Below are positions 1-64,000 of a DNA stretch of 64,000 nucleotides, in pieces (positions within the stretch are counted from its first letter, which is position 1; each line of letters opens with the position of its first letter). Origin of the DNA: a virus. Under the pieces are notes generated by a model, which saw nothing but the letters and a program-made list of their open reading frames with translations, did no database searches and was not told the origin of the DNA. Location: the IMG/VR virus record IMGVR_UViG_3300012815_000001; one strand, given 5' to 3'. The position numbers and the translations under genes are program-made.

Positions 1-230
1 CAGAACGCTTCGTTAAGTTCATAATACTAAGCTTTGTCACTCTAATATCTTGTTCAATGTTTATGAGCCATTCGATTGGTAGCTTCAGCTTCTTAGATTG
101 GCTTGTGGTAGTATCTCAAAAATCAAATGTCACGCAAATCATTTGCGGCCTGATTGCTTACACCATCATTCCAATGGGTCTCTCTTACCTAATAATTTAC
201 AGAAGGAAAAACAGTCAGGCTAATGCCTGA
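1..230 (+). CDS. 3' end of a membrane protein (truncated by window edge)
   Basis: Open frame from nt 3 reads ERFVKFIILSFVTLISCSMF...IICGLIAYTIIPMGLSYLIIYRRKNSQANA and stops at TGA 228-230; hydrophobic stretches. Confidence 0.6.
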   Translation, partial: ERFVKFIILSFVTLISCSMFMSHSIGSFSFLDWLVVVSQKSNVTQIICGLIAYTIIPMGLSYLIIYRRKNSQANA

Positions 231-267
231 TTTTTCTTTATTCTATAAGGCGAGTTACATCACCTAC

Positions 268-280
268 AAATGGTATAATT
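268..280 (+). promoter_or_regulatory. Extended -10 promoter AAATGGTATAATT, AAACAAAC leader
   Basis: TGn-TATAAT 26 nt upstream of ATG 307; the same 12-mer recurs before other island genes. Confidence 0.75.
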
Positions 281-306
281 AGAGAAGAAAAACAAACAAT
301 GACATT

Positions 307-1161
307 ATGTTTAAAGCTAGCCTCACAAAAGGGCGAGAGATACCTATCAATGACTTGGATGAATTGCTTTACAGCAAGACTTTCGACTTTGATCCGAAAC
401 CCAACACTCTCGATGAAATTATCAACGCTGAAAACTACACAGAGCTGACTAATCCTTTCATTCTCTACAAGTACAACAAAGAAATTGAATTTCTACTTTT
501 CTTTTCGAATTGCCCAACGCGCAACGATTTAATCAACGCGCTTATCTTTGACGATTACTCACAGCGCTTGGCTAACAAACCTTTCACTTTTCGATTGAAG
601 TGGTTCTATGAGAAAGACCTGAAAGGCTTCCTAAAGTCTCTATATGCTTTTCCTACGGATGCTTTGAACGTCAGTGGGTATAGAGCTAATAGCCGTTGTA
701 CGGATCATAGATTCCGAATCAGACATGACTGGGCACAGATTCCAAACGAAGAGTCTTTAAATAACTTCACAACGAATGAAGAAAATTGGTTGGCATTCGA
801 CGCTTTTCAATTATGCCAATTTGACGAGTGGGCCGAAAATGCTAGGCCCAATAGTATCAATGAATACATCGTTTTTTTGCTAAAGAAAAACTATGCAAGA
901 TACTTTACACATTACGTGAACAAGCAGGAATGGCTGAGATACCCAACAGACTACATGACAGCACACCCCTCGCTTCATAAAGACTTGCTAATCACTTATG
1001 AACCATTTCTGAAAAAATACGGGCACCTTTTCCAAAGGTACAACGAGAAGTATCTCAATAAAAAAGCAAAATCATATAGAGCCTTCCTGTTGGCTACGAA
1101 GCCCAAACAAAGATTAATGAAAATACTTTCAATACCAACCAACCTAATGAGGATATTATGA
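307..1161 (+). CDS. Hypothetical protein (284 aa)
   Basis: Long ORF behind the conserved promoter; no motif recognised. Confidence 0.8.
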   Translation: MFKASLTKGREIPINDLDELLYSKTFDFDPKPNTLDEIINAENYTELTNPFILYKYNKEIEFLLFFSNCPTRNDLINALIFDDYSQRLANKPFTFRLKWFYEKDLKGFLKSLYAFPTDALNVSGYRANSRCTDHRFRIRHDWAQIPNEESLNNFTTNEENWLAFDAFQLCQFDEWAENARPNSINEYIVFLLKKNYARYFTHYVNKQEWLRYPTDYMTAHPSLHKDLLITYEPFLKKYGHLFQRYNEKYLNKKAKSYRAFLLATKPKQRLMKILSIPTNLMRIL

Positions 1162-1754
1162 CAGACGAATATGACGAAGACGCAATAGATCAAATGATGC
1201 AAAACCTTGATTCGGGGATAAACGGTGATGATGAAAAAGACATACCCAATCCAAACTCAGACATCCTAGATCAAATTTTTAACTCCGACCCTCCACCAGA
1301 AGATAAATCTTACTCCGGGATCAAGAAGAAACTAGGCGCGCCGCTTGATAAATACTGCACTGCATTTGATCAAATCATCACAAGCAATTTTCTAAAACAA
1401 CCAATCGAAACATGTGCATCCCTAATGTTTGTCACGAGCATGATTAGAACTTACACAAAAATCAAACCCGGCTCCCCTGAATGGAAGACATGCTTTGAGG
1501 AAGTAAAGGCTTTTGTGAAACATATGGACGACTACTATAGTATTTTTAAGTACACCCATTTCGAAAACAACAAGGTGAACACTCACTTTTTAGAAAATCT
1601 ATTCGAGCTGGATAGAATTATTTTCAAGCTGGGTTATTCAAAGGTCAAATGGGAATACAGACAGCCCATGGAAATCTTAACAATCTGCCTAAAATTTCCA
1701 ACGAACAAATCTGCCCTATCTGAGATATTCACAGATTTGCAAGGCGACCTTTAA
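1158..1754 (+). CDS. Hypothetical protein with acidic N-terminus (198 aa)
   Basis: ATGA overlap with the upstream ORF; D/E-rich first 50 aa. Confidence 0.75.
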   Translation: MTDEYDEDAIDQMMQNLDSGINGDDEKDIPNPNSDILDQIFNSDPPPEDKSYSGIKKKLGAPLDKYCTAFDQIITSNFLKQPIETCASLMFVTSMIRTYTKIKPGSPEWKTCFEEVKAFVKHMDDYYSIFKYTHFENNKVNTHFLENLFELDRIIFKLGYSKVKWEYRQPMEILTICLKFPTNKSALSEIFTDLQGDL

Positions 1755-2476
1755 TCGCCCTTTCTGTAGGTGCTTGTCGTATCAAAGGTGTAAAGGTCAT
1801 CGAATAGAACATCTGCATTCTTCTGTAGCTTTTTATCCAAAAAGCTCTTCAAGTCTTCAACATCCACCATCATGTGAGGTGCCTTCAAGGCTTCATGGCG
1901 CGCTACAGAAAGCGGGATGCGCTGATTGTCAGCGAAGTACTGCCCAAGAGTCGAAGCAAGCTTACGCGCAATCACAGCATGAACCTGGCCTTCTACGGCG
2001 TCACGCCCAGCTTCCAGGACCGAATCTGGCAGATCTAGGCACGCATTGTGAATTACGTCAGTGATGAGTCTTACAAGGCCCCCTTTTGGCGTTACAGCTT
2101 CATCAGCTACCAGGGAGAGAATGATCTGGCCTTCGTTCGTGGCTCCCACTGAAAACTCATGATGCACATCCCGTATGAGGGAAAGCACAAGCTCCGCAGA
2201 CTGGGTACGCACGTCCTGGACGCAGAAGCCCTTGCTCATCATAAGAACAGAAGCCAAGCCATTGGCCGGGGCTACAATCTCTTCCCCTAAATGAGGCACT
2301 ACAAGCCGCAAAGACCGGACCGCACGAATCATGGTGCTGATCAATCGCTCTCGACTTCTGTTGAGGAATTCAGGCTTCGACACCAGCTCATCAGCAGCTT
2401 TGGAAGCCTCATTGCTTCTTGGCTTTTGAGCTTGGTTAGCTACGAAGAAGGAGAACAGCCCCTTCATAGAAATCAT
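1751..2476 (-). CDS. Hypothetical protein (241 aa)
   Basis: ORF coupled to 2473..3828; higher GC than neighbours. Confidence 0.65.
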   Translation of the reverse strand: MISMKGLFSFFVANQAQKPRSNEASKAADELVSKPEFLNRSRERLISTMIRAVRSLRLVVPHLGEEIVAPANGLASVLMMSKGFCVQDVRTQSAELVLSLIRDVHHEFSVGATNEGQIILSLVADEAVTPKGGLVRLITDVIHNACLDLPDSVLEAGRDAVEGQVHAVIARKLASTLGQYFADNQRIPLSVARHEALKAPHMMVDVEDLKSFLDKKLQKNADVLFDDLYTFDTTSTYRKGD

Positions 2477-3828
2477 GGCCTGTACCCCCTTTTAACTGCA
2501 TCGCGCACTGTGTGGTCGTCTTGCTCATTCTTTTCAAGCTTATGCATTTCTGAAAGAATTTTACCTCCATTAATTCCATTTAGCTCTAATGATACTTTGT
2601 GTAGGTTTCCGTCTTTCGCTTTTTCACCAACAATATTTTTAGAATCTTGTGATATAGAAATATCAATACTCAAATCTTTTGAAGCCGCCCCTGTTAAATC
2701 TTCAAAAGTTGACAAATTCCCTTTGGAATTCGTAACAATTCTACGAATTGTATCGTCTACTTCTCTCATGCTTAATTCGTGAATATACCTTTCTCCTTTT
2801 TCGACAGTTTTTGTGAGAAAAGTTGCGGATAACTTTTTATCAACTGTTGAACCAGTAACATGATCGCCATCAGGACTAAAACTAATTTCCAAATTATGTT
2901 CACTGGCCAAGATTTTACTTTTACTTTCTAAATATTCTAAATCACCACCGCAATATCTTAATATTCTCAAGGTGCGTTGTTCCAAAGCCTCTTGTGCAGT
3001 AATTGTTCGAACCCCACCAGTTAACGGTGGAGCTTGTGAATTCAATGGTTTCGCGTTGTTGGTTGATTCCGCATCAACTTTGACAGGTTCGATTTTAGGC
3101 TTTAGCTCATCCATCAAGTACCTGAAATCTTTATCAAGAACGACAATTCTCTTATGATCGATACCTGCAGCATGAAGAGTTTTATAGCATGAAACGAAAT
3201 ATTTTTTACGTTCTTCATGGCTTACCAAATCTGGATCTGTTGAAAGCTCAATGCTTTTTCTGTTCCCCGAGTAATTATGCCTTGCTTCAAAATCAACTAT
3301 CTCTTGAACCCACGGCCCATTGATATTCACATAAAACCTAACCCCACCTGTTCTATTGAGGTCAAATTGAGTTCTATTTCTTTCATCCGCTATCTTAATT
3401 TTTGAATTAGAAAACTCCATTATAGACATATTGTACTTTTCTAGAATTACCTTCAACTCAGCTAGATAATCTTTTGCCTCAACCATTGAATTTTCAGGGC
3501 TTTTAGCCAGCTCAGACTCTGGTACGCGCTTCACATTTATACTAGCAATAATTTTGTCACGGAATGCCCCGTCAGTATCAGTCAGATAATCATATTTAGT
3601 TTGACTATTGCTTCCCATACCAAACGTCTTAGATTCTTCTGCGAAAGCCTTTAATATTTCATCGCTATATTGTTCTTGATTTTCAGGCAAATCATTAATG
3701 ACACTAGGGGTAGAATCTGCATCTTGAAAAGACTGAATTACACCTACTGTATTCTCTGAGAATCCCGTGTCTTTTTTTCCGCCAAAAACCTCTTTGAGGT
3801 TGTCTTTAATTTTGTCTATAAACTTCAT
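2473..3828 (-). CDS. Hypothetical protein, paralog of 3919..5376
   Basis: Shares a GG(V/D)(R/I)RF...G(I/V)...RIV block and internal (I/F)S.D repeats with the next gene. Confidence 0.8.
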   Translation of the reverse strand: MKFIDKIKDNLKEVFGGKKDTGFSENTVGVIQSFQDADSTPSVINDLPENQEQYSDEILKAFAEESKTFGMGSNSQTKYDYLTDTDGAFRDKIIASINVKRVPESELAKSPENSMVEAKDYLAELKVILEKYNMSIMEFSNSKIKIADERNRTQFDLNRTGGVRFYVNINGPWVQEIVDFEARHNYSGNRKSIELSTDPDLVSHEERKKYFVSCYKTLHAAGIDHKRIVVLDKDFRYLMDELKPKIEPVKVDAESTNNAKPLNSQAPPLTGGVRTITAQEALEQRTLRILRYCGGDLEYLESKSKILASEHNLEISFSPDGDHVTGSTVDKKLSATFLTKTVEKGERYIHELSMREVDDTIRRIVTNSKGNLSTFEDLTGAASKDLSIDISISQDSKNIVGEKAKDGNLHKVSLELNGINGGKILSEMHKLEKNEQDDHTVRDAVKRGYRP

Positions 3829-3852
3829 TTTAGATTTGTTTGTTATTGCTTT

Positions 3853-3865
3853 AATTATACCATTT
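3853..3865 (-). promoter_or_regulatory. Extended -10 promoter AAATGGTATAATT
   Basis: Reverse complement of aattataccattt, upstream of ATG 3828. Confidence 0.75.
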
Positions 3866-3918
3866 CGCAGTCATCAAATTATGCGCAAAAAAAGAACCCG
3901 TAGGTTCTCTTATTCTTT

Positions 3919-5376
3919 TTACATCGAAGGTTTGTTTCTTCGACTTGTTTGCCTCTCTTCCACATCCACAGGTTTTGGCTCAAACAAAGCATCCGCGTTT
4001 GCTGCTTTGGCTGCATTGCTTGGCTTTATTTCTTTAAACTGGTTATCTGCGCTTGAAATATTATTCAGTGCGTTGAACAACCCCGCCCCTAATTTTGAAG
4101 TCCCAACCACGATGCTACTTAGAGGAAATGTCTCCCTCTCTTTTGTATTACCATTTACTTTCGAAACAACCACTTCTTGGTAATCATCTGAAAATGACAA
4201 ATCAATCCCATTTTTCTTTAGATACGTTTTTTGTTTAACAAAATTTTCGAGATTCATACCTGATCTTATGATTGCCAACTGACCTTGACCTTCAAGCGAA
4301 TTGAAGACCCTTCTGTATTCTTCAGCATCAGGCATCTTTGAAGTATCAAATTGAAAATTTCGATCTGGAATGCTCGCATCACCCCCAATCTTTGTGACAT
4401 TAAAGGTACTGCCATCTTGTGATATTTTAATCTTAATCCCTTCTGCTTTATCTAATTCTACCCCTCTACTTATCATGTCCAATATAGAATCTCCCCTCCT
4501 GAACAACCCTTCGCCCATAAATATTTCTTCGATTCTATTTTTTACTTCATCAGATGGAGTATCGGTTTCATTCTGCTTCGCAGGAATTTCTTCTTTTGGT
4601 TGGACGACCTTTTGGGAGGATTCAGCCACTGGTGCAGCAGGTTCAACTGGCTTTTCAACAGGCTTGTTTTGACTCACGACATTAACACCAGCTACAGCGG
4701 GCTCTTCTGGATTAGCTGCTTGTGCTTCTGTTTTGTACTTCTCCAGAATAGAGTTGAATTGCTCGTTTTTTAAGACAATACGGTCGAGACTAACCCCTGA
4801 TTCTAGTAATGTGCCAATAGTGTTCTTAATGAATTCCTCTTGCGCAGCAATTGCTTCTGGAGTTTTTTTAGAATCATCTACCCACACCTCAAGCACGGTG
4901 TCAGGCTGGTGAAATTTGAAAGGAGCTACAGCTCTCACAATGTCTTGGTTCATCTGGCAATTCAATTCGCCTTCATTGAATCGTATATCACCACCATGCT
5001 TTATGCTCACATCAATAGCGCGTACTTGCCCAACTTTGATGAAGAAAAGGTCTACGCCATCATGAATGTCGTCTTTCTTCTGCATTACTTTTCTATCGTA
5101 TTTTTTACCTATTTTCAGTAGAGCAGAAACGAATTCATCCACTGGTAGCTGTTCTTCTTCCTCTTCATTTGACAGCTTTGTTAAAGGAACTGCGCGTTTA
5201 ACGTTCACTCCCCCGCTTATTATCCCTTGCTGTGTAACTGGTTCAGGTAATTTCTTTAAAACACCTTTTTTTGCAAGCATGTCATCAATATCTTTTGTTT
5301 GCTGTGCATCATCTATTTCGGATGATTGATTTCTTTTTGCCAGCGCTTGCTTTTCTTCTTCTTTTGTATACTTCAT
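3919..5376 (-). CDS. Hypothetical protein, paralog of 2473..3828
   Basis: Same domain layout as its neighbour; near-identical leader (TAACAAACAA.TCTAA.ATG); promoter variant AAATGATATAATT at 5401-5413. Confidence 0.8.
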   Translation of the reverse strand: MKYTKEEEKQALAKRNQSSEIDDAQQTKDIDDMLAKKGVLKKLPEPVTQQGIISGGVNVKRAVPLTKLSNEEEEEQLPVDEFVSALLKIGKKYDRKVMQKKDDIHDGVDLFFIKVGQVRAIDVSIKHGGDIRFNEGELNCQMNQDIVRAVAPFKFHQPDTVLEVWVDDSKKTPEAIAAQEEFIKNTIGTLLESGVSLDRIVLKNEQFNSILEKYKTEAQAANPEEPAVAGVNVVSQNKPVEKPVEPAAPVAESSQKVVQPKEEIPAKQNETDTPSDEVKNRIEEIFMGEGLFRRGDSILDMISRGVELDKAEGIKIKISQDGSTFNVTKIGGDASIPDRNFQFDTSKMPDAEEYRRVFNSLEGQGQLAIIRSGMNLENFVKQKTYLKKNGIDLSFSDDYQEVVVSKVNGNTKERETFPLSSIVVGTSKLGAGLFNALNNISSADNQFKEIKPSNAAKAANADALFEPKPVDVEERQTSRRNKPSM

Positions 5377-5439
5377 ATTAGACTTGTTTGTTATATGAAC
5401 AATTATATCATTTTCTTTTATAAAACCACGCCAAACAAA

Positions 5440-5468
5440 TTGACAATAGGTTATCCATCAACTATCTT
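5440..5468 (+). promoter_or_regulatory. Sigma70 promoter TTGACA-17-TATCTT
   Basis: Consensus -35 and near-consensus -10 with a 17-nt spacer upstream of ATG 5517. Confidence 0.65.
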
Positions 5469-5516
5469 CAGGCAATTCTTATTAAAAACACCAACACGCA
5501 CGCAAGGAACGAGTGA

Positions 5517-6206
5517 ATGACTGACAAAGCCTCTCAAACTGAATACGAAACCGCCATTGCTGCTGATCTCCACGCAGCTCCTGCGAAAGAGCTGGGCGCA
5601 AAGGTTTTGAAGCACCTACTGTCTGTCACGACTTCATCAGCCTTGACTGACATCCACGCTCAAATCTCCGCTGCAGCGACTTCGGGCGATGACGAAAAGC
5701 TGGTTAAGCTTTTTGAAGAATTGAAAAAGCTGAAAGATGCAGAAAAAGCTAACCTCAAGTCCTTGGCAGAATTGAAGAAAAGTACTTCTTTTGAACGCGT
5801 TCTGTTGGCTTTCCAAGACGAATTCAAAGCCTTGGCCTATCAGATTTCCCTCGAGGTCATCAAAGGCACACACGTAGCGTTGAAGAATGCCGGTAGCAAA
5901 ACAAAGGGCACTCGCAAAACCAGCGAGAAAGACCCATCCGGCGAGCCGACATTCCACACCGTGACGCACAATGGTAAGTCTGAAAAGCTGTTCTCCCGCC
6001 GTGGCCGTGCTGCTGCTAACCTGACCCAAGACGAACCAGCATTCACCTTCTTGGGCTTTAAGATCGTCAAGGATGAAGACGGAAAGGAAACGCTCAACCC
6101 GGCCACTATCAAGCTTACAGACGGCTCCGAGGTTCCAGCTACCCGACCAAACATCATCAGGGCTATCACTGAGAAAACCGCTTTCGATGGCTACACCATC
6201 GCTTGA
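5517..6206 (+). CDS. Hypothetical K/A-rich protein, possible nucleoid-associated DNA-binding protein
   Basis: Coiled-coil-like N half, basic linker, C-terminal SRRGRA motif; own promoter and terminator. Confidence 0.75.
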   Translation: MTDKASQTEYETAIAADLHAAPAKELGAKVLKHLLSVTTSSALTDIHAQISAAATSGDDEKLVKLFEELKKLKDAEKANLKSLAELKKSTSFERVLLAFQDEFKALAYQISLEVIKGTHVALKNAGSKTKGTRKTSEKDPSGEPTFHTVTHNGKSEKLFSRRGRAAANLTQDEPAFTFLGFKIVKDEDGKETLNPATIKLTDGSEVPATRPNIIRAITEKTAFDGYTIA

Positions 6207-6226
6207 TGGTTCCAAACTGCTAGCAT

Positions 6227-6254
6227 GAAGCCCCGGCCTATCGGGGCTTTTTTT
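6227..6254 (+). terminator. Rho-independent terminator
   Basis: AAGCCCC-ggcctatc-GGGGCTT followed by a T run. Confidence 0.8.
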
Positions 6255-6275
6255 CGTCTGTCATTAGGGACTCAC

Positions 6276-6905
6276 ATGGAAGAAGATTTCCCGGAGTATG
6301 AGGTTTTTCAGCACCACCAACGGCCCACACTGGTAGACGACAAGAGCCATCAAAATCATTGGCGGAATCGTGCTAACGACCTTCATGCCTCTGCAGGTGC
6401 CATTTGGCTTTCCATGTCACACGGGCGTGGCCGCGATGCTGCTATGGAGCTTGGGTTAGGTGAAGGGTTCGACATGCACCTTGCCTGTTCCCACGTCTAC
6501 CACATGCTGTGTGGGCTATCGTTGGAAGTCGCAATGAAGGCGGCGCTTGTTAGCCAAGGGATAACCCCACCAGAGCATCACGATTTGAATCTGCTGGCTC
6601 ACCTACTCGACGTGAAGAGGAACCCTGCGCAGAAGAAGATCCTCAATTTCTATCAGCACAGCGTTGTATGGGCTGGGCGATACCCCGTACCCGTAAACGC
6701 CACTGACGAAAAGCTCATCGACTATTACGACATGGCCAACACTGTTCTGTACAAAGGTAAGACGGTGATTAAGGGCTCGACCATCAACATAAAGACCTAC
6801 TCACCGACCGGGGCAACGTCATGGGAACGGTATGACGCTCTCTACAAGAGCTACACAGCCCTATTCGATCATCGATACCCTGGAGCAACCGATGGAAGAG
6901 CTTGA
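6276..6905 (+). CDS. HEPN domain protein (classical H-D-L...R-Y-P type)
   Basis: LSLEVAMKAALVSQGITPPEHHDLNLL...WAGRYP matches the HEPN pattern; start moved to ATG 6276 (RBS GGGA) because 6225 lies in the terminator. Confidence 0.7.
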   Translation: MEEDFPEYEVFQHHQRPTLVDDKSHQNHWRNRANDLHASAGAIWLSMSHGRGRDAAMELGLGEGFDMHLACSHVYHMLCGLSLEVAMKAALVSQGITPPEHHDLNLLAHLLDVKRNPAQKKILNFYQHSVVWAGRYPVPVNATDEKLIDYYDMANTVLYKGKTVIKGSTINIKTYSPTGATSWERYDALYKSYTALFDHRYPGATDGRA

Positions 6906-7413
6906 GCCTGAATCCCTCCAGTTCAAAGAGGTCTGCGCCTACTACGGTGCAGCCATGCACATGGCCCAGGTGCTTGAGCATGGGATAGTGAACGCCATCT
7001 TCTTCCTGGACTTTTTACCTAGTAAAAAATCCGAATGGACTGACACTGAATACGAAGAGTTTTTTGACGGTAATTTCTCCAAGACGTTTGGCGCGCTTGT
7101 CCATTCCTTGAGAAAAGTGATGACCGTACCAGAAGCCTTTGATGACTTGATTCGCAGATCCAACAAACGCCGGAATTACCTAGCTCATACCTTCTTCCGC
7201 GAAAACATGGAAGTTCTGTATGCAGGTGGTTTTGACGAAATCGTCACCAGATTAAACGATGACATTGAGTTGTTCCATGACACAGATACAGCACTCACAG
7301 CCATCCTTGAACCCTTGTGGATAGAGAACGGTTGGACCATAGAACGGATTGAAGCCGAGGTTGAAAAATACCAAGCTGAATTGCGTAGGTCCAAGCCAGA
7401 CGAGGTGGTCTGA
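6892..7413 (+). CDS. HEPN-superfamily RNase with intact RxxxxH motif
   Basis: AQVLEHGI...KTFGALV...RRNYLAHTFF; start at ATG 6892 overlaps the upstream stop. Confidence 0.7.
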   Translation: MEELEPESLQFKEVCAYYGAAMHMAQVLEHGIVNAIFFLDFLPSKKSEWTDTEYEEFFDGNFSKTFGALVHSLRKVMTVPEAFDDLIRRSNKRRNYLAHTFFRENMEVLYAGGFDEIVTRLNDDIELFHDTDTALTAILEPLWIENGWTIERIEAEVEKYQAELRRSKPDEVV

Positions 7414-8168
7414 TGTTCAGAAACAATGGTGATGATTCATTCCGGGCTTACCTCACTGCCGGAACTGAAAACCTGGACGAGATCCTTGAAGCGGGCTCCC
7501 CGTTCCTGACCATGATGGACGACCTAGATTCGTTCCTAAATCAGTACGTGAGTGGTCCAAGTGTCCAGATCGACAATCCGATAATTCACCTTATGCGTAC
7601 CAATGCCAGGTTTCTTTTAATGACCGGCTTTCGCATTGGTCTCACGGGTCACGTTTCAGGAATTTTCCCCATCTTGCGCACGGCGTTGGAAACTGCCTGT
7701 TATGCGCTATTGATGGCGAATGATGAAACCCTGCCAGAGAAATGGATAGGTCGGCACAGTTCACCCGAAGGGTTGAAAGCCTGCAAAAACGCGTTCAAAA
7801 AACCGATCAAAGATGCACAGAAATTGGTGGATAAGCATGACCCAGTACTGGGTACTTGGATGTATGCACTGTACGAAAGCACCATCGACTTCGGCGCGCA
7901 CCCTAATGCCAAGACCGTCACCTTACACACGCGCATTTCATTCGAAGAGGGAATGACCCGCTTAGAAAATGTGGGGCTTTATGGAGTGGGCAATTATGAG
8001 TACGAGGGTGGGCTCCTAGCTTGTGTAGAACTGGGGCTAGCCACTGCAATGGTTCTCTACATGACCATATGCAAAGTGTCTCCTGAAGCGGTACAAGCAA
8101 TCCAGGCACTCAATGACAGGAAGAACGAGCTGGAAGATATGATCAGAGAGAAGCACCTTCAGGACTGA
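7413..8168 (+). CDS. DUF5677-like (HEPN-related) protein
   Basis: ILRTALETACY...LYESTIDFGAHPN pattern; TGATG coupling to the previous gene. Confidence 0.6.
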   Translation: MFRNNGDDSFRAYLTAGTENLDEILEAGSPFLTMMDDLDSFLNQYVSGPSVQIDNPIIHLMRTNARFLLMTGFRIGLTGHVSGIFPILRTALETACYALLMANDETLPEKWIGRHSSPEGLKACKNAFKKPIKDAQKLVDKHDPVLGTWMYALYESTIDFGAHPNAKTVTLHTRISFEEGMTRLENVGLYGVGNYEYEGGLLACVELGLATAMVLYMTICKVSPEAVQAIQALNDRKNELEDMIREKHLQD

Positions 8169-8225
8169 TCAAAAAGTGATCATTCTGGCGTTGCTGGAGT
8201 GTCGCCGTTCGGCTACACTTGCTTC

Positions 8226-8534
8226 ATGAATACACTCATCACAACAACAGAATTCAACCTGTGGTTGAAAGGCTTGAAGGACGACAGGGCACGAGCCCGG
8301 ATCGTCTCGCGGATGGTTTCAGCACAGGAAGGTAATTTCGGTGACTGTGAGACGGTAGGTGATGGGATTTCAGAGATGCGGATCTTCGTCGGCCCCGGCT
8401 ACCGCGTCTACTACACGCGCCGTGGAGAAGTTGTGTATCTGTTACTGTGCGGTGGTGACAAGTCGTCGCAAAAGCGCGACATAAGGGCCGCAAAAGCTAT
8501 CCTAAACGAGATCGATCGTGGAGAACGAACATGA
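8226..8534 (+). CDS. Type II TA toxin, RelE-like addiction module killer
   Basis: EFNLWLKGLKD.RARARI..R...GNFGDCETVGDGISEMRIFVGPGYRVYY...LLLCGGDKSSQKRDI. Confidence 0.9.
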   Translation: MNTLITTTEFNLWLKGLKDDRARARIVSRMVSAQEGNFGDCETVGDGISEMRIFVGPGYRVYYTRRGEVVYLLLCGGDKSSQKRDIRAAKAILNEIDRGERT

Positions 8535-8812
8535 CCCAGCTCAAGCCATTTGAGGCGTCTGAATACCTTACTAACGAGGACACCATCAGTGAATTCCTCA
8601 CTGCCTCGCTTGAAGACCCAAACCCTGACGTGTTCCTGCGCGCCTTGCAAGAAGTCGCCAAGGCCCGTGGTATGTCGCAGTTGGCCCGTGATGCAGGCAT
8701 GAACCGTGAGAGCCTGTACAAAGCGTTGGCACCAGGTGCAAAGCCCCGGTATGACACAGTGTTGAAGCTTGTGAATGCATTAGGCGTGAAGCTGACGGCA
8801 CAGCACGTTTAG
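8531..8812 (+). CDS. Type II TA antitoxin, HTH addiction module antidote
   Basis: FEASEYL...VAKARGMSQLARDAGMNRESLYKAL...PRYDTVLKLVNALG; ATGA overlap with the toxin. Confidence 0.9.
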   Translation: MTQLKPFEASEYLTNEDTISEFLTASLEDPNPDVFLRALQEVAKARGMSQLARDAGMNRESLYKALAPGAKPRYDTVLKLVNALGVKLTAQHV

Positions 8813-8865
8813 GCTCGATACCCTCCCGGACTGACCGGGAGCATGAGCAAAAACCAAACCTCCAT

Positions 8866-9186
8866 CTAGGAGGCTTGTAATTCAATTTCTTTTAAATATT
8901 TTATCTGCTTATGAGTTATTACTGTCTCGCCACGAAAAAGCAATACCTCTTTGTTCTTGAATCTTCGAACAGCAACCCCTACTTCTTTGACCAGATCCCA
9001 GCTCACCGACGAATCTAGTTTTACATCATAGTAGTCCAAAGAAATTACAATTTTCCCTGAATAGTCTTTGTAAGACAAACCAAATGCGCAATAACCGTAA
9101 TCACGGGCTATATGCCTTAAAGAATCAATCAACCCTTCAAAATGCATAAGATATTCTTCATCAGATTTGAATTTAATTTTAGCCAT
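8866..9186 (-). CDS. Hypothetical protein (106 aa)
   Basis: AT-rich ORF with promoter variant TTTGGTATAATT (9214-9225) and AAACAAAC leader. Confidence 0.7.
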   Translation of the reverse strand: MAKIKFKSDEEYLMHFEGLIDSLRHIARDYGYCAFGLSYKDYSGKIVISLDYYDVKLDSSVSWDLVKEVGVAVRRFKNKEVLLFRGETVITHKQIKYLKEIELQAS

Positions 9187-9272
9187 AGTAAATATAGGTT
9201 TGTTTATGAGTCAAATTATACCAAACGGAATTAGCAAAATTCGCCGTTAATGATTTTTTACTCAAAAATATT

Positions 9273-9836
9273 TCAATCTTTAGCAACACCAATTAGCAAG
9301 GTTAGATCGAATGCTAATCGTTGAAACCCTTCCTCTACCATTTTATGACCGCTGGTAAGCTCACGGTCGTAGGAAGTGTTATAGGCTATAAATCGACATT
9401 CATCCGTTTGGAAGCATTCAGAAAAATTAATCTCAAGATTATGCTTAACAAATTCAGTTTCATCTTTTGCCGTATTTTCTTCAATACTGCTAAACACATC
9501 GATCTGAGCCATTAGCTCAACGAAGGTAAATGAATGAGGTAGGCAGGACCGCTTCTGGCAAAGCTGAACCATTTTTTTCTGTGCTTTTTCAGTAAGCACC
9601 TCGCCTATATTGAAGAAATCTAATTTACCGAGACACTCATAGTGCATCATTGAGTGGTAGAGTTTTTCACTTTCGAGAGTTTCAATGTTCAGCGCGCGGA
9701 ATAACAGCGAACCATCAGGCTCCATGTGCGTATTATTGGTATTAATATAGACTGGATAGGTTGCAGACTTCACCATCAAAATATAGGCAAAATCCAAAGC
9801 GGCTTTTTCCACAGGTGAATTGAATTTAAGATTCAT
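9273..9836 (-). CDS. Hypothetical protein (187 aa)
   Basis: AT-rich ORF; no motif recognised. Confidence 0.65.
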   Translation of the reverse strand: MNLKFNSPVEKAALDFAYILMVKSATYPVYINTNNTHMEPDGSLLFRALNIETLESEKLYHSMMHYECLGKLDFFNIGEVLTEKAQKKMVQLCQKRSCLPHSFTFVELMAQIDVFSSIEENTAKDETEFVKHNLEINFSECFQTDECRFIAYNTSYDRELTSGHKMVEEGFQRLAFDLTLLIGVAKD

Positions 9837-9908
9837 CTGAAAATTCCCTTTATGCTTGAATCACCTAGGGTTCACTGTTTTCTGCTACACAGCCCTGTCT
9901 CTACTTGT

Positions 9909-10601
9909 TCATGTAATCGACTTAATCAGATATTCGCCTTTATTCTTAACATTGCCAACGTCTTTTGAGACGGGATACCACTCAAAATCTTCTGCAGGTT
10001 GCCCAAGGTCTCTGGCAATTTCCTTGGCCCGTTCCTTCGTCAATTCAGGGGAAAGCCATTCCCGTGCGAGCTCGGGAGAAAGAACCACTGGCCTACGGTC
10101 ATGAACGTCTACCATGCCCCCGGCTGCATCAGCAGTGATGATCAAAAAGCCCGGTGGCTCATCTGGTGACGGACCTGGCTCTACCTGGGCGAGTCCAGCA
10201 AAGAACATCGGCTTTCGAGTCTTCAACCTAATGAAGAAGGGTTGCTTCTTCTCATCACCAGGTTCTTTGACCCATTCGTACCAGCCGTCAGCCATTACCA
10301 AGGCCCGGTGGTCAGGGAACAGATCCTTGTAGAACCTACCCTTCGCAATGGTCTCTATGCGTGCGTTTATCGGCTGCACAACCTTCGGCTTCGGCCAAGA
10401 CACCTCACGCTTCCAACCCCAATGCACGGGCGAGATCTGCGGGCCTTCGGGCTCGGCATGAATGACAGGAACGTCAGTACTGGGAGCGATGTTGTAGCGG
10501 CCTATGGGCGTCTTATCCACCTTGGCGAACAGATCACCTTGGGGGTCGAGTTCCTGCACATACTCATCAAGGCTTCTGAACATTACGAATCGACCACACA
10601 T
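9909..10601 (-). CDS. SOS response-associated peptidase (SRAP/YedK/HMCES family)
   Basis: N-terminal MCGRF with catalytic Cys2, RYNIAPS, INARIET, GWYEW, IHDRRPV-like motif (VHDRRPV). Confidence 0.95.
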   Translation of the reverse strand: MCGRFVMFRSLDEYVQELDPQGDLFAKVDKTPIGRYNIAPSTDVPVIHAEPEGPQISPVHWGWKREVSWPKPKVVQPINARIETIAKGRFYKDLFPDHRALVMADGWYEWVKEPGDEKKQPFFIRLKTRKPMFFAGLAQVEPGPSPDEPPGFLIITADAAGGMVDVHDRRPVVLSPELAREWLSPELTKERAKEIARDLGQPAEDFEWYPVSKDVGNVKNKGEYLIKSIT

Positions 10602-10617
10602 AAACCTTCTCCTTCAA

Positions 10618-10869
10618 TCACAGCTTGGGAATCTCGCCTGTTGCTTCAGCAATCGTTGCTAGGGTTTCTTCCATCTCCCCTATCTGGTCTTGAAGCTTCA
10701 TGAATGACTGGTGAATTGAGTCATCCACATCGACAGTCTGACTTCCCCGGAGAGCATCAACCTCGATTTCAGCAACAGATTCCAATTCAGCGACCGTTGC
10801 ACGTAACACCCGAAGCTGATCGAAGATCCCAACGAGAAGTGTCTTACTGTCCTTGCTCATCAGTCCCAC
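10618..10869 (-). CDS. Small coiled-coil hypothetical protein
   Basis: 83-aa ORF directly upstream of SRAP on the same strand. Confidence 0.7.
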   Translation of the reverse strand: MGLMSKDSKTLLVGIFDQLRVLRATVAELESVAEIEVDALRGSQTVDVDDSIHQSFMKLQDQIGEMEETLATIAEATGEIPKL

Positions 10870-11399
10870 CCAAGCTTTTTGATCTCTCGCCGGTACGGTG
10901 TATCGATTTGTTCTGGCACGTTCTCCATGTACGCCTTGGCGTGTTCCAACGTCTTCCCGTCCAGGGAGATCAGGTACGAAAGCACATCATCGAGAGAGGG
11001 AATCAAGCCTTCAACATCTTCAAATCGTGGAGGCAGGTCAGTCCAGATGATCGCATCCAACTGACGGTCAGCAGCCCACTTTCCAAGGACTCCGACGGTG
11101 GAGCTAGTGATAGTGAACACACCAACACCATCAGCTCTGTCATCAGGAATTTGCTCACGCTCACGAAGGGCCTGCACAGCCTCATCGAGCGACTTCACGT
11201 CTAGCACTGCCCATAACACCTGACACGGTGGAGCGTTGAGGCATATCGCCGTTGCAAGCTCCCCACCATCCCCAACCCGTGAAAACTCGATAGGCAGTTC
11301 AGGCCCGTCACTGAACCAGTCTGAAGCTAGAGGCAACGCACCAGGCTTCCATATCAGCGATCCCCATCCAAGGCATGCAATTTTCAAGTCTCGATCCAT
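10860..11399 (-). CDS. Gamma-glutamylcyclotransferase-like (ChaC/AIG2 fold) protein
   Basis: IACLGWGSLIW resembles the (F)GYGSL(I)W signature; likely start ATG 11399. Confidence 0.6.
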   Translation of the reverse strand: MDRDLKIACLGWGSLIWKPGALPLASDWFSDGPELPIEFSRVGDGGELATAICLNAPPCQVLWAVLDVKSLDEAVQALREREQIPDDRADGVGVFTITSSTVGVLGKWAADRQLDAIIWTDLPPRFEDVEGLIPSLDDVLSYLISLDGKTLEHAKAYMENVPEQIDTPYRREIKKLGWD

Positions 11400-11471
11400 C
11401 CATTTAATCGTAGGTAGAAATTTGGATACCTCCAATAGAGAGAAATTCATAAAAAGTTTTGGACTACAAAA

Positions 11472-12620
11472 CTAATATTTGGGTTGAGCTGGCATTTCCC
11501 AGGAAGCGTTAACCCGCCCTTCTCCTAGGATGACTGCAAGTTCTTTTAACTCTGATTCGGAAACTGGCAATAACTTTTGGTGAAGGCCAATCATCTGCTG
11601 ACCAGGGCTTGATGGATCTGCAAAGGTAAGCCCCATCCAAAAGAAGGCTAAATTTTTATCGCGAGTGACAAGAGTGACCTTTAGCTCTGGGGCTTGTGTC
11701 TGGAGAACGTTAGTAAGCATAATCAAAAAAAGATCATACATAGAATTGTATGCATCTTCTTCCGTGTAAATCGCTTTAGGCTTGATTAGCTTTTGAGCCG
11801 GATTGAAACCTTGTTCAGCAGAAGTAGCACTTAAACAGGCAATAAATACAATATGACTTACAGGAATATTTTCAGCCCTAGCTATTTGAGCCATGGCTTT
11901 CCACCTATCGACTCGTTTATTACGTGCTGGTGAATTAATCACAAATGGAGCTAATTTCACGAGAAGACGCACACCCTGCGTAAAATACTCACGAAACTTA
12001 TCTGCCAATTCCAGAAAATGTTCTAGATCCGAATCAGATTCGGGCCAGGTTTTAACGTGGGGCAAAGCTTTCGATAAGGTCTTTAAAGCTGCACGATGTT
12101 GTTCAATAATTTTTTCTGCGGAAGGAATTTTTCGCTCGTTACTTTCCAGCGCATAAGATAATGTGTGAAGAGTACATGAACAGCTCTTATCACAGATATA
12201 GTCCAAAAAATCGTTAGGCATCGCTCCCGATGAAATTTCTCCATTCGAAAATCTAGCCTGGATTTCAGATACTAGATTCCTATCGGCAATAATATTACCC
12301 TTGGAAAAGGCATAAAATATAGGCACCCATCCGCCTTTAACCAATGTAAAACATGAGTTCTTTAAGGTTGGATCAACTGAAAACCCAAGCTTAAACCCCT
12401 GACCAACAGGGGGAAACTTTGTATCCCAATCTGGCTTATCTGCAACAATACCGTGAATTTTTATCTTCAAATCATTTGAGTTAGAAAATTCAAGCCAGTT
12501 ATCCAATGTTAACGGCAAGGCTTGAACATCCTTAATAAATACAAATCCCTGAATACCGGTTTTCTCACATTGGACTGGGATTTTCATATTAAGCTGAGTA
12601 TCCAGAGTGGCGTTATGCAT
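11472..12620 (-). CDS. Putative PIN-like nuclease domain protein
   Basis: Acidic motifs in PIN order: IIADRN, YALES, MYDL, LVTRDKNL. Confidence 0.55.
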   Translation of the reverse strand: MHNATLDTQLNMKIPVQCEKTGIQGFVFIKDVQALPLTLDNWLEFSNSNDLKIKIHGIVADKPDWDTKFPPVGQGFKLGFSVDPTLKNSCFTLVKGGWVPIFYAFSKGNIIADRNLVSEIQARFSNGEISSGAMPNDFLDYICDKSCSCTLHTLSYALESNERKIPSAEKIIEQHRAALKTLSKALPHVKTWPESDSDLEHFLELADKFREYFTQGVRLLVKLAPFVINSPARNKRVDRWKAMAQIARAENIPVSHIVFIACLSATSAEQGFNPAQKLIKPKAIYTEEDAYNSMYDLFLIMLTNVLQTQAPELKVTLVTRDKNLAFFWMGLTFADPSSPGQQMIGLHQKLLPVSESELKELAVILGEGRVNASWEMPAQPKY

Positions 12621-12786
12621 TCCTATCCCTTTAGACGTTGTGTCTGTAGGTCGATAGTAGCCTAGCGGTTAAGTTTTTAGAAGGCAAAACCGTCTTGCTT
12701 AAAATCCATATAGCAGTTGGGACCATCCAGGAATAAGGCACCTACCCGCGTAGCGCTGACCCTACTAAATCAAAGGATAAACCAAC

Positions 12787-12816
12787 AATGTAAAGCTCTC
12801 TTGAGGGCTTTACATT
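12787..12816. terminator. Hairpin / probable terminator
   Basis: AATGTAAAGC...GCTTTACATT perfect 10-bp arms downstream of 12839..13255. Confidence 0.55.
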
Positions 12817-12838
12817 AACCAAAAAATAACAGCGCTTG

Positions 12839-13255
12839 TTAGCTATTTGTTTTTGCATCATGGGATTTATCATTTTTACCTTTAAAAAAAAGAGTATGGT
12901 TATTTGACTTTAAGGCTGCTTTGTAGATTCTATTGAAAGCTATAAAAATCTTCTCAAATTCTAAATCCTGAACTTTACGACGAAAGCATTTTTTAAAAAT
13001 ATCATTACATAGATACCTTGCTTGAACATCGCAGCAGTCGTTATCACATCTTAAACATTCATTCCACGTAGCGAACATTAATCTCGAAATTATTTCGTAG
13101 ACCGGCTTGCGTTTAGGATGAATCATGAAACCTGAAGTCCTATTATTGAACCCGGCGAACATTGGAAACGATGACTTATGCGTTTTTAATTCTGCTTCAC
13201 ATTCCTCCCTGCTCATAAAATCGAACAACACTGCATAACCGTCTCTAGTAACCAT
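12839..13255 (-). CDS. Hypothetical protein (138 aa)
   Basis: ORF with RBS GGAGG; contains CLRCDNDCC. Confidence 0.65.
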   Translation of the reverse strand: MVTRDGYAVLFDFMSREECEAELKTHKSSFPMFAGFNNRTSGFMIHPKRKPVYEIISRLMFATWNECLRCDNDCCDVQARYLCNDIFKKCFRRKVQDLEFEKIFIAFNRIYKAALKSNNHTLFFKGKNDKSHDAKTNS

Positions 13256-13295
13256 TTGGGAACCCTCCTATTCAGATATATTAATACAACAGCGA

Positions 13296-14300
13296 TCATT
13301 TATTCTTGTGCAACACATGTAGGTATTCAGTCACGTAAATTTCATTTGCAGCTTCTTTACGTGATTTGAATTTCTTGTATTGCATTTCTTTTCTTTCGTA
13401 TGTGCCAAAGCAGCTCATCACATCGACAATCAGATCCACCGGCATGATGCTTTCGTTTGAATAGCTCATGACCAGGTATTCAAAATTGGCAGAATCAACA
13501 AGCTGCCTGAATTCGGCTTCAACCTTCGGCCTGCTAGCCCATGGAGAGACGTTCCGGCCTTCAGGCCGACCGCTGATCCCGTGGATCGTGGGTCGCTCGT
13601 TCTGCGCAATGGTGTTCAGAACGTGATATGCGTTGCTGTACTGCATCGACGTGTAAGGTGGGTCGAGGTAGAGAACGTCACCACTAACGCGCTTCAACAG
13701 CTCGTTAGCGTCTCCCAGGTACACCTCATTGCTTGCCACGGATTCCTTGAGGTCGAACCCTCTGAAATCGATGGGCTTGAGCGAAGCACCAGTGAATTTC
13801 TTTAGAAACGATGAGTACAGTCCGGTCGTGTTGCTCACCCTGTCAGCAGCCTCCAGGACAGAGCAGAGGCAGTAGTAGAACTGCCCATCAGTCAGCTCCC
13901 CATTGCCATACAGCTCGTACACAAGCGCAACCCCAGCATCGATCTTCATGGAGTTGCCATTAGTGAAGAAGGTACGGCCACCAGCTTCGCTATAATTCTG
14001 AAAAATGAAGCCTTCAACACCATCCATGCCGTGGTTCATGTAGTCGATGATCGGCTGACATTCGTAGACGGTCGAAGGGTCATTGTTCAGCAGATTTTCA
14101 AGCGTCGCATAGGAGTAGTACTCCAGGTCATTAGCTACCACCTTGAAACGATTTTTGAAGTGATTCGCTACCCTGCCCGACCCGCTGAACAGGTCACACA
14201 GAACAATCTCATTTGATGGCTTTGAAATTGTAGAAACGCAATCACTGACTACAGAATCAATGAAGCCAAGCAGTTTGGCTTTTGAGCCCAAATATTTCAC
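13296..14300 (-). CDS. N6-adenine DNA methyltransferase (Dam/D12 class), orphan
   Basis: KYLGSKAKLL, DLFSGSG (SAM binding), NDLEY, LYLDPPY (catalytic); GTG start. Confidence 0.9.
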   Translation of the reverse strand: MKYLGSKAKLLGFIDSVVSDCVSTISKPSNEIVLCDLFSGSGRVANHFKNRFKVVANDLEYYSYATLENLLNNDPSTVYECQPIIDYMNHGMDGVEGFIFQNYSEAGGRTFFTNGNSMKIDAGVALVYELYGNGELTDGQFYYCLCSVLEAADRVSNTTGLYSSFLKKFTGASLKPIDFRGFDLKESVASNEVYLGDANELLKRVSGDVLYLDPPYTSMQYSNAYHVLNTIAQNERPTIHGISGRPEGRNVSPWASRPKVEAEFRQLVDSANFEYLVMSYSNESIMPVDLIVDVMSCFGTYERKEMQYKKFKSRKEAANEIYVTEYLHVLHKNK

Positions 14301-14443
14301 ACGCGCACAGAGCGATGCACGGATTCAGAATGAACCAGCGGAAAAGACTTTAACTTTTCGGGCTTGCACTGCTGAACTCAATCAGCCTTTAGAAATAGAG
14401 CTATTTCAGGTAGTGCAAATGAGTTGTACTTTTTCGATTAACG

Positions 14444-15010
14444 TTAGGAAACCTTGAAACGTGGACGCAGCTCCTCTAGCGAAACACCGTAATGAACCTT
14501 TACATAGGTATTTCCTATTTTTACAAATCCACGTTTTTCAAGGTTGGGCTCTTTCGAATAACCCCATAAATATTTGGCTTCATTTTTTATGTGTTTTTTC
14601 CATTTTCCACCATCATCACTCCACACATGGCATTCACAACCAATGCCTTGAAAGCGGGGATCTTTCACGAAACGAACCGCCTCAATAAGCATTTCACAAC
14701 ATGAACGAACACTGAATGTAAGATGAGAGTACTTATTCATCAGTGCAAAGCATACTTGGTGAGGTGTACCGCTATTAGTATCAAACCGAAAAACAATCTT
14801 AGTTGAACTCATGTGACACAGTTGAAAATTGAATGCTTCACTTTCGCTTCCCCAGACGGTATCCATGTCTTGACCATTCATGGGAAGAATCTTGTCCATA
14901 TCGAAATATTGACGTTCAGTTGCACCATCGCCTAAAACCTCGAATATAAACTTCTTAATTTCTTGCTCTGCACCTTTTACTTCATATTCTGTGCGGTATA
15001 CGTTAGCCAT
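14444..15010 (-). CDS. DUF1281/Api92-like ferredoxin-fold protein
   Basis: EVKGAEQEIKKF...FDMDKILP...WGS...FRFDTNSGTP...KYSHLTF layout resembles this plasmid/ICE family. Confidence 0.5.
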   Translation of the reverse strand: MANVYRTEYEVKGAEQEIKKFIFEVLGDGATERQYFDMDKILPMNGQDMDTVWGSESEAFNFQLCHMSSTKIVFRFDTNSGTPHQVCFALMNKYSHLTFSVRSCCEMLIEAVRFVKDPRFQGIGCECHVWSDDGGKWKKHIKNEAKYLWGYSKEPNLEKRGFVKIGNTYVKVHYGVSLEELRPRFKVS

Positions 15011-15588
15011 TGTGTTTACCTCATATTTTCGAATCCCCGTGATTCGATGAAGCGAACTTTAATGATTTTAAAAACATTGTCAAACAACCAAAATTAAGAA
15101 AAAACAGATTTTTATTTAGCCAATAAATATTAAATCCAAAATGATGATTTTGATAAATAACACATAGAGGCTCACACATCGCTGTAGCTCCTAGTTTCTC
15201 GGGGCTAGAGGACATTTAGAAAAAGGAAATGACTTTTTTGGAAAAAAATAAAAATCGGTTTTTTAGGGAAACGCTGTTCTCCCCTACCGTTTCTGATAGT
15301 CAAACTCGATCAGGTGCAAGAAAGTCGATTAAAACGATTTTGAAAAAATATGTGGATCACAGCTTGAGAACCGAAAACAAAGCAACCTAACAACGTCTGA
15401 TCTTTCTCACAGCTCACCAGAAGCTTGCTTATCTCCCCGGCACAGTAGGCCACAAGCTATCCAATGTGATGGGGTAGGAAGCAGAGCGAGAGCTACACAC
15501 TGCCTAGCCAAGGTCGATGGAAGATCCACCTGGTGCATGGGAAATGGGTAAAAAAGACAATCGGCTTATCATCCGAAATCACGAAGCC

Positions 15589-15601
15589 AAATGGTATAAT
15601 T
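15589..15601 (+). promoter_or_regulatory. Extended -10 promoter AAATGGTATAATT
   Basis: Exact motif copy upstream of ATG 15624. Confidence 0.75.
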
Positions 15602-15623
15602 TAGAAAACAAAACCTATTCCCA

Positions 15624-18296
15624 ATGCGTCAATTAGCTCTCGCTCTTCTTTTATTGCCATTTCTGTATATGTCACAAGCATCTGCAGCAGAATGTGGGTT
15701 CAAATCAGATAACAAAACAGTAGATCCTAATTCATCAACGCTTTGCCCTGAAAACATCGCCATGAAGCTAATGAGCAGTTCAGTGGGCGAAGGGGTTCTT
15801 CTTCTGAGCAATGATCAAGACGCCCAATACGCAAAGATTCAAGAAACAAAAACGGATTCACAGTTACGTTTTGATGAAGCGAACCAAGATCATTTTATAA
15901 GAGACAAGCAATACACAAGGGATTTAGCTTCCTACCTAATAATTGCCATATTTATTATAATATGGTTAATCATGGCGTTCAAAGCTTGGAAAACGGGTGA
16001 ATTTCATGATTCAAAGAATGAACATGGAGAACAGGTAAAAGCCAGATATAGCTTCTTGAATAACCTATTCATAGCAATAGCGGCGGTAGGGATATTTGGG
16101 TTAGGAATGGTCGGACAGAAAAACTCTTTATCCATAGCAGATGCAGTAATCATAAGGCTTGACGTAACATCCGAAATCGCAAAGCAGAAATTCATACAAA
16201 TGGTAAGTTGGGTTAGACAGAAGGGATATTTGGAAACAACGGTTAAAGACTCTGAAACAGGCGTAATAGATGATGTGACAAAGGGACAAGCCGCTTTTAC
16301 GGCTTCGGCATTGTCGAACCAATTAATTTCAAAAGCCATTGTCGCGAGGCTTTCAAGTCAACTTTACAACGACATTTTCAATAAGAGTGATTCTTCGAAT
16401 TGGGTTGTATCGAATTCGCTATCAGACATCTCAAAACAGGAAAACAATACCTTCACATTTAAGAGGTTTAGCGAAAACGGAGAGCTACTGTTTAAGCTTG
16501 ACCCTGTTACGGTATTCAAATCAGAGCTTGATGCAGGTACGGCAACACCTTATTTGAAGGAAATTAGATACAACGAAAGGTTTAGGGACGAAGCTGACAT
16601 TCGCACAGTAGAAGCAACTGCAAATCAGTTAAGAAATGAACTGCGTAACGGCCCTTTTGAAAACAAGAAAGCTGAATACGAAGACATAAAAAACAACGTA
16701 ATGGTGATGTTCTATAAGGATACGAGAGCAAACACTTACCTCAAAGAATTACCAAACGATTTTAAGCTAGCAGACGATGTTGCTGTGACAGTCTTGAATC
16801 TGGTATGTGCAGAAAATAAACAACTGCGCCTTTCAGCAAAAACCTACATAGATGCACATAAAGGCATTGGGGCAAGAGGCACGGGCTCAATTGAATGCGT
16901 GGGAAACGACTGGCAAGTGATGGGCGAAGACCCAATAGCGAGTTACAAAACAAAGCTCTACGAAACAAGAAAGAAACTGGAAGATACTTATCGTGACAGA
17001 ATTTTAGCCTTCAACGATGCGTTCAGCACAGCTTTGGAAAGTCCTTCGATCCTGGACCAGTTGAAAAAAATGATTAGAGAGGGTGAGCTAAATTTCTATT
17101 TCAACTACCAGAATCTTGTTGAAGAGACTACTTTCACGAGCATCAATCAAAATCTATTCAACACCAAAGTCTTGCAAATTTCAGAAAGAAAGGCAGTGGA
17201 TTTCTTCATAGATGACGAATGGGCAAGAGCGCACGGATATGAAGCTGACTATAATAACCGCGTCAACATCAGCCAATACGTCAGAAATTACTTCTTAAAG
17301 ACTGACCGTGCAACATTGCCAACTATCACTGATGCAGAAGCTATTACTCAGAAGCTGATCTTCGAGAATGGTACGTCTGCTGGAATGCACAATGACTTTG
17401 AACAGGGCGCAGGAATAGGCTTTGAATTGCCTTCTACTGCCTTAAAACGCTGCAAGCTTTCAGTTACCCACCCAATCAAATGTTATCAATTGTACGCTAC
17501 CAGCTTAAGCAATACGGCTAGCGATTTGAGAGCGTTCGGATTGACCCTAGCAATTTCAGGGCAAATTGCTAACGATTATGCCAAGTCAAAAATTGAAATG
17601 CCTAAAACCGATAGCGCAGCTAACATTGGAAAGCCGAATAAAATCCAAGCTGGAAGCTCATTAGCACAGACAGTAACTTTCATAGCAGCAGGTATTGGCT
17701 CAAGCATTGTGTCTTTGAGTCTGACACTTGACATGATTAGTAACGGTTACAGATTTTTGCTTATCTCGGTAACTATATTGCCGTTCTACACAATGGCGGT
17801 CACACAAAAATATTTTGTAATAGCACTCATCAAATTCTCCCCATTTTTCCTATTCGCTTTCGTGAGACTGAATGATGGTGACAATTTCGCCGCAATGCGC
17901 AGGAATATTTTTGCGTTTGCAGTGAGCATTACAGTTTTCCCAATGCTACCTCTAATTGGATATACGATTAATTGGGAGGTAATCAGGATCGTTTTAGTAT
18001 TCACAGATGCATCATTCTATTACGAAAGAGGCGGTATCTTTGACAACATTGTTGGATTCTTTATTGAGTGTATAAGACCATTCATCGTAACATTGGTTTC
18101 GACAAGCATTTGCCTGCACTTTATGCAAAACACCCTTAAATTACTCAAAGGACACATGATGTTTGCAGAAGCGGGAATTAAGGTTATAGGTTGGATGATG
18201 ACTATCGTAAACGTTTTATCGATGGGCTCATTTGGTATGATTAGAAGTTTAAGCACAGGCTTTATTTCTTCTTTAACATCTTACAAACGAAGGTAA
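15624..18296 (+). CDS. Large inner-membrane protein, DotA/TraY-like topology (890 aa)
   Basis: Signal peptide, N-terminal TM segments, long Cys-containing hydrophilic loop, C-terminal TM cluster. Confidence 0.55.
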   Translation: MRQLALALLLLPFLYMSQASAAECGFKSDNKTVDPNSSTLCPENIAMKLMSSSVGEGVLLLSNDQDAQYAKIQETKTDSQLRFDEANQDHFIRDKQYTRDLASYLIIAIFIIIWLIMAFKAWKTGEFHDSKNEHGEQVKARYSFLNNLFIAIAAVGIFGLGMVGQKNSLSIADAVIIRLDVTSEIAKQKFIQMVSWVRQKGYLETTVKDSETGVIDDVTKGQAAFTASALSNQLISKAIVARLSSQLYNDIFNKSDSSNWVVSNSLSDISKQENNTFTFKRFSENGELLFKLDPVTVFKSELDAGTATPYLKEIRYNERFRDEADIRTVEATANQLRNELRNGPFENKKAEYEDIKNNVMVMFYKDTRANTYLKELPNDFKLADDVAVTVLNLVCAENKQLRLSAKTYIDAHKGIGARGTGSIECVGNDWQVMGEDPIASYKTKLYETRKKLEDTYRDRILAFNDAFSTALESPSILDQLKKMIREGELNFYFNYQNLVEETTFTSINQNLFNTKVLQISERKAVDFFIDDEWARAHGYEADYNNRVNISQYVRNYFLKTDRATLPTITDAEAITQKLIFENGTSAGMHNDFEQGAGIGFELPSTALKRCKLSVTHPIKCYQLYATSLSNTASDLRAFGLTLAISGQIANDYAKSKIEMPKTDSAANIGKPNKIQAGSSLAQTVTFIAAGIGSSIVSLSLTLDMISNGYRFLLISVTILPFYTMAVTQKYFVIALIKFSPFFLFAFVRLNDGDNFAAMRRNIFAFAVSITVFPMLPLIGYTINWEVIRIVLVFTDASFYYERGGIFDNIVGFFIECIRPFIVTLVSTSICLHFMQNTLKLLKGHMMFAEAGIKVIGWMMTIVNVLSMGSFGMIRSLSTGFISSLTSYKRR

Positions 18297-18312
18297 TTAC
18301 GCATCATTAAGA

Positions 18313-18349
18313 AGGGCTTGAAATGGTATAATACTTTAAAACAAGCCCT
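18313..18349 (+). promoter_or_regulatory. Extended -10 promoter enclosed in an inverted repeat
   Basis: AGGGCTTG-aaatggtataatactttaaaa-CAAGCCCT, upstream of ATG 18356. Confidence 0.7.
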
Positions 18350-18355
18350 CCTTTA

Positions 18356-20932
18356 ATGAAATTCTCAACTTATGCATTTCTGCTTCTACTAATCCTATTC
18401 CCACAATTTGCTAATGCAGAGTCTATTGGCTCTAAAGCAACGGTATACATCCAATCTCAAACAGATGAAGAAAGAAGGTCAGGATTCACAGAGCCAGTAT
18501 TAGACTCATTGTATGGCTGTGAAATGACACAGAGCATTGCTGAAGGAACAGAAACTGGCAAATATAACTGCATTGGAAAGAACAACAAATTTAATAGCGG
18601 CGTATCCAAGATAGTAAATCTGTCTATCTGGAAAATGCTCACAGTGATTACCACTCTTGCGTTTTTAATACTTAGCAGGTGGTTTTATATTAAAGTATTT
18701 GCCGCAGCCTCTCAAAAAATGAACGAGAAAAACTCTGCATTAACGGCCACATTAATCACCTTACTATTTTATGCTTTTGCTTTTCCCGTTTTCGTGAATG
18801 AACAGGGTATTAGATACAACCTATTTACAAATTTAGCGATAGGGACGTTTTACAAAGCTCACTCCATAACGGAATATTATTTATTCAACGATGCTAAACA
18901 AACCAAAATTGAATACCCAAAGCGATTTATCCCCGCTGTGAATTCAGGTGGACCTGCTAACGAGTACAACGCGATTAGCTTTCAATTGTGTACGTCGAGT
19001 ATGTCAGAGCAAGAAGCCTCAAAAAAACAAAAAATCATCTTCAACTTTAACGAGTCTACAGGTGAATTTTCAGCCTTTCACCAAGTGGGGAGCTGCATAC
19101 TGGATGTCAGCTTCACTATCGACATGAATACTGAAAGCATTGCAAAACGTTATGGCTTATCCAGCTATGTGGATAATTCGATTGAGACAATGAAACGAAT
19201 CATTGAGGAAGAATATATTCAGAAGGCACAAGGAATCGCTGAGAACGTAATCAAGGCAGGTAAACCTAGATTGGGAGTACCTGACACATACACACAAGGT
19301 CAGCTCGTTTGCAGTGACGAAGAGAATTTCAATCTCAGCGGTATGAGCCCCAATAGCATTAAAGACTACGCCTACGATGCCGCAAAATGCATGCACGGGC
19401 GCGTGATTGACGACCTTAATAGGGTTCCAGGATACACAGAAGCGTTGATGCCCAAAGACAGAATGGTAAGAGTTTGCTCAACTGTTGACCACAGCGCCGG
19501 GTCAGATACCAGTTTAGATCGTGATGCCAACTCAACCACCTTCATCAGCAATTCGACTCTTGAATCAACGTTGAGAGCGTGTGCAGAAAGGGCTTGTGCA
19601 AATGACTCAAGCCCAAAGAACTGTGCTGATTCACTAAATTTTTACAACCTTTATTTCAAAAACAGATACATGACCAATCCAAACATCGTTACTTTTTTTG
19701 CAAAGATATTGAATACCGATTTCAAAAACACCCTATTCTCTGGCCCAGGTGAGCAATTAGCTTCAACGTTAAAATTAGACATGTATCAATCGTCAAGCAT
19801 ACTTACATCTGAAATTAAGGACAAAGAAGCCTTTACTGTTGAATACGAAAGGATTCAGTCGAATATTAATTTACAGTACTTCATAAACAATAGTCTTGAT
19901 GCAAGCCAGTTATCACCAGTTGCAAAGGATTGGGACACAGCATTTTTGAAATCCATTACAATCGGAAATGACGGTCCTTTAAGTATAGATAGAGTTGTTG
20001 ACTGCTTGCAGTACTCTAGCTCAACGTCGCCTAGCGGCAGAGAATGTGGTTCTGTGTTTTTAGAAATTGAAGGGTTTGGGCAAAACCTTCTTGCAGTAGG
20101 TATGATTATAAAAGCAGAACTCAGAGTAAATGATGCGATCAGAAAGAACACGTTTAGCAGAACTAAAGAGGCAGCAGGATTAAACGCTAGCAAGAACATA
20201 ATCGACCTTGCATCAAGCTTCTTTGGATCATTCACAGGTAAGATTGCAATCCTTGCAACAGGTATAACAGCCACAACAGGCTTCAATGAGATCTACAACC
20301 CCGTAGGATTAAGCGTTGGCCCTGAAGCTCTCATAGCGCTAGCTATAATTGTCAAGGTTCCGCAAATGGCTGCCTTCCTGGACACTTTTGCAAACTCCCT
20401 GATTTTGGGTGGAAACGCTTTGATTTGGGCAATTCCTCTTGCAATTGTACTGAGTGGTTTGAGCGTAATATATACATCTATAAAATCCACGATAGGTTTT
20501 TCTGTCACGGCCCCGACTACAATTCTTCAAAATATCAATGGAACTACAGTTGACAAGCATACGGATATATTCAAATTCATCCAAGAATTGGTTTTACTTT
20601 TTCTCTCAATAACCTGCTATGCAGTGATGCTGTACCATTCTCTCTGGTACATAAAAGCGCTATTTATTTATAAGGTTATAGACATAGAAAAGATAACCGG
20701 CAGTTTAAATATCGGATACAGAATCACCGGAATTGGCGACATTTATTCAACCCTGATGGGAATCAGCATCTACCTTTGTATTGTCTTAATGTTATGCATT
20801 CACATAATTCGCAGATCAACCCAAATCAAAGATTTCATAGGAGTGATACTGTATTCAACGGAAAGCAATCTCCCCGAACACGCCCAAGGAATAGAATTCT
20901 CTTCAAACAAATTCGGAAAAAACAATTTATAA
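18356..20932 (+). CDS. Large inner-membrane protein, DotA/TraY-like topology (858 aa), probable paralog of 15624..18296
   Basis: Same size and hydrophobicity layout as the upstream gene; LIWAIPL...SVTAP segment resembles the TraY/DotA C-terminal region. Confidence 0.55.
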   Translation: MKFSTYAFLLLLILFPQFANAESIGSKATVYIQSQTDEERRSGFTEPVLDSLYGCEMTQSIAEGTETGKYNCIGKNNKFNSGVSKIVNLSIWKMLTVITTLAFLILSRWFYIKVFAAASQKMNEKNSALTATLITLLFYAFAFPVFVNEQGIRYNLFTNLAIGTFYKAHSITEYYLFNDAKQTKIEYPKRFIPAVNSGGPANEYNAISFQLCTSSMSEQEASKKQKIIFNFNESTGEFSAFHQVGSCILDVSFTIDMNTESIAKRYGLSSYVDNSIETMKRIIEEEYIQKAQGIAENVIKAGKPRLGVPDTYTQGQLVCSDEENFNLSGMSPNSIKDYAYDAAKCMHGRVIDDLNRVPGYTEALMPKDRMVRVCSTVDHSAGSDTSLDRDANSTTFISNSTLESTLRACAERACANDSSPKNCADSLNFYNLYFKNRYMTNPNIVTFFAKILNTDFKNTLFSGPGEQLASTLKLDMYQSSSILTSEIKDKEAFTVEYERIQSNINLQYFINNSLDASQLSPVAKDWDTAFLKSITIGNDGPLSIDRVVDCLQYSSSTSPSGRECGSVFLEIEGFGQNLLAVGMIIKAELRVNDAIRKNTFSRTKEAAGLNASKNIIDLASSFFGSFTGKIAILATGITATTGFNEIYNPVGLSVGPEALIALAIIVKVPQMAAFLDTFANSLILGGNALIWAIPLAIVLSGLSVIYTSIKSTIGFSVTAPTTILQNINGTTVDKHTDIFKFIQELVLLFLSITCYAVMLYHSLWYIKALFIYKVIDIEKITGSLNIGYRITGIGDIYSTLMGISIYLCIVLMLCIHIIRRSTQIKDFIGVILYSTESNLPEHAQGIEFSSNKFGKNNL

Positions 20933-20996
20933 GTTGGCCTTATGGCCAATTTGAGATTGTGCAGATGCTATAATTAGGAAAACAACTAACACTATA

Positions 20997-21527
20997 ATGT
21001 CAATCAAATTATCAAAAAATGAATCTCAGTATTCAGATGAAGAGAAAAGCGCTATTCAGCAACAATTCGATTATGCAATGAGCCAATATTGTGAAGTGGA
21101 CAACCTCTACAAAATAGCTAAATTGACGGCGCTATTTTTTCCCTATGGATTAGTAGCGACTTTCTTTCCAATACGAAGGCTAATGCAAGCAGATCACAGT
21201 CTTTTTAGGTATTGGATGATTCTGCCAACTTTATTGGTTATCACGTTCATTTCAGCAAACATCTATGTTTGGTATGCTTATTTTTCTGTTCGCAGCACAC
21301 CAATCTCCGACATGTTCCCCTTCCACCTAGTAATTATCTGTTCGATTTGTTTGTGGACAATAGGATTATTCGCACAGAAGATTTCAAAAGTAGCGTGGCT
21401 AATCAGAGAACTCATCTATTACAAACAAGTCAATCGTTACAATCACTATAAACGAATCGTAGCTAGCCGCTTCACCACGTCAGGAATGAAAGGGCTGTTC
21501 AATAAATTTGCAGGTAGGATTAAATAA
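20997..21527 (+). CDS. Small multi-TM membrane protein (176 aa)
   Basis: About three hydrophobic segments; promoter variant ATGCTATAATT at 20965-20975. Confidence 0.75.
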   Translation: MSIKLSKNESQYSDEEKSAIQQQFDYAMSQYCEVDNLYKIAKLTALFFPYGLVATFFPIRRLMQADHSLFRYWMILPTLLVITFISANIYVWYAYFSVRSTPISDMFPFHLVIICSICLWTIGLFAQKISKVAWLIRELIYYKQVNRYNHYKRIVASRFTTSGMKGLFNKFAGRIK

Positions 21528-21864
21528 AGCTCAATGCCTGTGGCAAATGGCAAGCACTAAAGCTCAACCCATTTGCCATTGACTTCTATCAGACTGAATA
21601 GCCCGTGAATAAAATCCAAAAAGCCTTTTGCTTTGTACCGCCGAACCATTCAACGAGAATCTACTTATCCAATCATATAAGCCAAACAAGGTGCTTCTCG
21701 CGTCAGCGGATGCTCTACCAGGTACTCAACCTTCCCTAGGCCGTTCCTAGGCCATTCCGAACAGAATCCGAATGCCCCTATCAACTCGATAGAATCTGTC
21801 CAACTCCAAGCAACGACAGAGCCGGTTATACTCACCAATACCGCAGGTTCAGGGAGTTGACCAG

Positions 21865-22116
21865 ATGGATAAGGAATTCAGCTACAACCCTCAAATTCCG
21901 TGCATTGTGCTGCACAAAGGCCAAGACGTTGGGGCAATGGTGGATGGCAAGCTCTACAGATTCGATTCCAGCCTCACTGCGCATAACCAGCATGCAGAGG
22001 CCGGAATCCTTGTTGATAACGTTCTGTTCCAGTACGGAGAGCCCATAGGTCACCTTGAGGGCCGAAGGCTCATCATTGATAGCGGTAGTGAAATCCTAGA
22101 GCTGGTGGAAGCCTAA
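21865..22116 (+). CDS. Small hypothetical protein (83 aa)
   Basis: ORF in a GC-richer patch, convergent with 22113..22511. Confidence 0.6.
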   Translation: MDKEFSYNPQIPCIVLHKGQDVGAMVDGKLYRFDSSLTAHNQHAEAGILVDNVLFQYGEPIGHLEGRRLIIDSGSEILELVEA

Positions 22117-22511
22117 ACGCCTTTCTCTGCTCCATTGGTAAGCTGACTCCGTGCAGCATCGAGGGATTCCAATAGGCTCTGTGAGTAGCTGACTGCATCA
22201 GCTAGAGCCACTTCTGCAAAGCCCGTATCAACGTCTACGAATTTCTCAACAAACGCCCTGCAGTACTCCTGCCATTCCCCATCCTCACCCAAGCCATAAA
22301 GCCCAAGCCAACAAGCGATTATCTGGTGAACGTGCATAGCGTTCCTCGCCGTCTCCCCTTGTGTCCGTAGAAAGGCTTCACGGTCATCAGAGATGGAGAA
22401 TTCACGGAAAGCTTGTAGGTGCTGATTCAGGGTCAGGACACACGCAGCAACGTCAAAATCTAGCTGAATGCGCTCCCTAGGGTTGTACCTGTTGCGGATC
22501 GGTCGAGACAT
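22113..22511 (-). CDS. Hypothetical protein (132 aa)
   Basis: ORF with upstream GGAGG-like sequence. Confidence 0.6.
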   Translation of the reverse strand: MSRPIRNRYNPRERIQLDFDVAACVLTLNQHLQAFREFSISDDREAFLRTQGETARNAMHVHQIIACWLGLYGLGEDGEWQEYCRAFVEKFVDVDTGFAEVALADAVSYSQSLLESLDAARSQLTNGAEKGV

Positions 22512-22592
22512 GTGAGGGCGCCCAGGAGGTAGTCAATCTGATCGTAACTACAGATCTCGCAGCGAAGCCACTTAGGAATCACAGAAAGCGAA

Positions 22593-22614
22593 AAGCCCGC
22601 ACGATTGCGGGCTT
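22593..22614 (-). terminator. Rho-independent terminator-like hairpin
   Basis: AAGCCCGC-6nt-GCGGGCTT, T-rich tail on the minus strand. Confidence 0.55.
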
Positions 22615-22793
22615 CTCTAAAAACAAACCTAACTAACAAGCAGCGGACTTTACTAAAAGATGAACAACTTGCTGCTTGCCTTTACAGTTTAACATTTATA
22701 TTTACAAATTAAGACAATAAAGAATTTATTCTTAAAAAATTAGATTTTATTTTTTTAAATGTTATTATTTAAAAACAACAAACCTTTACTAAA

Positions 22794-23057
22794 ATGAAAA
22801 TCAGATTATTTACCTTTGCAGCTTTAGCATTACTTTCGAGTTTATCCCATGCAAATGACTCAACTCAAAACAAATCAGGAAAACAGAATATAGATGAACA
22901 AAACCTGATTGAGACCACAAGACAAATTGTTGACTCAGTGGGTTTCGTTGATATGGATGCACAGTCACGTTCTTTTTTAAGCACAGACTTCAAAGGAATT
23001 CCTATTGAAGATTATGAAGACACAAACGATTACGACGCGCATATAGACGCTTCATGA
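22794..23057 (+). CDS. Small secreted protein (87 aa)
   Basis: Sec-type signal peptide MKIRLFTFAALALLSSLSHA; ACAACAAACC leader. Confidence 0.7.
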   Translation: MKIRLFTFAALALLSSLSHANDSTQNKSGKQNIDEQNLIETTRQIVDSVGFVDMDAQSRSFLSTDFKGIPIEDYEDTNDYDAHIDAS

Positions 23058-23127
23058 TTAACCACTTATCAATTAGTGTCTCATCAGAGGCTTTAATTTT
23101 GCCCACCGGAAAAATATGGAATAGGCA

Positions 23128-23140
23128 AAATGGTATAATT
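23128..23140 (+). promoter_or_regulatory. Extended -10 promoter AAATGGTATAATT
   Basis: Exact motif copy followed by AAACAAACC, upstream of ATG 23167. Confidence 0.75.
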
Positions 23141-23166
23141 AAGCTAATAAACAAACCTTTTGAATC

Positions 23167-24897
23167 ATGCAAAAAAGAATTATTGCGGTACTCACGCTTT
23201 CCATAATTGGACTTACAAACACAGCAAATGCTTACACTTGGCCTGCAGACCAGCTTTACGAAGAATCATTAAACGCAGAGGTAGGCGGGGTTTCATGCTC
23301 TGTGCCAAATTCGCAGTATCAGTACAGACGTGTCTATATAATCAACCCAGATGGTACGAGAAACTATTTAAACAAAGGAAATGGCGTTGTAATAAGAAAA
23401 CAAGACGGCTATGAAATAATAAGAGATTGCTACAACGTTCAAGCAGAGGGATTGAAAGCTGACTATGAAGTAGCTTATGACACTAAAACAATAGCATGCG
23501 AAAATCCAAAGGCCATTGGAAATGTTACTAAATATAGACAATATATACATTACACAAACCCTAAAGTTACAAATTATCTAAATTTGGCTTTCAGCATTTA
23601 CAATTTGAGTGACACATGCAGAACTCAAGAAACAGAAACTCAAACACAAGCTTGCCCTAGCGGCTTTACAGGACAAATCGTAAATTCGAGAACATACGAC
23701 TTGTACAGCGACGGTCATAAATCCAATTATTCGGGCTGGACTACAACTCAAGATACTTGTTCGAAAAACGAAAACCAGCAGCTCACAAGAGCAAACTGCC
23801 CTTCGTTAGCACCGAATTATCAGTACAATCTCGGAAACACCCTCGGTTTGTACGGTAGAACCGTTAAGCCATCTGGCGCAGCAAGTGATTGGAATTTAAT
23901 TGTTGTGGTTCAAAACAATTGCTACTATTTGAAAGACACGGTAACAAGTACAAATGAGGTCGATTGCCCGGTTGGTCAATCAGGAAAAATCGTAAGGGAA
24001 ACACACGTAAAATTAAAACAATACATCTCTTGGTCACAAAACGATTCTTCATACATCGTTGAAGAAGAAAACACTTGTAAGCCAACGGGGCCAGTCACAG
24101 TTGAAATCAAACCAGGCACTCAAACGGTGAGCTGTGATAGCTATTATGGAGTTCAACAGGGTACATATTCGGGGAACGTAACAAAAACTGGCGACAATTT
24201 AACAATCTTTGACCCAGTGTCTGGATCTACAAACACTACTTTTCAAGCTAAAACTGAAGACACAACATCATGTGTTAAGGAAATCACAGCTACTACGAAA
24301 GAGCTTATTGAAGAAGAATGCCCAGCCGGATTCTTGGGTAAAATCACAAAGTACTTAGTAAAAGCTGAGAACTCGACAGGTACGGTTTACCCATACGGAA
24401 CCACGCCAATTCTTGAGTCAAACACCTGCATTGCTGTTTCGGTAAGCGATGAAATAAACGCACCAAGCGCTGAACATTTGCAAGATTCTGTTCTTTCAAA
24501 CTTGAGTTTCACCACAACCTCTATTTCAAAAAGCGATTTGATAATCGACCAACTCAACAAAATTGACACATCAAAGCTTGAAGGTAAAGCCTATATCATG
24601 AATGTCAGTGCTGATAACTTAAGCGCTGGGGCATTTGACAGCACAAAGATTTCAAACCTTGTGAAAACCTTTAAGTCAAAATTAGGCACACAATCTACAA
24701 GCGTGAAATTAACGTCTGCGCCGGTCACTCTAGATAAATACATTGGTCAAGATGGTTTGACACAATCAAGAATTGCCAAAGAGAAATTAGCGCTTTCAGG
24801 AATTAGCATTGATAAAGGCACAGTCACTGTTAAGTACGTTTCACTTGCAAAACCTACTCCTGCGCATTACAGCTTCACCGTGAAGGTATTTGAATAA
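23167..24897 (+). CDS. Secreted Thr/Cys-rich repeat protein, putative adhesin (576 aa)
   Basis: Signal peptide; repeats CPSGFTGQI, CPVGQSGKI, CPAGFLGKI and a degenerate CDSYYG..YSGNV. Confidence 0.65.
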   Translation: MQKRIIAVLTLSIIGLTNTANAYTWPADQLYEESLNAEVGGVSCSVPNSQYQYRRVYIINPDGTRNYLNKGNGVVIRKQDGYEIIRDCYNVQAEGLKADYEVAYDTKTIACENPKAIGNVTKYRQYIHYTNPKVTNYLNLAFSIYNLSDTCRTQETETQTQACPSGFTGQIVNSRTYDLYSDGHKSNYSGWTTTQDTCSKNENQQLTRANCPSLAPNYQYNLGNTLGLYGRTVKPSGAASDWNLIVVVQNNCYYLKDTVTSTNEVDCPVGQSGKIVRETHVKLKQYISWSQNDSSYIVEEENTCKPTGPVTVEIKPGTQTVSCDSYYGVQQGTYSGNVTKTGDNLTIFDPVSGSTNTTFQAKTEDTTSCVKEITATTKELIEEECPAGFLGKITKYLVKAENSTGTVYPYGTTPILESNTCIAVSVSDEINAPSAEHLQDSVLSNLSFTTTSISKSDLIIDQLNKIDTSKLEGKAYIMNVSADNLSAGAFDSTKISNLVKTFKSKLGTQSTSVKLTSAPVTLDKYIGQDGLTQSRIAKEKLALSGISIDKGTVTVKYVSLAKPTPAHYSFTVKVFE

Positions 24898-24912
24898 GGT
24901 AAGCAACAATAG

Positions 24913-24933
24913 AAGCCCTACGGGGCTTTTTTT
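24913..24933 (+). terminator. Rho-independent terminator
   Basis: AAGCCC-tacg-GGGCTT plus T run. Confidence 0.8.
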
Positions 24934-24974
24934 GTGCCTTGAAATCACTGCCATTTTTCTTTTGTGGTCACTCA

Positions 24975-25868
24975 TCAGAAGGTCATGAGCTTTACAGCAT
25001 GCTCAAATGCATTTTCCCTCGCTTTGACGTGGCCCTGGCTCATCAGGAAGGCCAGCACGTCATCACCGCTGTAATGCTCTGCAAATGCCTGCCTAACCAC
25101 CTTCCTGTCGATTACATCGTCAATCACGGAATCACCAAGAAGCCTTGATTTGTACACGAGCGTTTCACGTAACGCCTTTAGGTAGAAAGCGGCGTCATCA
25201 GGGCTACCAGCTCCCACAGCAGGAGCTGTGAGCTTCATGCCCTTGGCCTTCTGTATCTGAGCCACACATTCAGTGCAGGAACGCTTTAGCGAGCGATTGC
25301 AGGTCACGAATGACCCAGTGCCATGGTGCTTGAATCCAGCAGCGTGTATAGGTGCTTCCAGGCTCTTTGGACGAGGTACGCGAAAGGTGCTGACACTCTT
25401 GTTCAGAGCCCAAATGAACATCTGTGCGTTGTAGGCATACTGGTCATCATCCTTATGCTTGTCGATCCTGCAAACGAGGTCATAAAGCTTGCTGTGAAGG
25501 CTTCCTTTGATCGTAGTAACCAATGTTGGGGCAAAGCCAAGGCTAGCCAGGTCTTTGAGCTTTACGGACGTGACAGAGCTGATAGCAAGGTAGTGGTAGG
25601 TCTTTGACTTCGGGACAATCGTTACGTCATACCCTTCTATGTTTTTTGCGCTCATCAGCTTGAAAAGCTTGTCGGTCAGCAGGTCATCAGCAGTAAAGAA
25701 CTGATCCTTCACCCCCTGCGCGTTGTACGCTTTCAGGCAGAAAGGCGCCTTGCCTTTCTCAATCAAGGCTTCTGTAGCCGGGTGGAATATAACTTGGAAT
25801 TTGTCAGCTTCAAAGGAAGCTAACTGGTTAGAAAAATGGTCGATTCTAGCTATTTTTGTTTTTGTCAT
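24975..25868 (-). CDS. RepB-type DNA primase-like protein, apparently degenerate
   Basis: KNIEGYDVTIVP...HYLAISSV...LGFAPTLV...AAGFKH follows the RepB-primase layout, but SS stands where DD is expected. Confidence 0.5.
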   Translation of the reverse strand: MTKTKIARIDHFSNQLASFEADKFQVIFHPATEALIEKGKAPFCLKAYNAQGVKDQFFTADDLLTDKLFKLMSAKNIEGYDVTIVPKSKTYHYLAISSVTSVKLKDLASLGFAPTLVTTIKGSLHSKLYDLVCRIDKHKDDDQYAYNAQMFIWALNKSVSTFRVPRPKSLEAPIHAAGFKHHGTGSFVTCNRSLKRSCTECVAQIQKAKGMKLTAPAVGAGSPDDAAFYLKALRETLVYKSRLLGDSVIDDVIDRKVVRQAFAEHYSGDDVLAFLMSQGHVKARENAFEHAVKLMTF

Positions 25869-25919
25869 TCTTTTTCTCGTTTATTGTTGTTTTCTCTCCT
25901 TTCGGAATATTATTGCCAA

Positions 25920-26411
25920 TTAGAATGGGATGAGCCCATCTACACCCTCTTGCTTCATATCATTATTAAACTGCTTATATTTCTTGAATCTCTCTTTACA
26001 AATCTGCCCATTTACCAACGCAGCAGATCTAAACGATTTGTTCAATGCGCTAGCCATTTTCATCTTCTCTTCAATACTACCTTTACAAGCAAACTGGACA
26101 TTCACTTTAAAAGTCGTTTCACCACCTGTCCTATTACTATTTTTAGTTTCAATGAAATTCATATACCTCAAAACATTTAGGGATTTCTTACGAGTATTTT
26201 CAGAAACGTCCAAGTACTTATCAAGGTCATGAAGGTTAACTTTGCATTCATTAAATCTATCCATATTTTCGACTGCCGCCATCAGGATTTGCCCCGCCAC
26301 TTTATCAAAACCAACCACCGCAATATAATAAGGCATTGCGCTCGTAAGAATCTGCGCGTAAAAATTCTTTTCTAATTTATTAAATGTTATACTATTAAAA
26401 GGGTTCTTCAT
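25920..26411 (-). CDS. RepL-like winged-helix replication/maintenance protein
   Basis: ENMDRFNECKVNLHDLDKYLDVSENTRKKSLNVL..MNFI...FKVNVQFACKG resembles the RepL N..i...HTH...vNP...KG pattern. Confidence 0.55.
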   Translation of the reverse strand: MKNPFNSITFNKLEKNFYAQILTSAMPYYIAVVGFDKVAGQILMAAVENMDRFNECKVNLHDLDKYLDVSENTRKKSLNVLRYMNFIETKNSNRTGGETTFKVNVQFACKGSIEEKMKMASALNKSFRSAALVNGQICKERFKKYKQFNNDMKQEGVDGLIPF

Positions 26412-26468
26412 CTCAACCTCAACTCATTAATTAGACTGTTTGCCGCAGTCTTTTTATTTTTCTATCAA

Positions 26469-26780
26469 TTAAAGGTTAAGGAACTTAACTTCAATCCACA
26501 TCATTCCATGGGCTTTATCATGCTCAACAGCAATTAATTTTTGCTCAATTAAAACGTTCATGCATCTGCGTACATTTTCGCTTGTGCAATCCATCCACTT
26601 CATAATCTCTGCTTTGTCCGTATAAACGACATGCAAGCCAGTTTCTGTTTTATCAGCAGCAGTGCAGAGTTTTATCAATAGCGTATGCGCGGAGTGTTTT
26701 GTCAAAGCCACTTTACGAAGAGCTTCCAAGGCTTTTTCAGAAGTAGGCAGTTTTATATATCTTCTATTCTCAATATTCAT
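26469..26780 (-). CDS. Small winged-helix DNA-binding protein
   Basis: DKAEIMKWMDCTSENVRRCMNVLIEQKLI HTH-like segment; likely start ATG 26780 with AAACAAACC leader. Confidence 0.55.
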   Translation of the reverse strand: MNIENRRYIKLPTSEKALEALRKVALTKHSAHTLLIKLCTAADKTETGLHVVYTDKAEIMKWMDCTSENVRRCMNVLIEQKLIAVEHDKAHGMMWIEVKFLNL

Positions 26781-26890
26781 GTTGATTATTATTTGGTTTG
26801 TTTTAATACAATAGCATTTGAAAAACACAAAATTGTGGTTTAAGCACAAATTTGTTGGAAAATATTTTAGTATGATAAAATAAAGCAAAC

Positions 26891-27015
26891 TTTGGAGTAC
26901 AATTTTTTGTACTCCAAAAAGAGAAATTCCATAAATATGTTGAAAAAAACTGCTTTAGAGTACAGTTTTTTGTACTCTAAAATACCTTTACAGTACAATT
27001 TTTTGTACTCTAAAG
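26891..27015. repeat. Three palindromic ~28-bp repeats (candidate origin/operator sites)
   Basis: TTTGGAGTACAA-TTTT-TTGTACTCCAAA (26891-26918); TTTAGAGTACA-GTTTTT-TGTACTCTAAA (26954-26981); CTTTACAGTACAA-TTTT-TTGTACTCTAAAG (26986-27015). Confidence 0.9.
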
Positions 27016-27589
27016 TCTCTACAGGCCACGGAAATCAAGGACTGAAATCCTATAGCGCGCGCGTATAATTTAAGATCTCATTAAAAACATTCAGGCGTCA
27101 GCAAACACAGCTAACCATAACTGGGTATTGGATCATCCATCAACCTTGAAAATGCATTAGGGATAGCAATGACTTTGATTGATCCTTGAAGCTCATTCCT
27201 TTGTTAAAGGTTCGGGCACTCGCTGCGCGAAATTGTTCAGCCCTAAATCACCAACAATTTGGATCATCCGTTTGCCGTTCAGGTATCCGCCAGGACACTT
27301 TTTTAATTAAAGCTATTCCTGCATTTCTGATGGTGGATTACCTGGCATTGCAGGATGGTCCATTGGGCTGAATCTCATCCAGCTCGACACGAGCAAATGA
27401 TTTTCCCTGGAGAAGGGCTGTGAGGCGTTTTGTGACACGTTAGACCAACCAAGCTTCCCTTCTGTCGTTTTCCGTACAAACTTCCCAGCACAGGCGTCCT
27501 AGTACGGAACAACCGTGGGTGACGAAAGGAGACCGAGGGTAAAAGCCTTACCAGCTCCGTAGGCACAGCAACTGAACAAATTTTTGGTA

Positions 27590-27622
27590 AAAAAAAAGCC
27601 CCAATCCGAAGATCAGGGCTAT
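27590..27622 (-). terminator. Rho-independent terminator downstream of the tRNA-derived att core
   Basis: Minus strand AGCCCTGATC-TTCG-GATTGGGGCT followed by a long T run. Confidence 0.75.
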
Positions 27623-27626
27623 TTAT

Positions 27627-27683
27627 TTTGGTACAAAGCGTTGGTACAAAACGCTTTATGTGACCTCTCGTAAGTGCTTGATT
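27627..27683. promoter_or_regulatory. Integrase arm-type repeats and IHF site left of att
   Basis: TTGGTACAAA twice in tandem; TAAGTGCTTGATT (27671-27683) is the reverse complement of AATCAA-GCAC-TTA, matching IHF WATCAANNNNTTR. Confidence 0.6.
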
Positions 27684-27702
27684 TACAAGAGCGTCAATAT
27701 AA

Positions 27703-27728
27703 TGGCGGAGAGATAGGGATTCGAACCC
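27703..27728 (-). mobile_element. att core: duplicated 3' end of tRNA-Ser
   Basis: Minus strand GGGTTCGAATCCCTATCTCTCCGCCA = T-arm, acceptor strand and CCA only; as I recall it, this matches the Pseudomonas tRNA-Ser(CGA) tail. Confidence 0.85.
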
Positions 27729-27819
27729 GACCAGCACACCCCACAACCCGCTCTAGGCCGCAATTATATTGGTTTTTGGGTAGGCTGCAAGGACAGAAAC
27801 GGCCTACAGCGGCCCATGT

Positions 27820-27840
27820 TTTGCCCTAAATTTGCCCTAA
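27820..27840. repeat. Direct repeat TTTGCCCTAA x2 (prophage arm-type sites)
   Basis: 27820-27829 and 27831-27840, about 90 bp inside att. Confidence 0.6.
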
Positions 27841-27981
27841 GACTGACTGCACATGGGGATGCCGCAGTCGGCATTGAAGCTCACACCAGTCACAGCTCCA
27901 CATTGAACCAAGTGATTCGCATAGCTTCGGCAAAGCGGTCCACGACTGACTCTCGGATAGAGTGCTGTGCCACAAGGGCTT

Positions 27982-28251
27982 TTAGCATGTCCGACTGGAT
28001 GGCCTCCCCGGCGTGAGCACCTGGCGGCGATCAATAGCGGCCACCTCGACCGCAATAAACAGCGCCTCAATAGTGGCAGGGGTCAGCGCACGCGCAGCCT
28101 CCACGCCTTCCACAAACCCCTCCGCGCGTGCTTGGGCCAGCTGCAGGCCGTGCATATCCTCGGCCCGCGACAGGCGTGACAGGTGGTTTTGCATCTTAGT
28201 GCGCAGCCCCGGCGGCAGGCTGATGGCGTCCAGCTTTTGACTGATGCTCAT
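27982..28251 (-). CDS. Small hypothetical protein, similar to 28496..28780
   Basis: GFVEGVEAARALTP versus GFLDGLVAAEVLSP. Confidence 0.65.
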   Translation of the reverse strand: MSISQKLDAISLPPGLRTKMQNHLSRLSRAEDMHGLQLAQARAEGFVEGVEAARALTPATIEALFIAVEVAAIDRRQVLTPGRPSSRTC

Positions 28252-28517
28252 GCCGGCACCTCCGACAGATAGGCCCGGATCTTAGCAAGGTCGCCTAACC
28301 AGTGGTGCGCTTCGCTCAGATCGCACTCCGGACAGTGATGCACCGGGTCCTGCGCATTGCTCGGCCATTGCAGGGCCGGGCAGTAGCGGCAGCGCACAGC
28401 CTCATGGCTCATGATCCTGTGGTCACTCCAGGCACCCCGCGCGAAGTCAGTACGCAAGGGCGGCGACTGCGAACCGGCAGCGAAGCCTTGAACATTTACG
28501 TATTCATCCATGCGCAT
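28248..28517 (-). CDS. Small putative Zn-binding protein
   Basis: EAVRCRYC...PSNA...HCPEC; same domain as the C-terminus of 28935..29507. Confidence 0.6.
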   Translation of the reverse strand: MRMDEYVNVQGFAAGSQSPPLRTDFARGAWSDHRIMSHEAVRCRYCPALQWPSNAQDPVHHCPECDLSEAHHWLGDLAKIRAYLSEVPA

Positions 28518-28780
28518 TCAAACCCCTTAATAAGTCGGTGATGGAATTCTCGGCCTTGCTCTGGAGATAGGACCTCAGCGGCCACCAGGCCGTCCAAAAA
28601 ACCGATCAGCTGGTTAAACAGGCTTGGGGGTGCCTGCTCAGTAAGGGCTTGAATGCGGAAGGCCTCGACGTGGTGACGCAAGCGATAGAGCATGTAATCG
28701 GGGTCTGCTAGGGTCATCAGGTCGTTAAACCATTGCTGGGCATTGTCCAATGCCAGCGGGTCTGTAAGCGGCGCGTACAT
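28496..28780 (-). CDS. Small hypothetical protein, similar to 27982..28251
   Basis: 94-aa ORF overlapping the next gene. Confidence 0.6.
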   Translation of the reverse strand: MYAPLTDPLALDNAQQWFNDLMTLADPDYMLYRLRHHVEAFRIQALTEQAPPSLFNQLIGFLDGLVAAEVLSPEQGREFHHRLIKGFECAWMNT

Positions 28781-28934
28781 AGCGACATGCCTTAAAGCAA
28801 AAATGTGGTGGGGGAATGCTTAATACCACGCATGGGGGGTATTGTAGACGAGTGTAGGGGTTCTGGTTTCCGCGCCACAAAAATCCGGCCTCCACACCTG
28901 GCCTAAGTGTGGGGGCCTTTTGACATAAGCGGCG

Positions 28935-29507
28935 TTATTGGTAACGCCTGACTGGAAAACACGTCATTCCGGCAGAATCGCCGAACGCGGTCCCTAGGAT
29001 CGCCGCCAGATCCCGCAACGGGTAGTGCAAGTCGCTAATCTCACAGTCATCGCAGTGTTCCAACGGAATGTGGGCATTGCTGGGCAGTTGGGTGGCCAAG
29101 CAATAACTACAGCGCACGGCTTCGTCACTCATAATCCACTTGTCATTCCACAGTCCCAGCGCAAAATCGCTCGTCCCCCTATCATCCATCGGCGACGCCA
29201 AATCGCGATTTGAAGTCATACACAACCTTGCCAAGCGCTGGACAGCGCTTCCACTGGCGCCCGGGCTGCCAAATTGTTCGACGAATACTTCATTGTTGTT
29301 TAGCCACGTAAATAGCTGGGCGCATGCGCGGGTGATCTCTGGATCCAGCCCCCACACGTCGGTCACGGCGGAGCGAACATTCCTTCCGGCATTCCACAAG
29401 GTGAATAGAAAACTGGATACCATGCGGCCCTGCTTGGTGTCGTCCTGAGCGGCAATTATCAGTCTCTCTAATGCCTGTTGAGTTTCTGGATCGAGAGTAA
29501 GTGACAC
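28935..29507 (-). CDS. Two-domain hypothetical protein with C-terminal CxxC...HCxxC domain
   Basis: EAVRCSYC...PSNA...HCDDC at the C-terminus. Confidence 0.65.
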   Translation of the reverse strand: MSLTLDPETQQALERLIIAAQDDTKQGRMVSSFLFTLWNAGRNVRSAVTDVWGLDPEITRACAQLFTWLNNNEVFVEQFGSPGASGSAVQRLARLCMTSNRDLASPMDDRGTSDFALGLWNDKWIMSDEAVRCSYCLATQLPSNAHIPLEHCDDCEISDLHYPLRDLAAILGTAFGDSAGMTCFPVRRYQ

Positions 29508-29705
29508 AGCGTAATTTCCTTCTTACGTGAGCGATGGACGTGCGTAGAGCCGTTATGTAGGGGCCTGGTGGATCCCTTGCCAGCACACTGCTTTCCGGTC
29601 AGACATAAAAAAGCCCTACCTCTGATTTAAATGTAGGAGCCTTTTTGACAAAAGCGACGTTAAAATCGGTGAATGTGACGCTAGTGAGTTTGGCCTCTAC
29701 AGCCT

Positions 29706-29860
29706 TTATTTAAGCTGACTGGCGAAACGACCTACGGCGCTCACCACTTGCTTTGCACCCTCCTGGATCTTAACGATAACCGAGCCCGCCTGGTTCGCTA
29801 ATTTCAGACCTTGCTCCGCTTGTTGCTTGCTGCTTGCCATGTCCTGTGTTGACGCATCCT
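29706..29860 (-). pseudogene. 3' fragment of a methyl-accepting chemotaxis protein gene
   Basis: MASSKQQAEQGLKLANQAGSVIVKIQEGAKQVVSAVGRFASQLK resembles an MCP C-terminal methylation helix; the rest of the gene is absent. Confidence 0.6.
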
Positions 29861-29875
29861 GCCCGGCCGCTCCTT

Positions 29876-30388
29876 TTACTTCGGTGTAGAAACTTCTTTT
29901 GCGTAAGCCTGACAAGCCCGCAGGGCGATCAGTCCTTGATCGCCGGCATCGGTGATTCCGATAATTCGTTGAGCATGCGTCGGGTCAAGTTGGGCTCGAC
30001 GGGCTGCATGAACCACGCTGACGGCGCTGGAGGTGGCAGGCACGCTGCAGCCACTGGCTGAATCCGTGGCGTCGAGAAGGACTGACAGCCGGAGTTCAGT
30101 AGTAGCAAGGCGATCACGGATAACAGCCTGCTTGCGTTGCTCATCGGATAATTCCTTTGTGTGTTGTTGGTCCTGGATAGCGAGTTTCTGCTCGATGACC
30201 AGGCGCTTGTCCTGCTCGGCGCGCGCCTGGGTGGTAGCGGCATTGCCGATCGCGTCGAGGTCCGCCTGAAACTGCTCCGCTTGCTTGGCCAGCTTCCCGT
30301 CATACCGCCAGTCCTGCACCTGCCAGGCGGCGCCGAAGCTCACGGCCATGGCCAGCAGGACCACAACCAACTTCTGCACCAGCGTCAC
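29876..30388 (-). CDS. Rz: Inner-membrane spanin (Rz-like)
   Basis: N-terminal TM, coiled coil, C-terminal GDQGLIALRACQAY; directly after the endolysin. Confidence 0.9.
   Translation of the reverse strand: MTLVQKLVVVLLAMAVSFGAAWQVQDWRYDGKLAKQAEQFQADLDAIGNAATTQARAEQDKRLVIEQKLAIQDQQHTKELSDEQRKQAVIRDRLATTELRLSVLLDATDSASGCSVPATSSAVSVVHAARRAQLDPTHAQRIIGITDAGDQGLIALRACQAYAKEVSTPK
29929..30144 (-). CDS. Rz1: Outer-membrane spanin lipoprotein (Rz1), embedded in Rz
   Basis: ATG 30144, lipobox LNSGC, Pro-rich (CLPPPAPSAWFMQP), alternative frame inside Rz. Confidence 0.85.
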   Translation of the reverse strand: MSNASRLLSVIALLLLNSGCQSFSTPRIQPVAAACLPPPAPSAWFMQPVEPNLTRRMLNELSESPMPAIKD

Positions 30389-30930
30389 GCCAGCACCTTC
30401 AGCGCCTTGCCATACAGCGCCTGACGGTCGGCCAGTCCGTTGGTACCACCGTTGATGCGCTTAGTGATCTTCAGCAAATCGCCTTGATCTGCCAGTGTGT
30501 TCAGTCCGCGGGAGGACCAGAACCACGCCGCCGACATCGCCGCGTGCTGTGGCTGCTCGAGCAGCTCGGGCTCATTGACCAGGTCCAGGCCCAGGGCCTC
30601 GCCGCACGCCGCATAGTTCGCACGTCCGGTAATCTGGATTAGGCCGCGGCCACGGTACTTGAAGCCGTCACCCTTCACGGTGTTGCCCAAGTCGGCGCGA
30701 CCTTCATAGCCGGCCTGCTGCGCGGTTGGCCCCCATATCTCACGCACATAACGCAATTGGCCTGACTCATGACCGACCTGGGCGATGAAGGCGGCGATGC
30801 GCAGACGATTGACGATGGCATACCGGGTCATGGCCGTATTTAACGCAGGAACGAAAACGCCGGCACTGCGACCGGCGTTCGGGAGGATCTGCAGCAGTTG
30901 CTGCTCAGTGATCGACATAATTTTCTCCAA
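30385..30930 (-). CDS. Endolysin, glycoside hydrolase family 19
   Basis: AAFIAQVGHES...GDGFKYRGRGLIQITGRANY...INGGTNG. Confidence 0.95.
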   Translation of the reverse strand: MEKIMSITEQQLLQILPNAGRSAGVFVPALNTAMTRYAIVNRLRIAAFIAQVGHESGQLRYVREIWGPTAQQAGYEGRADLGNTVKGDGFKYRGRGLIQITGRANYAACGEALGLDLVNEPELLEQPQHAAMSAAWFWSSRGLNTLADQGDLLKITKRINGGTNGLADRQALYGKALKVLA

Positions 30931-30940
30931 GATCGGCTAA

Positions 30941-30965
30941 TAAAAAACCCTGCCGAAGCAGGGTT
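30941..30965 (-). terminator. Rho-independent terminator after the anchorless tailspike paralog
   Basis: Minus strand AACCCTGC-TTCG-GCAGGGTT-TTTTATT. Confidence 0.85.
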
Positions 30966-30992
30966 CCTTATTTCACTTTGAGCGGGTTGTGT

Positions 30993-32654
30993 TTAACGAA
31001 GCGTCATGCGTGCCAGGGCTGGCGAACCATAAAACTTCAGCTCGCCATCCTCCCACCAAGTAGCAAAGTTCTCACCAATGCCGCCAGGGATTGGGGCTTG
31101 CGCTGTATCAATCGCAAACGGTGCGCCTTGGCTAGAAACTTCTGGGAGCGAAAGGAAGCCGGTAATGACGCAACCCTTGGGCGCCGCACCTGGTGCTGCA
31201 TTACGGCGCTCAAGAACCACAGAACCATATGCAGTTGAACCGGTTTGCAAAACAAACACATTTTTGACTCGAACGTAGTTCACGTCAGTGATCAACACCG
31301 CAGCATCACCGCAGTCGCCATAGACACCGTCGACCTCGACGTCATAGCTACCCACACCGAAAATATCAACAAGTTGCCCGGTTACGTTGTCTCCAACGTT
31401 ATCGATGAACTTGTTGTTGCCGTAGGACGTGACCAGCTCGTAGCAGTCCTCAGGCGCCCCATCTGTCCAGCACTCCTTGACCAGAAGTCCAGATGTTTCC
31501 CAGAACTCACATACTTCGTTGCCGGCCGAGTTCGAACCTTCAGCCTTTTGGAAGAAGCACTGCAAAACAGTGACGTTGCTGGTACGGCGCCACTCAAACA
31601 GGCGCCGATCAGCCACGTTACCTTCGAACGAGCAGTTCTCAAAAATGCAGTTGTCCGCACCATTGCCGTAGGCGGCAGTTTTGGTGACACCTGGCGTGTA
31701 GGTAAAGCGAACGTTTTTGAAATGACTGTTACGAATCATATTCGGAAGCTGGCTACCAATATTGCCACCAGGCTTCAGGTAATTGAGGTCACCAATCCCA
31801 ACATTGCAGCCACTGATAACGGTGTCGCGAACATTCGTGTAATCGATGGTCCAGCCGTTACCTACGTGCCAATGGAAATGGCTCGAAGTAAAGGCGCAAC
31901 GATAGATTTCGACTTCGAAAGCGCCTGAGCCGTAAGCATAAAAGACACCGTTTGTAGCGGTGTTTTTTGCAGTCCCTCGGACGATACAGTCAGTAAGCTT
32001 GACCTTTTTGGAGAGCTGACCGGCACCAACAAAACAGTAGTTGGAAAGACCGGAAATCTCGGAACCAATCATTTCCAACGTACCGGAACTGATGTTGGCC
32101 ATCACTTCGTCTGCAGTCCCGCTGCCACCTGCAATTTTGCAACGCTCAAACACAATAGGAGTGCCAAACGCGACAAAGTTGATCGCAGCAGAGCCGTTCG
32201 TTACGCCGGAGGCCTGCACGTTGAAAAAGCGTACGTGATAGGTCGCCGCCGGATCATTGAAGATAAAGGCTGGCTTCCCGCTCGCAAAGGTAATGGATTT
32301 ATTTTTGATTACATACGGGTCGGCCTGGGTCCCGGTACCGCTAGCCGCCAGAGCTGAAGCGGATGCCTGAGAGGTGATTGAAATAACAGGCGAAGCTGTA
32401 CGCGGGTCAGTAGTCACACCCACCTTTGTCGGGTCCGTCGGGCCCAGGGTTACCCAAGGCTGGCAGCCAGCGTTTCTGCGAATCGACTCGGCTTTAAACA
32501 TTGCCTGCATGCGCACAAGCTCAGCGAGAGGAGCTGATCCAATAGGCGTGCTGATCTCAGTATCAGCGGGAAGCGGATCAACGGCAGCTACTTCCAAGCT
32601 GAGAGCTTCAGGGGATTCGGTTTGGCTAGTAGGAATTTCGGTTGTGTTGTTCAT
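30993..32654 (-). CDS. Right-handed beta-helix (tailspike/depolymerase-like) protein lacking the virion-anchoring domain
   Basis: Colinear with the C-terminal ~520 aa of 32811..35180 (64 of 76 identical in one sampled block); RBS AAGGA before ATG 32654. Confidence 0.85.
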   Translation of the reverse strand: MNNTTEIPTSQTESPEALSLEVAAVDPLPADTEISTPIGSAPLAELVRMQAMFKAESIRRNAGCQPWVTLGPTDPTKVGVTTDPRTASPVISITSQASASALAASGTGTQADPYVIKNKSITFASGKPAFIFNDPAATYHVRFFNVQASGVTNGSAAINFVAFGTPIVFERCKIAGGSGTADEVMANISSGTLEMIGSEISGLSNYCFVGAGQLSKKVKLTDCIVRGTAKNTATNGVFYAYGSGAFEVEIYRCAFTSSHFHWHVGNGWTIDYTNVRDTVISGCNVGIGDLNYLKPGGNIGSQLPNMIRNSHFKNVRFTYTPGVTKTAAYGNGADNCIFENCSFEGNVADRRLFEWRRTSNVTVLQCFFQKAEGSNSAGNEVCEFWETSGLLVKECWTDGAPEDCYELVTSYGNNKFIDNVGDNVTGQLVDIFGVGSYDVEVDGVYGDCGDAAVLITDVNYVRVKNVFVLQTGSTAYGSVVLERRNAAPGAAPKGCVITGFLSLPEVSSQGAPFAIDTAQAPIPGGIGENFATWWEDGELKFYGSPALARMTLR

Positions 32655-32746
32655 TTTCTTTTCCTTGGTTATGAAAGGCCCGATCATATCGGGCTAGTAG
32701 TCTTCCGTGTTTACCTCAACAGCGAGACAACCATACCCCATAAACA

Positions 32747-32762
32747 CTGTATATGCATACAG
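32747..32762. promoter_or_regulatory. LexA (SOS) box
   Basis: CTGT-ATATGCAT-ACAG matches CTGT-N8-ACAG with an AT-rich spacer, in the intergenic gap upstream of 30993..32654. Confidence 0.8.
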
Positions 32763-32810
32763 CTTTTTTTCATGCGGCGGCTTTTCCTCGCCGACAGGGA
32801 AAGAAAGTGG

Positions 32811-35180
32811 TTATCGAAGTGTTAGGCGCGCCGGGGTTGCAGCGCCATACGTCTTAAGCTCACCGTTTTCCCACCAGGTAGCGAAGTTCGATCCGATCCC
32901 GCCAGCCACAGCCGCATAGCGAGTGTCCACAGCGAACGGAGCACCCTGGCTGCAAATCTCAGGAAGAGAGAGCAGACCTGTGATACTGCATCCTTTTGGA
33001 GACGCACCAGGTGCGGCGTTGCGACGTTCGAGCACGACAGAGCCGAGAGCGGTCGTGCCGGTTTGCTTAACGAAGACGTTGGAGACTTGAACGTAGTCCA
33101 CGTCCGTGATCAGCACTGCAGCGTCACCACAATCGCCGTACACACCGTCGACTTCAACATCGAAACTGCCGACGCCGAAGATGTCGACGCATTGCCCCGC
33201 GACGTTATCCGCTACGTTATCGATCAAACGATTTCGACCGTAGCTCGTAACGATTTCGTAGCAGTCCTCTGGCGCTCCGTTCGTCCAGCATTCCTGAATC
33301 GTAACTCCAGCACTCTCCCAGAACTCACAGACCTCATTGCCAGCAGTGTTGTTACCTAAGGGCTTCTGGAAGTAGCAACGCAGCAACGTCACATCACTGG
33401 TGCGGCGCCACTCAAATAGGCGCCGATCCACAGCGCTCCCCTCAAACGAACAGTTTTCAAACTTGCAATTGTCGGCGCCATTGCCGTAACAGGCTGTTTG
33501 TGTAACGCCGGCCGTGTAAGTAAATCGCACATTTTTGAAATTGCTGTGCCGAATCATGTTGGGGATCTGACTCAGGATATTGCCACCGGGTTTGAGGTAG
33601 TTCAGATCGCCGATAGCTACGGCACAACCACCAATGATTGTGTCTTGCACGTTGTTGTAGTCAATCGTCCAGCCGTTACCTACGTGCCAATGAAAGTGAC
33701 TGGAAGTGAAAGAGCAGCGGTAGATATCAACGTCGAACTCGCCAGCATTGGCTGCCCAGAAAACCCCGTTAGTAGCTGAGTTTTTCGCTGTGCCGATGAC
33801 TCGACAATCCGTCAGCCGGACTCGCTTCGCAGTAAGGCCAGCACCTACAAATAACTGGCCGGAAATGCCCGAGAACTCGACACCATAGAACTCCAACGTC
33901 CCGCTGCTGATTTGCAGTGCAATTTCATCAGCGGTTCCAGAGCCACCTGCAATACCACACCGCTCAAACACTACGGGCGTACCAAAAGCAGCAAAGTTAA
34001 TCGCCGCGCTGCCGTTGGATGTCCCCGTAGCACGCACGTTGTAAAAACGGACGTAATAGGTTGCCGCTGGGTCATTGAAAACGAAGGCAGGTGTACCGCT
34101 ACTGAAGGTCAGGTTCCTATTTTTTATGACGTATGGATCGGCTTGCGTGCCTGTGCCACTTGCCGCCAGAGCAGCAGCGCTGGCCGCAGAGGTAATAGAA
34201 ATAACAGGTGAGGCAACGCGGGCGTCTGTAGTGACACCCACCTTAGTTGGGTCCGCTGGTCCCAACGTCACCCATGGCTGACAACCCGCTGCGCGCCGGA
34301 TCTTCTCGGCTTTGAACATTGCCCGCATCCGGATTGACTCGACCAGCGGGGCAGTACCTATTGCGGTCGTAACTTTTGCATCGGATCGCATCAGTTGCGC
34401 AAAATCGCGGATCCAGCGGCCTGTGCTCGCGGGTGTTGCTTTCACAATAAATACGTCGTCAGCCGCAGCAACGCTCGACGGGTTCCACAGGAAATCGCCG
34501 GCGAGCCCTGGCACGTTCACGAGGCTGACCGTATCGTTTTCATAGCGGCCACTAATCGACTTCAACTCCGACAGACTGTTCACATGACGTATAGCACGGG
34601 CCACCATGGTGCCGCCCATAATCAGTGACGGATTGGCCAGCTGCTGCCTGAGGGCTCCGTCCGCTACCGAGACCAACTTCGGACTGTCTACCGTCCAGTT
34701 TCCACTCATGGTCAACGGCAGGCTTGCCTGATCACGTACCCGGTAAAGCTCACCAGATCGTTGCAGCAGCTGAGTGATGCGCAGCACCTGCGCCCCAGCT
34801 GCATATTGGACGAACTCACTTTCGTAAACTGATCGTTCCAAAAGCTGGTCGAACTCCCCACGCATGGTGACCAACAACTGATCAATTTCCCCTCGCACCT
34901 GCTCCACTGCAGTGGCCACGTCCAGAGTCGAGATATCCATGAGCCGGGGCGCGACATAGCCATAGCGGCTGATCTGAATATCGATGCGATCAGTCGTAGA
35001 GTAGAAGAACACCCGGCCATTGGCGTCAGCGAGAAACGGGTTGCCGAGCGGCACACTACCGGCAGTATCTGAGAACAAGACAGCACGCTGCTGCGTACCG
35101 TGGACGAACACGTCCACGCTTGCTCCAGGCAATAGAGCACCGTCTTCGGCCCGTGCGGCAAAGAACTGAATAGGCTGCAT
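32811..35180 (-). CDS. Tailspike / receptor-binding protein with beta-helix depolymerase-like domain
   Basis: N-terminal particle-binding region (LFSDTAGSVPLGNPFLADANGRVFFY), adapter segments, then parallel beta-helix repeats; last tail gene. Confidence 0.85.
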   Translation of the reverse strand: MQPIQFFAARAEDGALLPGASVDVFVHGTQQRAVLFSDTAGSVPLGNPFLADANGRVFFYSTTDRIDIQISRYGYVAPRLMDISTLDVATAVEQVRGEIDQLLVTMRGEFDQLLERSVYESEFVQYAAGAQVLRITQLLQRSGELYRVRDQASLPLTMSGNWTVDSPKLVSVADGALRQQLANPSLIMGGTMVARAIRHVNSLSELKSISGRYENDTVSLVNVPGLAGDFLWNPSSVAAADDVFIVKATPASTGRWIRDFAQLMRSDAKVTTAIGTAPLVESIRMRAMFKAEKIRRAAGCQPWVTLGPADPTKVGVTTDARVASPVISITSAASAAALAASGTGTQADPYVIKNRNLTFSSGTPAFVFNDPAATYYVRFYNVRATGTSNGSAAINFAAFGTPVVFERCGIAGGSGTADEIALQISSGTLEFYGVEFSGISGQLFVGAGLTAKRVRLTDCRVIGTAKNSATNGVFWAANAGEFDVDIYRCSFTSSHFHWHVGNGWTIDYNNVQDTIIGGCAVAIGDLNYLKPGGNILSQIPNMIRHSNFKNVRFTYTAGVTQTACYGNGADNCKFENCSFEGSAVDRRLFEWRRTSDVTLLRCYFQKPLGNNTAGNEVCEFWESAGVTIQECWTNGAPEDCYEIVTSYGRNRLIDNVADNVAGQCVDIFGVGSFDVEVDGVYGDCGDAAVLITDVDYVQVSNVFVKQTGTTALGSVVLERRNAAPGASPKGCSITGLLSLPEICSQGAPFAVDTRYAAVAGGIGSNFATWWENGELKTYGAATPARLTLR

Positions 35181-35192
35181 ATCGAATCTCTG

Positions 35193-37733
35193 TCAGGTTT
35201 TAAAGGTGATCGCCGGGGCGAAATTGAGTTGCGAGCGGACACTGCTCCACGTATCAAACGCGGCAGCGCGCAGGTAGTACGTTGTGCCTGGAGCCAGGCC
35301 TGTGATCTGGCCGGCGACTGAAGCGCCTTGATAGCCGATGGTGCCGGTGATAGTTGGATCAAACCCAGGCGAAGTGGCGTACACGAACATGTAACCTGCT
35401 ACGTCAGGCGCAACACTTGTGCTGCAGTTGACGTTGGCGGTCGTGCCACTAACTGTCGCAGCGGTACCTGACACAGCGGGCGGCGCGGTGTTGACCACGA
35501 CTAGGGCGGCGACTGGTGCGCTCCCCGCAGAATTTCGCTCAATGACCTCAACCCGGTAGCTACGGACCAAAGGAGCATCAACCAAGGCGTCTGCCAACTG
35601 GTAGGTGAACGTGGTGCTGGTGGTGACCACCTCACGCAACAAAGCATTGGTGCTGGCATTGCGGATCCTGATCAGTCGATCAGCAGCATGTGCCCCAGCG
35701 GTCCAACCGACGGTGAAGTAAGGCGCCTCAAACGCTCCTACTAACGCCAAGCCTTGCGCTGCACCAGGGACGACCCGAACCGGCGACAATGTGACGCTGT
35801 AGGGCGTCACATCGGCCAGATCCTCAAGTGAACGGCCAAACACATTGAACGACCGGAACTTGACCCAGACGGTGTGGCCGATCTGATCCGCCGTGTAGCT
35901 GTATTTCCAAATCGCATCATCCAGACGCACGAACGAGGCATCTGCAGGATGGTTTGCCACGGATGAACCCAGACGGCCCCGGCGCAAGTACTGCAAGTTG
36001 TAGGCGCCTGGACCTGTCAGGATTGCATCGCGATAACTAACAAGCTCGCCATCTATCCAACACAATGTCGCCCCGCTATCAGCTTCAGCGGTTGTGGCGG
36101 CGGTCAACTGGTCGGCGACCGAGAGCTGCACTGCTAAGTTATTGGTGGTGTCAGGGTCACTGCCGGGAGGTAGCGGCGCGGTCAGGCGACCGATGCGTGA
36201 GCGGCCGTAGATACTCTGGACCATCCTATAACTGTCACCGTCGGCGCTGATCCAAACTTCACAGCCCCCCCAAGCCTCACCAGCGCCGGCGACCGCGCCC
36301 CATACCTGGGTTTCCCCTGGAAGCAGCAGGCTTTCTGGTGGGTTGAAGATAATCGGTGGCAACACCGGCCCTGGCGCCGCGTTCTGATTGCCTTGATAAC
36401 CCGTCTTGCTCTGCACGGGATAATTCGGAGCACTGCCCGTCCCCAGCAACGCATCCTCAGCCACAACAGCCAGCTTGCCGTCTTCATCCTCCTCGACCGA
36501 AATCAAGCGTACCAGGCGGCGATCAAGCTTCAGTGCCGGTTCCGTGATCGTGACCAGGTCCATCGGTTCCAGCAGCACGTGCTGCCAGCCAAGGGAAAAT
36601 TGGTATTCATTGCGGATATACAATTTGCGTTGCACCAGCAGTTGGGCCGAGTGCGAAGCAATCGCCGTGTTGCAGATCTCGTAAGCCTTGATGGTGTCCA
36701 TCGGCTTGGAGCCAAACTGCTCGATAGCAGCTTGATCCGGTGCGCGTACTACATCGGTGTTGTACTCGTGATCGCGGTCGAGGATCTCCAGCGACACTTC
36801 GTTGTAGCTGTCGGCCTGGCTCTTGATCTTCAACTGAATCGGCGGCTCGCCCTCCTCCGTCAAGAAGTCATCATCCGTGAGGTGTGCCACCGGAGTGACA
36901 TTCGGGTACCAGGTCACTCCGTTGCCAGTGACCACCTGATCACCGAAGGGAATCACCTTCATTTTTCCAGCAGACCAGATCACCTCGCTGTTGGTCAGCT
37001 GCAACCAGCGCGTGATGGCTTCGCTACACGGGGCCTGCTCATCCAGCACGGGACTGAGCAACAAGTTCTCGGCCAGGCAGTAATCGCGATAACTGCTCAG
37101 GTCATCAATCCAACGAGGATCAAAACCTATGCCATCCAGCGGGTCCAGCAACAGCCCCGGCAGGAAGAGCCCGGGGTTAGCATCGGGCAATCCAGGCACC
37201 TGATAAGGACCGTCAACCTCAAAGGTATGGTTCTGCACGCCGGCGTTGTCATTGAGCAAGTAGCGCGCCGCATACACATACGATGTATCCGAATAGGCGA
37301 TCGCCTCGGTCGGGTGATTAGTCTCCAGGTAACCCCAGACCGGCTGGTCTGCTGTGCCCGGCATGAAGCTCAAACCTATCTGAGCCAGAGCCGACTGCGT
37401 GACACCATCGACAACCTTATCGGCGAAGACTTCCTTGTCACGAAAGATCCGCCTTACCGATCTGAGCTGGCCCCGCCCGATACCCAGGATGATTGCGGCG
37501 TAGTAGGTATAGGTGGTGTCTTTCTGTGTGGCACCGCCGCCGCCCTTGCCACCAGTCTTGGTCTTGGTGGTTTTGGCAACCGCATCGAAGTCTGTGTAAT
37601 AGATCAGGTTGGGACTGATCCGGTTACGCCCGGCAATCCAGGCGATGGGCTTGCCACTGGCACTGCTCTGGATCTGCAGCGCGTTGATGCGCGTTGCACT
37701 ATTGGAAATTGAACTACCGCCCCCTCCCCCCAT
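35193..37733 (-). CDS. Central tail tip / host-specificity protein (GTA-type), C-terminal FN3-like domain
   Basis: Follows NlpC/P60; LQIQSSASGKPIAWIAGRNRISPNLIY; LRRGRLGS; YYLRAAAFD; start ATG 37733. Confidence 0.85.
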   Translation of the reverse strand: MGGGGGSSISNSATRINALQIQSSASGKPIAWIAGRNRISPNLIYYTDFDAVAKTTKTKTGGKGGGGATQKDTTYTYYAAIILGIGRGQLRSVRRIFRDKEVFADKVVDGVTQSALAQIGLSFMPGTADQPVWGYLETNHPTEAIAYSDTSYVYAARYLLNDNAGVQNHTFEVDGPYQVPGLPDANPGLFLPGLLLDPLDGIGFDPRWIDDLSSYRDYCLAENLLLSPVLDEQAPCSEAITRWLQLTNSEVIWSAGKMKVIPFGDQVVTGNGVTWYPNVTPVAHLTDDDFLTEEGEPPIQLKIKSQADSYNEVSLEILDRDHEYNTDVVRAPDQAAIEQFGSKPMDTIKAYEICNTAIASHSAQLLVQRKLYIRNEYQFSLGWQHVLLEPMDLVTITEPALKLDRRLVRLISVEEDEDGKLAVVAEDALLGTGSAPNYPVQSKTGYQGNQNAAPGPVLPPIIFNPPESLLLPGETQVWGAVAGAGEAWGGCEVWISADGDSYRMVQSIYGRSRIGRLTAPLPPGSDPDTTNNLAVQLSVADQLTAATTAEADSGATLCWIDGELVSYRDAILTGPGAYNLQYLRRGRLGSSVANHPADASFVRLDDAIWKYSYTADQIGHTVWVKFRSFNVFGRSLEDLADVTPYSVTLSPVRVVPGAAQGLALVGAFEAPYFTVGWTAGAHAADRLIRIRNASTNALLREVVTTSTTFTYQLADALVDAPLVRSYRVEVIERNSAGSAPVAALVVVNTAPPAVSGTAATVSGTTANVNCSTSVAPDVAGYMFVYATSPGFDPTITGTIGYQGASVAGQITGLAPGTTYYLRAAAFDTWSSVRSQLNFAPAITFKT

Positions 37734-38175
37734 CACTGCCTCCAAAACTATTGAGTGTGTAATAACGCACCGGTCTGCTTGCCAAGCGCTCTTCGCGCAT
37801 ATCAGCCACTTCCACACCGATATCTAAAAAGGCGTGAATGACTCGGTGTTCGTCGATGACGACTGCCCCATGACTGTAGGTGCGGCCGAACTTCCAGATG
37901 GCGACATCGCCGGGTTGCGGGGTTACGACTTGCCGCCCGTATTCTTCCAGCCAGGCCAGATACAACTCTTTGCTGCGGTGCAGGTGCCAGTCTTGGGCGT
38001 AAGACCCAGGATCAATCCAAGGTAAGAGGCCGAGCGAGTGATACACCTCGATCAACAGCCAGGCGCAGTCCACGCCCACGCCCAGCAGGTGCTGACGGTG
38101 CTGATAAGGCGTCCTGAGCCAGCGCCTTGCCTCGGCGACCACGGCTTCGCGCTGCTGCAGCTCCAGCTCGGTCAT
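37714..38175 (-). CDS. NlpC/P60 tail peptidase
   Basis: EARRWLRTPY...GVGVDCA...TYSHGA. Confidence 0.9.
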   Translation of the reverse strand: MTELELQQREAVVAEARRWLRTPYQHRQHLLGVGVDCAWLLIEVYHSLGLLPWIDPGSYAQDWHLHRSKELYLAWLEEYGRQVVTPQPGDVAIWKFGRTYSHGAVVIDEHRVIHAFLDIGVEVADMREERLASRPVRYYTLNSFGGSDGGRGR

Positions 38176-39032
38176 ACGGAGGTCTCCGCCACAGGGATAA
38201 AGGGCATTCCGCGATAACGCCTACGGTTGCCGAACTTGTTGGTACAGGCGTCCAGCGTGCGAGGACAGCCGGGATAAATCAGGAACTGATCGCCCGGCTG
38301 CGGCTCTGCCGGCAGACCGAGAATTAGTGTGACGGTACCGTCAGCCGTCTGGCGGCGGACAGTTCGCGAAACACCCGCGTTGCCGCCATTAACGAACCGG
38401 ATCACGCCCTGGTCAAACCAACCGTTTTCGGCGCCGATATTGGTGCGAATACGAAGGCCACTTGTACCGTTCAGCACCAGGCCTGCGGTTTCGAACAATG
38501 AGCGGTTCACGCCACAATCAGCGCTGTAAACAGTTCGTAGACACCCCGGTTGATAGACCCCCTTCGGTACCTTGGTGTCCAGCAGCTCCATCGGGGACTT
38601 GACCGAGAACGTTGCCTGCTCGCGATCAGCAGGATCAACCTCGGCAACCCGGCCAATGAAGCGCAACACCGTACCAACCACTGGCGCTGTCCAGTCGGGC
38701 ATAAACGCCCGGGCCAGGCTCAACGACGCGCCATCGAAACCACCACCTGCGATGAACGCCAGAATCGGTTCCCCCAGCAACGTGTCCTCGACGCCGGCGT
38801 AGAGGGTGACGCTCAAGGTGTCGACCTCCACCCCTCGAACCGTGCGGATGCCGGTACGTTTGAGCAGGGGGCCGGACGCGGAATAATTCGCGCCATCGGC
38901 GAACAATTGCACACCGGCGTCGGTGTAACGAAGCACCTGACCACTTGCCAGGGTGATGGTGTAAAGATCGGCCATCACAAAGCTTCGGGCCGTGGCCAGA
39001 AACTGCCTCAACTCGGGACTCACATCGATCAT
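38172..39032 (-). CDS. DUF2163-family tail hub protein
   Basis: DLYTITL..GQVLRYTD...CLRTVYSADCGV...GCPRTLDACTNKFGN..RYRGMPFIP; start ATG 39032. Confidence 0.85.
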   Translation of the reverse strand: MIDVSPELRQFLATARSFVMADLYTITLASGQVLRYTDAGVQLFADGANYSASGPLLKRTGIRTVRGVEVDTLSVTLYAGVEDTLLGEPILAFIAGGGFDGASLSLARAFMPDWTAPVVGTVLRFIGRVAEVDPADREQATFSVKSPMELLDTKVPKGVYQPGCLRTVYSADCGVNRSLFETAGLVLNGTSGLRIRTNIGAENGWFDQGVIRFVNGGNAGVSRTVRRQTADGTVTLILGLPAEPQPGDQFLIYPGCPRTLDACTNKFGNRRRYRGMPFIPVAETSV

Positions 39033-39679
39033 GGTTTGATGCTCGTGAAAGAGACGTTTTTCATCTCCCAGATCCGCCCGAACGGCTGGGCGCCGTCTAG
39101 TGAATCTGAGTCGTATGCACAGCGGAAAAAGAAGGCGCCTGTCCACTCCAAGGCCTGGCCGAGCCCGGGTGCCTGGGGGAAGGTAACCTGGCCGAGAGAA
39201 CTGACGCTGTAGGCCGTCACAGGCGCTCCGGCGATGGTCATCAGGTCAATGTTGACTACTCCGTAAACAGGCTCGACCCATCCCTCAATAGCCCGCGAGA
39301 GTTGAAACGTTCTAGTAACCCCGTCGCCAAAGCCAAAGCGGTGCTTGGTGACTTGGTGGTCGGTCCTGTCGAAATACAGAAAGTCCCCGAACTGGCCCTT
39401 GCGTTGGTTAAAGAACGCCACCAAGCGCGACCATTCATCCAGCCCAGGACGTTTGCGCACTGCGTTGTAGTTGATCTGAAACGTCCAAAACGGCGCCGGA
39501 TAATACGCTGTGGTACGACGTCGACCGCTGGCCGACGTCTGCACTCCCGTGCTCCACGCTGGAGACTTCTTGGCGAGGTACGTCTGCCCTGGCATGTAGG
39601 GCAACACGTCGTCCGCCATAACACCGCGATCCGGCAAACCGGCAATCCATCGCGCTGGAAAAAATGGCCCGAGCAGCAT
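39029..39679 (-). CDS. DUF2460-family distal tail protein
   Basis: WSTGVQTSASGRRR...LVAFFNQRKGQFGDFLYFD...GDGVTRTFQL. Confidence 0.85.
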   Translation of the reverse strand: MLLGPFFPARWIAGLPDRGVMADDVLPYMPGQTYLAKKSPAWSTGVQTSASGRRRTTAYYPAPFWTFQINYNAVRKRPGLDEWSRLVAFFNQRKGQFGDFLYFDRTDHQVTKHRFGFGDGVTRTFQLSRAIEGWVEPVYGVVNIDLMTIAGAPVTAYSVSSLGQVTFPQAPGLGQALEWTGAFFFRCAYDSDSLDGAQPFGRIWEMKNVSFTSIKP

Positions 39680-39688
39680 GAAAACTCC

Positions 39689-42460
39689 TTATGCCTTGAG
39701 GGCACCGTTGCGCTGCAGCTTTTGCATTTCGAGAGCAAACACCCGGGCGTTGCGCCGAATATCCGCCGGCGTGAGCCGGCCGCTGCTGTCGTGATAGTGG
39801 TAACCACCGCCGCCGCCACCCAACTGACCTTCGCCATTCGCTGCCTGGCGAATTACATTGGCGTACTGCTTGGGCAGAACCATTTCCTGTTCGTGGAGCT
39901 GGGTCATTGGGTTCACCCCGGCCGGGATGTCGTAGCCGCCCTCAGCGGACGCCACGTTCTTGATCAGGCCGAACACGAACGCACCGGCAGCAACACCCGC
40001 TGCAACGCCCAAAGCCGGGCCGATGATCGGGATTGCCGACATCGCTGCAAAGGCGCCCGCGATGGCCTGGTAGGCGCTGGAAATGATGTTGCTGATGGTG
40101 GCCGCGCCCCAGACCGCTACAGACATCGCGGCGCCCCCAACCTCGGCGGCTGTTCGCAAGCCCACGCCGGTCACCGTCGCGCCTGTTTTCGCCGTCTCGC
40201 CGAAGATCCAGGCCATCAATGGCTTTGTGACCATGTTTTCGACGAACGCCGTACCGATGCTGCCGAAAATCCCTTTGAGCAGCCCCTGTGTGCCCATCGT
40301 GCCAGTGAGGATGCCGTTCATCCCGCTAGACCAGCTGGACTGCAAACTCCCCATCATGCCGGTCCAGTTGCTCTGAGATTCCATGGTTTGCTGTCGGCCG
40401 ATAACGGCCATGCTGTTTCGGTGGGTCTGCTCCAGGGCGAGAATCTGCTGCTGGACCTGCTGCAGCGCAACCGGATTACGGTCAGGATCCTGATCCAACA
40501 GAGCCTTGCGTTGAGCCAGCGCTTCAGCCTCGATGGCATACCGTTGTTTTTCAAACTCGGCTTGGGATTGCAGCAATTGCGCCTGGGTGATCAGATTGGC
40601 CTGCAGGTCCAACTGGGCCATTTGCTCGGCATGAGCAACGTCGGTCAGCCGAGCTTGCTTATCAGCGGCATATTCCTGCTGTTTCATGTTGGTGATTTGC
40701 TGCTGTTTCTCCCGCTCGATGGCGACAACCTCAGACGCCGCTCTGCGGTACTCCTGACTGTCCTGGCCATAAAGCTGCCGGCTGCGCTCCAACGCCTGCT
40801 GAGCGATGTTTAAACGCGCATCCATGTTGTTGCGGTACTGCTGCGCCTGGGCCTGGAGATCAGCAAATGCCTTGCCTTCGTCCTGGCGTCGTAGTGAACC
40901 CAGAGCCGTCAGGTAATTGCGTTGCACGCCCAAGCGTTCCTTGGCCGTCAGGTCGGCGCGCTTGAGGATCCCTTGCCAGTAATCCGCTTCCTGCTGCTGG
41001 GAGAACTGGAGAAACGTGCCCTGCTCTGCCTGCTGCTGGGCGTGAGCGACCTTTTGCGCATCCAGCGCTTCGGACCATTCGCTTACTCGCGAGGTAGCTT
41101 TGCCGGGTGCTGTTGCAGGGGTATCAGTTTTCTTCGGTGGCGTTGTCGCCTCCTCGACCTTTTTTCGATGCTCAATTGCGGCGGCATAACCGGCTTCAAG
41201 CTTCGTCAGCCGGGCGACTTCGATACCGTAAGCTGTTGGTGCCGTCCGGCCCTGCTGTGGAGCCTTAGTCATCGCGGTGTCGCCCGTTGCCGCCATCTCA
41301 GCCACCTTCCGGCGCTGTTCTTCAATACGTGCAACACGGGAACGCATACCTGCGTCCACCTCGTCTACCTTGTTTGAAACAAGTTGCATGTTCTCCAACA
41401 GCAGGCGCTCTTCCACCAATGCAGCTTCGAGCGGTGCCTTGCTGCCGTTGCCCCGCGGGCCGGGCTTGAAGTCTTTGAGGATGGCTTCGTACCGGGCGAC
41501 ATTTGCTGCCACCTCATCCACGGTAGCGCCTACGCCTGTCATGCCTTTCAGTAAGCTATTGAACCAACCTGCGGTTTCAGAAAGTTTTTTATTCAAACTA
41601 ACGAATACAGGCTCAAGAATGGTTCCAATAGTTACCTGAAGCTCATTGCTTTTAGAGTCGAGTTCGGCCTGACTACCGGTTAGCCCTTCCGCCGCTTTCG
41701 CCGCGTTACCCACCTGTGCGGTTGTCTCTTTCATCACACCGTTGTATTCAGCGGTGATCTTCTGCGAGTCAGTCAATTTGTCACGGGTAGTGCCAATACT
41801 CTTGGCATATTCGTCCCACATTTTTGCAACGTTTTTCGTCACGCCAGCGTTATCGACCAGCACCGAGTTTTCATTCTTCAAACCTTCGGTAGCTGTCACC
41901 ACTGCCTCTGACATGCTGAGATTCGCTTGGCGATTGAAAGCCGCAGCATCCTTCAAACGAGTGATGACACCCACCGCCTGGTCAACGCTGTATCCACGAC
42001 TCAACAGATTTTGAAGCGCCTTGGCTGCATCACCGACGCTGAGTAAACCGTCAGCTGCGAGCTTATTCGCCTCATCCATAGCGCGGCCAATACCCACGCC
42101 TGCATGATTGGCTACGGCTTCCAAGCCACGATAAGCTGCTTGTTGCTGAATCGCCGCGTCCTTGCTGTCTGCAACTAGCTGTTTGACCTTGAATGCACCC
42201 AGCGCAAACACCCCGATCAACCCAGCGGCCACGCTGGAAAGCCCAGTGCGCATTATGGCGCTAACACCACCGAGAGCATCATTTACCGCCGGACCAAAAC
42301 GGCTCAGTTGTGCCTGGCTACCCACCATCTCCGTATTAATTGCTCTGAGTTCACGACTGAACGTTGTTCGAGCGTCACGCATGTTTCGCTCAATACTTTC
42401 GATTGCACGGTCAAAGCCTTGAGTACCAGCCGTGAACTGGTATGCAATATTTCTATCCAT
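39689..42460 (-). CDS. Tape measure protein (923 aa)
   Basis: Long A/Q-rich helical protein with C-terminal SAEGGYDIPAG..PMTQLHEQEMVLP; canonical position. Confidence 0.95.
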   Translation of the reverse strand: MDRNIAYQFTAGTQGFDRAIESIERNMRDARTTFSRELRAINTEMVGSQAQLSRFGPAVNDALGGVSAIMRTGLSSVAAGLIGVFALGAFKVKQLVADSKDAAIQQQAAYRGLEAVANHAGVGIGRAMDEANKLAADGLLSVGDAAKALQNLLSRGYSVDQAVGVITRLKDAAAFNRQANLSMSEAVVTATEGLKNENSVLVDNAGVTKNVAKMWDEYAKSIGTTRDKLTDSQKITAEYNGVMKETTAQVGNAAKAAEGLTGSQAELDSKSNELQVTIGTILEPVFVSLNKKLSETAGWFNSLLKGMTGVGATVDEVAANVARYEAILKDFKPGPRGNGSKAPLEAALVEERLLLENMQLVSNKVDEVDAGMRSRVARIEEQRRKVAEMAATGDTAMTKAPQQGRTAPTAYGIEVARLTKLEAGYAAAIEHRKKVEEATTPPKKTDTPATAPGKATSRVSEWSEALDAQKVAHAQQQAEQGTFLQFSQQQEADYWQGILKRADLTAKERLGVQRNYLTALGSLRRQDEGKAFADLQAQAQQYRNNMDARLNIAQQALERSRQLYGQDSQEYRRAASEVVAIEREKQQQITNMKQQEYAADKQARLTDVAHAEQMAQLDLQANLITQAQLLQSQAEFEKQRYAIEAEALAQRKALLDQDPDRNPVALQQVQQQILALEQTHRNSMAVIGRQQTMESQSNWTGMMGSLQSSWSSGMNGILTGTMGTQGLLKGIFGSIGTAFVENMVTKPLMAWIFGETAKTGATVTGVGLRTAAEVGGAAMSVAVWGAATISNIISSAYQAIAGAFAAMSAIPIIGPALGVAAGVAAGAFVFGLIKNVASAEGGYDIPAGVNPMTQLHEQEMVLPKQYANVIRQAANGEGQLGGGGGGYHYHDSSGRLTPADIRRNARVFALEMQKLQRNGALKA

Positions 42461-42488
42461 GCCAGATCCTCATATCGCAGGTAATAAA

Positions 42489-42510
42489 AAACTCCGCCTA
42501 GGCGGAGTTT
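42489..42510 (-). terminator. Terminator after the moron gene
   Basis: AAACTCCGCC-TA-GGCGGAGTTT, T run on the minus strand. Confidence 0.75.
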
Positions 42511-42527
42511 CTTTTAAAGATTAAGTC

Positions 42528-42851
42528 TTACTTTGAACAAATCATCGTATAAACGTCGTCGAAAATTTTGGGCTCATCCTCCTTAAATCGCGCCGTCACT
42601 CCAGTACTGTAAAACCTTCGGAACCCGGTATAACGACCATTTCCATTTTTTGAATCAACCTCTCCGCAAACGATAATCCCACCGCTTGGAAAAGTATCAA
42701 GATGCAATTCTTTAAACTTCGCAGAATCTGGGTTCTTGAGTCGTTTTTGCACCAATTCCTTTGCTTTGGCTGTTCGTTGGTATTCACTACCATTGTCCGC
42801 CTGGGCGTGATAAATACTCATACCAGCCATTAAAACAACCAAATACCGCAT
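42528..42851 (-). CDS. Moron: small secreted/periplasmic protein
   Basis: ATG 42851 with RBS GGGAGG; signal-like N-terminus; LKNPDSAKF...VCGEVDSKN...YTGFRRF; lower GC than flanks. Confidence 0.75.
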   Translation of the reverse strand: MRYLVVLMAGMSIYHAQADNGSEYQRTAKAKELVQKRLKNPDSAKFKELHLDTFPSGGIIVCGEVDSKNGNGRYTGFRRFYSTGVTARFKEDEPKIFDDVYTMICSK

Positions 42852-42909
42852 CAAATAGCCTCCCTGTAATGTGCCGGAGGCTAACGTGGTGGCTCTATGG
42901 TGTCCAGTA

Positions 42910-43215
42910 CTAACTGGGCGCCACAAACGCATCCAACGCCCCACGCAAATGCTCAGGTAGTTCACCGCGCATATCCGCAGCCATTTCCGCCAGGTTGCTC
43001 GCCAGATCAGGCGCGTCGGTAACGCTCTCGGCAGGCTTGTAACCCATGTACCCGGCAACCAGCACATGCACCGGCGGATGGTGCCGCCAGTAGTCCGTCA
43101 TATGGCCCACCATCACCATATCCCAGTCACGCCGCAGGGTGACCGGGCTTTGGCCAGTGCTGGCAATCAGGTGAGCGTAGAGCTGGCCCCAGTCGAAGGG
43201 GCCTGGCCTTCCCCC
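42910..43215 (-). CDS. Tail assembly chaperone C-terminal (T) frame
   Basis: The -1 frame reads FDWGQLYAHLIASTG...DYWRHHPPVHVLVAGYMGYKP. Confidence 0.65.
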   Translation of the reverse strand, partial: GGRPGPFDWGQLYAHLIASTGQSPVTLRRDWDMVMVGHMTDYWRHHPPVHVLVAGYMGYKPAESVTDAPDLASNLAEMAADMRGELPEHLRGALDAFVAPS

Positions 43216-43514
43216 GGCTCCGGCTCCGTCACCTCGAGCCCAGACGCGCCCATAACGGCGTTGAGGGCTTCGCGCATGTTGCTCAGGTCCAACAGGTTGG
43301 CGACCTCAGTGCGCTCCATATCAGGGTAGTTTCGGCGAAGCGCCGCATGGGTGGCGTCGATCACCGTGGCGATGCTGTCCTTGTCCATATTGCCGGCCAT
43401 AACCCGGTTGATCCGATCCAGCAGTTGCTCCAGGTCGCCCAGCGTCAGCGGCGGAATAACCAATGTCTTACCCGGGAACGGGAAGCCAACACCTGGGATA
43501 TTAACGACGGTCAT
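43167..43514 (-). CDS. Tail assembly chaperone (G)
   Basis: Between tail tube and tape measure; slippery GGGGGAA near the 3' end. Confidence 0.8.
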   Translation of the reverse strand: MTVVNIPGVGFPFPGKTLVIPPLTLGDLEQLLDRINRVMAGNMDKDSIATVIDATHAALRRNYPDMERTEVANLLDLSNMREALNAVMGASGLEVTEPEPGEGQAPSTGASSTLT

Positions 43515-44266
43515 TCGCTGGAACTCCAGTAAGCGACTTCGCCAAATTCATCGGCATAGCCGGTGAATTCGAAGTCAGGGATGGTGTAGTCGTCCTGCTT
43601 GGTCGAAAGACTCAATTTATTGCTGACGAAGTTGGGCACGCGGACGTAGATCGACTTGCCTTTGTATTTCAAGTACAGCTCGCCCTGGAACACCGGCATA
43701 TCGCCCATCGGCAAGTTGCGCACCGAAAGGCTCTTGCCGGTGGCGACCGAGTAGCGATAGTCAATAAACACCGGCACACCGACGTCCGCAGCGGCGAACG
43801 CGTATTCACCGGTACCTGAGTCGTAGGTGTATTCCCCCTTGGCCGGCGCTGCCAGTACACGGGCGAACGGGGCTGCACCGCCACCGCGAACACCCAAGTC
43901 ACCGGCCAAGAGGCCAGCACCTGGTGGGGTGACGATGATCTTGCCGCCGGCAGGAATATCCTGGGGCGTGGTTGCGTGGTGCACCAGAACCTGGCCGGGC
44001 TGGAGGGTTTGCCCGAACACCAGGGCATTCATTTGCGACAGGCTGATCTGGGCGGCTTTGGCCTTGCCGGACAACTTGCCCTGGCCACGCGCGGCATCGA
44101 CGGCGAACTGCTCGCTACCGAACAGCTCCTTGGAGTCGTAGGACAGATCAACCGATGCTTCCTGCATGATGCCCAGCAGGATGGGGGTGGGTGACGCCAG
44201 GGCGTTGCCATAGGCGTCCATCAGCGGGGTGGCGTAAAACAACCCACTGCCGAATGCAATTTGCAT
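43511..44266 (-). CDS. Major tail tube protein
   Basis: FGSG...QEASVDLSYDSKELFGSEQFAV...KQDDYTIPDFEF; canonical position. Confidence 0.85.
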   Translation of the reverse strand: MQIAFGSGLFYATPLMDAYGNALASPTPILLGIMQEASVDLSYDSKELFGSEQFAVDAARGQGKLSGKAKAAQISLSQMNALVFGQTLQPGQVLVHHATTPQDIPAGGKIIVTPPGAGLLAGDLGVRGGGAAPFARVLAAPAKGEYTYDSGTGEYAFAAADVGVPVFIDYRYSVATGKSLSVRNLPMGDMPVFQGELYLKYKGKSIYVRVPNFVSNKLSLSTKQDDYTIPDFEFTGYADEFGEVAYWSSSE

Positions 44267-44276
44267 AATTTATTCC

Positions 44277-44729
44277 TCAGTAAAAGGTGGGGCCGGTGGT
44301 CAAGTCGCCGGTGTTGCACAGGTAGGTGAAGCGGTAGCGGACCAGGCAGTTGCCGGCGGTGTTGTCGCCTTCGTCCTCGATCCAGTCGATGTAAAACCGC
44401 TGTACCCGGTCCGCTTCAGGAAAGGCACCCTCGGTGGTCAGCACCGCGTGTACGGCAACTTTCACAAGGTCAGCCACCTGATCCCAGGCTGCCCCTGTCA
44501 CAGTGTCTTCCCGAGCGATAATTTCGACCGTCAGTTCGAACTGGTTGCGGTCCACGGAAAAGCTTTCCCGCTCAGTAGTTTCGAGGCTGGGTCGCAGAAC
44601 GAGCGCCGGGGTCATGTCGCGTGTAATCGCCTCGGTACGGCTGCGAAACACGCGATCAGCCACCGGCGTATCGGCAGCCAGGATCAGCGCCTGCGCCTTT
44701 GCGACGATGCGTTCTTGGATCGAAGGCAT
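44277..44729 (-). CDS. Tail terminator / completion protein
   Basis: Size and position just before the tail tube. Confidence 0.7.
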   Translation of the reverse strand: MPSIQERIVAKAQALILAADTPVADRVFRSRTEAITRDMTPALVLRPSLETTERESFSVDRNQFELTVEIIAREDTVTGAAWDQVADLVKVAVHAVLTTEGAFPEADRVQRFYIDWIEDEGDNTAGNCLVRYRFTYLCNTGDLTTGPTFY

Positions 44730-44732
44730 GGG

Positions 44733-45020
44733 TTAAACCTTGGTGAGTGAGGCCAGGCTGAAGGCGCCGTCATCGATCATCCGGCAGTCACGCACCCGGT
44801 AGGACACGCCACCTACGGTGATCAGCTTGGAATTTTTGATACCGAGGCGTTCCGCGTCCGAGGTAATGACAAGGATCTCGTAGCCGGTGGACTGGCTGTT
44901 GGTGCCACCCATGCCATGGATCTCATCAGGCATGTCGCGTGCCGCCAGAAACGGCTCACCATCAACCACCCCGCCGACGTCGAAGTCCTCAAGGAAGCCC
45001 CTGAGGTCTTCGTCAAGCAT
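44733..45020 (-). CDS. Head-tail joining protein
   Basis: ITVGGVSYRVRD...DDGAFS; canonical position. Confidence 0.7.
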   Translation of the reverse strand: MLDEDLRGFLEDFDVGGVVDGEPFLAARDMPDEIHGMGGTNSQSTGYEILVITSDAERLGIKNSKLITVGGVSYRVRDCRMIDDGAFSLASLTKV

Positions 45021-45213
45021 CGGGACTCACCTTCGACTTGCGCCCACCATCACCAGCCGGTGCAAGCGATGGGCCGGGCACTACGACTTCCAACTGGTGA
45101 CGAAAGCGATCTGCCACATCGTCCGGCAGCTCGACTACGCCACCTTGGCCCACCAGGCTGTTGTCTGGCCGGCGGAACGAGCCTGACAGAACGGTATAGG
45201 TTTTATTCGGCAT
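45013..45213 (-). CDS. Small phage hypothetical protein
   Basis: 66 aa, overlapping start/stop with neighbours. Confidence 0.6.
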   Translation of the reverse strand: MPNKTYTVLSGSFRRPDNSLVGQGGVVELPDDVADRFRHQLEVVVPGPSLAPAGDGGRKSKVSPDA

Positions 45214-45451
45214 CGCTGGCCCCTCCTGCCTTGTCCACTTTCACAAGCCGCTGCTCCAGCGCCTTGTCCGGCTCACCAGGGATAACGATCACCTCCCCGA
45301 CTTTGAACTGGACAGGCTCCAGAATGGTGTAGCGGCCCTTTTTCTTTTCGTCCGGCTCCAGGCAGTGCTGTCGTGCGCTGGCCTGGGCGGCTGTCAGGAT
45401 CAACTCCCCGCCGTAAAGGGTGATGGTCTCTTTAACGCGGTATTTCGGCAT
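45203..45451 (-). CDS. Small phage hypothetical protein after capsid
   Basis: Likely start MPKYRVKET at 45451 with RBS GAGGA. Confidence 0.6.
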   Translation of the reverse strand: MPKYRVKETITLYGGELILTAAQASARQHCLEPDEKKKGRYTILEPVQFKVGEVIVIPGEPDKALEQRLVKVDKAGGASDAE

Positions 45452-45485
45452 ATCAGTGTCCTCGGTGAGGGGCAGGCCGACCGGC

Positions 45486-46433
45486 TTATGCCACCAGCTG
45501 GTTAAGGACGGCGTACTGCCAGCGACCAAAACCGACGTTGCGCCAGGTGTCGACACCGTACTGGTGGGCGTCGTTGTCAAACTCGTACTCCGAGCCTTCC
45601 GCCTTCGCCTTCATGGCAACGTCGGTTTCCTGCTGACGGATGAAGGCTTTCAAACGGCCATCGGTGCGCAGAGTCACGAACTTGTCCTGCCAGGCATTGA
45701 GTCGCACGTTGCCCACCACCCGAACCACGACGTTATCGGGCATGACAATCTCGTTGATGTTGGTGCCGCGCGGAACGCTCAACGCTGACTGAGCAACGCT
45801 CAAAAGGTTGAACGGGACCATCACCAGGAATTCGCGGGCCAGTTCATTAATGGGCTCGCCCTGATCATCCTTGAGACTGGTCAACTGGGTCACAGACAGA
45901 GCAACCGCTTGCTGGAAGGCTTCAACGGTCGGTCGGGTAGGCGTGCCGTGGTCAGTCCCGGGCAAATCAGAAAGCTTGGTGGTGATTTTGTTCGACTGCA
46001 CCCCGCTCTGGCCTTCTTCGTGGTCGGTGTCGAAGAAGTACTGGCCGTCGTAGCAGACCTGGGTTTCGCCATTGAGCAACAGTACCGAGAGCAGTCTGGC
46101 CCAGTGGGCATTCGTGCGGTCGGCCAATTCACCGAGGCGAATCCGCAGCTGCCCGGTTTTGTCTCGGCGCAGCTCCTTGACCAGAACCTCAATGGTTGCT
46201 TCGAAGTGCAGGTTTTCGATTTCGAGTTCAGCGCCGATGAACCCCTTGGCATGACGGCCACCGATCCACTCACGCAACGTCGGCACCATGCCAATCCACG
46301 GGTAGGTTTCTTTTGCCTGGTCAGAATCGAACAGGTTGGACACGGCGTCGATCCAGTTCGACCCCACATTCTGTTCGAGCATTTCGTAAAACATGCCGAT
46401 GACGGCACGGCTGGAAAGTACTTCAGCACCCAT
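45486..46433 (-). CDS. Major capsid protein, Mu gpT-like
   Basis: ETYPWIG..PTLREWIGGR...IENLHFEAT...DKTG...CYDGQYFFDTDH. Confidence 0.9.
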   Translation of the reverse strand: MGAEVLSSRAVIGMFYEMLEQNVGSNWIDAVSNLFDSDQAKETYPWIGMVPTLREWIGGRHAKGFIGAELEIENLHFEATIEVLVKELRRDKTGQLRIRLGELADRTNAHWARLLSVLLLNGETQVCYDGQYFFDTDHEEGQSGVQSNKITTKLSDLPGTDHGTPTRPTVEAFQQAVALSVTQLTSLKDDQGEPINELAREFLVMVPFNLLSVAQSALSVPRGTNINEIVMPDNVVVRVVGNVRLNAWQDKFVTLRTDGRLKAFIRQQETDVAMKAKAEGSEYEFDNDAHQYGVDTWRNVGFGRWQYAVLNQLVA

Positions 46434-46488
46434 GGGTGATTCTCCTGAAGAAGGATACGGTCAAAAAAGGAAGGGTTTGGGTGTTGCG

Positions 46489-46905
46489 TTAAGGCGCGAC
46501 GGGCACTGGCTGGGCGGCGAACTTGACGATGCCGACGCCAGAGCGGACAAAACGGTGAACATGGCCAACCAGGCTATTCCCGGCGGCGGTCAGCAGGAAC
46601 GCGCCGCTGTCGCTGGCGTAGACCTGCTTGCCGATATCGGTAAGCGCCAGGGCAGCTACGGGCAATTCAATCTTGCCTTCTTCGCGAAGACGGACGCGCG
46701 CGGCCGCAGCGGCGCCGGTGCGATTGTCGACGCCGCGATCAGCGAAACCGACAAACAGATCACCAGCCGCCAGAGGGCGCGCCAGGCCACTGGCGGCGAT
46801 GATGCCAACGGCCGAGCCTTCGAAGATCTGCACACCGGCGGCAACGGACAAGTCGTTGATGGTGCCGATCTCGTAGGCGCGGGGGGTATCGAGTGTAAGA
46901 GGCAT
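46489..46905 (-). CDS. Capsid decoration/cement protein (DUF2190-like)
   Basis: Small Gly/Ala-rich protein between protease and capsid. Confidence 0.7.
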   Translation of the reverse strand: MPLTLDTPRAYEIGTINDLSVAAGVQIFEGSAVGIIAASGLARPLAAGDLFVGFADRGVDNRTGAAAAARVRLREEGKIELPVAALALTDIGKQVYASDSGAFLLTAAGNSLVGHVHRFVRSGVGIVKFAAQPVPVAP

Positions 46906-46946
46906 GGGATTCTCCAGAGCCAGGATTTGAGGGACTTATCAGGTGC

Positions 46947-48296
46947 CTACTTTTTCAGAACCTTGACCAAGCCACGGTCGGTGGCCTTGCGATAACCGTG
47001 GTAGGCCTCGAAAGTGCCAAACTCGGCGCGCAGTTCCTTATCGCCGTCCCAGGTCGCTTTGGCGCGCTCTTCCAGGGGCGCCTCCAGATCCTCTTCGGCG
47101 GCAGCTGGTGCAGCCGGTGGCGTGAGTGCGTTGGGTACCGGCGCAGGGGCCTGACTGCGAATGTCGGCAAGAGCAGTGGCGCGCTTGGACTTTTCGGCAC
47201 CAATCACCTGTGCAGCCGCCTCGGCGCCGCTGGTTTTGCCATCGAACTTGAGGCTGGCGATCAGCTCTTCATGCCCGGGCAAAGCGGCCGCCTCGACTGC
47301 CTTGATGCGATCGCACTCGGCGCGAGCGCCAGCTGCATGTGCGTCATGCTCCAGGCTGGCCAGCAATTCCGCGTGATTCGCGGCCAGATATTCACGGGTG
47401 ATGGCCGGCTTGTCGGTGGTTGGAGCTGGTACGGTGCTGCTGTTTGGTGCGGACATGGATCGATCTCCGGAGGGACTGCCGTTGAATTCGGCGATAAGGT
47501 TTTCAAGGGTGGATTCACGGTCGGCCATGCCCAGTTCCACGGCATCCGAGCCAATCCGCATGTCGCCCTGGCCGAAGTCAGCCAGGACGGTTTCAACACT
47601 GAGGCCGCGATAATTAGCGACGTCCTCGACGAAGATGTCGGTCAGGCGGTCGACGTGGGCTTGTGCGACAGCGCGGCCTGATTCGGTACCGAAGTCCGGT
47701 CGTTTTTTCGGGCTTTGGCTGCTGACGATCTCGAAACTGCCGTCGTCTTCGCTTTTACGCACCGTCAACACCGTGCCAATGGAGCCAACGGCGCCGGTAC
47801 GGCTCATGACAATTTCATGTGCCGCTGCCGCCATCCAATAGCCTGCGCTGGCTGCGTTGCCGGATACGTAGGCCACGACCTGCTTGGGAGAAGCACGGAT
47901 CATCTGAGCGAACTCAGCGATACCACTGGCAATGCCGCCCGGTGTATCCATCACCAGGATGATGGTGTCTGTTCGCGGATCATCGACGGCATTGGTGAAC
48001 TCTTTGGCCAGGACATCCAGCGAGGTTGCCCCGGACAGCGCCGTGAACAAGTTGGCGTAGCGGAACACCGGGCCGGTGACGGGCAGCAAGGCAACGTTGC
48101 CACGTTGAGTCACTGCACGGCTGTTCTGCAGGGGCTTGCCTTGCCTGGCTTCCAGGGCCTCGGGCCCTTCATGTTCCCGACGGGCAATGGCGGTGATGGT
48201 CTGGAGCATGTCCGGAGTGATGGCCCAGGGCTCGCGTGAGACCAGGTCGAACGCCGTCACCCGGTGCACGGGTGCATCGGTTGGGTTGTCGCTCAT
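46947..48296 (-). CDS. S49 family head maturation protease with scaffold-like C-terminus
   Basis: IILVMDTPGG...AASAGYWMA...GAVGSIG. Confidence 0.92.
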   Translation of the reverse strand: MSDNPTDAPVHRVTAFDLVSREPWAITPDMLQTITAIARREHEGPEALEARQGKPLQNSRAVTQRGNVALLPVTGPVFRYANLFTALSGATSLDVLAKEFTNAVDDPRTDTIILVMDTPGGIASGIAEFAQMIRASPKQVVAYVSGNAASAGYWMAAAAHEIVMSRTGAVGSIGTVLTVRKSEDDGSFEIVSSQSPKKRPDFGTESGRAVAQAHVDRLTDIFVEDVANYRGLSVETVLADFGQGDMRIGSDAVELGMADRESTLENLIAEFNGSPSGDRSMSAPNSSTVPAPTTDKPAITREYLAANHAELLASLEHDAHAAGARAECDRIKAVEAAALPGHEELIASLKFDGKTSGAEAAAQVIGAEKSKRATALADIRSQAPAPVPNALTPPAAPAAAEEDLEAPLEERAKATWDGDKELRAEFGTFEAYHGYRKATDRGLVKVLKK

Positions 48297-48298
48297 AG

Positions 48299-49909
48299 TT
48301 AGGTCCGTTCAGGTAGGTCGGGATTGGCCGGCGGCTCATTGTCCGGGCGGGCCGTCGGCGAAGCTGAAAGCCCGTCATCGCGCCGACGCTTCACTTCCAG
48401 GGCGCGCTGTTCGTGGTTTTCCTCCCAGTCACTGCCGTCGTAGAGCATGGATTCCTTCGCCAACGTGCTGACGCCGATATCGATCCGCTTCTCGGCGGCG
48501 TTGATATCCTTCAGCGGGTCTACGGTGCCAGGACCATCGCCTACCCACAGCGAACCGCAGTAGGCATAGCGCAGTAGCGGGTGATCGAAAAACCCGGGGG
48601 CCTCGATATCACCCTGCGCAATGGCCTCTTCAAGCCAATGCTCGTACACCGGCTGGCAGAAGTGTGAGCCCAGGAAGTCGCGGCAACCGCGAACGAATTG
48701 CCACGCCTCCATGACTGCCGCACGCGCGGCGGTGTAGCTGGCCGTGAAGTGCTTGATCAGCACCTCATAGGGCAATTCCAGGGCCATGCCGATCTGGCGC
48801 AGCATCGCCAACACGAACGGGTCAAACGCCATGTTCGGCCGACCTGGTGCCGCAGTATCAATTGACGCGCCGTCGTCCAGCTCGGCGACAATGCCGCCGC
48901 TGAGCGAACCGTCCCAGCCACCCTGCTCCCGTCCTGCTGGCCGGTCGCCGCCGACGGGCGTGTTGCCGGTAGCAGCAGATGCCAGTGGGCTTAGGCTCCC
49001 GCCTGTCCCCGGCTTGATGAACACAGCGAAGAACGCCGACACCACCGCAGCTTCCAACTCGGCATCGGTGTAGCGGTCCAATTGCTTGAGCTTTTCGATC
49101 ACCGGCGCCAGGTACGGCACACCGCGTGGCTGACCCACTCGCCGGCGGCGGTACACGTGCAACAGCACCCGACCGCCGCGCTCGTTGAAGAACGGACGCT
49201 CATCCCATTCCCGTTCTTTAACACCCAGCGCACCAGGGTGGCTGCGCAGGATGTGAGCCTTGATCGGAGCGCCGTCGGCGTCACGTTCGATACCAGCGGT
49301 GAGGATTTCCGTATCGGCTCTGCCCGACGGGTTGCAGATTCGGTCGGCTTCAATGAGCTGGATACACGCCGAGTAGTGATGACCAGGGCGCTCCTTGTGG
49401 GTCAACAGCGGAAACACATCACCGCTACTCAGCACCGAACGCCACGTCAGATCCTGCAAACCATAGAAGTTTTGCTCGCGGGTAATGTCGCAGCAGGTCG
49501 TTTCCGCCCAGGACTTGAACAACGATTCAGTCTTGCGCTGCCAATCCCGGGCCTGATCTTCATCCCAGCCAAGGATCTGCCGGTTCACCACGGACTTGAG
49601 CGCCAAGCCAGTACCGACCGTTTTAGTCGTCACCGTGTTGATCGCGCCGCCACCGATGGGGTTGTTGCGCTCAAGGTCACGGCATCGCTCGCGAAGCGTG
49701 GGCAAGTCGGGTAGCAAGTCAGCAGCTGCACTGCCGGCGGCTGGGTTCCAAGCACTCAACGAGCGCTTGGCCTTCGACGCGCCGCTGTAACCGCCCAGCG
49801 CGGTCATGGTGAGCCGGGCATGCATGCGCTTGGCGCCGCGTTCAGGGCTCAACCAGGTGATGGCCTTGTCGAGCAGTGTGGGTTCTGGGGCTTTCGGTGC
49901 GCGGCTCAT
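48299..49909 (-). CDS. Portal protein (lambda gpB family)
   Basis: LRERCRDLERNNP...QPRGVPYLAPV...VDPLKDINA. Confidence 0.95.
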   Translation of the reverse strand: MSRAPKAPEPTLLDKAITWLSPERGAKRMHARLTMTALGGYSGASKAKRSLSAWNPAAGSAAADLLPDLPTLRERCRDLERNNPIGGGAINTVTTKTVGTGLALKSVVNRQILGWDEDQARDWQRKTESLFKSWAETTCCDITREQNFYGLQDLTWRSVLSSGDVFPLLTHKERPGHHYSACIQLIEADRICNPSGRADTEILTAGIERDADGAPIKAHILRSHPGALGVKEREWDERPFFNERGGRVLLHVYRRRRVGQPRGVPYLAPVIEKLKQLDRYTDAELEAAVVSAFFAVFIKPGTGGSLSPLASAATGNTPVGGDRPAGREQGGWDGSLSGGIVAELDDGASIDTAAPGRPNMAFDPFVLAMLRQIGMALELPYEVLIKHFTASYTAARAAVMEAWQFVRGCRDFLGSHFCQPVYEHWLEEAIAQGDIEAPGFFDHPLLRYAYCGSLWVGDGPGTVDPLKDINAAEKRIDIGVSTLAKESMLYDGSDWEENHEQRALEVKRRRDDGLSASPTARPDNEPPANPDLPERT

Positions 49910-50127
49910 CGCGGCGTGATCCCACGCAGGACAATCCCCCGTGGCCGGCCGCTTTCCAGGCCATCAACTTGCTTCTGCCAGTAGTCGATCGTTTTGGTGA
50001 TCTCGGCAAGGTCAGCGTACTCCAGCTGTCGGGTGCCGATCCGGTAGCTTTGCTTCTGGCTGACCTTCATGCTCGCATCGAGCCAGGCTTGGAGCTGGCC
50101 CTGTGCTTGTTCCAGTGTGATAGCCAT
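49906..50127 (-). CDS. Head completion protein (gpW-like)
   Basis: QSYRIGTRQLEYADL; between terminase and portal. Confidence 0.85.
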   Translation of the reverse strand: MAITLEQAQGQLQAWLDASMKVSQKQSYRIGTRQLEYADLAEITKTIDYWQKQVDGLESGRPRGIVLRGITPR

Positions 50128-50129
50128 GA

Positions 50130-52253
50130 TTAATTCCTACGTTGGGAGAGCACGCGCATTGCACTGCGGCGCCCAGAAACAACTCTCCCGCCAGCAGGCG
50201 GGAGATCGGGTGGTTCAACTGGTGGTGATGGTTCAGGGGGCGCCCCTTCGATATCGGGCTCCGTCTCTGCCTTAACCGGATCGGGCTGATCGAACAACCC
50301 ACCCTGTCGGATCTGCGCATCGAGTGCCGCCCAATCCTGCTCCTGCAGTAGGTGCGTTTTCAGAGAGCGGGCCGCGTGCAAGGCATACGTTTCACAGTCC
50401 GTGCCTTCGTTCGGCTCACCAGCCTTTTTCTGCCACACCTTGCGGTAGTGATGCCGACGACTGGGCGCCTTCACTTCGGCGGTGATCTGCCGGAAGTAAT
50501 CCGGACGCACCGTCTTGTAAAAGTGCATGCGGCCAGGACCATCACCGGTCAACGGCAGCCGACCCTCGATCCACAGATCCTTGGCCCGAGACGTGCCGAC
50601 GATGTAAGGGCGCAGGCCGTACTTCGAGGCCTTTTGCTCTTTGTCGGTATCGACGCCCTGCCGAGGCGCGCTGAAGATTTCCCTGCGCTCGTCGTCGCGG
50701 GTGTTGCCGCGTTCGCTCGCGCCCTTGATCGCCATCACGCCGTTACGTTGGTGTTTGCGGCAGAACGCATAAGCCGCGTCCTGGGTGATCGTGCCGTCGG
50801 AGGTGTCGAGTGACGTAGCCAACACCTTCAGCTTGGCGCCGCAGGCGTGTGGAATTGCCGCAAACAGCAGCTTTTCCAGATCCAACCAGACGCCCTGGTC
50901 AGGCAACACCACCTCACCGTAGATCTCACCCCAGTAAAGCAACCAAGATTCCTCACCTCGCCCCCAGGCACGCATCACCACCGCCAAGCGGTCGTGCTGC
51001 ACATCGACGCCAGCGGTGATAACGATCCCGCCCATGGGTACGTACAACTCTGGGTAGTCCTCTGCGCGTTCAGCCAGCTTGTCAGCTTCGGGCAGATCGG
51101 ATTTGTACTCGTAGGCACGGCCTTGTTTCTGGTTGACGAACTTGATCAGCAGCGACAGGTTACCCATGGACGCCTGATGTTCGGCGTTGAGCTTCTCGCG
51201 CACGATGTCGGCCAAGCTGGTACCGGGCAAACAGGCATACAGCTCATTCAGCTCAATGAACCCGGCGCGCCCGGCGAAGGGTTTGGTCGGAACCCAACCG
51301 CAGTATGGGTCGCCGGCTTCTACCGCATTGAACACCGTGTTGCGGATATTCTCTTTGCGCTGGTAGTCGTCCCAGATCTCGCCACAATGCGGGCAACCGT
51401 AGCCGGCAGTGTCAGGATCCGCGCGACCGTAGATCTCATGAGGCGTCGCTTCCTCCTCGATGTCGAGCCACTTGATGTGTGCGAAGTCCAGGACGTGCGC
51501 CTGACCGCACGAATGGCAGATGACCGGCAACACCCGGCAATCGGTCTGGGCCAAGCGTGCCTCGGTCTTGCTCGCGCCCTTGATCGCCGGTGTCCCGCCT
51601 ACCAGCATTTTGGAACCGGGATAGCGCTTGCCGCGCTCTTCCAGCAGCGCGATGGCATCGCCCTGCCCCTTCACGTCGTCGCTGGTATCGTCCGGTTCCT
51701 CTACCACTGACAAGCCTACAGAAGACGTGGATTTGACATTGCCCGGCGAGTTGGACGCGACCAGCTTGAGGAACCCGCCCGGGAAGGTCTTATGGTCCCA
51801 GCGGTTGCCGGAGGTGCGGCTGACATCCACCGGCATGAGCTTCGCCACCTCAGTGTTCGCGTTGACGCCGAACTTGAGCTTTTCGTCGTGGAAGTTCTTG
51901 CCGTCCTTTTCCTTGGCAAACAGGATCATGATCGGACGCGGCAGGTTATGGATGAACTTGAACAGGTAGCCGATCAGGAACCACGTCCAGCCGATCTGCG
52001 CCGCTTTCATCAGGTCAACTTCGCTCACCCGAGGGTCGTCCAGGGCAGCGGCGACGCCGAGAAAGTAAGGCGTGTATTGGAAGTCGTAGAGCCCGTGCAG
52101 CACACCGCTCTCAGCGGGCAGGTAAAACTCGGTGCTCATGTAATGCGCGGTCGGAATGTCACGGGGCGGGTTGAACTTCCCCGCTGCTGCCAACAAGCTC
52201 CGCGCCAAGTTTTCGCGCGTAGCCTGCAATTCGCTCGGTTGTAGGTCCAGCAA
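50130..52253 (-). CDS. Terminase large subunit (lambda gpA family)
   Basis: MKAAQIGWT Walker A region, VVEEPD Walker B, GVDVQHDR nuclease motif, NEGTDCETYA. Confidence 0.95.
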   Translation of the reverse strand: MLDLQPSELQATRENLARSLLAAAGKFNPPRDIPTAHYMSTEFYLPAESGVLHGLYDFQYTPYFLGVAAALDDPRVSEVDLMKAAQIGWTWFLIGYLFKFIHNLPRPIMILFAKEKDGKNFHDEKLKFGVNANTEVAKLMPVDVSRTSGNRWDHKTFPGGFLKLVASNSPGNVKSTSSVGLSVVEEPDDTSDDVKGQGDAIALLEERGKRYPGSKMLVGGTPAIKGASKTEARLAQTDCRVLPVICHSCGQAHVLDFAHIKWLDIEEEATPHEIYGRADPDTAGYGCPHCGEIWDDYQRKENIRNTVFNAVEAGDPYCGWVPTKPFAGRAGFIELNELYACLPGTSLADIVREKLNAEHQASMGNLSLLIKFVNQKQGRAYEYKSDLPEADKLAERAEDYPELYVPMGGIVITAGVDVQHDRLAVVMRAWGRGEESWLLYWGEIYGEVVLPDQGVWLDLEKLLFAAIPHACGAKLKVLATSLDTSDGTITQDAAYAFCRKHQRNGVMAIKGASERGNTRDDERREIFSAPRQGVDTDKEQKASKYGLRPYIVGTSRAKDLWIEGRLPLTGDGPGRMHFYKTVRPDYFRQITAEVKAPSRRHHYRKVWQKKAGEPNEGTDCETYALHAARSLKTHLLQEQDWAALDAQIRQGGLFDQPDPVKAETEPDIEGAPPEPSPPVEPPDLPPAGGRVVSGRRSAMRVLSQRRN

Positions 52254-52653
52254 CTTTGGCCACCACTGTTCGATCTACCGTGAGTTTCTGCACGTTCTCG
52301 ATTTCCTGAATGATTCGTTCAAGCCCGCCCAGGTATTCCCGGTTTGCGAAGCTGGCCCAGTCGGACATCGCCCGCTCAGCCTCACCAGCCGGAATCAGCG
52401 ATCCGAGTTTCTCGTGATATGCCAACCGTCCGTTTGCTGACTTCTGCTGCAGGTCTTCGATCCGCGCTCTGTTGAGCTGTTCAAGCTGGCTGCCCCCGCG
52501 CCCAGCGGCTTTTCCGCGCAGGTCGCGGATGTAAGCCGTCCGGATCTCATCCAAGCTTGCGGTCTGCCAGTCCAGGTCTAACGCCTTGAGCACGTCGCGG
52601 GCATTTCGCTCGCTCATGTCCAGGTGATCAGCGACTTCACGTTGGGTTGGCAT
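52159..52653 (-). CDS. Terminase small subunit (Nu1-like)
   Basis: N-terminal HTH TQREVADHLDMSER; overlaps the large subunit. Confidence 0.85.
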   Translation of the reverse strand: MPTQREVADHLDMSERNARDVLKALDLDWQTASLDEIRTAYIRDLRGKAAGRGGSQLEQLNRARIEDLQQKSANGRLAYHEKLGSLIPAGEAERAMSDWASFANREYLGGLERIIQEIENVQKLTVDRTVVAKVAGPTTERIAGYARKLGAELVGSSGEVQPAP

Positions 52654-52717
52654 GGTCTGGTCCTATTGCGGACATGGAAGCGGAACCCCCTATGTCAGGT
52701 TGAATCTGTGAAAAAGT

Positions 52718-52761
52718 CGGGGTTCGAATTACCCCGTTGGCCCCGGTGCCCGGAAGGACCC
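52718..52761 (-). other. Candidate cos site (cosQ-like GGGTCCT plus dyad-symmetric cosN-like site)
   Basis: Minus strand GGGTCCT (52755-52761) then CGGGGT-AATTCGA-ACCCCG (52718-52736), just upstream of the small terminase. Confidence 0.6.
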
Positions 52762-52860
52762 ATTGATTTCGGGGCACACATGCCCCTGTCAAGCCTAAAA
52801 CCTGCCAAATCATTGAAATATCGCCACTTTTTGAGAAAAAAGCACCAAGCCGACAGGAGG

Positions 52861-53601
52861 TCAGCTCCTTTCCATCTCCCGAGCCAGGGCACGCCGGAAC
52901 AGCGGTTCGAACTCGGCCTGGGCCACGCGATTGGCGACCCCGTAGAAGTCAAAGCGCCGTCGATACGTCGGGCGCTTTACGAAGATCAGGATGGGCCTGG
53001 CACCACTGCCGACCCGCTGCCAAATGCCACGAGGGCCGGTGCCGTTACCAGGCCGACCCACGAAGTAGTCAGGTGCATTTCGGTTGCGCCGCTGGCTTCG
53101 TTTCGTGCGGTTAGCCATGAAGCCCGACACCCGCTCTGCTGCACCGAGGGCGGATAGGATCTGCACGATCTGGCCGCGACTGATGTTCCCGTTGCCATCC
53201 ATTCGGGCGCGCCGACCTGGTACTGCGTACATGTCCGCTGGCATCAAGCCGTAATGGATCAACGCCTTCTCGAAGCGCTTGTGCGGGCGGTTGCCACCGT
53301 CCATGTGTACCGGCAAATACTTGGATGCGGGAACACCTGAGCTGGCTTCGTCCTTGACCCACACCCGGGCGTACAGCCGGGTGACCGTGGCGCTGCGCTT
53401 GAAGATAGAGTTCAACGTCCAACGTGTGGGGCGATCAAACACCCGGGCCAGCTCGGCTTTCTCGGCAGCCTGGACGCGCTCCGCCGTGAAGGTCAGCGCC
53501 TTGGCTGCTGCCGTTGGCACCTTGGACCGGCTGATGCCGCGCATCTCTTTGACGATCTGATCGATATTGTCACGCATCTCAAGCCGCATCATGAACATCA
53601 C
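52861..53601 (-). CDS. Conserved phage protein (gpZ-like / morphogenesis-associated)
   Basis: AAAKALTFTA...FDRPTRWTLNS...RPHKRFE; Arg-rich. Confidence 0.7.
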   Translation of the reverse strand: MMFMMRLEMRDNIDQIVKEMRGISRSKVPTAAAKALTFTAERVQAAEKAELARVFDRPTRWTLNSIFKRSATVTRLYARVWVKDEASSGVPASKYLPVHMDGGNRPHKRFEKALIHYGLMPADMYAVPGRRARMDGNGNISRGQIVQILSALGAAERVSGFMANRTKRSQRRNRNAPDYFVGRPGNGTGPRGIWQRVGSGARPILIFVKRPTYRRRFDFYGVANRVAQAEFEPLFRRALAREMERS

Positions 53602-53616
53602 CTCCGGCCATCATAT

Positions 53617-53907
53617 TCAACCGACTCGCCAAACACGGGCCAGATTGCCCGAACTCTGGCACACCGACCCAACAAACACCGCCAGCAGCACCACCAGCGG
53701 CCACGAGTTGCGCGGCATGATCAACTGGCCTTTGCCGATGTAAACAATCACTGCACCGGACGCCACCATCACCATCCAGGCAAGGCAGCTCATGTCGCGG
53801 CGAAAGCGCGCCCCACGGCGTCGGAAGGTGAACAAGCGAACGAACAACGCCATGCACAACCAGAACGTGGCCTGAGTCAGCACTGCCTGAATCACGTGAC
53901 TATCCAT
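53617..53907 (-). CDS. Putative 3-TM holin
   Basis: 96 aa from ATG 53907; three hydrophobic segments; RLFTFRRRGARFR...GNLAR. Confidence 0.75.
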   Translation of the reverse strand: MDSHVIQAVLTQATFWLCMALFVRLFTFRRRGARFRRDMSCLAWMVMVASGAVIVYIGKGQLIMPRNSWPLVVLLAVFVGSVCQSSGNLARVWRVG

Positions 53908-54265
53908 CCTGCCTCCCTTGCGGCTCGGCATCGAGACCGCGTCGCTTGATGATGGCGAGTGCAACCGTGACAACCAGTACCGACGCACCGAACGCAGCCG
54001 GGCCGGAGTGCTTGAACGGTCGAATGCCCCACAACTCCAACTCGCCAAGGCTCGGGGCAAACAGATAGCCCATGACAAAGGACACGAGCAAGAACACCAC
54101 TCGCTTCCACACCGGCAACTCTTCGGTGGTGGTGAAGAACACCAGGGCACCAGCAAGCGCGCCGATCACAGCAAGCGCATCAATTCCGGTGAACAACCCC
54201 GTTACAGCAGCACCGGCTCCACCGGCCACGACAACTGTTGCAGCCGTGCTTGCTGGCTCGCCCAT
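53900..54265 (-). CDS. Putative holin
   Basis: MGEPAS...GIDALAVIGALAGALVF; several TM segments; first late gene. Confidence 0.75.
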   Translation of the reverse strand: MGEPASTAATVVVAGGAGAAVTGLFTGIDALAVIGALAGALVFFTTTEELPVWKRVVFLLVSFVMGYLFAPSLGELELWGIRPFKHSGPAAFGASVLVVTVALAIIKRRGLDAEPQGRQDG

Positions 54266-54300
54266 GCTGATACTCCATTGCAGACACCCATCGGGCAGAA

Positions 54301-54327
54301 AATAAAAACCCCGCACAAGGCGGGGTT
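54301..54327 (-). terminator. Terminator in the late leader (tR'-like)
   Basis: AACCCCGC-cttgt-GCGGGGTT-TTTATT on the minus strand upstream of the holin. Confidence 0.75.
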
Positions 54328-54524
54328 GAGGAACCGGTCTAGGGGAACCGGGTGAAGCTGCACAGCACGTGCGAGGTTAGCGCCAAGGCGCAAATTCCAT
54401 ATCGTGGGGACTTTTTACCCCTCTCCGGAAAAACCGAAAAGAGGTGTTTTTCGGTTGATCGGCTCGACGCACCTTTGACTCACTTCGACGCAACTTTGAG
54501 GTAAAACGTCCAGACGAACGGCAG

Positions 54525-55013
54525 TCAGCAAGATCTGACGCGGGCCACGCTAGACGCACGTGTTAAATCGGTGACCGGGGATTTCACGCGCTTGTTCCGT
54601 GCACGACCTGGCGCACTGCGTACGGTCAAGATCAACTGCACCTGCTGATGCAACGCGTGGACCCAGTTCCTGTACGTCCGATCCGCGTCATCACCCAGGC
54701 CCAGCAGCGGCAATTGAGATCGAACCGACCATGCTGGTCGGGGCAGATAACGGTTACGCGCCAGCTTCGCGAGCAACGCACCTTTCTCGGATTGCCTCTC
54801 CAGTTGTGCAAGGGCCGCAGCGACCTCCATGGCGGCATGATCCATCCCTCCACCAGAAGCCATCATTAAGTCACGCGAGCCTGGGGTACCGCGGGGGGCA
54901 GAGCCTCCCCACTCTATGATCGTCGCCATTGGGCTACCCAACCCGCCACCGTCACCTACCTGGTTGAACTGGTTGCCCCAATGCTGCATGAGTTCTTCAA
55001 TTTCTTCGATCAT
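54525..55013 (-). CDS. Putative late-gene regulator (Q-like position)
   Basis: MIEEIEELMQHWG...RTYRNWVHALH; between replication and lysis modules. Confidence 0.6.
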   Translation of the reverse strand: MIEEIEELMQHWGNQFNQVGDGGGLGSPMATIIEWGGSAPRGTPGSRDLMMASGGGMDHAAMEVAAALAQLERQSEKGALLAKLARNRYLPRPAWSVRSQLPLLGLGDDADRTYRNWVHALHQQVQLILTVRSAPGRARNKRVKSPVTDLTRASSVARVRSC

Positions 55014-55040
55014 CGCCCCGCTCCCCCGCTCAAAATCAAA

Positions 55041-55336
55041 CCCAACACAAAAATCACCCAACCCAACACAAACCCAACACACCTAAAACCCTTTAAATTC
55101 AATAGCTTTAAAGAATGTGTGTTGAGTGTGTTGGGTGTGTTGGGTTTTACGGGCCTCGCATGAGAAAAAAAGATGAGCGCCATAAGTTCTCTGATTGAAA
55201 AAAATGACGCACATGCGCGTGCGCGACGCCAAACCCAACACACCCAACACAACAGGCGGAGAGCCGCGAAATAGAAGGCTAGAAATTGTGTGGGGTTGCG
55301 AAAACTAACCCAACACATACCCAACACACCCAACAC
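55041..55336. repeat. Iteron array CCCAACAC, probable replication origin
   Basis: Eight forward copies (55041, 55062, 55073, 55234, 55243, 55309, 55320, 55329) and two reverse (55128, 55137) around an AT-rich stretch, just after the primase-helicase. Confidence 0.85.
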
Positions 55337-55350
55337 ACTTTTGGTCGGAT

Positions 55351-58050
55351 TCATGCGGCAGCCGCCTTAATGTGGTCCCAATTGTCCACATTCCAACCCG
55401 CCAGCCGGGCTTGCGCTCGCCAGGCGAACACCGCCTTGCCTAGGTCGGCTGCCTTAAGTGATGGGGGCTGGGAAGCGTCATCACCACGAGGAAAAAAGAA
55501 CGCCCCGAACTTGCGGTTACTACCATCGGTCCAGGGTATGGCACGCGTCTTGTCCACCTCGGAGCTTATGAATAGCGAGAACTTCGTCTGGCTCATCACA
55601 TGCTCTTTGTTGCGGTGGCACCACTCCAGGAACATCGCGTACAAGTCCGTGGACAAACAGGCGCCCCACATCTCGCGCCCAAGGTCGCCACACTGCCAGA
55701 GTGACAGGAAAGTCTGCCAACTTGCTCGACTCAAGGCAACCAATCGTTCGCGGGCCTCGGTACTCGGCGGCCTGGTGCGCTGGTCGAAGTCTCCAAGATC
55801 AACGGACAACAACCACGCGTACAGCGCCGCAACACCACCATTCTCTAGCTCTCGGCCCACCGCCTTTTGACGCTCCACCGGAAGTGTCTCCATCGGCCAC
55901 AGCACTAACATCCGCCGATCACTGGGCGCGATAGGCCAGGGCATAATCTCGTTGCTTAGGAACGCTGCATTCATGTGGTTGGCTTCCTCCCAACCGTTGA
56001 TGAACTTCGACTCCATGCGCACGGTCTTGCCGGTGACCAGGTGCTTGATCTTGCCTACCTGGTTGTAGCGCTGGTCACGGCTGACCACTTCCTCAAACAC
56101 TGCCCACAGCTTGCGGCTTTGCCAGGCGTTGAAGTTGCTTTCCAACTGGGTCTGGCCGACCGTGGCGGCGTACTGCCCGTACAACAACCCAAAGGCATCA
56201 GCGAACAGCAAGCTTTTACCCGAGCCCTCCATAGTGGAGTGAGCCAGGACCGCTGTATCCATTTTCGCTCCGAGGTGCTGCAAGGGATACGCGAGCCACT
56301 TCACCAGCCAATCGTTCGACGACTTATCGTGGTTGCACAGGAAAGAGATCAACCACCGCAGGTTCTCGCACGCCGCGTCATCGCGGCTCGGTTCCATGGG
56401 CAGTCCGTCGAAGGTATTGATATAGACGTTCGGATCTTTGGTCATTGTCGGGTCGAACACAATGTTCTCCACGTCAACCACGCGGCGATCCGGGCTGTTC
56501 AACCACATGCCGTACATATCGCCGAGGGCCATCTTGACGGCGCCCTCTGGCACACGGCGTTTCTTCTCTCGGTCCCAAACATCCTTGGTACCGTCGATAT
56601 AGACATAGCGCTCAATCGGCTCAAGATTCAGCGCCCCACCCTTCTTACCCGCCATCTTGCGGGCCTGCTCGATCTCTTTGACCTTATCGTCCGAAATCAG
56701 CTTTTTCTGGGTGTCATCCATCCACTGTTTCGCCAGGGGCTTCCCGACACGGGCCTCAAACGCGGTTTTCTTCATCGTCCGTGCCTTGTCGAGATCCCAC
56801 ACTTGCGTGGTGCCCTCGACTAGCACGTACCTGCGCAGCACCTGCTCATAGGTCAACGCCTCCCCCGCCCCCCCGTCAGCAGCAGGAGCGGCTTCACTGA
56901 CTGGCGCGCTGGAGTCCTGCTCGCTGGCATCCGCCGATGGGGTCGGGGGAAGTTCCAGAGGGTTCGGGCGTGAGGAATGCTGCATGCCCAACATGCGGGC
57001 TGCATCCTTCACGGCTTTCGATTGGTCGCCATCGTGGTCCAGCAGGCAGAAGACCTCAAAAGCATCATTCTGGTGACCGTTGGCCAACGGATCCGCGCCG
57101 TGATGGGAATAGACCTTGCCTTCGGTGACCGTCACACCTGGTAGCCCGGTGCTGCTCTGGGGGTACAACCATTTGTTACCCCGCTTGATGTAACCGTGGG
57201 CGCGCAACAGTTCCTCAACATCGTGGCAACGATTGAACTCGTCGATCACCGACGGCTTGTCTCCTGCTGGCGCCGCACGCTTGACGGGCTTCGCGGCAGG
57301 CTTCCTGGGCTTTGGCGCCCATGGGCACGCGGCCTCGGCGTTGCGCTTGAAGACGTCCCAATTCTGCCAAATGTTCAGCAGCTCATTGGTGAGAACTGGC
57401 AGGCCTTCAGCTGCGTTCGGCGGCGTGCGCCAGGCGTAGGGCTTTCCAGTGCCTGGATGGATCGATGGCGGAAAAACGTCCTGCACCAGGCCTGCACGCA
57501 ATTCAAACACCGTGAAGCGCTTGTATTCCTCGGCCTCGGTTTGCGCTGCGGCCTCATCAACAGCATCACCCAGCTCTTTCGCCGCCTTGGCCCGAGCCAT
57601 CAACGCCTTGTGAATCGAGCCATCCGGGTCTTTTTCATTGGGCCACGAAAGCGAGTGGCGCGTCAGTTCAATGTCGTCGGGCATCTTGAACAGCACACGG
57701 AAACGCAGCGGGTTGCCAACGATGGTCGGATAGACCACTGCCATGGCATCCAGATCAAGGCCCATCTGATCAAACAATACAAACCGCGTCCACTGCACAT
57801 CGTCAACGTCCAACGAGCAAACACGGCTTGGTCCGAGCACTACGCCCAGGTTGTGATTGGGATTGCGTTGCCAGAATGCTTCGGCGGCGACCGGGTCGGT
57901 GATGTAGCCTCCCGGCTTGTTCCAACCCTTACCCTTCGGACCCTTTTCGCCCGGTTCAATCGGGACCAGAGCAAGATTGAAGGTTTCGATGTAACGGCGC
58001 GCCCATTCTGCTATTGGCACTCCGGAAGCTGCCGCGCTCATAGGAAGCAC
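55351..58050 (-). CDS. Bifunctional primase-polymerase / SF3-type helicase replication protein
   Basis: N-terminal Prim-Pol (KGPKGKGW...NLGVVLG...SLDVD); C-terminal EGSGKS Walker A, VFEEV, LSN. Confidence 0.92.
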   Translation of the reverse strand: MLPMSAAASGVPIAEWARRYIETFNLALVPIEPGEKGPKGKGWNKPGGYITDPVAAEAFWQRNPNHNLGVVLGPSRVCSLDVDDVQWTRFVLFDQMGLDLDAMAVVYPTIVGNPLRFRVLFKMPDDIELTRHSLSWPNEKDPDGSIHKALMARAKAAKELGDAVDEAAAQTEAEEYKRFTVFELRAGLVQDVFPPSIHPGTGKPYAWRTPPNAAEGLPVLTNELLNIWQNWDVFKRNAEAACPWAPKPRKPAAKPVKRAAPAGDKPSVIDEFNRCHDVEELLRAHGYIKRGNKWLYPQSSTGLPGVTVTEGKVYSHHGADPLANGHQNDAFEVFCLLDHDGDQSKAVKDAARMLGMQHSSRPNPLELPPTPSADASEQDSSAPVSEAAPAADGGAGEALTYEQVLRRYVLVEGTTQVWDLDKARTMKKTAFEARVGKPLAKQWMDDTQKKLISDDKVKEIEQARKMAGKKGGALNLEPIERYVYIDGTKDVWDREKKRRVPEGAVKMALGDMYGMWLNSPDRRVVDVENIVFDPTMTKDPNVYINTFDGLPMEPSRDDAACENLRWLISFLCNHDKSSNDWLVKWLAYPLQHLGAKMDTAVLAHSTMEGSGKSLLFADAFGLLYGQYAATVGQTQLESNFNAWQSRKLWAVFEEVVSRDQRYNQVGKIKHLVTGKTVRMESKFINGWEEANHMNAAFLSNEIMPWPIAPSDRRMLVLWPMETLPVERQKAVGRELENGGVAALYAWLLSVDLGDFDQRTRPPSTEARERLVALSRASWQTFLSLWQCGDLGREMWGACLSTDLYAMFLEWCHRNKEHVMSQTKFSLFISSEVDKTRAIPWTDGSNRKFGAFFFPRGDDASQPPSLKAADLGKAVFAWRAQARLAGWNVDNWDHIKAAAA

Positions 58051-58066
58051 TCCAACTGGTCATACC

Positions 58067-58297
58067 CTACTCCGCTGCGCGTAGCCGCTGTAGGGCTTCT
58101 GAAATTGAAATCACTTGATATCGAATCAGCAAAGAAGAGTTTTCGATATTGGTTAGCGCCAAGTCGCCATCCCTCAGCGGGGACTTCCCATCCCAATCGT
58201 CCACCACACGCTTGGCCCCGAACGCTCGCAGGAACGCCGTTGAATTTCTGGTCTTGCCGGAAGCCTGTGGTCCGACGATGATTAATGGCTTGCCCAT
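58067..58297 (-). CDS. Small P-loop-containing phage protein (76 aa)
   Basis: MGKPLIIVGPQASGKT; RBS GAGGT; start 58297. Confidence 0.7.
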   Translation of the reverse strand: MGKPLIIVGPQASGKTRNSTAFLRAFGAKRVVDDWDGKSPLRDGDLALTNIENSSLLIRYQVISISEALQRLRAAE

Positions 58298-58322
58298 AAC
58301 GCACCTCAATGGAGAAAAAAAC

Positions 58323-58646
58323 ATGCTGAAGGAAGAATTGCGCCACACCCATTTCCCATACTGTATTGCCAAGCAAGAAGACGGTACGTACGTCGTCACC
58401 AACCGCAACTACAAACCAATTGGCTTCTTGACTGGCGACTGGGTGGACTACAGCGATAGTCCAATCGGGATTAAAATCAAAGGCCTCACAGCGAAGGTCG
58501 CCGCGAAGCTCGATCACCAAGGGAGAGAGAACCTCGATAACATCTATCTGTACGGCGACGGATGCACTCCAACGTCGGATAAAAAATCCATGGATGCTTA
58601 TCTCTCCAGGCTCGCGATACTGATGAAATTGAAGATAGGAAGCTGA
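58323..58646 (+). CDS. Moron: hypothetical protein antisense within the early operon
   Basis: RBS GGAG, ATG 58323; FPYCI...NRNYKPIG...IYLYGDGCTP; lower GC than flanks. Confidence 0.75.
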   Translation: MLKEELRHTHFPYCIAKQEDGTYVVTNRNYKPIGFLTGDWVDYSDSPIGIKIKGLTAKVAAKLDHQGRENLDNIYLYGDGCTPTSDKKSMDAYLSRLAILMKLKIGS

Positions 58647-58665
58647 CGCGCGTAGGGAGGATGAA

Positions 58666-58872
58666 TCACGCACGCTTCACCTCCCTTATCTGCTGGCAAC
58701 TGACGCAAGTGGCACAACCTTGGATCGTCTGTTGACGCAGTAACGGGATAGGTTCGTCGCAATCCTCGCAGAATTGCGCGCTGACGGAGCATGTCGGGCG
58801 TGGGCGATTTGCTAGTGCACGCAGGCGGAACTGTTCGGCGGCCTCGTTGGCGATATCGACATCATCAGACAT
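58666..58872 (-). CDS. TraR/DksA C4-type zinc finger protein
   Basis: MSDDVDIA...CEDCDEPIP..R...GCATCVSCQ. Confidence 0.9.
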   Translation of the reverse strand: MSDDVDIANEAAEQFRLRALANRPRPTCSVSAQFCEDCDEPIPLLRQQTIQGCATCVSCQQIREVKRA

Positions 58873-59353
58873 TGTCAGCTCCCTCCATCGCCTTGCGGGC
58901 ACCCGCCATGATGCCAAGCACCTCACGAATAACATCCATGCCGCGCTGCTCCAGCAGGAGTACTTCGTGGGGCTCCCAGATATTGTCGGCAGCGCCGTCG
59001 TGCATGCAGGCCACGAACTGGCCCGACTCCTCGAGCATCTTGCCGACGGCCTTCAAGGCATCTGCAGTTGCCGGTACCGGAATTGGCTTGTACCAAACGG
59101 CACCCGCTGGCCTGACCATGGCATCCAGCAGGCAAGGATCGCCGGTCAACCTGATCACCTCTTCCAGCTCATCAGGGTCCAGCCAGCGCCGCTCTTCGTC
59201 GTGCTTGACCTTCTTCTGCAGGCTGTCGTAATCGAGCACCATGTCGAGTGCCAAGGCGGTCACGCCGCCCCGGTAATCATGTGCCGCGCGATAGATCGCT
59301 TTGCGGAGAGAAAGAACCGGCCCAGCGGCCGGCGATTTATCTGTTCGACTCAT
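58865..59353 (-). CDS. CII-family phage regulatory protein
   Basis: YRAAHDYRGGVTALA..M...SLQKK...L...ELEEVIRLTGDP.LLDAM; follows cro. Confidence 0.8.
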   Translation of the reverse strand: MSRTDKSPAAGPVLSLRKAIYRAAHDYRGGVTALALDMVLDYDSLQKKVKHDEERRWLDPDELEEVIRLTGDPCLLDAMVRPAGAVWYKPIPVPATADALKAVGKMLEESGQFVACMHDGAADNIWEPHEVLLLEQRGMDVIREVLGIMAGARKAMEGADNV

Positions 59354-59405
59354 AACCGTAAATACCCCTTTTACGGTCTAGCCATAGAAAGGGGCACGCC
59401 CTATC

Positions 59406-59496
59406 CTACGACCACGACCGATGTGCATGTGCTGTGTGTCGTCGTAGCCGGGCTGGGGGATCTTTGGTGAGAGGCCCCAGTCCGGCACCCTTTTTT
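59406..59496 (+). ncRNA. Candidate two-hairpin regulatory RNA element between cII and cro
   Basis: CTACGAC/GTCGTAG stem enclosing CATGTGCTGTG; GCCGGGCTGGGG/CCCCAGTCCGGC stem enclosing TTTGGTGAGAG; T6 tail; strand is inferred. Confidence 0.55.
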
Positions 59497-59704
59497 ATGC
59501 AGCTCTGGGCTTGCGGCGCGATCCGATTGGTCGAATCTCCACCGCAAAACACGCCCCTTTCTCATCAACTCGCACTCGGATATCCCGTGCCGAGTTCAGC
59601 ATTTGAGACACCGCGCTTTGCGAAACCCCGATGAGTAAAGCCAGCTCTGGTTGAGTCTTCCCCTCAGCGAAATCTTCCAAGGGGATACCTATTTCATTAG
59701 CCAT
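59495..59704 (-). CDS. cro: Cro-like repressor
   Basis: KTQPELALLIGVSQSAVSQML...AVEIRP; divergent from cI; RBS GAGG before ATG 59704. Confidence 0.9.
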   Translation of the reverse strand: MANEIGIPLEDFAEGKTQPELALLIGVSQSAVSQMLNSARDIRVRVDEKGACFAVEIRPIGSRRKPRAA

Positions 59705-59741
59705 CCACGTTTCCTCGAATGGGCGTTTCGGCATGGATATT

Positions 59742-59750
59742 AGTGTTACT
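59742..59750. promoter_or_regulatory. Putative repressor operator core AGT-N3-ACT
   Basis: AGTGTTACT here and at 60693-60701; AGTAATACT at 60718-60726. Confidence 0.55.
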
Positions 59751-59822
59751 TCTTTTAAACAGCAAGAGAAAAAGTCGCAATGCTGTTTTGATAATATAAG
59801 TCTTCCTTATAAATTGGATGGC

Positions 59823-60620
59823 ATGACTATCTCAATACCTTTAGCCGCCGATGACGAGACCCGAAAAGCCGAGGCTATGCGCCTTAAAGCTATTTTTCAG
59901 GATCGCAAGCGGAACGACCCGACCCTCACCCAAGACAAAATCGCCGATCTCTGCGAATGGTCTGGACAAAGTGTCGTCAGCCAGTACTTGAATGGGCGCA
60001 TCCCCCTCAACATCAGCGCCCTCATAAAATTCGCGAACGTTTTGGGCTTTTCACTCGACGAAGTAAGCCCGCGATTGGCTGCTATAGCGGAGATGCCCCG
60101 CCTGCGGAATTCGCAAGAACACAAAAAAACATCAGCAAGCACTGACTGGGAAATGCACCCGATTGAAGTATGGGATGACGACACGCCCCTCGGCCCAGAC
60201 GAGGTCGAGCTGCCATTTTTTAAAGAAGTGGAATTGTCTGCCGGCAAGGGATCTGAGGTGATGCTTGAAACAAACGGGCGCAAGCTGCGATTCGGCAAAC
60301 GAACCTTGAAACGAAAGAGTATTGATCCGGCCGCTGCTGGCTGCGTGCCTGTAACCGGGAACAGCATGGAGCCCGTGCTACCGGATGGCAGTACAGTCGG
60401 GGTCGATACCGCGAATACGACCATCCAGGACGGCAAGATGTATGCAATCGACCATGACGGCCAACTCCGCGTGAAGCTGCTCTACCGCCTGCCAGGCTCC
60501 GGCCTACGCCTTCGCAGCTATAACACTGATGAGCATCCTGACGAGCGTTACGATGGCGGCTACGTGGAGCAGCATATTCGCGTGATTGGCAAAGTGTTCT
60601 GGTACTCCGTAATGCTCTGA
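59823..60620 (+). CDS. cI: CI repressor (HTH plus S24 autopeptidase)
   Basis: LTQDKIADLCEWSGQSVVSQYLNG HTH; LSAGKG cleavage site; VTGNSMEP catalytic Ser; LRVKLL catalytic Lys; start ATG 59823. Confidence 0.95.
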   Translation: MTISIPLAADDETRKAEAMRLKAIFQDRKRNDPTLTQDKIADLCEWSGQSVVSQYLNGRIPLNISALIKFANVLGFSLDEVSPRLAAIAEMPRLRNSQEHKKTSASTDWEMHPIEVWDDDTPLGPDEVELPFFKEVELSAGKGSEVMLETNGRKLRFGKRTLKRKSIDPAAAGCVPVTGNSMEPVLPDGSTVGVDTANTTIQDGKMYAIDHDGQLRVKLLYRLPGSGLRLRSYNTDEHPDERYDGGYVEQHIRVIGKVFWYSVML

Positions 60621-60636
60621 CGCTCCCGCAAATCGA

Positions 60637-60660
60637 AAAGGCCCTTAGGGGTCTTTTTTT
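60637..60660 (+). terminator. Terminator after cI
   Basis: AAGGCCC-tta-GGGGTCTT followed by a T run. Confidence 0.7.
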
Positions 60661-60692
60661 TCGCCTACTAATTTTATTTGCGCTATTTTATA

Positions 60693-60731
60693 AGTGTTAC
60701 TGTTGACTTATGAAATCAGTAATACTAATTT
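60693..60731 (+). promoter_or_regulatory. Leftward early promoter (PL-like) with two operator cores
   Basis: TTGACT at 60703-60708, TAATTT 17 nt later, flanked by AGT-N3-ACT sites. Confidence 0.55.
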
Positions 60732-60768
60732 TGCACTCGTATCAACCTCTCACCAAAGAGTACGAGCC

Positions 60769-60969
60769 ATGCAAACAACACAGCACAGCACCACCCGCTG
60801 CCCTGTCTACCTCCACCCGGCTGCGGCGACCAGCCCGGGCGCGGTAGAGCGTATTCAGCGCAGCACCGGCCTATTGGTCATCGTCAATCTCGGACGCGCC
60901 ACCATGGCGCCCGCCCCGGTAGCAATCGCTACCGATGACCGGGGTCCATGGGGAGGTGACGCAGCATGA
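60769..60969 (+). CDS. Small early protein (66 aa)
   Basis: MQTTQH...CPVYLHPAAA; coupled to the next gene. Confidence 0.65.
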   Translation: MQTTQHSTTRCPVYLHPAAATSPGAVERIQRSTGLLVIVNLGRATMAPAPVAIATDDRGPWGGDAA

Positions 60970-61547
60970 GACCGATCCTGATTGGTCTCACCGGCCGCGC
61001 TCGCTCTGGCAAGACCACTGCCGCCGAACACTTGGCGCGAACTTACCTGCTGGAGCAATACGCCTTCGCCGACCCGCTCCGTGATGGCCTGATGGCGATC
61101 TTCAACCTCGATCCGACCGACTTTGAAGGCGACCGCAAAGAGCTGCCGCTCGGCTGGCTGGACCGCTCGCCACGCCAACTTATGCAGTCGATGGGCACCG
61201 AGTGGGCGCGCAAGACTGTGCACCCTGATGTGTGGGTGAAGCTCGCGGAGCAGAACCTCGACTACATGACTAATGCGTTGGGTGCCGTTATCGGATTCGT
61301 TGTCAGCGACGTGCGGTTTGAGAACGAAGCCGACCTTATTCGCCGCCGCGGTGGCACGGTCATTCACGTCTGCCGCGCCGACGCGCAGGCCGTGAATCCG
61401 CACGTTAGTGAAGCGGGCATCGCCGGCAACAAAGATGACCTGCTGGTTTTTAACAACGGCACGGTCGAGGAGTTTCTGGATGCGCTGAATTGGGTATTCC
61501 TCATGGTCCGCGCACGGCAGCAAGACCCCGAACAGCTCCCTGCCTGA
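60966..61547 (+). CDS. Deoxynucleoside monophosphate kinase
   Basis: IGLTGRARSGKTT, FADPLR, RQLMQSMGTEWAR, SDVRFENEA. Confidence 0.9.
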   Translation: MRPILIGLTGRARSGKTTAAEHLARTYLLEQYAFADPLRDGLMAIFNLDPTDFEGDRKELPLGWLDRSPRQLMQSMGTEWARKTVHPDVWVKLAEQNLDYMTNALGAVIGFVVSDVRFENEADLIRRRGGTVIHVCRADAQAVNPHVSEAGIAGNKDDLLVFNNGTVEEFLDALNWVFLMVRARQQDPEQLPA

Positions 61548-61558
61548 GGCCCGCAGCC

Positions 61559-61834
61559 ATGAACCGCACCCTGGATCAAACAGCAGCATTGCTCGGACTC
61601 AAGCCCCGCGCCTTCCGCACCAGGTTGCGGGAACTCGGCGTACTCAACTCATCCGGCGACTTGGCCAGCGCGCATCGCGACCGTGGCCACCTCTTTTCAG
61701 ACCCACGCAGCCGCTGGAATCCAACGCTTGGCAACTACACCCACTACGCAGTGGTGATGGTGAAAGAGTCGGGCGTTGAGTGGATCGCAAAAAAGCTAGA
61801 CATCGTCATCACCAAAAAGGACGCCGCAGCATGA
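61559..61834 (+). CDS. Antirepressor KilAC-like domain protein
   Basis: TAALLGLKPRAF...LRE...VMVKESGVEWIA; start ATG 61559. Confidence 0.65.
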   Translation: MNRTLDQTAALLGLKPRAFRTRLRELGVLNSSGDLASAHRDRGHLFSDPRSRWNPTLGNYTHYAVVMVKESGVEWIAKKLDIVITKKDAAA

Positions 61835-62205
61835 AGCCGAACGCCATCAACTCCGCTGTAGGCGCCCTAAAGCTGGTGCCTATGTTCCTTAATCACCCAA
61901 CAGTGATCAGCCGCGCCACTCTGATTGGCGCTTCATCGGAAGCCGTCGAGCTGCTGGAAGCGCTGCCTTGCGTGTCGGTCGAGCTGGCCGAAGTGTTCCG
62001 CTGCGTTGACGCCGTGATCGCTGACGGCCAGGTCGCCTACGTGACACCGGTCAAGTGTCCCGAATATCCATACGGTGCCGTCGTCGCGGACGCCCAGGGC
62101 AACGTCCTGGCAGCGGCCAAGGGAAAGAGCAAAGAAGGTCTCGCCGAACTCATCCGGCTCAAGCTGGTGCCCCGAAAGGAGGGGCATGGGGAGGAATTCG
62201 CGTGA
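61831..62205 (+). CDS. Hypothetical phage protein
   Basis: ATGA overlap with the upstream gene; start 61831. Confidence 0.65.
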   Translation: MKPNAINSAVGALKLVPMFLNHPTVISRATLIGASSEAVELLEALPCVSVELAEVFRCVDAVIADGQVAYVTPVKCPEYPYGAVVADAQGNVLAAAKGKSKEGLAELIRLKLVPRKEGHGEEFA

Positions 62206-62444
62206 CCACCACCCTGGAACAACTCCGCCGCCAGTTCGCCACACCGTGCCCGACCTTGACCGCCGTGCGTGAGCAGTACTTCACGCACATCCGCACCGAC
62301 CGCTACCTGCTGAGCGAAATCAAGGCAGGGAAGATCCAGCTGGTGGTCAAGCGCCTGCACTGCTCGGCCCGCGCCAAGCCAGTCGTTTACCTGCATGACC
62401 TGGCCGACTACCTCGACGCCCAGGCGACGAAGCAAGCGGCCTGA
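62202..62444 (+). CDS. PrtN-family (pyocin activator-like) DNA-binding protein
   Basis: TLEQLRRQF...VREQYFTH...IKAGKI.L...VYLHDLADYLD; GTG start with RBS GAGGA. Confidence 0.8.
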   Translation: MTTTLEQLRRQFATPCPTLTAVREQYFTHIRTDRYLLSEIKAGKIQLVVKRLHCSARAKPVVYLHDLADYLDAQATKQAA

Positions 62445-62507
62445 TTCAAACGGTAGCCCCTGCCGACCAGGGGCAGCGACAGCAACTCAACCAGTGAGAC
62501 ACAGCAC

Positions 62508-62858
62508 ATGAAAGCGACCAACACCGCCGAATTTATTGGCGAACTCAACGCCGGCGTTTTCGCCAACCAAATCGGGCACGCCCTCTCGGAAGTCGCGGCC
62601 GGTGTCGTCGACAACAAGAAGGTTGGCACCGTCACGCTCACCTTCACCCTGAAGCAAATCGCCGACAGCCACCAGGTCACCGTCAACCACAAGCTCGCCT
62701 ACAAGGTGCCGACCAAGCGCGGCAGCCGCAGCGAAGACACCACCCTCGACACGCCGATGCATGTCGGTTCGGGTGGCCGCCTCACGCTGTTCCCGGAGAC
62801 GCCTCACGCGGACCAGATGTTTAGCCGAGACGAGGCCCCGATTCACGCCAAGTCGTAA
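62508..62858 (+). CDS. Conserved phage protein (usual partner of DUF2303)
   Basis: FIGELNAGVF...GTVTLTFTLK...TPMHVGSGGRLT. Confidence 0.8.
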   Translation: MKATNTAEFIGELNAGVFANQIGHALSEVAAGVVDNKKVGTVTLTFTLKQIADSHQVTVNHKLAYKVPTKRGSRSEDTTLDTPMHVGSGGRLTLFPETPHADQMFSRDEAPIHAKS

Positions 62859-62902
62859 CGCTTCACCACTCCATACCTCTCACCAAAACAGGAATAGATC
62901 CA

Positions 62903-63712
62903 ATGGAAGCTCGTGCAATTCAACTGATTCAAGACACCGCCCTGCTCGCCCATGCCAAACCGCTGGGCACCTTCACGCCAGTTCTGGCGCTGCCAGACGA
63001 CGTCACGCTACACAGCATCGAGAAGTTCCAGGAACAACGCAGCCGCTTCCGTGGCGCACTGGCAACCCACTCATTGAAGGACTTTGCCGACTACGTAGTA
63101 GCCGCAAAGGGCCCAGCCGCCGTTGGTTTCGTGAACGGCGATGCAATGGCCTGCACCGTCTACTTCAACCTCGGTGACATCGAAAATCCAGGGCACGGCG
63201 ACTACAGCGCGACGCTCACCCTCAAGAAAACCGCCGCGTTTCTGGCGCTTGAGCACGCCGCACAACGGCAGCACGCTCAGAAGGATCTCAGCGACTGGAT
63301 CGAAGACTGGGCACCGAATCTGAAAGCCTTGGACGCTGACGATAAAGAGATTGACCTGCGCAAGGCTGCCGGGGCGATTCGCTCCATCAGCATCGAGCAA
63401 GCACGCAAGAGCGAACACATAGTTGGCGACATGAGCGCCTCCCGTTCGGCGATGGACCAGATCGAGGCCAAGTCATCGGAAGGCCTGCCGGCTGAATTCC
63501 TGTTCACCGTAGCCCCTTACGAAGGGCTGACCGCACGCACCATCCGCTTGCGGGTAGCAGTACTGACTGGCGGCGATAAGCCCGCACTGCGCCTGCGTTG
63601 GATTGGCGAAGCACAACTGCGCGAAGACCTGGCGCAAGAGTTCAAACAAGTCGTTCAAAAAGAGGTCGGCGGTTCCGCGACCTTGACGATCGGCACATTC
63701 GACCTGGGTTAA
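62903..63712 (+). CDS. DUF2303/YfdQ-family protein
   Basis: RFRG...SLKDFADYV...HGDYSATLTLKKT...QKDLSDWIEDW...LPAEFLF...PYEG. Confidence 0.85.
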   Translation: MEARAIQLIQDTALLAHAKPLGTFTPVLALPDDVTLHSIEKFQEQRSRFRGALATHSLKDFADYVVAAKGPAAVGFVNGDAMACTVYFNLGDIENPGHGDYSATLTLKKTAAFLALEHAAQRQHAQKDLSDWIEDWAPNLKALDADDKEIDLRKAAGAIRSISIEQARKSEHIVGDMSASRSAMDQIEAKSSEGLPAEFLFTVAPYEGLTARTIRLRVAVLTGGDKPALRLRWIGEAQLREDLAQEFKQVVQKEVGGSATLTIGTFDLG

Positions 63713-63786
63713 CCACCTGCAACACCCCGTCGCCGTCCTCTCACCAAAACTGTCCGGCGGCGGGCTCTAATTTGAGGTCACAGCAC

Positions 63787-64000
63787 ATGCACTCAACACA
63801 ACTTATCGTCATTGCAGTCGGAACGCTGCTCGGTTTTGCTGCCCTATTTTTTTATATCCGAAAAGCGTTGAAACGCGCATTGAAACGCAGCTATCAGCGG
63901 GGCGTGGATAACGGAAGGACGTTCCAGCTCTGGAGAGTGGAGACATTGAACCTTGACCTTCATCAAGCGGAAATCACCCACCAGACCGAAATAGCGAAAC
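63787..64000 (+). CDS. Membrane-anchored phage protein (truncated by window edge)
   Basis: RBS GAGGT, MHSTQLIVIAVGTLLGFAALFFYIRK. Confidence 0.6.
   Translation, partial: MHSTQLIVIAVGTLLGFAALFFYIRKALKRALKRSYQRGVDNGRTFQLWRVETLNLDLHQAEITHQTEIAK

Follow-up and report, generated by a model that had tools for sequence, protein, structure and literature searches.

Spike–lysis junction of the prophage

The window, the whole 64-kb stretch of DNA analysed, belongs to a temperate phage whose host is a fluorescens-group Pseudomonas. Its tail and lysis genes are separated by a tailspike gene and a second, smaller gene, encoding a beta-helix protein that is devoid of the spike's virion anchor (Table 1). 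The CI-like repressor belongs to an S24-type family that cleaves itself on RecA activation, and the prophage itself is therefore expected, from family knowledge, to be SOS-inducible.

Table 1. Genes and sequence elements at and around the anchorless gene (positions in the window)
Feature	Position	Strand	Remarks
Rz-like spanin	29876..30388	-	
GH19 endolysin	30385..30918	-	directly 3′ of the spike in related cassette-free phages
Intrinsic terminator	30942..30965	-	8-bp GC-rich stem, TTCG loop, T6
Anchorless beta-helix gene	30993..32654	-	553 aa; RBS AAGGA at 32662–32666
Anchorless protein, layout			disordered acidic N-terminus of ~28–45 aa, then neck helix, then right-handed beta-helix
5′-leader hairpin GCCCGAT-ATG-ATCGGGC	32678..32694	-	directly before the RBS
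Candidate -10 hexamer TATGGT	32730..32735	-	TATGKT in relatives; inferred
LexA (SOS) box CTGTATATGCATACAG	32747..32762	.	92 nt upstream of the anchorless ATG
Tailspike, 789 aa	32811..35180	-	PHROG tail protein matches at residues 100–242
Tailspike, layout			~1–95 N-terminal adaptor; ~97–263 conserved middle domain; 264–789 neck helix and beta-helix
Phage-tail_3 protein	35193–37817		followed by the spike
CI-like prophage repressor	59733..60620	+	HTH and Peptidase_S24

The open frame of the anchorless gene extends over 30993–32687 on the minus strand. The ATG at 32654 was taken as the start, which gives the 553 aa of the database form (P0003), and this codon and the AAGGA sequence are kept in every relative of the gene. 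A BLASTP comparison with the 789-aa spike gave 398 identical residues out of 526 (76%), gap-free, over spike residues 264–789; because the alignment begins at residue 264, about 263 N-terminal residues of the spike have no counterpart in the anchorless protein. At the nucleotide level, the two neighbours are 69% identical, with a dN of 0.186 and a dS saturated beyond computing. The original prediction, made from the sequence alone, agrees with these figures on three points: colinearity with the C-terminal beta-helix of the spike, loss of a virion-attachment region (put at ~265 aa) and change at silent sites with conservation of the protein. The dN/dS comparison that it had proposed gives 0.04–0.07 among six anchorless orthologues (dS 0.16–1.2), similar to the spikes (0.03–0.09); the anchorless gene is under strong purifying selection. 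A recent tandem duplication or gene conversion is ruled out, since the anchorless gene and the adjacent spike are 66–69% identical in nucleotides in every locus, with no tract of high identity.

The module of spike, box and anchorless gene was found in 11 loci on two phage backbones, which share nothing but the spike from residue 97 onward; the 741-aa spikes of the second backbone correspond to residues 97–789 of the spike in the window. Five related spikes (L004 and L024–L027) lack the anchorless gene. Downstream ORFs were read for two of these, L004 and L026; in both, the spike is directly followed by the lysis genes, with 51 nt between the spike stop and the endolysin ATG in L004. A blastn search of the phage GenBank collection in distant mode, with a 4.3 kb query, returned zero matches.

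Regulatory elements of the anchorless gene

Both 6-nt arms of CTGTATATGCATACAG fit CTGTAT/ATACAG at 12 of 12 positions, and this is the sole arm-matching LexA-type site in the 64 kb. CTGT-N8-ACAG is the canonical LexA operator of gammaproteobacteria; a literature search for a published Pseudomonas consensus yielded no usable source. The box had been pointed out in the original prediction, and its arms proved invariant in all 11 gene-bearing loci (L011 and L020, which are window-like, L012–L017 and L021–L023), while the flanks vary and the upstream flank diverges. Given this invariance and an expectation of 0.0034 such sites per window, a chance palindrome is ruled out. In a related prophage, a box of the same type lies 21 nt before an umuD-like S24 gene, and boxes of this type also precede other genes at the prophage ends of relatives.

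A candidate -10 hexamer, TATGKT, is situated 11 nt downstream of the box, and its first four positions (T96 A97 T98 G99 of the alignment of relatives) are invariant. With this hexamer, the LexA box would extend from about -39 to -24, covering the -35 region; a scan for consensus promoters found no strong sigma-70 site at the box. SOS control of the anchorless gene is putative, and it is sequence conservation that points to it.

The leader hairpin has an equivalent at the same position in stand-alone genes of bacterial chromosomes (see below), with a different sequence. The RBS region is common to the phage gene and these chromosomal genes, and the terminators behind them are homologous. In the window, the terminator consists of the hairpin AACCCTGC-TTCG-GCAGGGTT at 30946–30965, followed by T6 on the minus strand (-20.7 kcal/mol, z -5.3; none of 200 shuffled sequences is as stable). 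The strong terminator originally noted behind the gene is therefore real but not peculiar to it, as L004, a related phage without the anchorless gene, also has one at the spike/lysis junction.

As with morons, among which lambdoid lom and bor are known examples, the anchorless gene is inserted between genes that are adjacent in related phages, carries its own terminator (with the caveat of the L004 junction) and probably has its own promoter. Unlike classical morons, it is predicted from the LexA box to be repressed in unstressed lysogens.

The gene could also be an evolutionary leftover or a silent cassette for host-range recombination, the LexA-like palindrome being fortuitous or serving something else. 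Tailspike modules are hot spots of mosaic exchange, and the window and L017 have in common a tract of 96–99% identity that extends from the 3′ end of the spike across most of the anchorless gene. This reading is nevertheless very improbable: six diverged orthologues keep 553 intact codons at a dN/dS of 0.04–0.07, together with the RBS and start; the arms of the box are unchanged at 11/11 loci against the chance expectation given above; and, at 66–69% nucleotide identity, the gene and the adjacent spike are too dissimilar for homologous exchange to be efficient. Because of this low identity and the absence of concerted evolution, the role of recombination donor for host-range switching, suggested earlier, is unlikely.

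Chromosomal relatives, fold and N-terminus

In the phylogenetic tree, the anchorless gene does not pair with its neighbouring spike but joins four other stand-alone genes in a clade with 100/99 support. Its description as a duplicate of the tailspike consequently had to be given up in favour of a separate stand-alone lineage. All four stand-alone homologues are located within O-antigen clusters of bacterial chromosomes, flanked by wbpM-like genes on one side and by fdtA-like genes on the other, the latter side comprising fdtA/GNAT/DegT/wzx/GT2/wzy-like genes. They have no adjacent spike and are also under purifying selection (dN/dS 0.04–0.08); their N-termini differ from that of the phage protein or are shorter. 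No LexA-like boxes were found upstream of these copies, only GC-rich CTG-N10-CAG strings inside the end of the wbpM-like gene, and SOS control is therefore not intrinsic to the function of the protein. What is unexpected in the finding is this connection with O-antigen clusters; a literature search of incomplete coverage found no LexA-controlled or O-antigen-cluster tailspike paralogue in Pseudomonas. Because the anchorless protein belongs to a lineage apart from the neighbouring spike and common to the lone genes of the O-antigen clusters, O-antigen appears to be its most likely target. The occurrence of the same cassette, RBS region and terminator included, in these clusters implies that tailspike enzyme domains move between phages and receptor-building loci. 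Such movement could explain how spikes gain specificities, or reveal host use of a phage enzyme.

These surroundings would also fit a gene that benefits the lysogen. Its protein would act on the O-antigen of the lysogen itself, or on the precursors, either during SOS stress that stops short of full induction or constitutively at a low level, and the altered surface would give protection from superinfection or tailocin attack, a task that the chromosomal copies would share. The moron-like layout, operator and terminator included, the location of the closest relatives within O-antigen biosynthesis clusters and the presence of several other LexA-boxed accessory genes in these prophages are in line with this. 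In Wzy-dependent synthesis, however, polymerised O-antigen is confined to the periplasm and the outer membrane, and the cytoplasm has no more than single undecaprenyl-linked repeat units, on which endoglycanase-type spikes act poorly. The anchorless protein was searched for a signal peptide and a transmembrane segment and has neither (the net charge of the N-terminus is -5; the highest 19-aa Kyte–Doolittle mean is 1.25). Moreover, the S24-type phage repressor would be cleaved as well on SOS induction, and most expressing cells would lyse. A benefit to the lysogen is accordingly judged to be quite unlikely.

The AlphaFold2 (AF2) model of the anchorless protein is a right-handed beta-helix with a mean pLDDT of 68 (mostly 70–94 for residues 100–500). 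The best VIA-align match is CBA120 TSP3 (Z 29.1, RMSD 3.6 over 331 residues), followed by Pam1, Dettilon, APK16, phi92 and HK620, all of them phage tailspike depolymerases; the Z range is 19.7–29.1. Foldseek against the PDB gave generic beta-helix matches only (E ~1e-3), and a sequence search of the PDB found no meaningful match to a solved spike. The likeness to right-handed beta-helix tailspikes (CBA120 TSP3, HK620, P22-type, Pseudomonas phage LKA1 gp49) is one of fold; in addition, there is the direct 76% homology to the prophage's own spike in its tail module. Unlike these tailspikes, the anchorless protein has no particle-binding N-terminal domain, matches no solved spike in sequence and no family in Pfam or PHROGs, and has a gene to itself, complete with RBS, operator and terminator. 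Many acidic residues are invariant; the protein might nevertheless only bind glycan.

About 28 residues unrelated to the spike precede the region of homology. They are modelled as disordered and are the least conserved part of the protein: residues 1–28 of P0003 and P0025 are identical at 13 of 28 positions (46%), compared with 89% overall. This has a bearing on a further reading, that of a second virion receptor-binding protein, in which the trimer would dock by its short N-terminus on the middle domain of the 789/741-aa spike and form a branched spike. The phage would then have two related O-antigen specificities, and the LexA box would merely add early expression. The anchorless gene is always directly downstream of a spike of the same family, on both backbones. 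Late read-through would also transcribe it, as is to be expected because no terminator was found in the interval between the spike and the anchorless gene. Given the 24–29% divergence in sequence from the spike, the specificity could differ. Tandem beta-helix genes, the second with a short N-terminus, likewise occur in the branched two-spike systems of KP32 (gp37/gp38), G7C (gp66/gp63.1) and CBA120 (TSP1–4); KP32 and G7C are phages of Klebsiella and E. coli, respectively, with branched spikes.

In known branched systems of the KP32/G7C type, however, the docking peptide is the conserved part. The variable, disordered N-terminus modelled here is not what would be expected of such a peptide, and, unlike in those systems, both enzymes are homologous to each other. 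The four close relatives in O-antigen clusters have no partner spike and are still under purifying selection, and a conserved LexA operator is superfluous for an ordinary structural gene. A second receptor-binding protein is unlikely, if the strongest of the alternatives. The AF2 model of spike residues 1–300 has a mean pLDDT of 48.5, too low to judge the presence of a T4 gp10-like branching domain; a complex prediction for spike residues 97–268 and anchorless residues 1–42, run without controls, scored 0.00 and speaks neither for nor against docking.

Proposed role of the free protein

An SOS-controlled, non-anchored enzyme is the most economical reading; it is favoured because of the purifying selection, the footprint of the box, the umuD-like precedent and the absence of a signal peptide or transmembrane segment. 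The operator/promoter region, ORF and terminator would form a cassette placed between the tailspike and lysis genes, its product being a putative stand-alone version of the glycan-recognising or glycan-cleaving beta-helix domain of the spike. A LexA-repressed, moron-like gene for a free O-polysaccharide-specific enzyme, synthesised upon SOS induction and set free at lysis, is considered slightly more probable than all other readings taken together. We infer the solubility, substrate and ecological role of the protein.

In the lysogen, host LexA bound to CTGTAT-N4-ATACAG over the -35 region would silence the gene. DNA damage would activate RecA and lead to cleavage of both LexA and the S24-type phage repressor, so the gene would come on immediately, ahead of late-operon read-through from the spike gene and without depending on it. 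Lacking a signal peptide, the protein would build up in the cytoplasm, presumably as a homotrimer held by the neck helix and beta-helix; the adaptor of ~263 residues that fixes the spike to the tail is absent. The substrate would be reached only once the lysis genes open the cell, and the free enzyme could then attack cell debris and cells nearby. This might save progeny from entrapment, strip the receptor, or both. Against this reading, a free receptor-destroying enzyme could hurt the phage's own spread, and the protein might be joined to the virion in some other way.

Soluble, non-structural polysaccharide-degrading enzymes freed at burst have been described in Bacillus phage phiNIT1 (PghP and LevP; PMC6966330), and a free tailspike arising from an alternative start codon has been proposed (reviewed in PMC6966330). 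In common with these, the anchorless protein has no virion anchor, should not leave the cell until lysis and would act at a distance. Unlike them, it is a long-diverged separate spike paralogue, neither an internal-start product nor an unrelated host-type hydrolase, and its gene has an SOS operator. A canonical gammaproteobacterial LexA box upstream is shared with LexA-controlled prophage genes, of which coliphage 186 tum and the Gifsy antirepressors are known; as with the products of colicin operons, the SOS response would bring about synthesis of the protein and lysis would set it free. Unlike in morons and LexA-controlled genes, the cargo is a copy of the receptor-recognising domain of the phage and not an antirepressor, toxin or outer-membrane protein.

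Excess spikes or internal-start products are the usual explanation of free phage depolymerases. In the present case, the free form appears to have a long-maintained, separate gene dedicated to it and seemingly wired to the host DNA-damage switch, which gives a genetic handle on the part that a free enzyme degrading the receptor plays for a temperate phage. A more speculative extension, which we consider unlikely, is that the stand-alone lineage represents a stored receptor-destroying enzyme, kept in the cytoplasm, freed at lysis and stripping neighbours of the matching O-antigen. It would be LexA-timed in the phage, managing progeny adsorption, and would serve defence in host clusters. If so, copies captured into host O-antigen clusters would constitute a population-level anti-phage or anti-tailocin defence, a lysing cell with a captured copy rendering its clonemates receptor-less.

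RNA libraries, read at the contig level, cover the whole late region, and expression of the anchorless gene is inseparable from that of the operon. In library X11, contigs within the anchorless gene, many of them partial matches, are 4–5 times deeper than the flanking ones, a difference on which no weight is placed.

Prophage context of the anchorless gene

The window contains a temperate siphovirus-type prophage of fluorescens-group Pseudomonas. Close copies of the anchorless gene were found in P. veronii, P. rhodesiae, P. fluorescens and Pseudomonas sp. KT_2_4, and a 41-kb IMG/VR provirus carries a spike/anchorless pair identical to that of the window. The late operon is encoded on the minus strand.

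Coordinates of the late-operon genes and the CI-like repressor in the window
Feature	Position	Strand	Remark
Terminase	50130-52253	minus	late operon
Portal	48299-49909	minus	late operon
Tape measure	39689-42460	minus	late operon
DUF2460, then phiJL001-gp84-like hub, then NlpC/P60	between tape measure and Phage-tail_3 protein	minus	
Phage-tail_3 protein	35193-37817	minus	late operon
Tailspike, 789 aa	32811-35180	minus	directly before the anchorless gene in operon order
GH19 endolysin	30385-30918	minus	after the anchorless gene
Rz-like spanin	29876-30388	minus	after the endolysin
CI-like repressor, HTH + Peptidase_S24	59733-60620		

An intrinsic terminator lies between the tail genes and the endolysin in the window (30919-30992) and also in the related prophage locus L004 (7579-7629), which lacks the anchorless gene, so that the lysis genes probably depend on antitermination or a promoter of their own for transcription. 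There is no holin-like ORF ahead of the endolysin. At window positions 27699-27728, contigs of all four RNA-library assemblies break at 27699/27700 and at 27728, with two continuations, which fits an attachment core of about 30 bp and the end of the prophage, and the samples may contain both junction forms. The GC content is 33-42% at 26000-27500 versus 55-60% in the prophage, in a profile starting at 26000. Ten ORFs at 20997-28780 have no Pfam match, including those for 576- and 297-aa proteins.

The anchorless ORF, its LexA box and the phage module

The anchorless ORF occupies 30993-32687. Its likeliest start is the ATG at 32654, preceded by an AAGGA ribosome-binding site (RBS); both are kept in all relatives, and this start gives a protein of 553 aa, the same length as the database form P0003. 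The original prediction that the ORF is colinear with the β-helix part of the spike was borne out: the alignment to spike residues 264-789 is gapless, with 76% identity (398/526). Silent sites have changed while the protein is kept, as had also been noticed; at the nucleotide level the two genes are 69% identical, with dN 0.186 and saturated dS. Spike and anchorless gene share only 66-69% nucleotide identity within each two-gene locus, which indicates that there is no concerted evolution. The strong terminator described after the gene corresponds to a hairpin at 30946-30965 followed by T6 on the minus strand (-20.7 kcal/mol, z -5.3).

In Pseudomonas, LexA recognises CTGT-N8-ACAG. The predicted box in the upstream gap, CTGTATATGCATACAG, is at 32747-32762; no other site in the window matches both CTGTAT/ATACAG arms (0.0034 expected). 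Eleven loci possess both the spike and the anchorless gene: L011 and L020, which are window-like, L012-L017 and L021-L023. Complete genomes with the module include CP166962.1 and CP087170.1. The gap between the two genes measures 143 nt in L012 and 153-156 nt in the other ten loci, and in every one CTGTAT-NN-ATATACAG(T) is found at a constant distance from the ATG; 5′ of the box, far more variation is seen. A TATGKT hexamer 11 nt 3′ of the box is conserved too. If this hexamer is a -10 element, the LexA box would cover the -35 region; a consensus promoter scan reported no promoter here. As an internal control for the box type, CTGTACATTCGTACAG at L017 8684-8699 lies 21 nt ahead of the ATG of a umuD-like S24 gene, which is followed by a Y-family polymerase gene.

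The module occurs on two backbones, comprising either the Phage-tail_3 protein with the 789-aa spike or a lambda-J-like FNIII protein with a 741-aa spike. These spikes have residues 97-789 in common and differ only within the first 40-95 residues. Module loci also vary in endolysin type, with GH19, Hydrolase_2 and other forms represented. The anchorless gene is missing from five loci with related spikes (L004, L024-L027); L004 packs spike stop codon, terminator and endolysin ATG into 51 nt. The anchorless gene of the window is 96% identical to that of L017 at the nucleotide level, versus only 79% for the spike C-terminus, and the stretch of high identity begins near 33300, in the 3′ end of the spike gene, and ends near 31300. 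This pattern indicates that the module has been reshuffled between phages by recombination.

Boxes like the one before the umuD-like gene precede other prophage-end genes in L012, L013, L024, L025 and L026. Further consensus LexA boxes near the lysis-side end are located at L012 8012-8027, L013 9529-9544, L024 7765, L025 7387, L026 6406 and L004 10265, some of them before small genes of unknown function. Judging from these sites, LexA-boxed accessory genes look like a recurrent trait of this Pseudomonas phage group.

Relatives in O-antigen clusters

The family is small, with 16 clusters among 5.8 billion proteins, and is present in one of 401 sampled Pseudomonas species genomes. The anchorless gene had been described as a duplicate of the neighbouring spike, which is at odds with the maximum-likelihood tree of the shared domain. 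The window spike pairs with the 741-aa spike P0008, and the anchorless gene forms one clade with four stand-alone proteins of 525-540 aa (support 100/99), one of which, P0005, was called at 588 aa with a probably over-extended N-terminus. With midpoint rooting, used for drawing only, the anchorless gene is the earliest branch of this clade. The anchorless protein is mosaic along its length: residues 58-160 are closer to the spikes, and residues 358-430 have 94% identity to the stand-alone group versus 72% to the neighbouring spike.

All four other stand-alone genes (L003 of P. libanensis DSM 17149, and P0004, P0005 and P0007 from isolate and metagenome assemblies) occupy the same chromosomal place. 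Their 5′ neighbours encode a GT4 glycosyltransferase, an epimerase, a WbpL-like GT and a WbpM-like dehydratase; 3′ neighbours encode an FdtA-like isomerase, GNAT, a DegT aminotransferase, a Wzx-like flippase, GT2 and an EpsG/Wzy-like protein. Each stand-alone gene is flanked on both sides by about 350-490 bp of non-coding DNA and is under purifying selection (dN/dS 0.04-0.08). P. libanensis DSM 17149 contains both the stand-alone gene in its O-antigen cluster (contig 11) and the prophage L004 (contig 7), whose 802-aa spike (P0006 type) is the spike nearest the stand-alone clade (support 86/92); this pairing fits a putative match between the stand-alone enzyme and the strain's own O-antigen.

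Phage and chromosomal copies have in common the last 45 nt or so before the ATG, with a small hairpin and the AAGGA RBS, and the terminator AACCC(T)GC-TTCG-GC(A)GGGTTTTTT; comparison of their flanks revealed no further shared sequence. What was transferred between phage and chromosome was thus a unit of leader, ORF and terminator. The hairpin, directly 5′ of the RBS (window 32678-32694; L003 5922-5937), is kept with differing stems, GCCCGAT/ATCGGGC in the phage versus GCCCA/TGGGC in the chromosomal copy, and may be a leader element acting on translation or mRNA stability.

The upstream regions of the chromosomal copies contain no LexA box; instead, a conserved ATGCATAAATGCAT-rich element lies about 160-200 nt ahead of the ATG. 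This element, ATGCATAAATGCATTGAT...TGCGTTT(A/G)TGCATA, is found at L003 5740-5800 and upstream in loci L005 and L006 (alignment A1, columns 290-355), where it is duplicated, and is the sole conserved part of the stand-alone genes' upstream regions. Possibly it serves as a regulator site in place of the phage LexA box. The phage LexA box, too, contains TATGCATA at its centre.

Protein, transcripts and proposed role

Among anchorless orthologues, dN/dS is 0.04-0.07 at dS 0.16-1.2, as compared with 0.03-0.09 for the catalytic parts of the spikes. These selection data conflict with the gene being a relic or donor cassette, and speak against the recombination-donor role included in the original prediction.

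The AF2 model of the anchorless protein (mean pLDDT 68; residues numbered as in the 564-aa ORF) comprises a disordered region (1-56), a helix homologous to the spike neck (52-72) and a right-handed β-helix from about 100 to 500. In structural comparison it ranks closest to phage tailspike depolymerases, with alginate epimerases and other β-helix enzymes next. The protein sequence has neither a signal peptide nor a TM segment, and the absence of an export signal conflicts with a role in lysogen conversion. Conservation is lowest over the first 28 residues (46% identity versus 89% overall). The main rival explanation, a second spike docked on the first to form a branched structure, is less likely given this unconserved N-terminus, the chromosomal relatives that have no partner and the putative LexA operator.

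The region is represented in four RNA-seq libraries of one study, as assembled contigs only; these span the entire late region 27700-41000, so a separate transcript of the anchorless gene is not resolvable from them. One library shows contig depth within the gene 4-5-fold above that of the flanking contigs; as many of the contigs within the gene are only partial matches, this excess is given no weight.

The data support a selected gene, present in RNA contigs, for a spike-type β-helix protein without a virion adaptor; a conserved putative LexA operator upstream of it; and its behaviour as a unit inserted between the spike gene and the lysis genes. Taken together, the three features lead us to infer LexA-repressed expression. 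LexA would keep the gene repressed, and the RecA signal that cleaves the S24 repressor would also switch it on; the product would build up in the cytoplasm until lysis sets it free, and its target would be extracellular O-polysaccharide.

Prophage genes under LexA control are known, as are morons. Phage depolymerases in soluble form and the free-spike idea have also been described (PMC6966330). In the literature, covered incompletely, no dedicated LexA-boxed anchorless spike paralogue and no relatives of one inside O-antigen clusters were found, which is absence of evidence only.

In RNA library X11, short contigs over the small prophage-end genes (window 27741-28900) are the deepest within the stretch examined, at about 900-1200 versus about 130 for the tail genes (contig-level values); these small genes are possibly lysogeny-expressed morons.

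Follow-up and report, generated by a model that had tools for sequence, protein, structure and literature searches.

A conserved two-hairpin element between cro and cII of a Pseudomonas prophage, most likely encoding a c4-like antisense RNA

The interval between cro and cII of this Pseudomonas prophage carries a two-hairpin element on the strand opposite both genes (Table 1). The cI repressor gene and the candidate target operon are on the + strand, and cro and cII are on the - strand. The putative early-left promoter, which we read from the sequence, is flanked by the repeats AGTGTTACT and AGTAATACT, both of which are also present at the cro/cI divergent region. It has similar contexts in relatives and is not among the sites listed by a promoter consensus scan, which did list a PRM-like site at 59788-59815.

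Table 1. The element, its neighbours and its candidate targets in the window (the whole 64-kb stretch of DNA analysed); the promoters and the RNA are predictions
Feature	Position	Strand	Details
cII, CP76-type CII activator	58865..59353	-	Pfam PF06892, E = 1.5e-15; PHROG 101, CII-like activator
Hairpin H0, cII leader	59355..59378	-	ACCGTAAA, 7 nt, TTTACGGT
Predicted promoter P_as	59379..59407	+	-35 TAGCCA (59379-84), 17-nt spacer, -10 TATCCT (59402-07)
Predicted antisense RNA, ~83 nt	59414..59496	+	Covariance model R1, 111.9 bits
Hairpin H1	59414-59445	+	59414-17 : 59442-45 and 59419-22 : 59438-41 paired; C59418 bulged
H1 loop (B'), 15 nt	59423-59437	+	GTGCATGTGCTGTGT
Hairpin H2	59447-59486	+	12-bp stem 59447-58 : 59475-86; loop 59459-59474
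A' in H2 loop	59461-59474	+	TCTTTGGTGAGAGG
T6 run 3' of H2	59491-59496	+	Overlaps the cro stop codon of the other strand
cro	59495..59734	-	Pfam PF09048, 38.7 bits
cI repressor, HTH + S24 peptidase	59823..60620	+	Pfam PF00717, PF01381; same strand as P_as and downstream of it
Putative early-left promoter	60703..60731	+	TTGACT, 17 nt, TAATTT
Target module 1	60736-60791	+	5' end of early-left transcript; hairpin 60736-60766 (stem CTCGTA/TACGAG), A (60746-60759, 14 nt) in loop; B-like site 60778-60787 (10 nt)
B site	62499-62510	+	12 nt, over spacer and ATG of 116-aa gene (62508-62858); GAGA before gene
A site	62876-62887	+	12 nt, immediately 5' of Shine-Dalgarno of DUF2303 gene (62903-63712)
Target module 3	63726-63792	+	Hairpin 63726-63764 (stem CCCGTCGCCG/CGGCGGCGGG), A (63737-63748, 12 nt) in loop; GAGG, then B (63779-63792, 14 nt) over ATG 63787

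Every feature that an earlier note had described from this DNA is present in the sequence where that note placed it, and one boundary had to be redrawn. The note had begun its first hairpin at 59406; the inner part is retained here as H1, and the outer part (59406-59413), which runs into the predicted -10 hexamer and its discriminator and lacks support from covariation, is dropped. H1 has a weak, G.U-rich extension into its loop that leaves UGUGC at the apex, and the H2 stem contains one wobble on the + strand (G59452.T59481). The single-sequence fold of the element was not exceptional (z = -1.55), and its significance rests on comparison across relatives rather than on folding energy.

The element recurred at 90 or more related Pseudomonas prophage or phage loci, and 12 of the 151 genomes sampled from the genus carried it. 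Its nucleotide identity was 91%, against 74.5% for the adjacent cII, and it sits upstream of cII regardless of the preceding cro allele. The covariation across relatives that had been suggested as a check was found: on the + strand 98.7% of cells were paired and seven pairs changed on both sides, a count reached in 0 of 500 shuffles, with slid controls at most 58% paired. Six of the 12 pairs of H2 changed on both sides (31 G.U versus 6 A.C cells on the + strand). For H1, pair 62/93 of alignment A2 covaried (AU, GC, GU), pair 70/86 was UA in 26 rows and UG in 17, and the extended helix was 99.5% paired on the + strand. Non-standard pairs were mainly of the kind expected if the + strand is the RNA, with 49 G.U versus 9 A.C cells, a bias that is clear in cells and modest in independent positions (12 versus 6 pair positions), the rows being related. 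The same helices read on the - strand were about 94% paired, and a stem finder treating both strands equally gave 38 versus 15.

The predicted promoter P_as is kept in all 43 aligned relatives, and in more distant relatives its -10 hexamer reads TATTCT, TATATT, TATCAT or TACTCT, with T1, A2 and T6 invariant. It matches only 8 of 12 consensus positions, which explains why the consensus scan did not list it. From this promoter we infer a start at A59414, so that transcription would begin at the base of H1; pairing in that hairpin would start with the predicted +1 itself, whose pair covaries (AU, GC, GU). The 3' end is uncertain because the T-run is not conserved: termination at the T6 run would hold in this window only, since 25 of the 43 relatives have just T2 or T3 after H2 and phage SC_9_H1H8_2017 has no run at all. 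Where the run is weak, transcription could continue into cI, and the predicted RNA might then form the 5' part of a P_RE-like transcript of that gene.

The loops of the element are matched by a set of short motifs in the early-left operon. Across the 64 kb the motif A 12-mer CCTCTCACCAAA occurs exactly at four places, each of them within 59463-63748, and the next-best matches carry two mismatches. The six target sites proposed in the earlier note, three for each motif, were recovered as exact complements. At two of the B sites the motif lies between the Shine-Dalgarno sequence and the ATG, covering the start codons at 62508 and 63787, and two of the A sites lie in hairpin loops. In module 1, where the first ORF starts at 60769, the B-like site gains four pairs, for 14 bp in all, if one base is bulged, and the A variant found in relatives tracks the loop variant of the element. 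The B site over ATG 62508 is conserved in relatives, in the arrangement GAGG, C, ACAGCAC, ATG. The gene starting at 63787 is small with a predicted membrane helix, and the module 3 stem before it showed two compensatory changes and about 16 G.U versus 4 A.C cells on the mRNA-sense strand among 42 distinct relatives; covariance model R1 matched the reverse complement of this module at 16.6 bits. The targets occupy all four sizeable intergenic gaps of the early-left operon in the window, and thus each start in the operon that lacks translational coupling to a preceding gene has a target. Loop-target duplex energies were not outliers when compared with the whole window.

Across 85 related loci, matches of at least 10 nt between the element and the early-left operon numbered 528 in the pairing orientation and 100 in the control orientation. 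Of 225 distinct contexts, 100 had ACAGCAC directly before an ATG, in most cases with GAGG ahead of it. In distant phages the A sequences differ and each has matching targets of its own, as seen for LPPA56 (GGCCTCTACACC), Lodos (GACTCTCAC) and vB_PstS-pAN (GCCTCACCAGC and CCCACTCACCA), and the CACCAAA and CACCAC loop classes follow the class of the target. Phylogenetically independent co-variation of loop and target amounted to four pairs only, about three in the same direction and none opposite (p about 0.25). The core of B was nearly invariant across distant phages, which would also fit binding by a conserved host factor.

Based on these data, we consider it most likely, with a probability of about 0.6, that a small antisense RNA is transcribed from the + strand of the cro-cII interval and blocks translation of the early-left operon. 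A sigma-70-type promoter would start the RNA at about 59414, and the transcript would form the two hairpins and end, in this phage, at the T6 run after about 83 nt. In trans, its loops B' (59423-59437) and A' (59459-59474) would pair with the B and A sites of the PL-type operon, which is on the same strand, reaching the leader with the first start codon (60746-60791), the ribosome-binding regions of the 62508 gene and, together with its hairpin, of the 63787 gene, and the stretch immediately 5' of the Shine-Dalgarno of the 62903 gene. Pairing would nucleate loop to loop at A and then proceed at B over the spacer and AUG; ribosome binding would be blocked and expression of the operon lowered by polarity, as for P1 c4 RNA at icd-ant. 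We infer transcription itself, the two ends of the RNA, repression rather than activation, and the timing of this control. In cis, the RNA would be fully complementary to the cro-cII intergenic mRNA and should therefore promote cleavage of the PR transcript or be titrated by it. The earlier note had preferred such an antisense model, with two recognition loops acting in trans and cis-antisense to the cro-cII leader, and the comparative evidence favours it: the G.U pairs fall mainly on the + strand, the stems change in a compensatory manner, the promoter is conserved, B lies between the Shine-Dalgarno and the ATG of several genes in many relatives, and the phage-specific A loops match their targets.

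All copies of A and B are in the sense orientation within their own transcripts, and identity among sense copies is indistinguishable by sequence alone from complementarity to an antisense RNA. The motifs might thus act as signals in the early transcripts themselves, each a hairpin with a phage-specific loop (A) and a conserved linear B to which a phage protein and a host factor would bind, and the + strand of this spacer would play no part; they could be nut- or put-like antitermination sites after PL and after cro, as the earlier note had offered as an alternative, or a RegA-like translational operator. One module does open the PL transcript and another directly follows cro, an arrangement like that of nutL and nutR, a phage-specific loop with a conserved linear motif resembles boxB and boxA, the + strand T-run is not conserved, and one B copy of vB_PstS-pAN occupies a sense-strand hairpin loop, with T5 after the hairpin. 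We nevertheless regard this as unlikely, since the G.U bias of the cro-cII element, like the G.U-rich extension of H1, points to the opposite strand, which also has the conserved -10 hexamer at 17-nt spacing, and since ribosomes would compete with an antitermination complex at the additional sites over start codons; the nut- or put-like proposal is weakened and keeps a small share of the probability. Moreover, the first PL ORF has neither an arginine-rich N-like motif nor a Pfam match, this window has no convincing intrinsic terminator further along in the sense direction, and some of the Cro alleles that precede the same element have a basic tail and others lack it.

Somewhat more doubtful still is that the hairpins are only the 5' leader of a long transcript from a CII-dependent equivalent of P_RE, running antisense through cro into cI, with the loop matches doing little or nothing in trans. 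Like lambda P_RE, the promoter is placed between cro and the start of cII and directed at cI, an inverted repeat is found at about -60 to -38, most relatives have a weak terminator or none, and a GGATGG before the cI ATG could be used by a read-through transcript; the PRM-like site would yield a nearly leaderless cI message. This would leave unexplained both the recurrence of the loops at three to six sites in another operon, within hairpin loops and between Shine-Dalgarno and ATG, and the matching of phage-specific A alleles to their own targets, and it is compatible with the antisense explanation rather than exclusive of it. Very improbable is that the motifs are DNA-level or historical repeats with no RNA role, whether protein-binding sites or conserved junctions that recombination of mosaic modules has spread. 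The motifs do occur at gene boundaries of a mosaic region in which the cro stop codon is a breakpoint, and some target modules score with R1 as the element in inverted form, suggesting duplication; against this, the flanking stems diverge in sequence yet pair through compensatory and G.U changes, the motifs are in loops, the register of B is fixed relative to the Shine-Dalgarno and ATG, and conservation of the element far exceeds that of the adjacent coding DNA.

Among known systems, the element most likely represents an undescribed antisense RNA of the P1 c4 kind. As the accounts in PMC2864571 and PMC12197685 present it, the c4 RNA of P1 and P7 (RF01695) is 77 nt (Citron & Schuster 1990, cited in both), pairs through two loop-exposed recognition sequences with two separate sites on the target mRNA, one of them ribosome-binding, and is encoded upstream of icd-ant in the same operon, from whose transcript it is cut out. 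The predicted RNA is of similar size, likewise has two loops for two sites, one at a ribosome-binding site, and, as in c4, a small number of loop bases, different from one related phage to the next, would determine its specificity. It differs in having its own predicted promoter, in its position antisense between a lambdoid cro and cII with an additional cis-antisense relation, in having several target modules across an operon instead of one a2/b2 pair, and in its Pseudomonas host. The Rfam search with the C4 and c4-a1b1 models proposed in the earlier note was negative even at E <= 10; the element would work like c4, yet it is not a member of the c4 family.

In lambda, P_RE lies between cro and the cII start, points toward cI and gives a long, CII-dependent transcript, and OOP RNA, for which no trans targets are known, overlaps the 3' end of cII. 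Our candidate resembles OOP and P_RE/PaQ as a short antisense transcript of the lambdoid cro-cII-O region that would affect cII expression, and its promoter position equals that of P_RE, so that activation by CII may be possible; unlike them, it would overlap the cro-cII spacer and has loops matched to another early operon. With nutL/nutR (boxA-boxB) and HK022 putL/putR it has in common that modules directly follow the early-left promoter and cro and that a phage-specific hairpin loop is combined with a conserved linear motif, but here the order is reversed, with the hairpin first, the loops span 12 to 16 nt, start codons carry extra copies, the cro-cII strand bias favours the opposite strand and an N-like protein is not evident. 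P4 CI RNA and N15 CA RNA are RNA immunity factors that mature from the leader of the very transcript under their control and terminate it prematurely. They too are small phage RNAs that pair with repeated short sites in early transcripts and keep lytic or antirepressor functions off, whereas the RNA proposed here would come from a separate gene and its sites are at ribosome-binding regions.

Hairpin H0 precedes the predicted start, occupying about -60 to -38 relative to P_as, and holds the cII Shine-Dalgarno in its loop, with the ATG immediately after the stem. It was invariant in 43 rows, and its only non-standard cells on the + strand were A.C (G.U on the - strand), a bias opposite to that of H1 and H2. 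Compensatory variants of its stem were ACCGAAAA/TTTTCGGT in L079 and L082 and ACCGTTAA/TTAACGGT in L013.

At its 3' end the window consists of the immunity region of a lambdoid prophage of Pseudomonas, and the closest phage records were those of the Pseudomonas phages SC_9_H1H8_2017 (85%), Lodos, LPPA56, vB_PstS-pAN and others. On the + strand of the spacer between cro and cII lies an element of two hairpins, H1 with loop B' and H2 with loop A', which also overlaps the cro stop codon. The two loops are exactly complementary, over 10-14 nt, to sites A and B in the early-left (PL-type) operon, with B sites lying over the ATGs at 62508 and 63787. When the sequence was re-inspected, every coordinate that the earlier note had given for these motifs proved correct. 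The A motif CCTCTCACCAAA has exactly four copies in 64 kb, of which the cro-cII spacer has one (- strand) and the operon three (+ strand), and all near-matches elsewhere carry two mismatches. The B motif CACAGCACATGC is exact at 59425-36 (-) and 63779 (+), has one mismatch at 62500 and occurs as a 10-mer at 60778. Every motif copy reads in the sense direction of the transcript that carries it, so in the cro-cII spacer it is the + strand that is complementary to the sites of the operon. Each of the four sizeable intergenic gaps of the operon in the window (60620-60769, 62444-62508, 62858-62903 and 63712-63787) holds a site, and the remaining gene junctions overlap or almost abut.

Features of the immunity region, the predicted RNA and its candidate target modules (window coordinates)
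Feature	Position	Strand	Remarks
primase	55351-58050	-	
cII	58865-59353	-	ATG at 59353; CP76-type CII
hairpin H0	59355-59378	-	8-bp stem, cII Shine-Dalgarno in 7-nt loop, ATG directly past stem
promoter-like site P_as	59379-59407	+	TAGCCA, 17 nt, TATCCT; directly upstream of H1
predicted RNA (H1, H2)	59414-59496	+	
cro	59495-59734	-	Pfam Cro
PRM-like site	59788-59815		promoter scan
cI	59823-60620	+	HTH plus S24 peptidase
terminator-like hairpin	near 60640-60660		with T-run; between cI and early-left operon
module 1	60736-60791	+	operon 5' end (PL leader); A-loop hairpin, first ATG, then ACACAGCACAGC
66-aa ORF	from 60769	+	first PL ORF
dNMP kinase		+	early-left operon, after 66-aa ORF
small ORF		+	early-left operon; weak similarity to KilAC domain of phage antirepressors (Ant)
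124-aa ORF		+	early-left operon
PrtN-like protein		+	early-left operon
second module	after PrtN-like gene		stem-loop, then GAGG, C, ACAGCAC, ATG
116-aa ORF	62508	+	early-left operon
DUF2303 protein	62903	+	early-left operon
module 3	after DUF2303 gene		GC-rich hairpin with A in loop, then GAGG, 3 nt, ACAGCAC, ATG
small ORF	from 63787	+	early-left operon

Relatives were collected by a CII search (9 genome loci and 80 viral contigs), and the element was found upstream of cII in all of them except one (L018). It is kept behind any of at least six unrelated cro alleles, with the mosaic breakpoint at the cro stop codon, and the 141-nt spacer was 91% identical to that of the window as compared with a mean of 74.5% for the cII DNA (39 loci). 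No other stretch of the immunity region is as well conserved as the "empty" spacer between cro and cII, a point of relevance to prophage annotation. A covariance model (R1) built from 38 distinct copies of the element matched 12 of the 151 genomes sampled from the genus Pseudomonas (about 8%; one genome per species); the element is present in at least 80 viral contigs, and isolated carriers include phages Lodos, LPPA56 and vB_PstS-pAN. Conservation and covariation in related prophages, which the earlier note had named as checks, both bore it out, with the element conserved and its stems changing compensatorily. We concluded that the element is real, strongly conserved and non-coding. On the + strand, ORFs at 59434-59634 and 58847-59470 were discarded as antisense artefacts of GC-rich DNA. 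A 17-codon - strand ORF from the B-motif ATG was also rejected, as it is without a Shine-Dalgarno sequence and its ATG is gone in LPPA56.

In one subgroup of the relatives R1 found two tandem two-hairpin units upstream of cII (L012, L026, L042, L050, L054, L063, L070, L088 and L089). This subgroup also carries a third hairpin type with the loop TTACACGGGTACATGTAA or a variant of it, and a search for a target matching that loop found none.

The structure was assessed in an alignment (A2) of 43 distinct copies, all placed in the + orientation of the window, with base pairs counted row by row on a fixed structure of H1 (8 pairs) and H2 (12 pairs). Standard pairs were present in 98.7% of the 860 cells on the + strand, both-sided changes occurred at 7 pairs, none of 500 shuffles reached any of five measures, and slid controls were at most 58% paired. 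Read on the - strand, the same helices were about 94% paired. Among the non-Watson-Crick cells, 49 were G.U on the + strand vs 9 A.C, the latter reading as G.U on the - strand (12 vs 6 pair positions). Five further pairs can be added to H1, and three of them are G.U in almost every row, on the + strand only; all nine variant cells in this extension turn G.U into A-U. The extended stem leaves UGUGC as an apical loop in the middle of B'. With G.U and A.C given equal scores, a stem finder gave 38 vs 15 for 73 distinct A-type hairpins, tandem units included; run over all operon sites, this finder was confounded by composition and spurious motif matches. Transcription-coupled deamination of the non-template strand would drive a bias opposite to that seen. 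The strand call is supported rather than proven because the rows of A2 are related, and these counts suggest that structure has been selected on the + strand of the window in the cro-cII element. Single-sequence folding energies were unexceptional (z = -1.55 for the + strand and -1.10 for the - strand). We dropped a comparison of minimum free energies between strands in favour of counts on the fixed structure, since the antisense of C/A-rich motifs is G/U-rich and the comparison is therefore biased. Hairpin H0, upstream of the predicted RNA start, shows a strand pattern opposite to that of H1 and H2 and has compensatory variants in L079, L082 and L013; it is part of the cII message.

Directly upstream of H1 is the promoter-like site P_as. 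Its -10 hexamer was TATCCT in 42 of the 43 aligned rows and, among remoter relatives and phages, TATTCT, TATATT, TATCAT or TACTCT; the invariance of T1, A2 and T6 is the pattern that would be expected of a working sigma-70 -10 hexamer. The site was absent from the list of a generic promoter scan because only 8 of 12 consensus positions match. The predicted start, A59414, is 7 nt past the -10 hexamer and is the first paired base of H1, and this pair covaries (AU 39, GC 2, GU 1). The outer stem that had been proposed for H1 (59406-59413) could not be upheld, as it overlaps the -10 hexamer, would fall upstream of the predicted start and is broken without compensation in L011, L077 and L078. For a hairpin in the promoter spacer the counts were ambiguous. 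After H2 the window has ACCC and then T6, but this T-run is only T2 or T3 in 25 of 43 relatives and is missing in SC_9_H1H8_2017; the 3' end of the predicted RNA is uncertain. Like lambda P_RE, which lies between cro and the cII start and points through cro toward cI, P_as lies between these two genes and is directed through cro toward cI, so that transcripts from it may run on into cI. The cI gene has a GGATGG sequence ahead of its ATG, and the PRM-like site would give a nearly leaderless cI message, as in lambda. In our view, a discrete small RNA and an RNA domain at the 5' end of an establishment transcript are two versions of a single model. The inverted repeat of H0 abuts the -35 hexamer and so could double as an activator site, perhaps for CII; it could be a lead for CII action at the predicted promoter and could equally be a cII leader hairpin.

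On the target side, matches of at least 10 nt between element and early-left operon numbered 528 in the pairing orientation vs 100 in the control across the relatives. Three modules recur, and of 225 distinct contexts of ACAGCAC, 100 had an ATG immediately after it. Two compensatory changes were seen in the stem of module 3, where G.U cells on the mRNA-sense strand numbered about 16 vs 4 for A.C; one polymorphism accounts for most of the G.U cells. Applied to the reverse complement of modules having both A and B, R1 scored 16.6 bits in the window (63711-63805, - strand) and up to 40 bits in L041, and the target modules are thus mirror images of the element from which they may have been derived by inverted duplication. 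Within this range of 16 to 40 bits, matches to inverted modules were also seen at L041:531-621 and L042:5508-5602. Loop-target duplex energies in a scan of the whole window did not single out the targets. In L077, L011 and L078 the early-left operon is replaced by different genes and only the leader A hairpin of module 1 is left; these three loci have a 1-nt deletion in the B' loop, and in L080 the lone B target is altered at the position of that deletion.

Loops and targets tend to vary together. Within the group, elements with loop CACCAAAGA had targets with CACCAAA about 100 times vs CACCAC once, and those with loop CACCACAAG had mostly CACCAC (28 vs 11). At module 1 the distinct loop/target combinations were AA/AA 15, AA/AC 2, AC/AC 7 and AC/AA 1, the two AA/AC combinations being spurious regular-expression matches. 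Each class changes five times on the cII tree, and in four independent pairs the target followed the loop about three times and never opposed it, a result that is not significant (p about 0.25) because the pairs are too few. We regard the distant phages, each with its own A allele, as the stronger evidence of co-variation. In LPPA56, GGCCTCTACACC lies in the loops of two spacer hairpins and recurs once in a hairpin loop about 20 nt ahead of a B-type ribosome-binding site; vB_PstS-pAN has GCCTCACCAGC in one loop and two targets and CCCACTCACCA in one spacer copy and two targets; and the A allele of Lodos is GACTCTCAC. The LPPA56 word and the 13-nt vB_PstS-pAN word CCCACTCACCAAA were absent from all other four records, and GCCTCACCAGC recurs alone twice in the window and once in SC_9_H1H8_2017.

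Based on these data, we give a probability of roughly 0.6 to the reading that the element is an undescribed c4-like antisense RNA, or an RNA domain of a longer transcript, linking the two early operons. Mechanistically the closest known system is the c4 RNA of P1 and P7, which shares with the element two loop sequences, two target sites, one of them covering a ribosome-binding site, and allele-specific loops. In contrast to c4, which precedes its target within one operon (c4-icd-ant) and is released by processing, the element is outside the target operon, is on the strand opposite to cro and cII and has its own promoter-like site, with cI and the terminator-like hairpin separating it from its targets. 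The Rfam search proposed in the earlier note returned no match to C4 (RF01695) or c4-a1b1 at E <= 1 in 55000-64000 or even at E <= 10 in 59300-60900, and all other Rfam families gave nothing relevant, only chance matches. Because it has no covariance match and its gene is not in the target operon, we do not regard the element as a member of the C4 family. Lambda OOP and P_RE are likewise antisense in the cro-cII region, but the position and trans targets of the element differ from theirs: OOP, a short RNA with its own promoter, overlaps the 3' end of cII and ends at an intrinsic terminator, whereas the element overlaps the cro-cII spacer and its T-run is not conserved. Nothing like the element was found for Pseudomonas temperate phages by full-text literature searches or in a 2025 review of phage small RNAs (PMC12197685).

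The motifs could instead be nut-like antitermination signals, with the phage-specific hairpin loop in the role of boxB and the conserved linear motif in that of boxA. Sense-strand copies are placed as in nut and put systems, at the PL leader (60736-60791) and directly after cro (59423-59474, -), and at the sequence level identity of sense copies is the same thing as complementarity to an antisense RNA, so sequence cannot separate the two. Such signals would have sense-strand structure in both copies, yet the cro-cII copy had 49 G.U cells antisense vs 9 sense, a count less than decisive as the rows are related. The promoter on the + strand and the motif copies over start codons also speak against this explanation, and neither an N-like protein nor downstream terminators were evident: the 66-aa first PL ORF had no Pfam match and no arginine-rich motif, and a terminator scan of the window gave no excess over shuffles. 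We consider it improbable. An establishment transcript whose loops have no trans function is a further alternative; it would share the position and direction of P_as, but it would not account for the loop-target complementarity and co-variation, and we consider it improbable.

If transcribed, the c4-like RNA would represent a new family of regulatory RNAs in phages, present neither in Rfam nor in the 2025 review (PMC12197685), would carry the two-loop mechanism of c4 beyond P1-type plasmid prophages into lambdoid phages and would link two early operons through RNA. The model makes precise predictions (start site, seed sequences and four target sites), and the natural allelic variants are ready-made compensatory mutants. 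A bolder and doubtful proposal is that a single CII-switched promoter between cro and cII makes an RNA hub for the lysis-lysogeny decision throughout a large group of temperate Pseudomonas phages. In trans, the two hairpins at the 5' end of this RNA would shut down translation across the early-left operon as a whole; in cis, the RNA would cleave or titrate the message of cro and cII; and by reading through, transcription would supply cI. Heteroimmunity between prophages residing in one cell would be coded at the RNA level by the phage-specific A loop, and the tandem units of some relatives would be versions with several specificities.

Some further observations concern the rest of the region. 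Repeats of AGTGTTACT or AGTAATACT at 59741-59749, 60691-60699 and 60716-60725, in the cro/cI divergent region and at the inferred early-left promoter, are probably CI operator half-sites. The Cro C-terminus (59495-59540) has a basic tail, IRPIGSRRK..., also present in several other cro alleles; it does not track the element, since some alleles that precede the same element are without it. In the P. stutzeri phage vB_PstS-pAN (L004, about 2960-3010, - strand), a copy of B occupies the loop of a hairpin on the sense strand (CCCCGGT...ACCGGGG) with T5 behind it, a tR1-like terminator between cro and cII for which the window has no counterpart. Rfam matches to miRNAs, among them MIR5649, were dismissed as spurious chance matches; they fell on a near-perfect 87-nt palindrome of AACCCAACAC-type repeats directly downstream of the primase gene (55060-55146), which may be a replication origin or iteron region.
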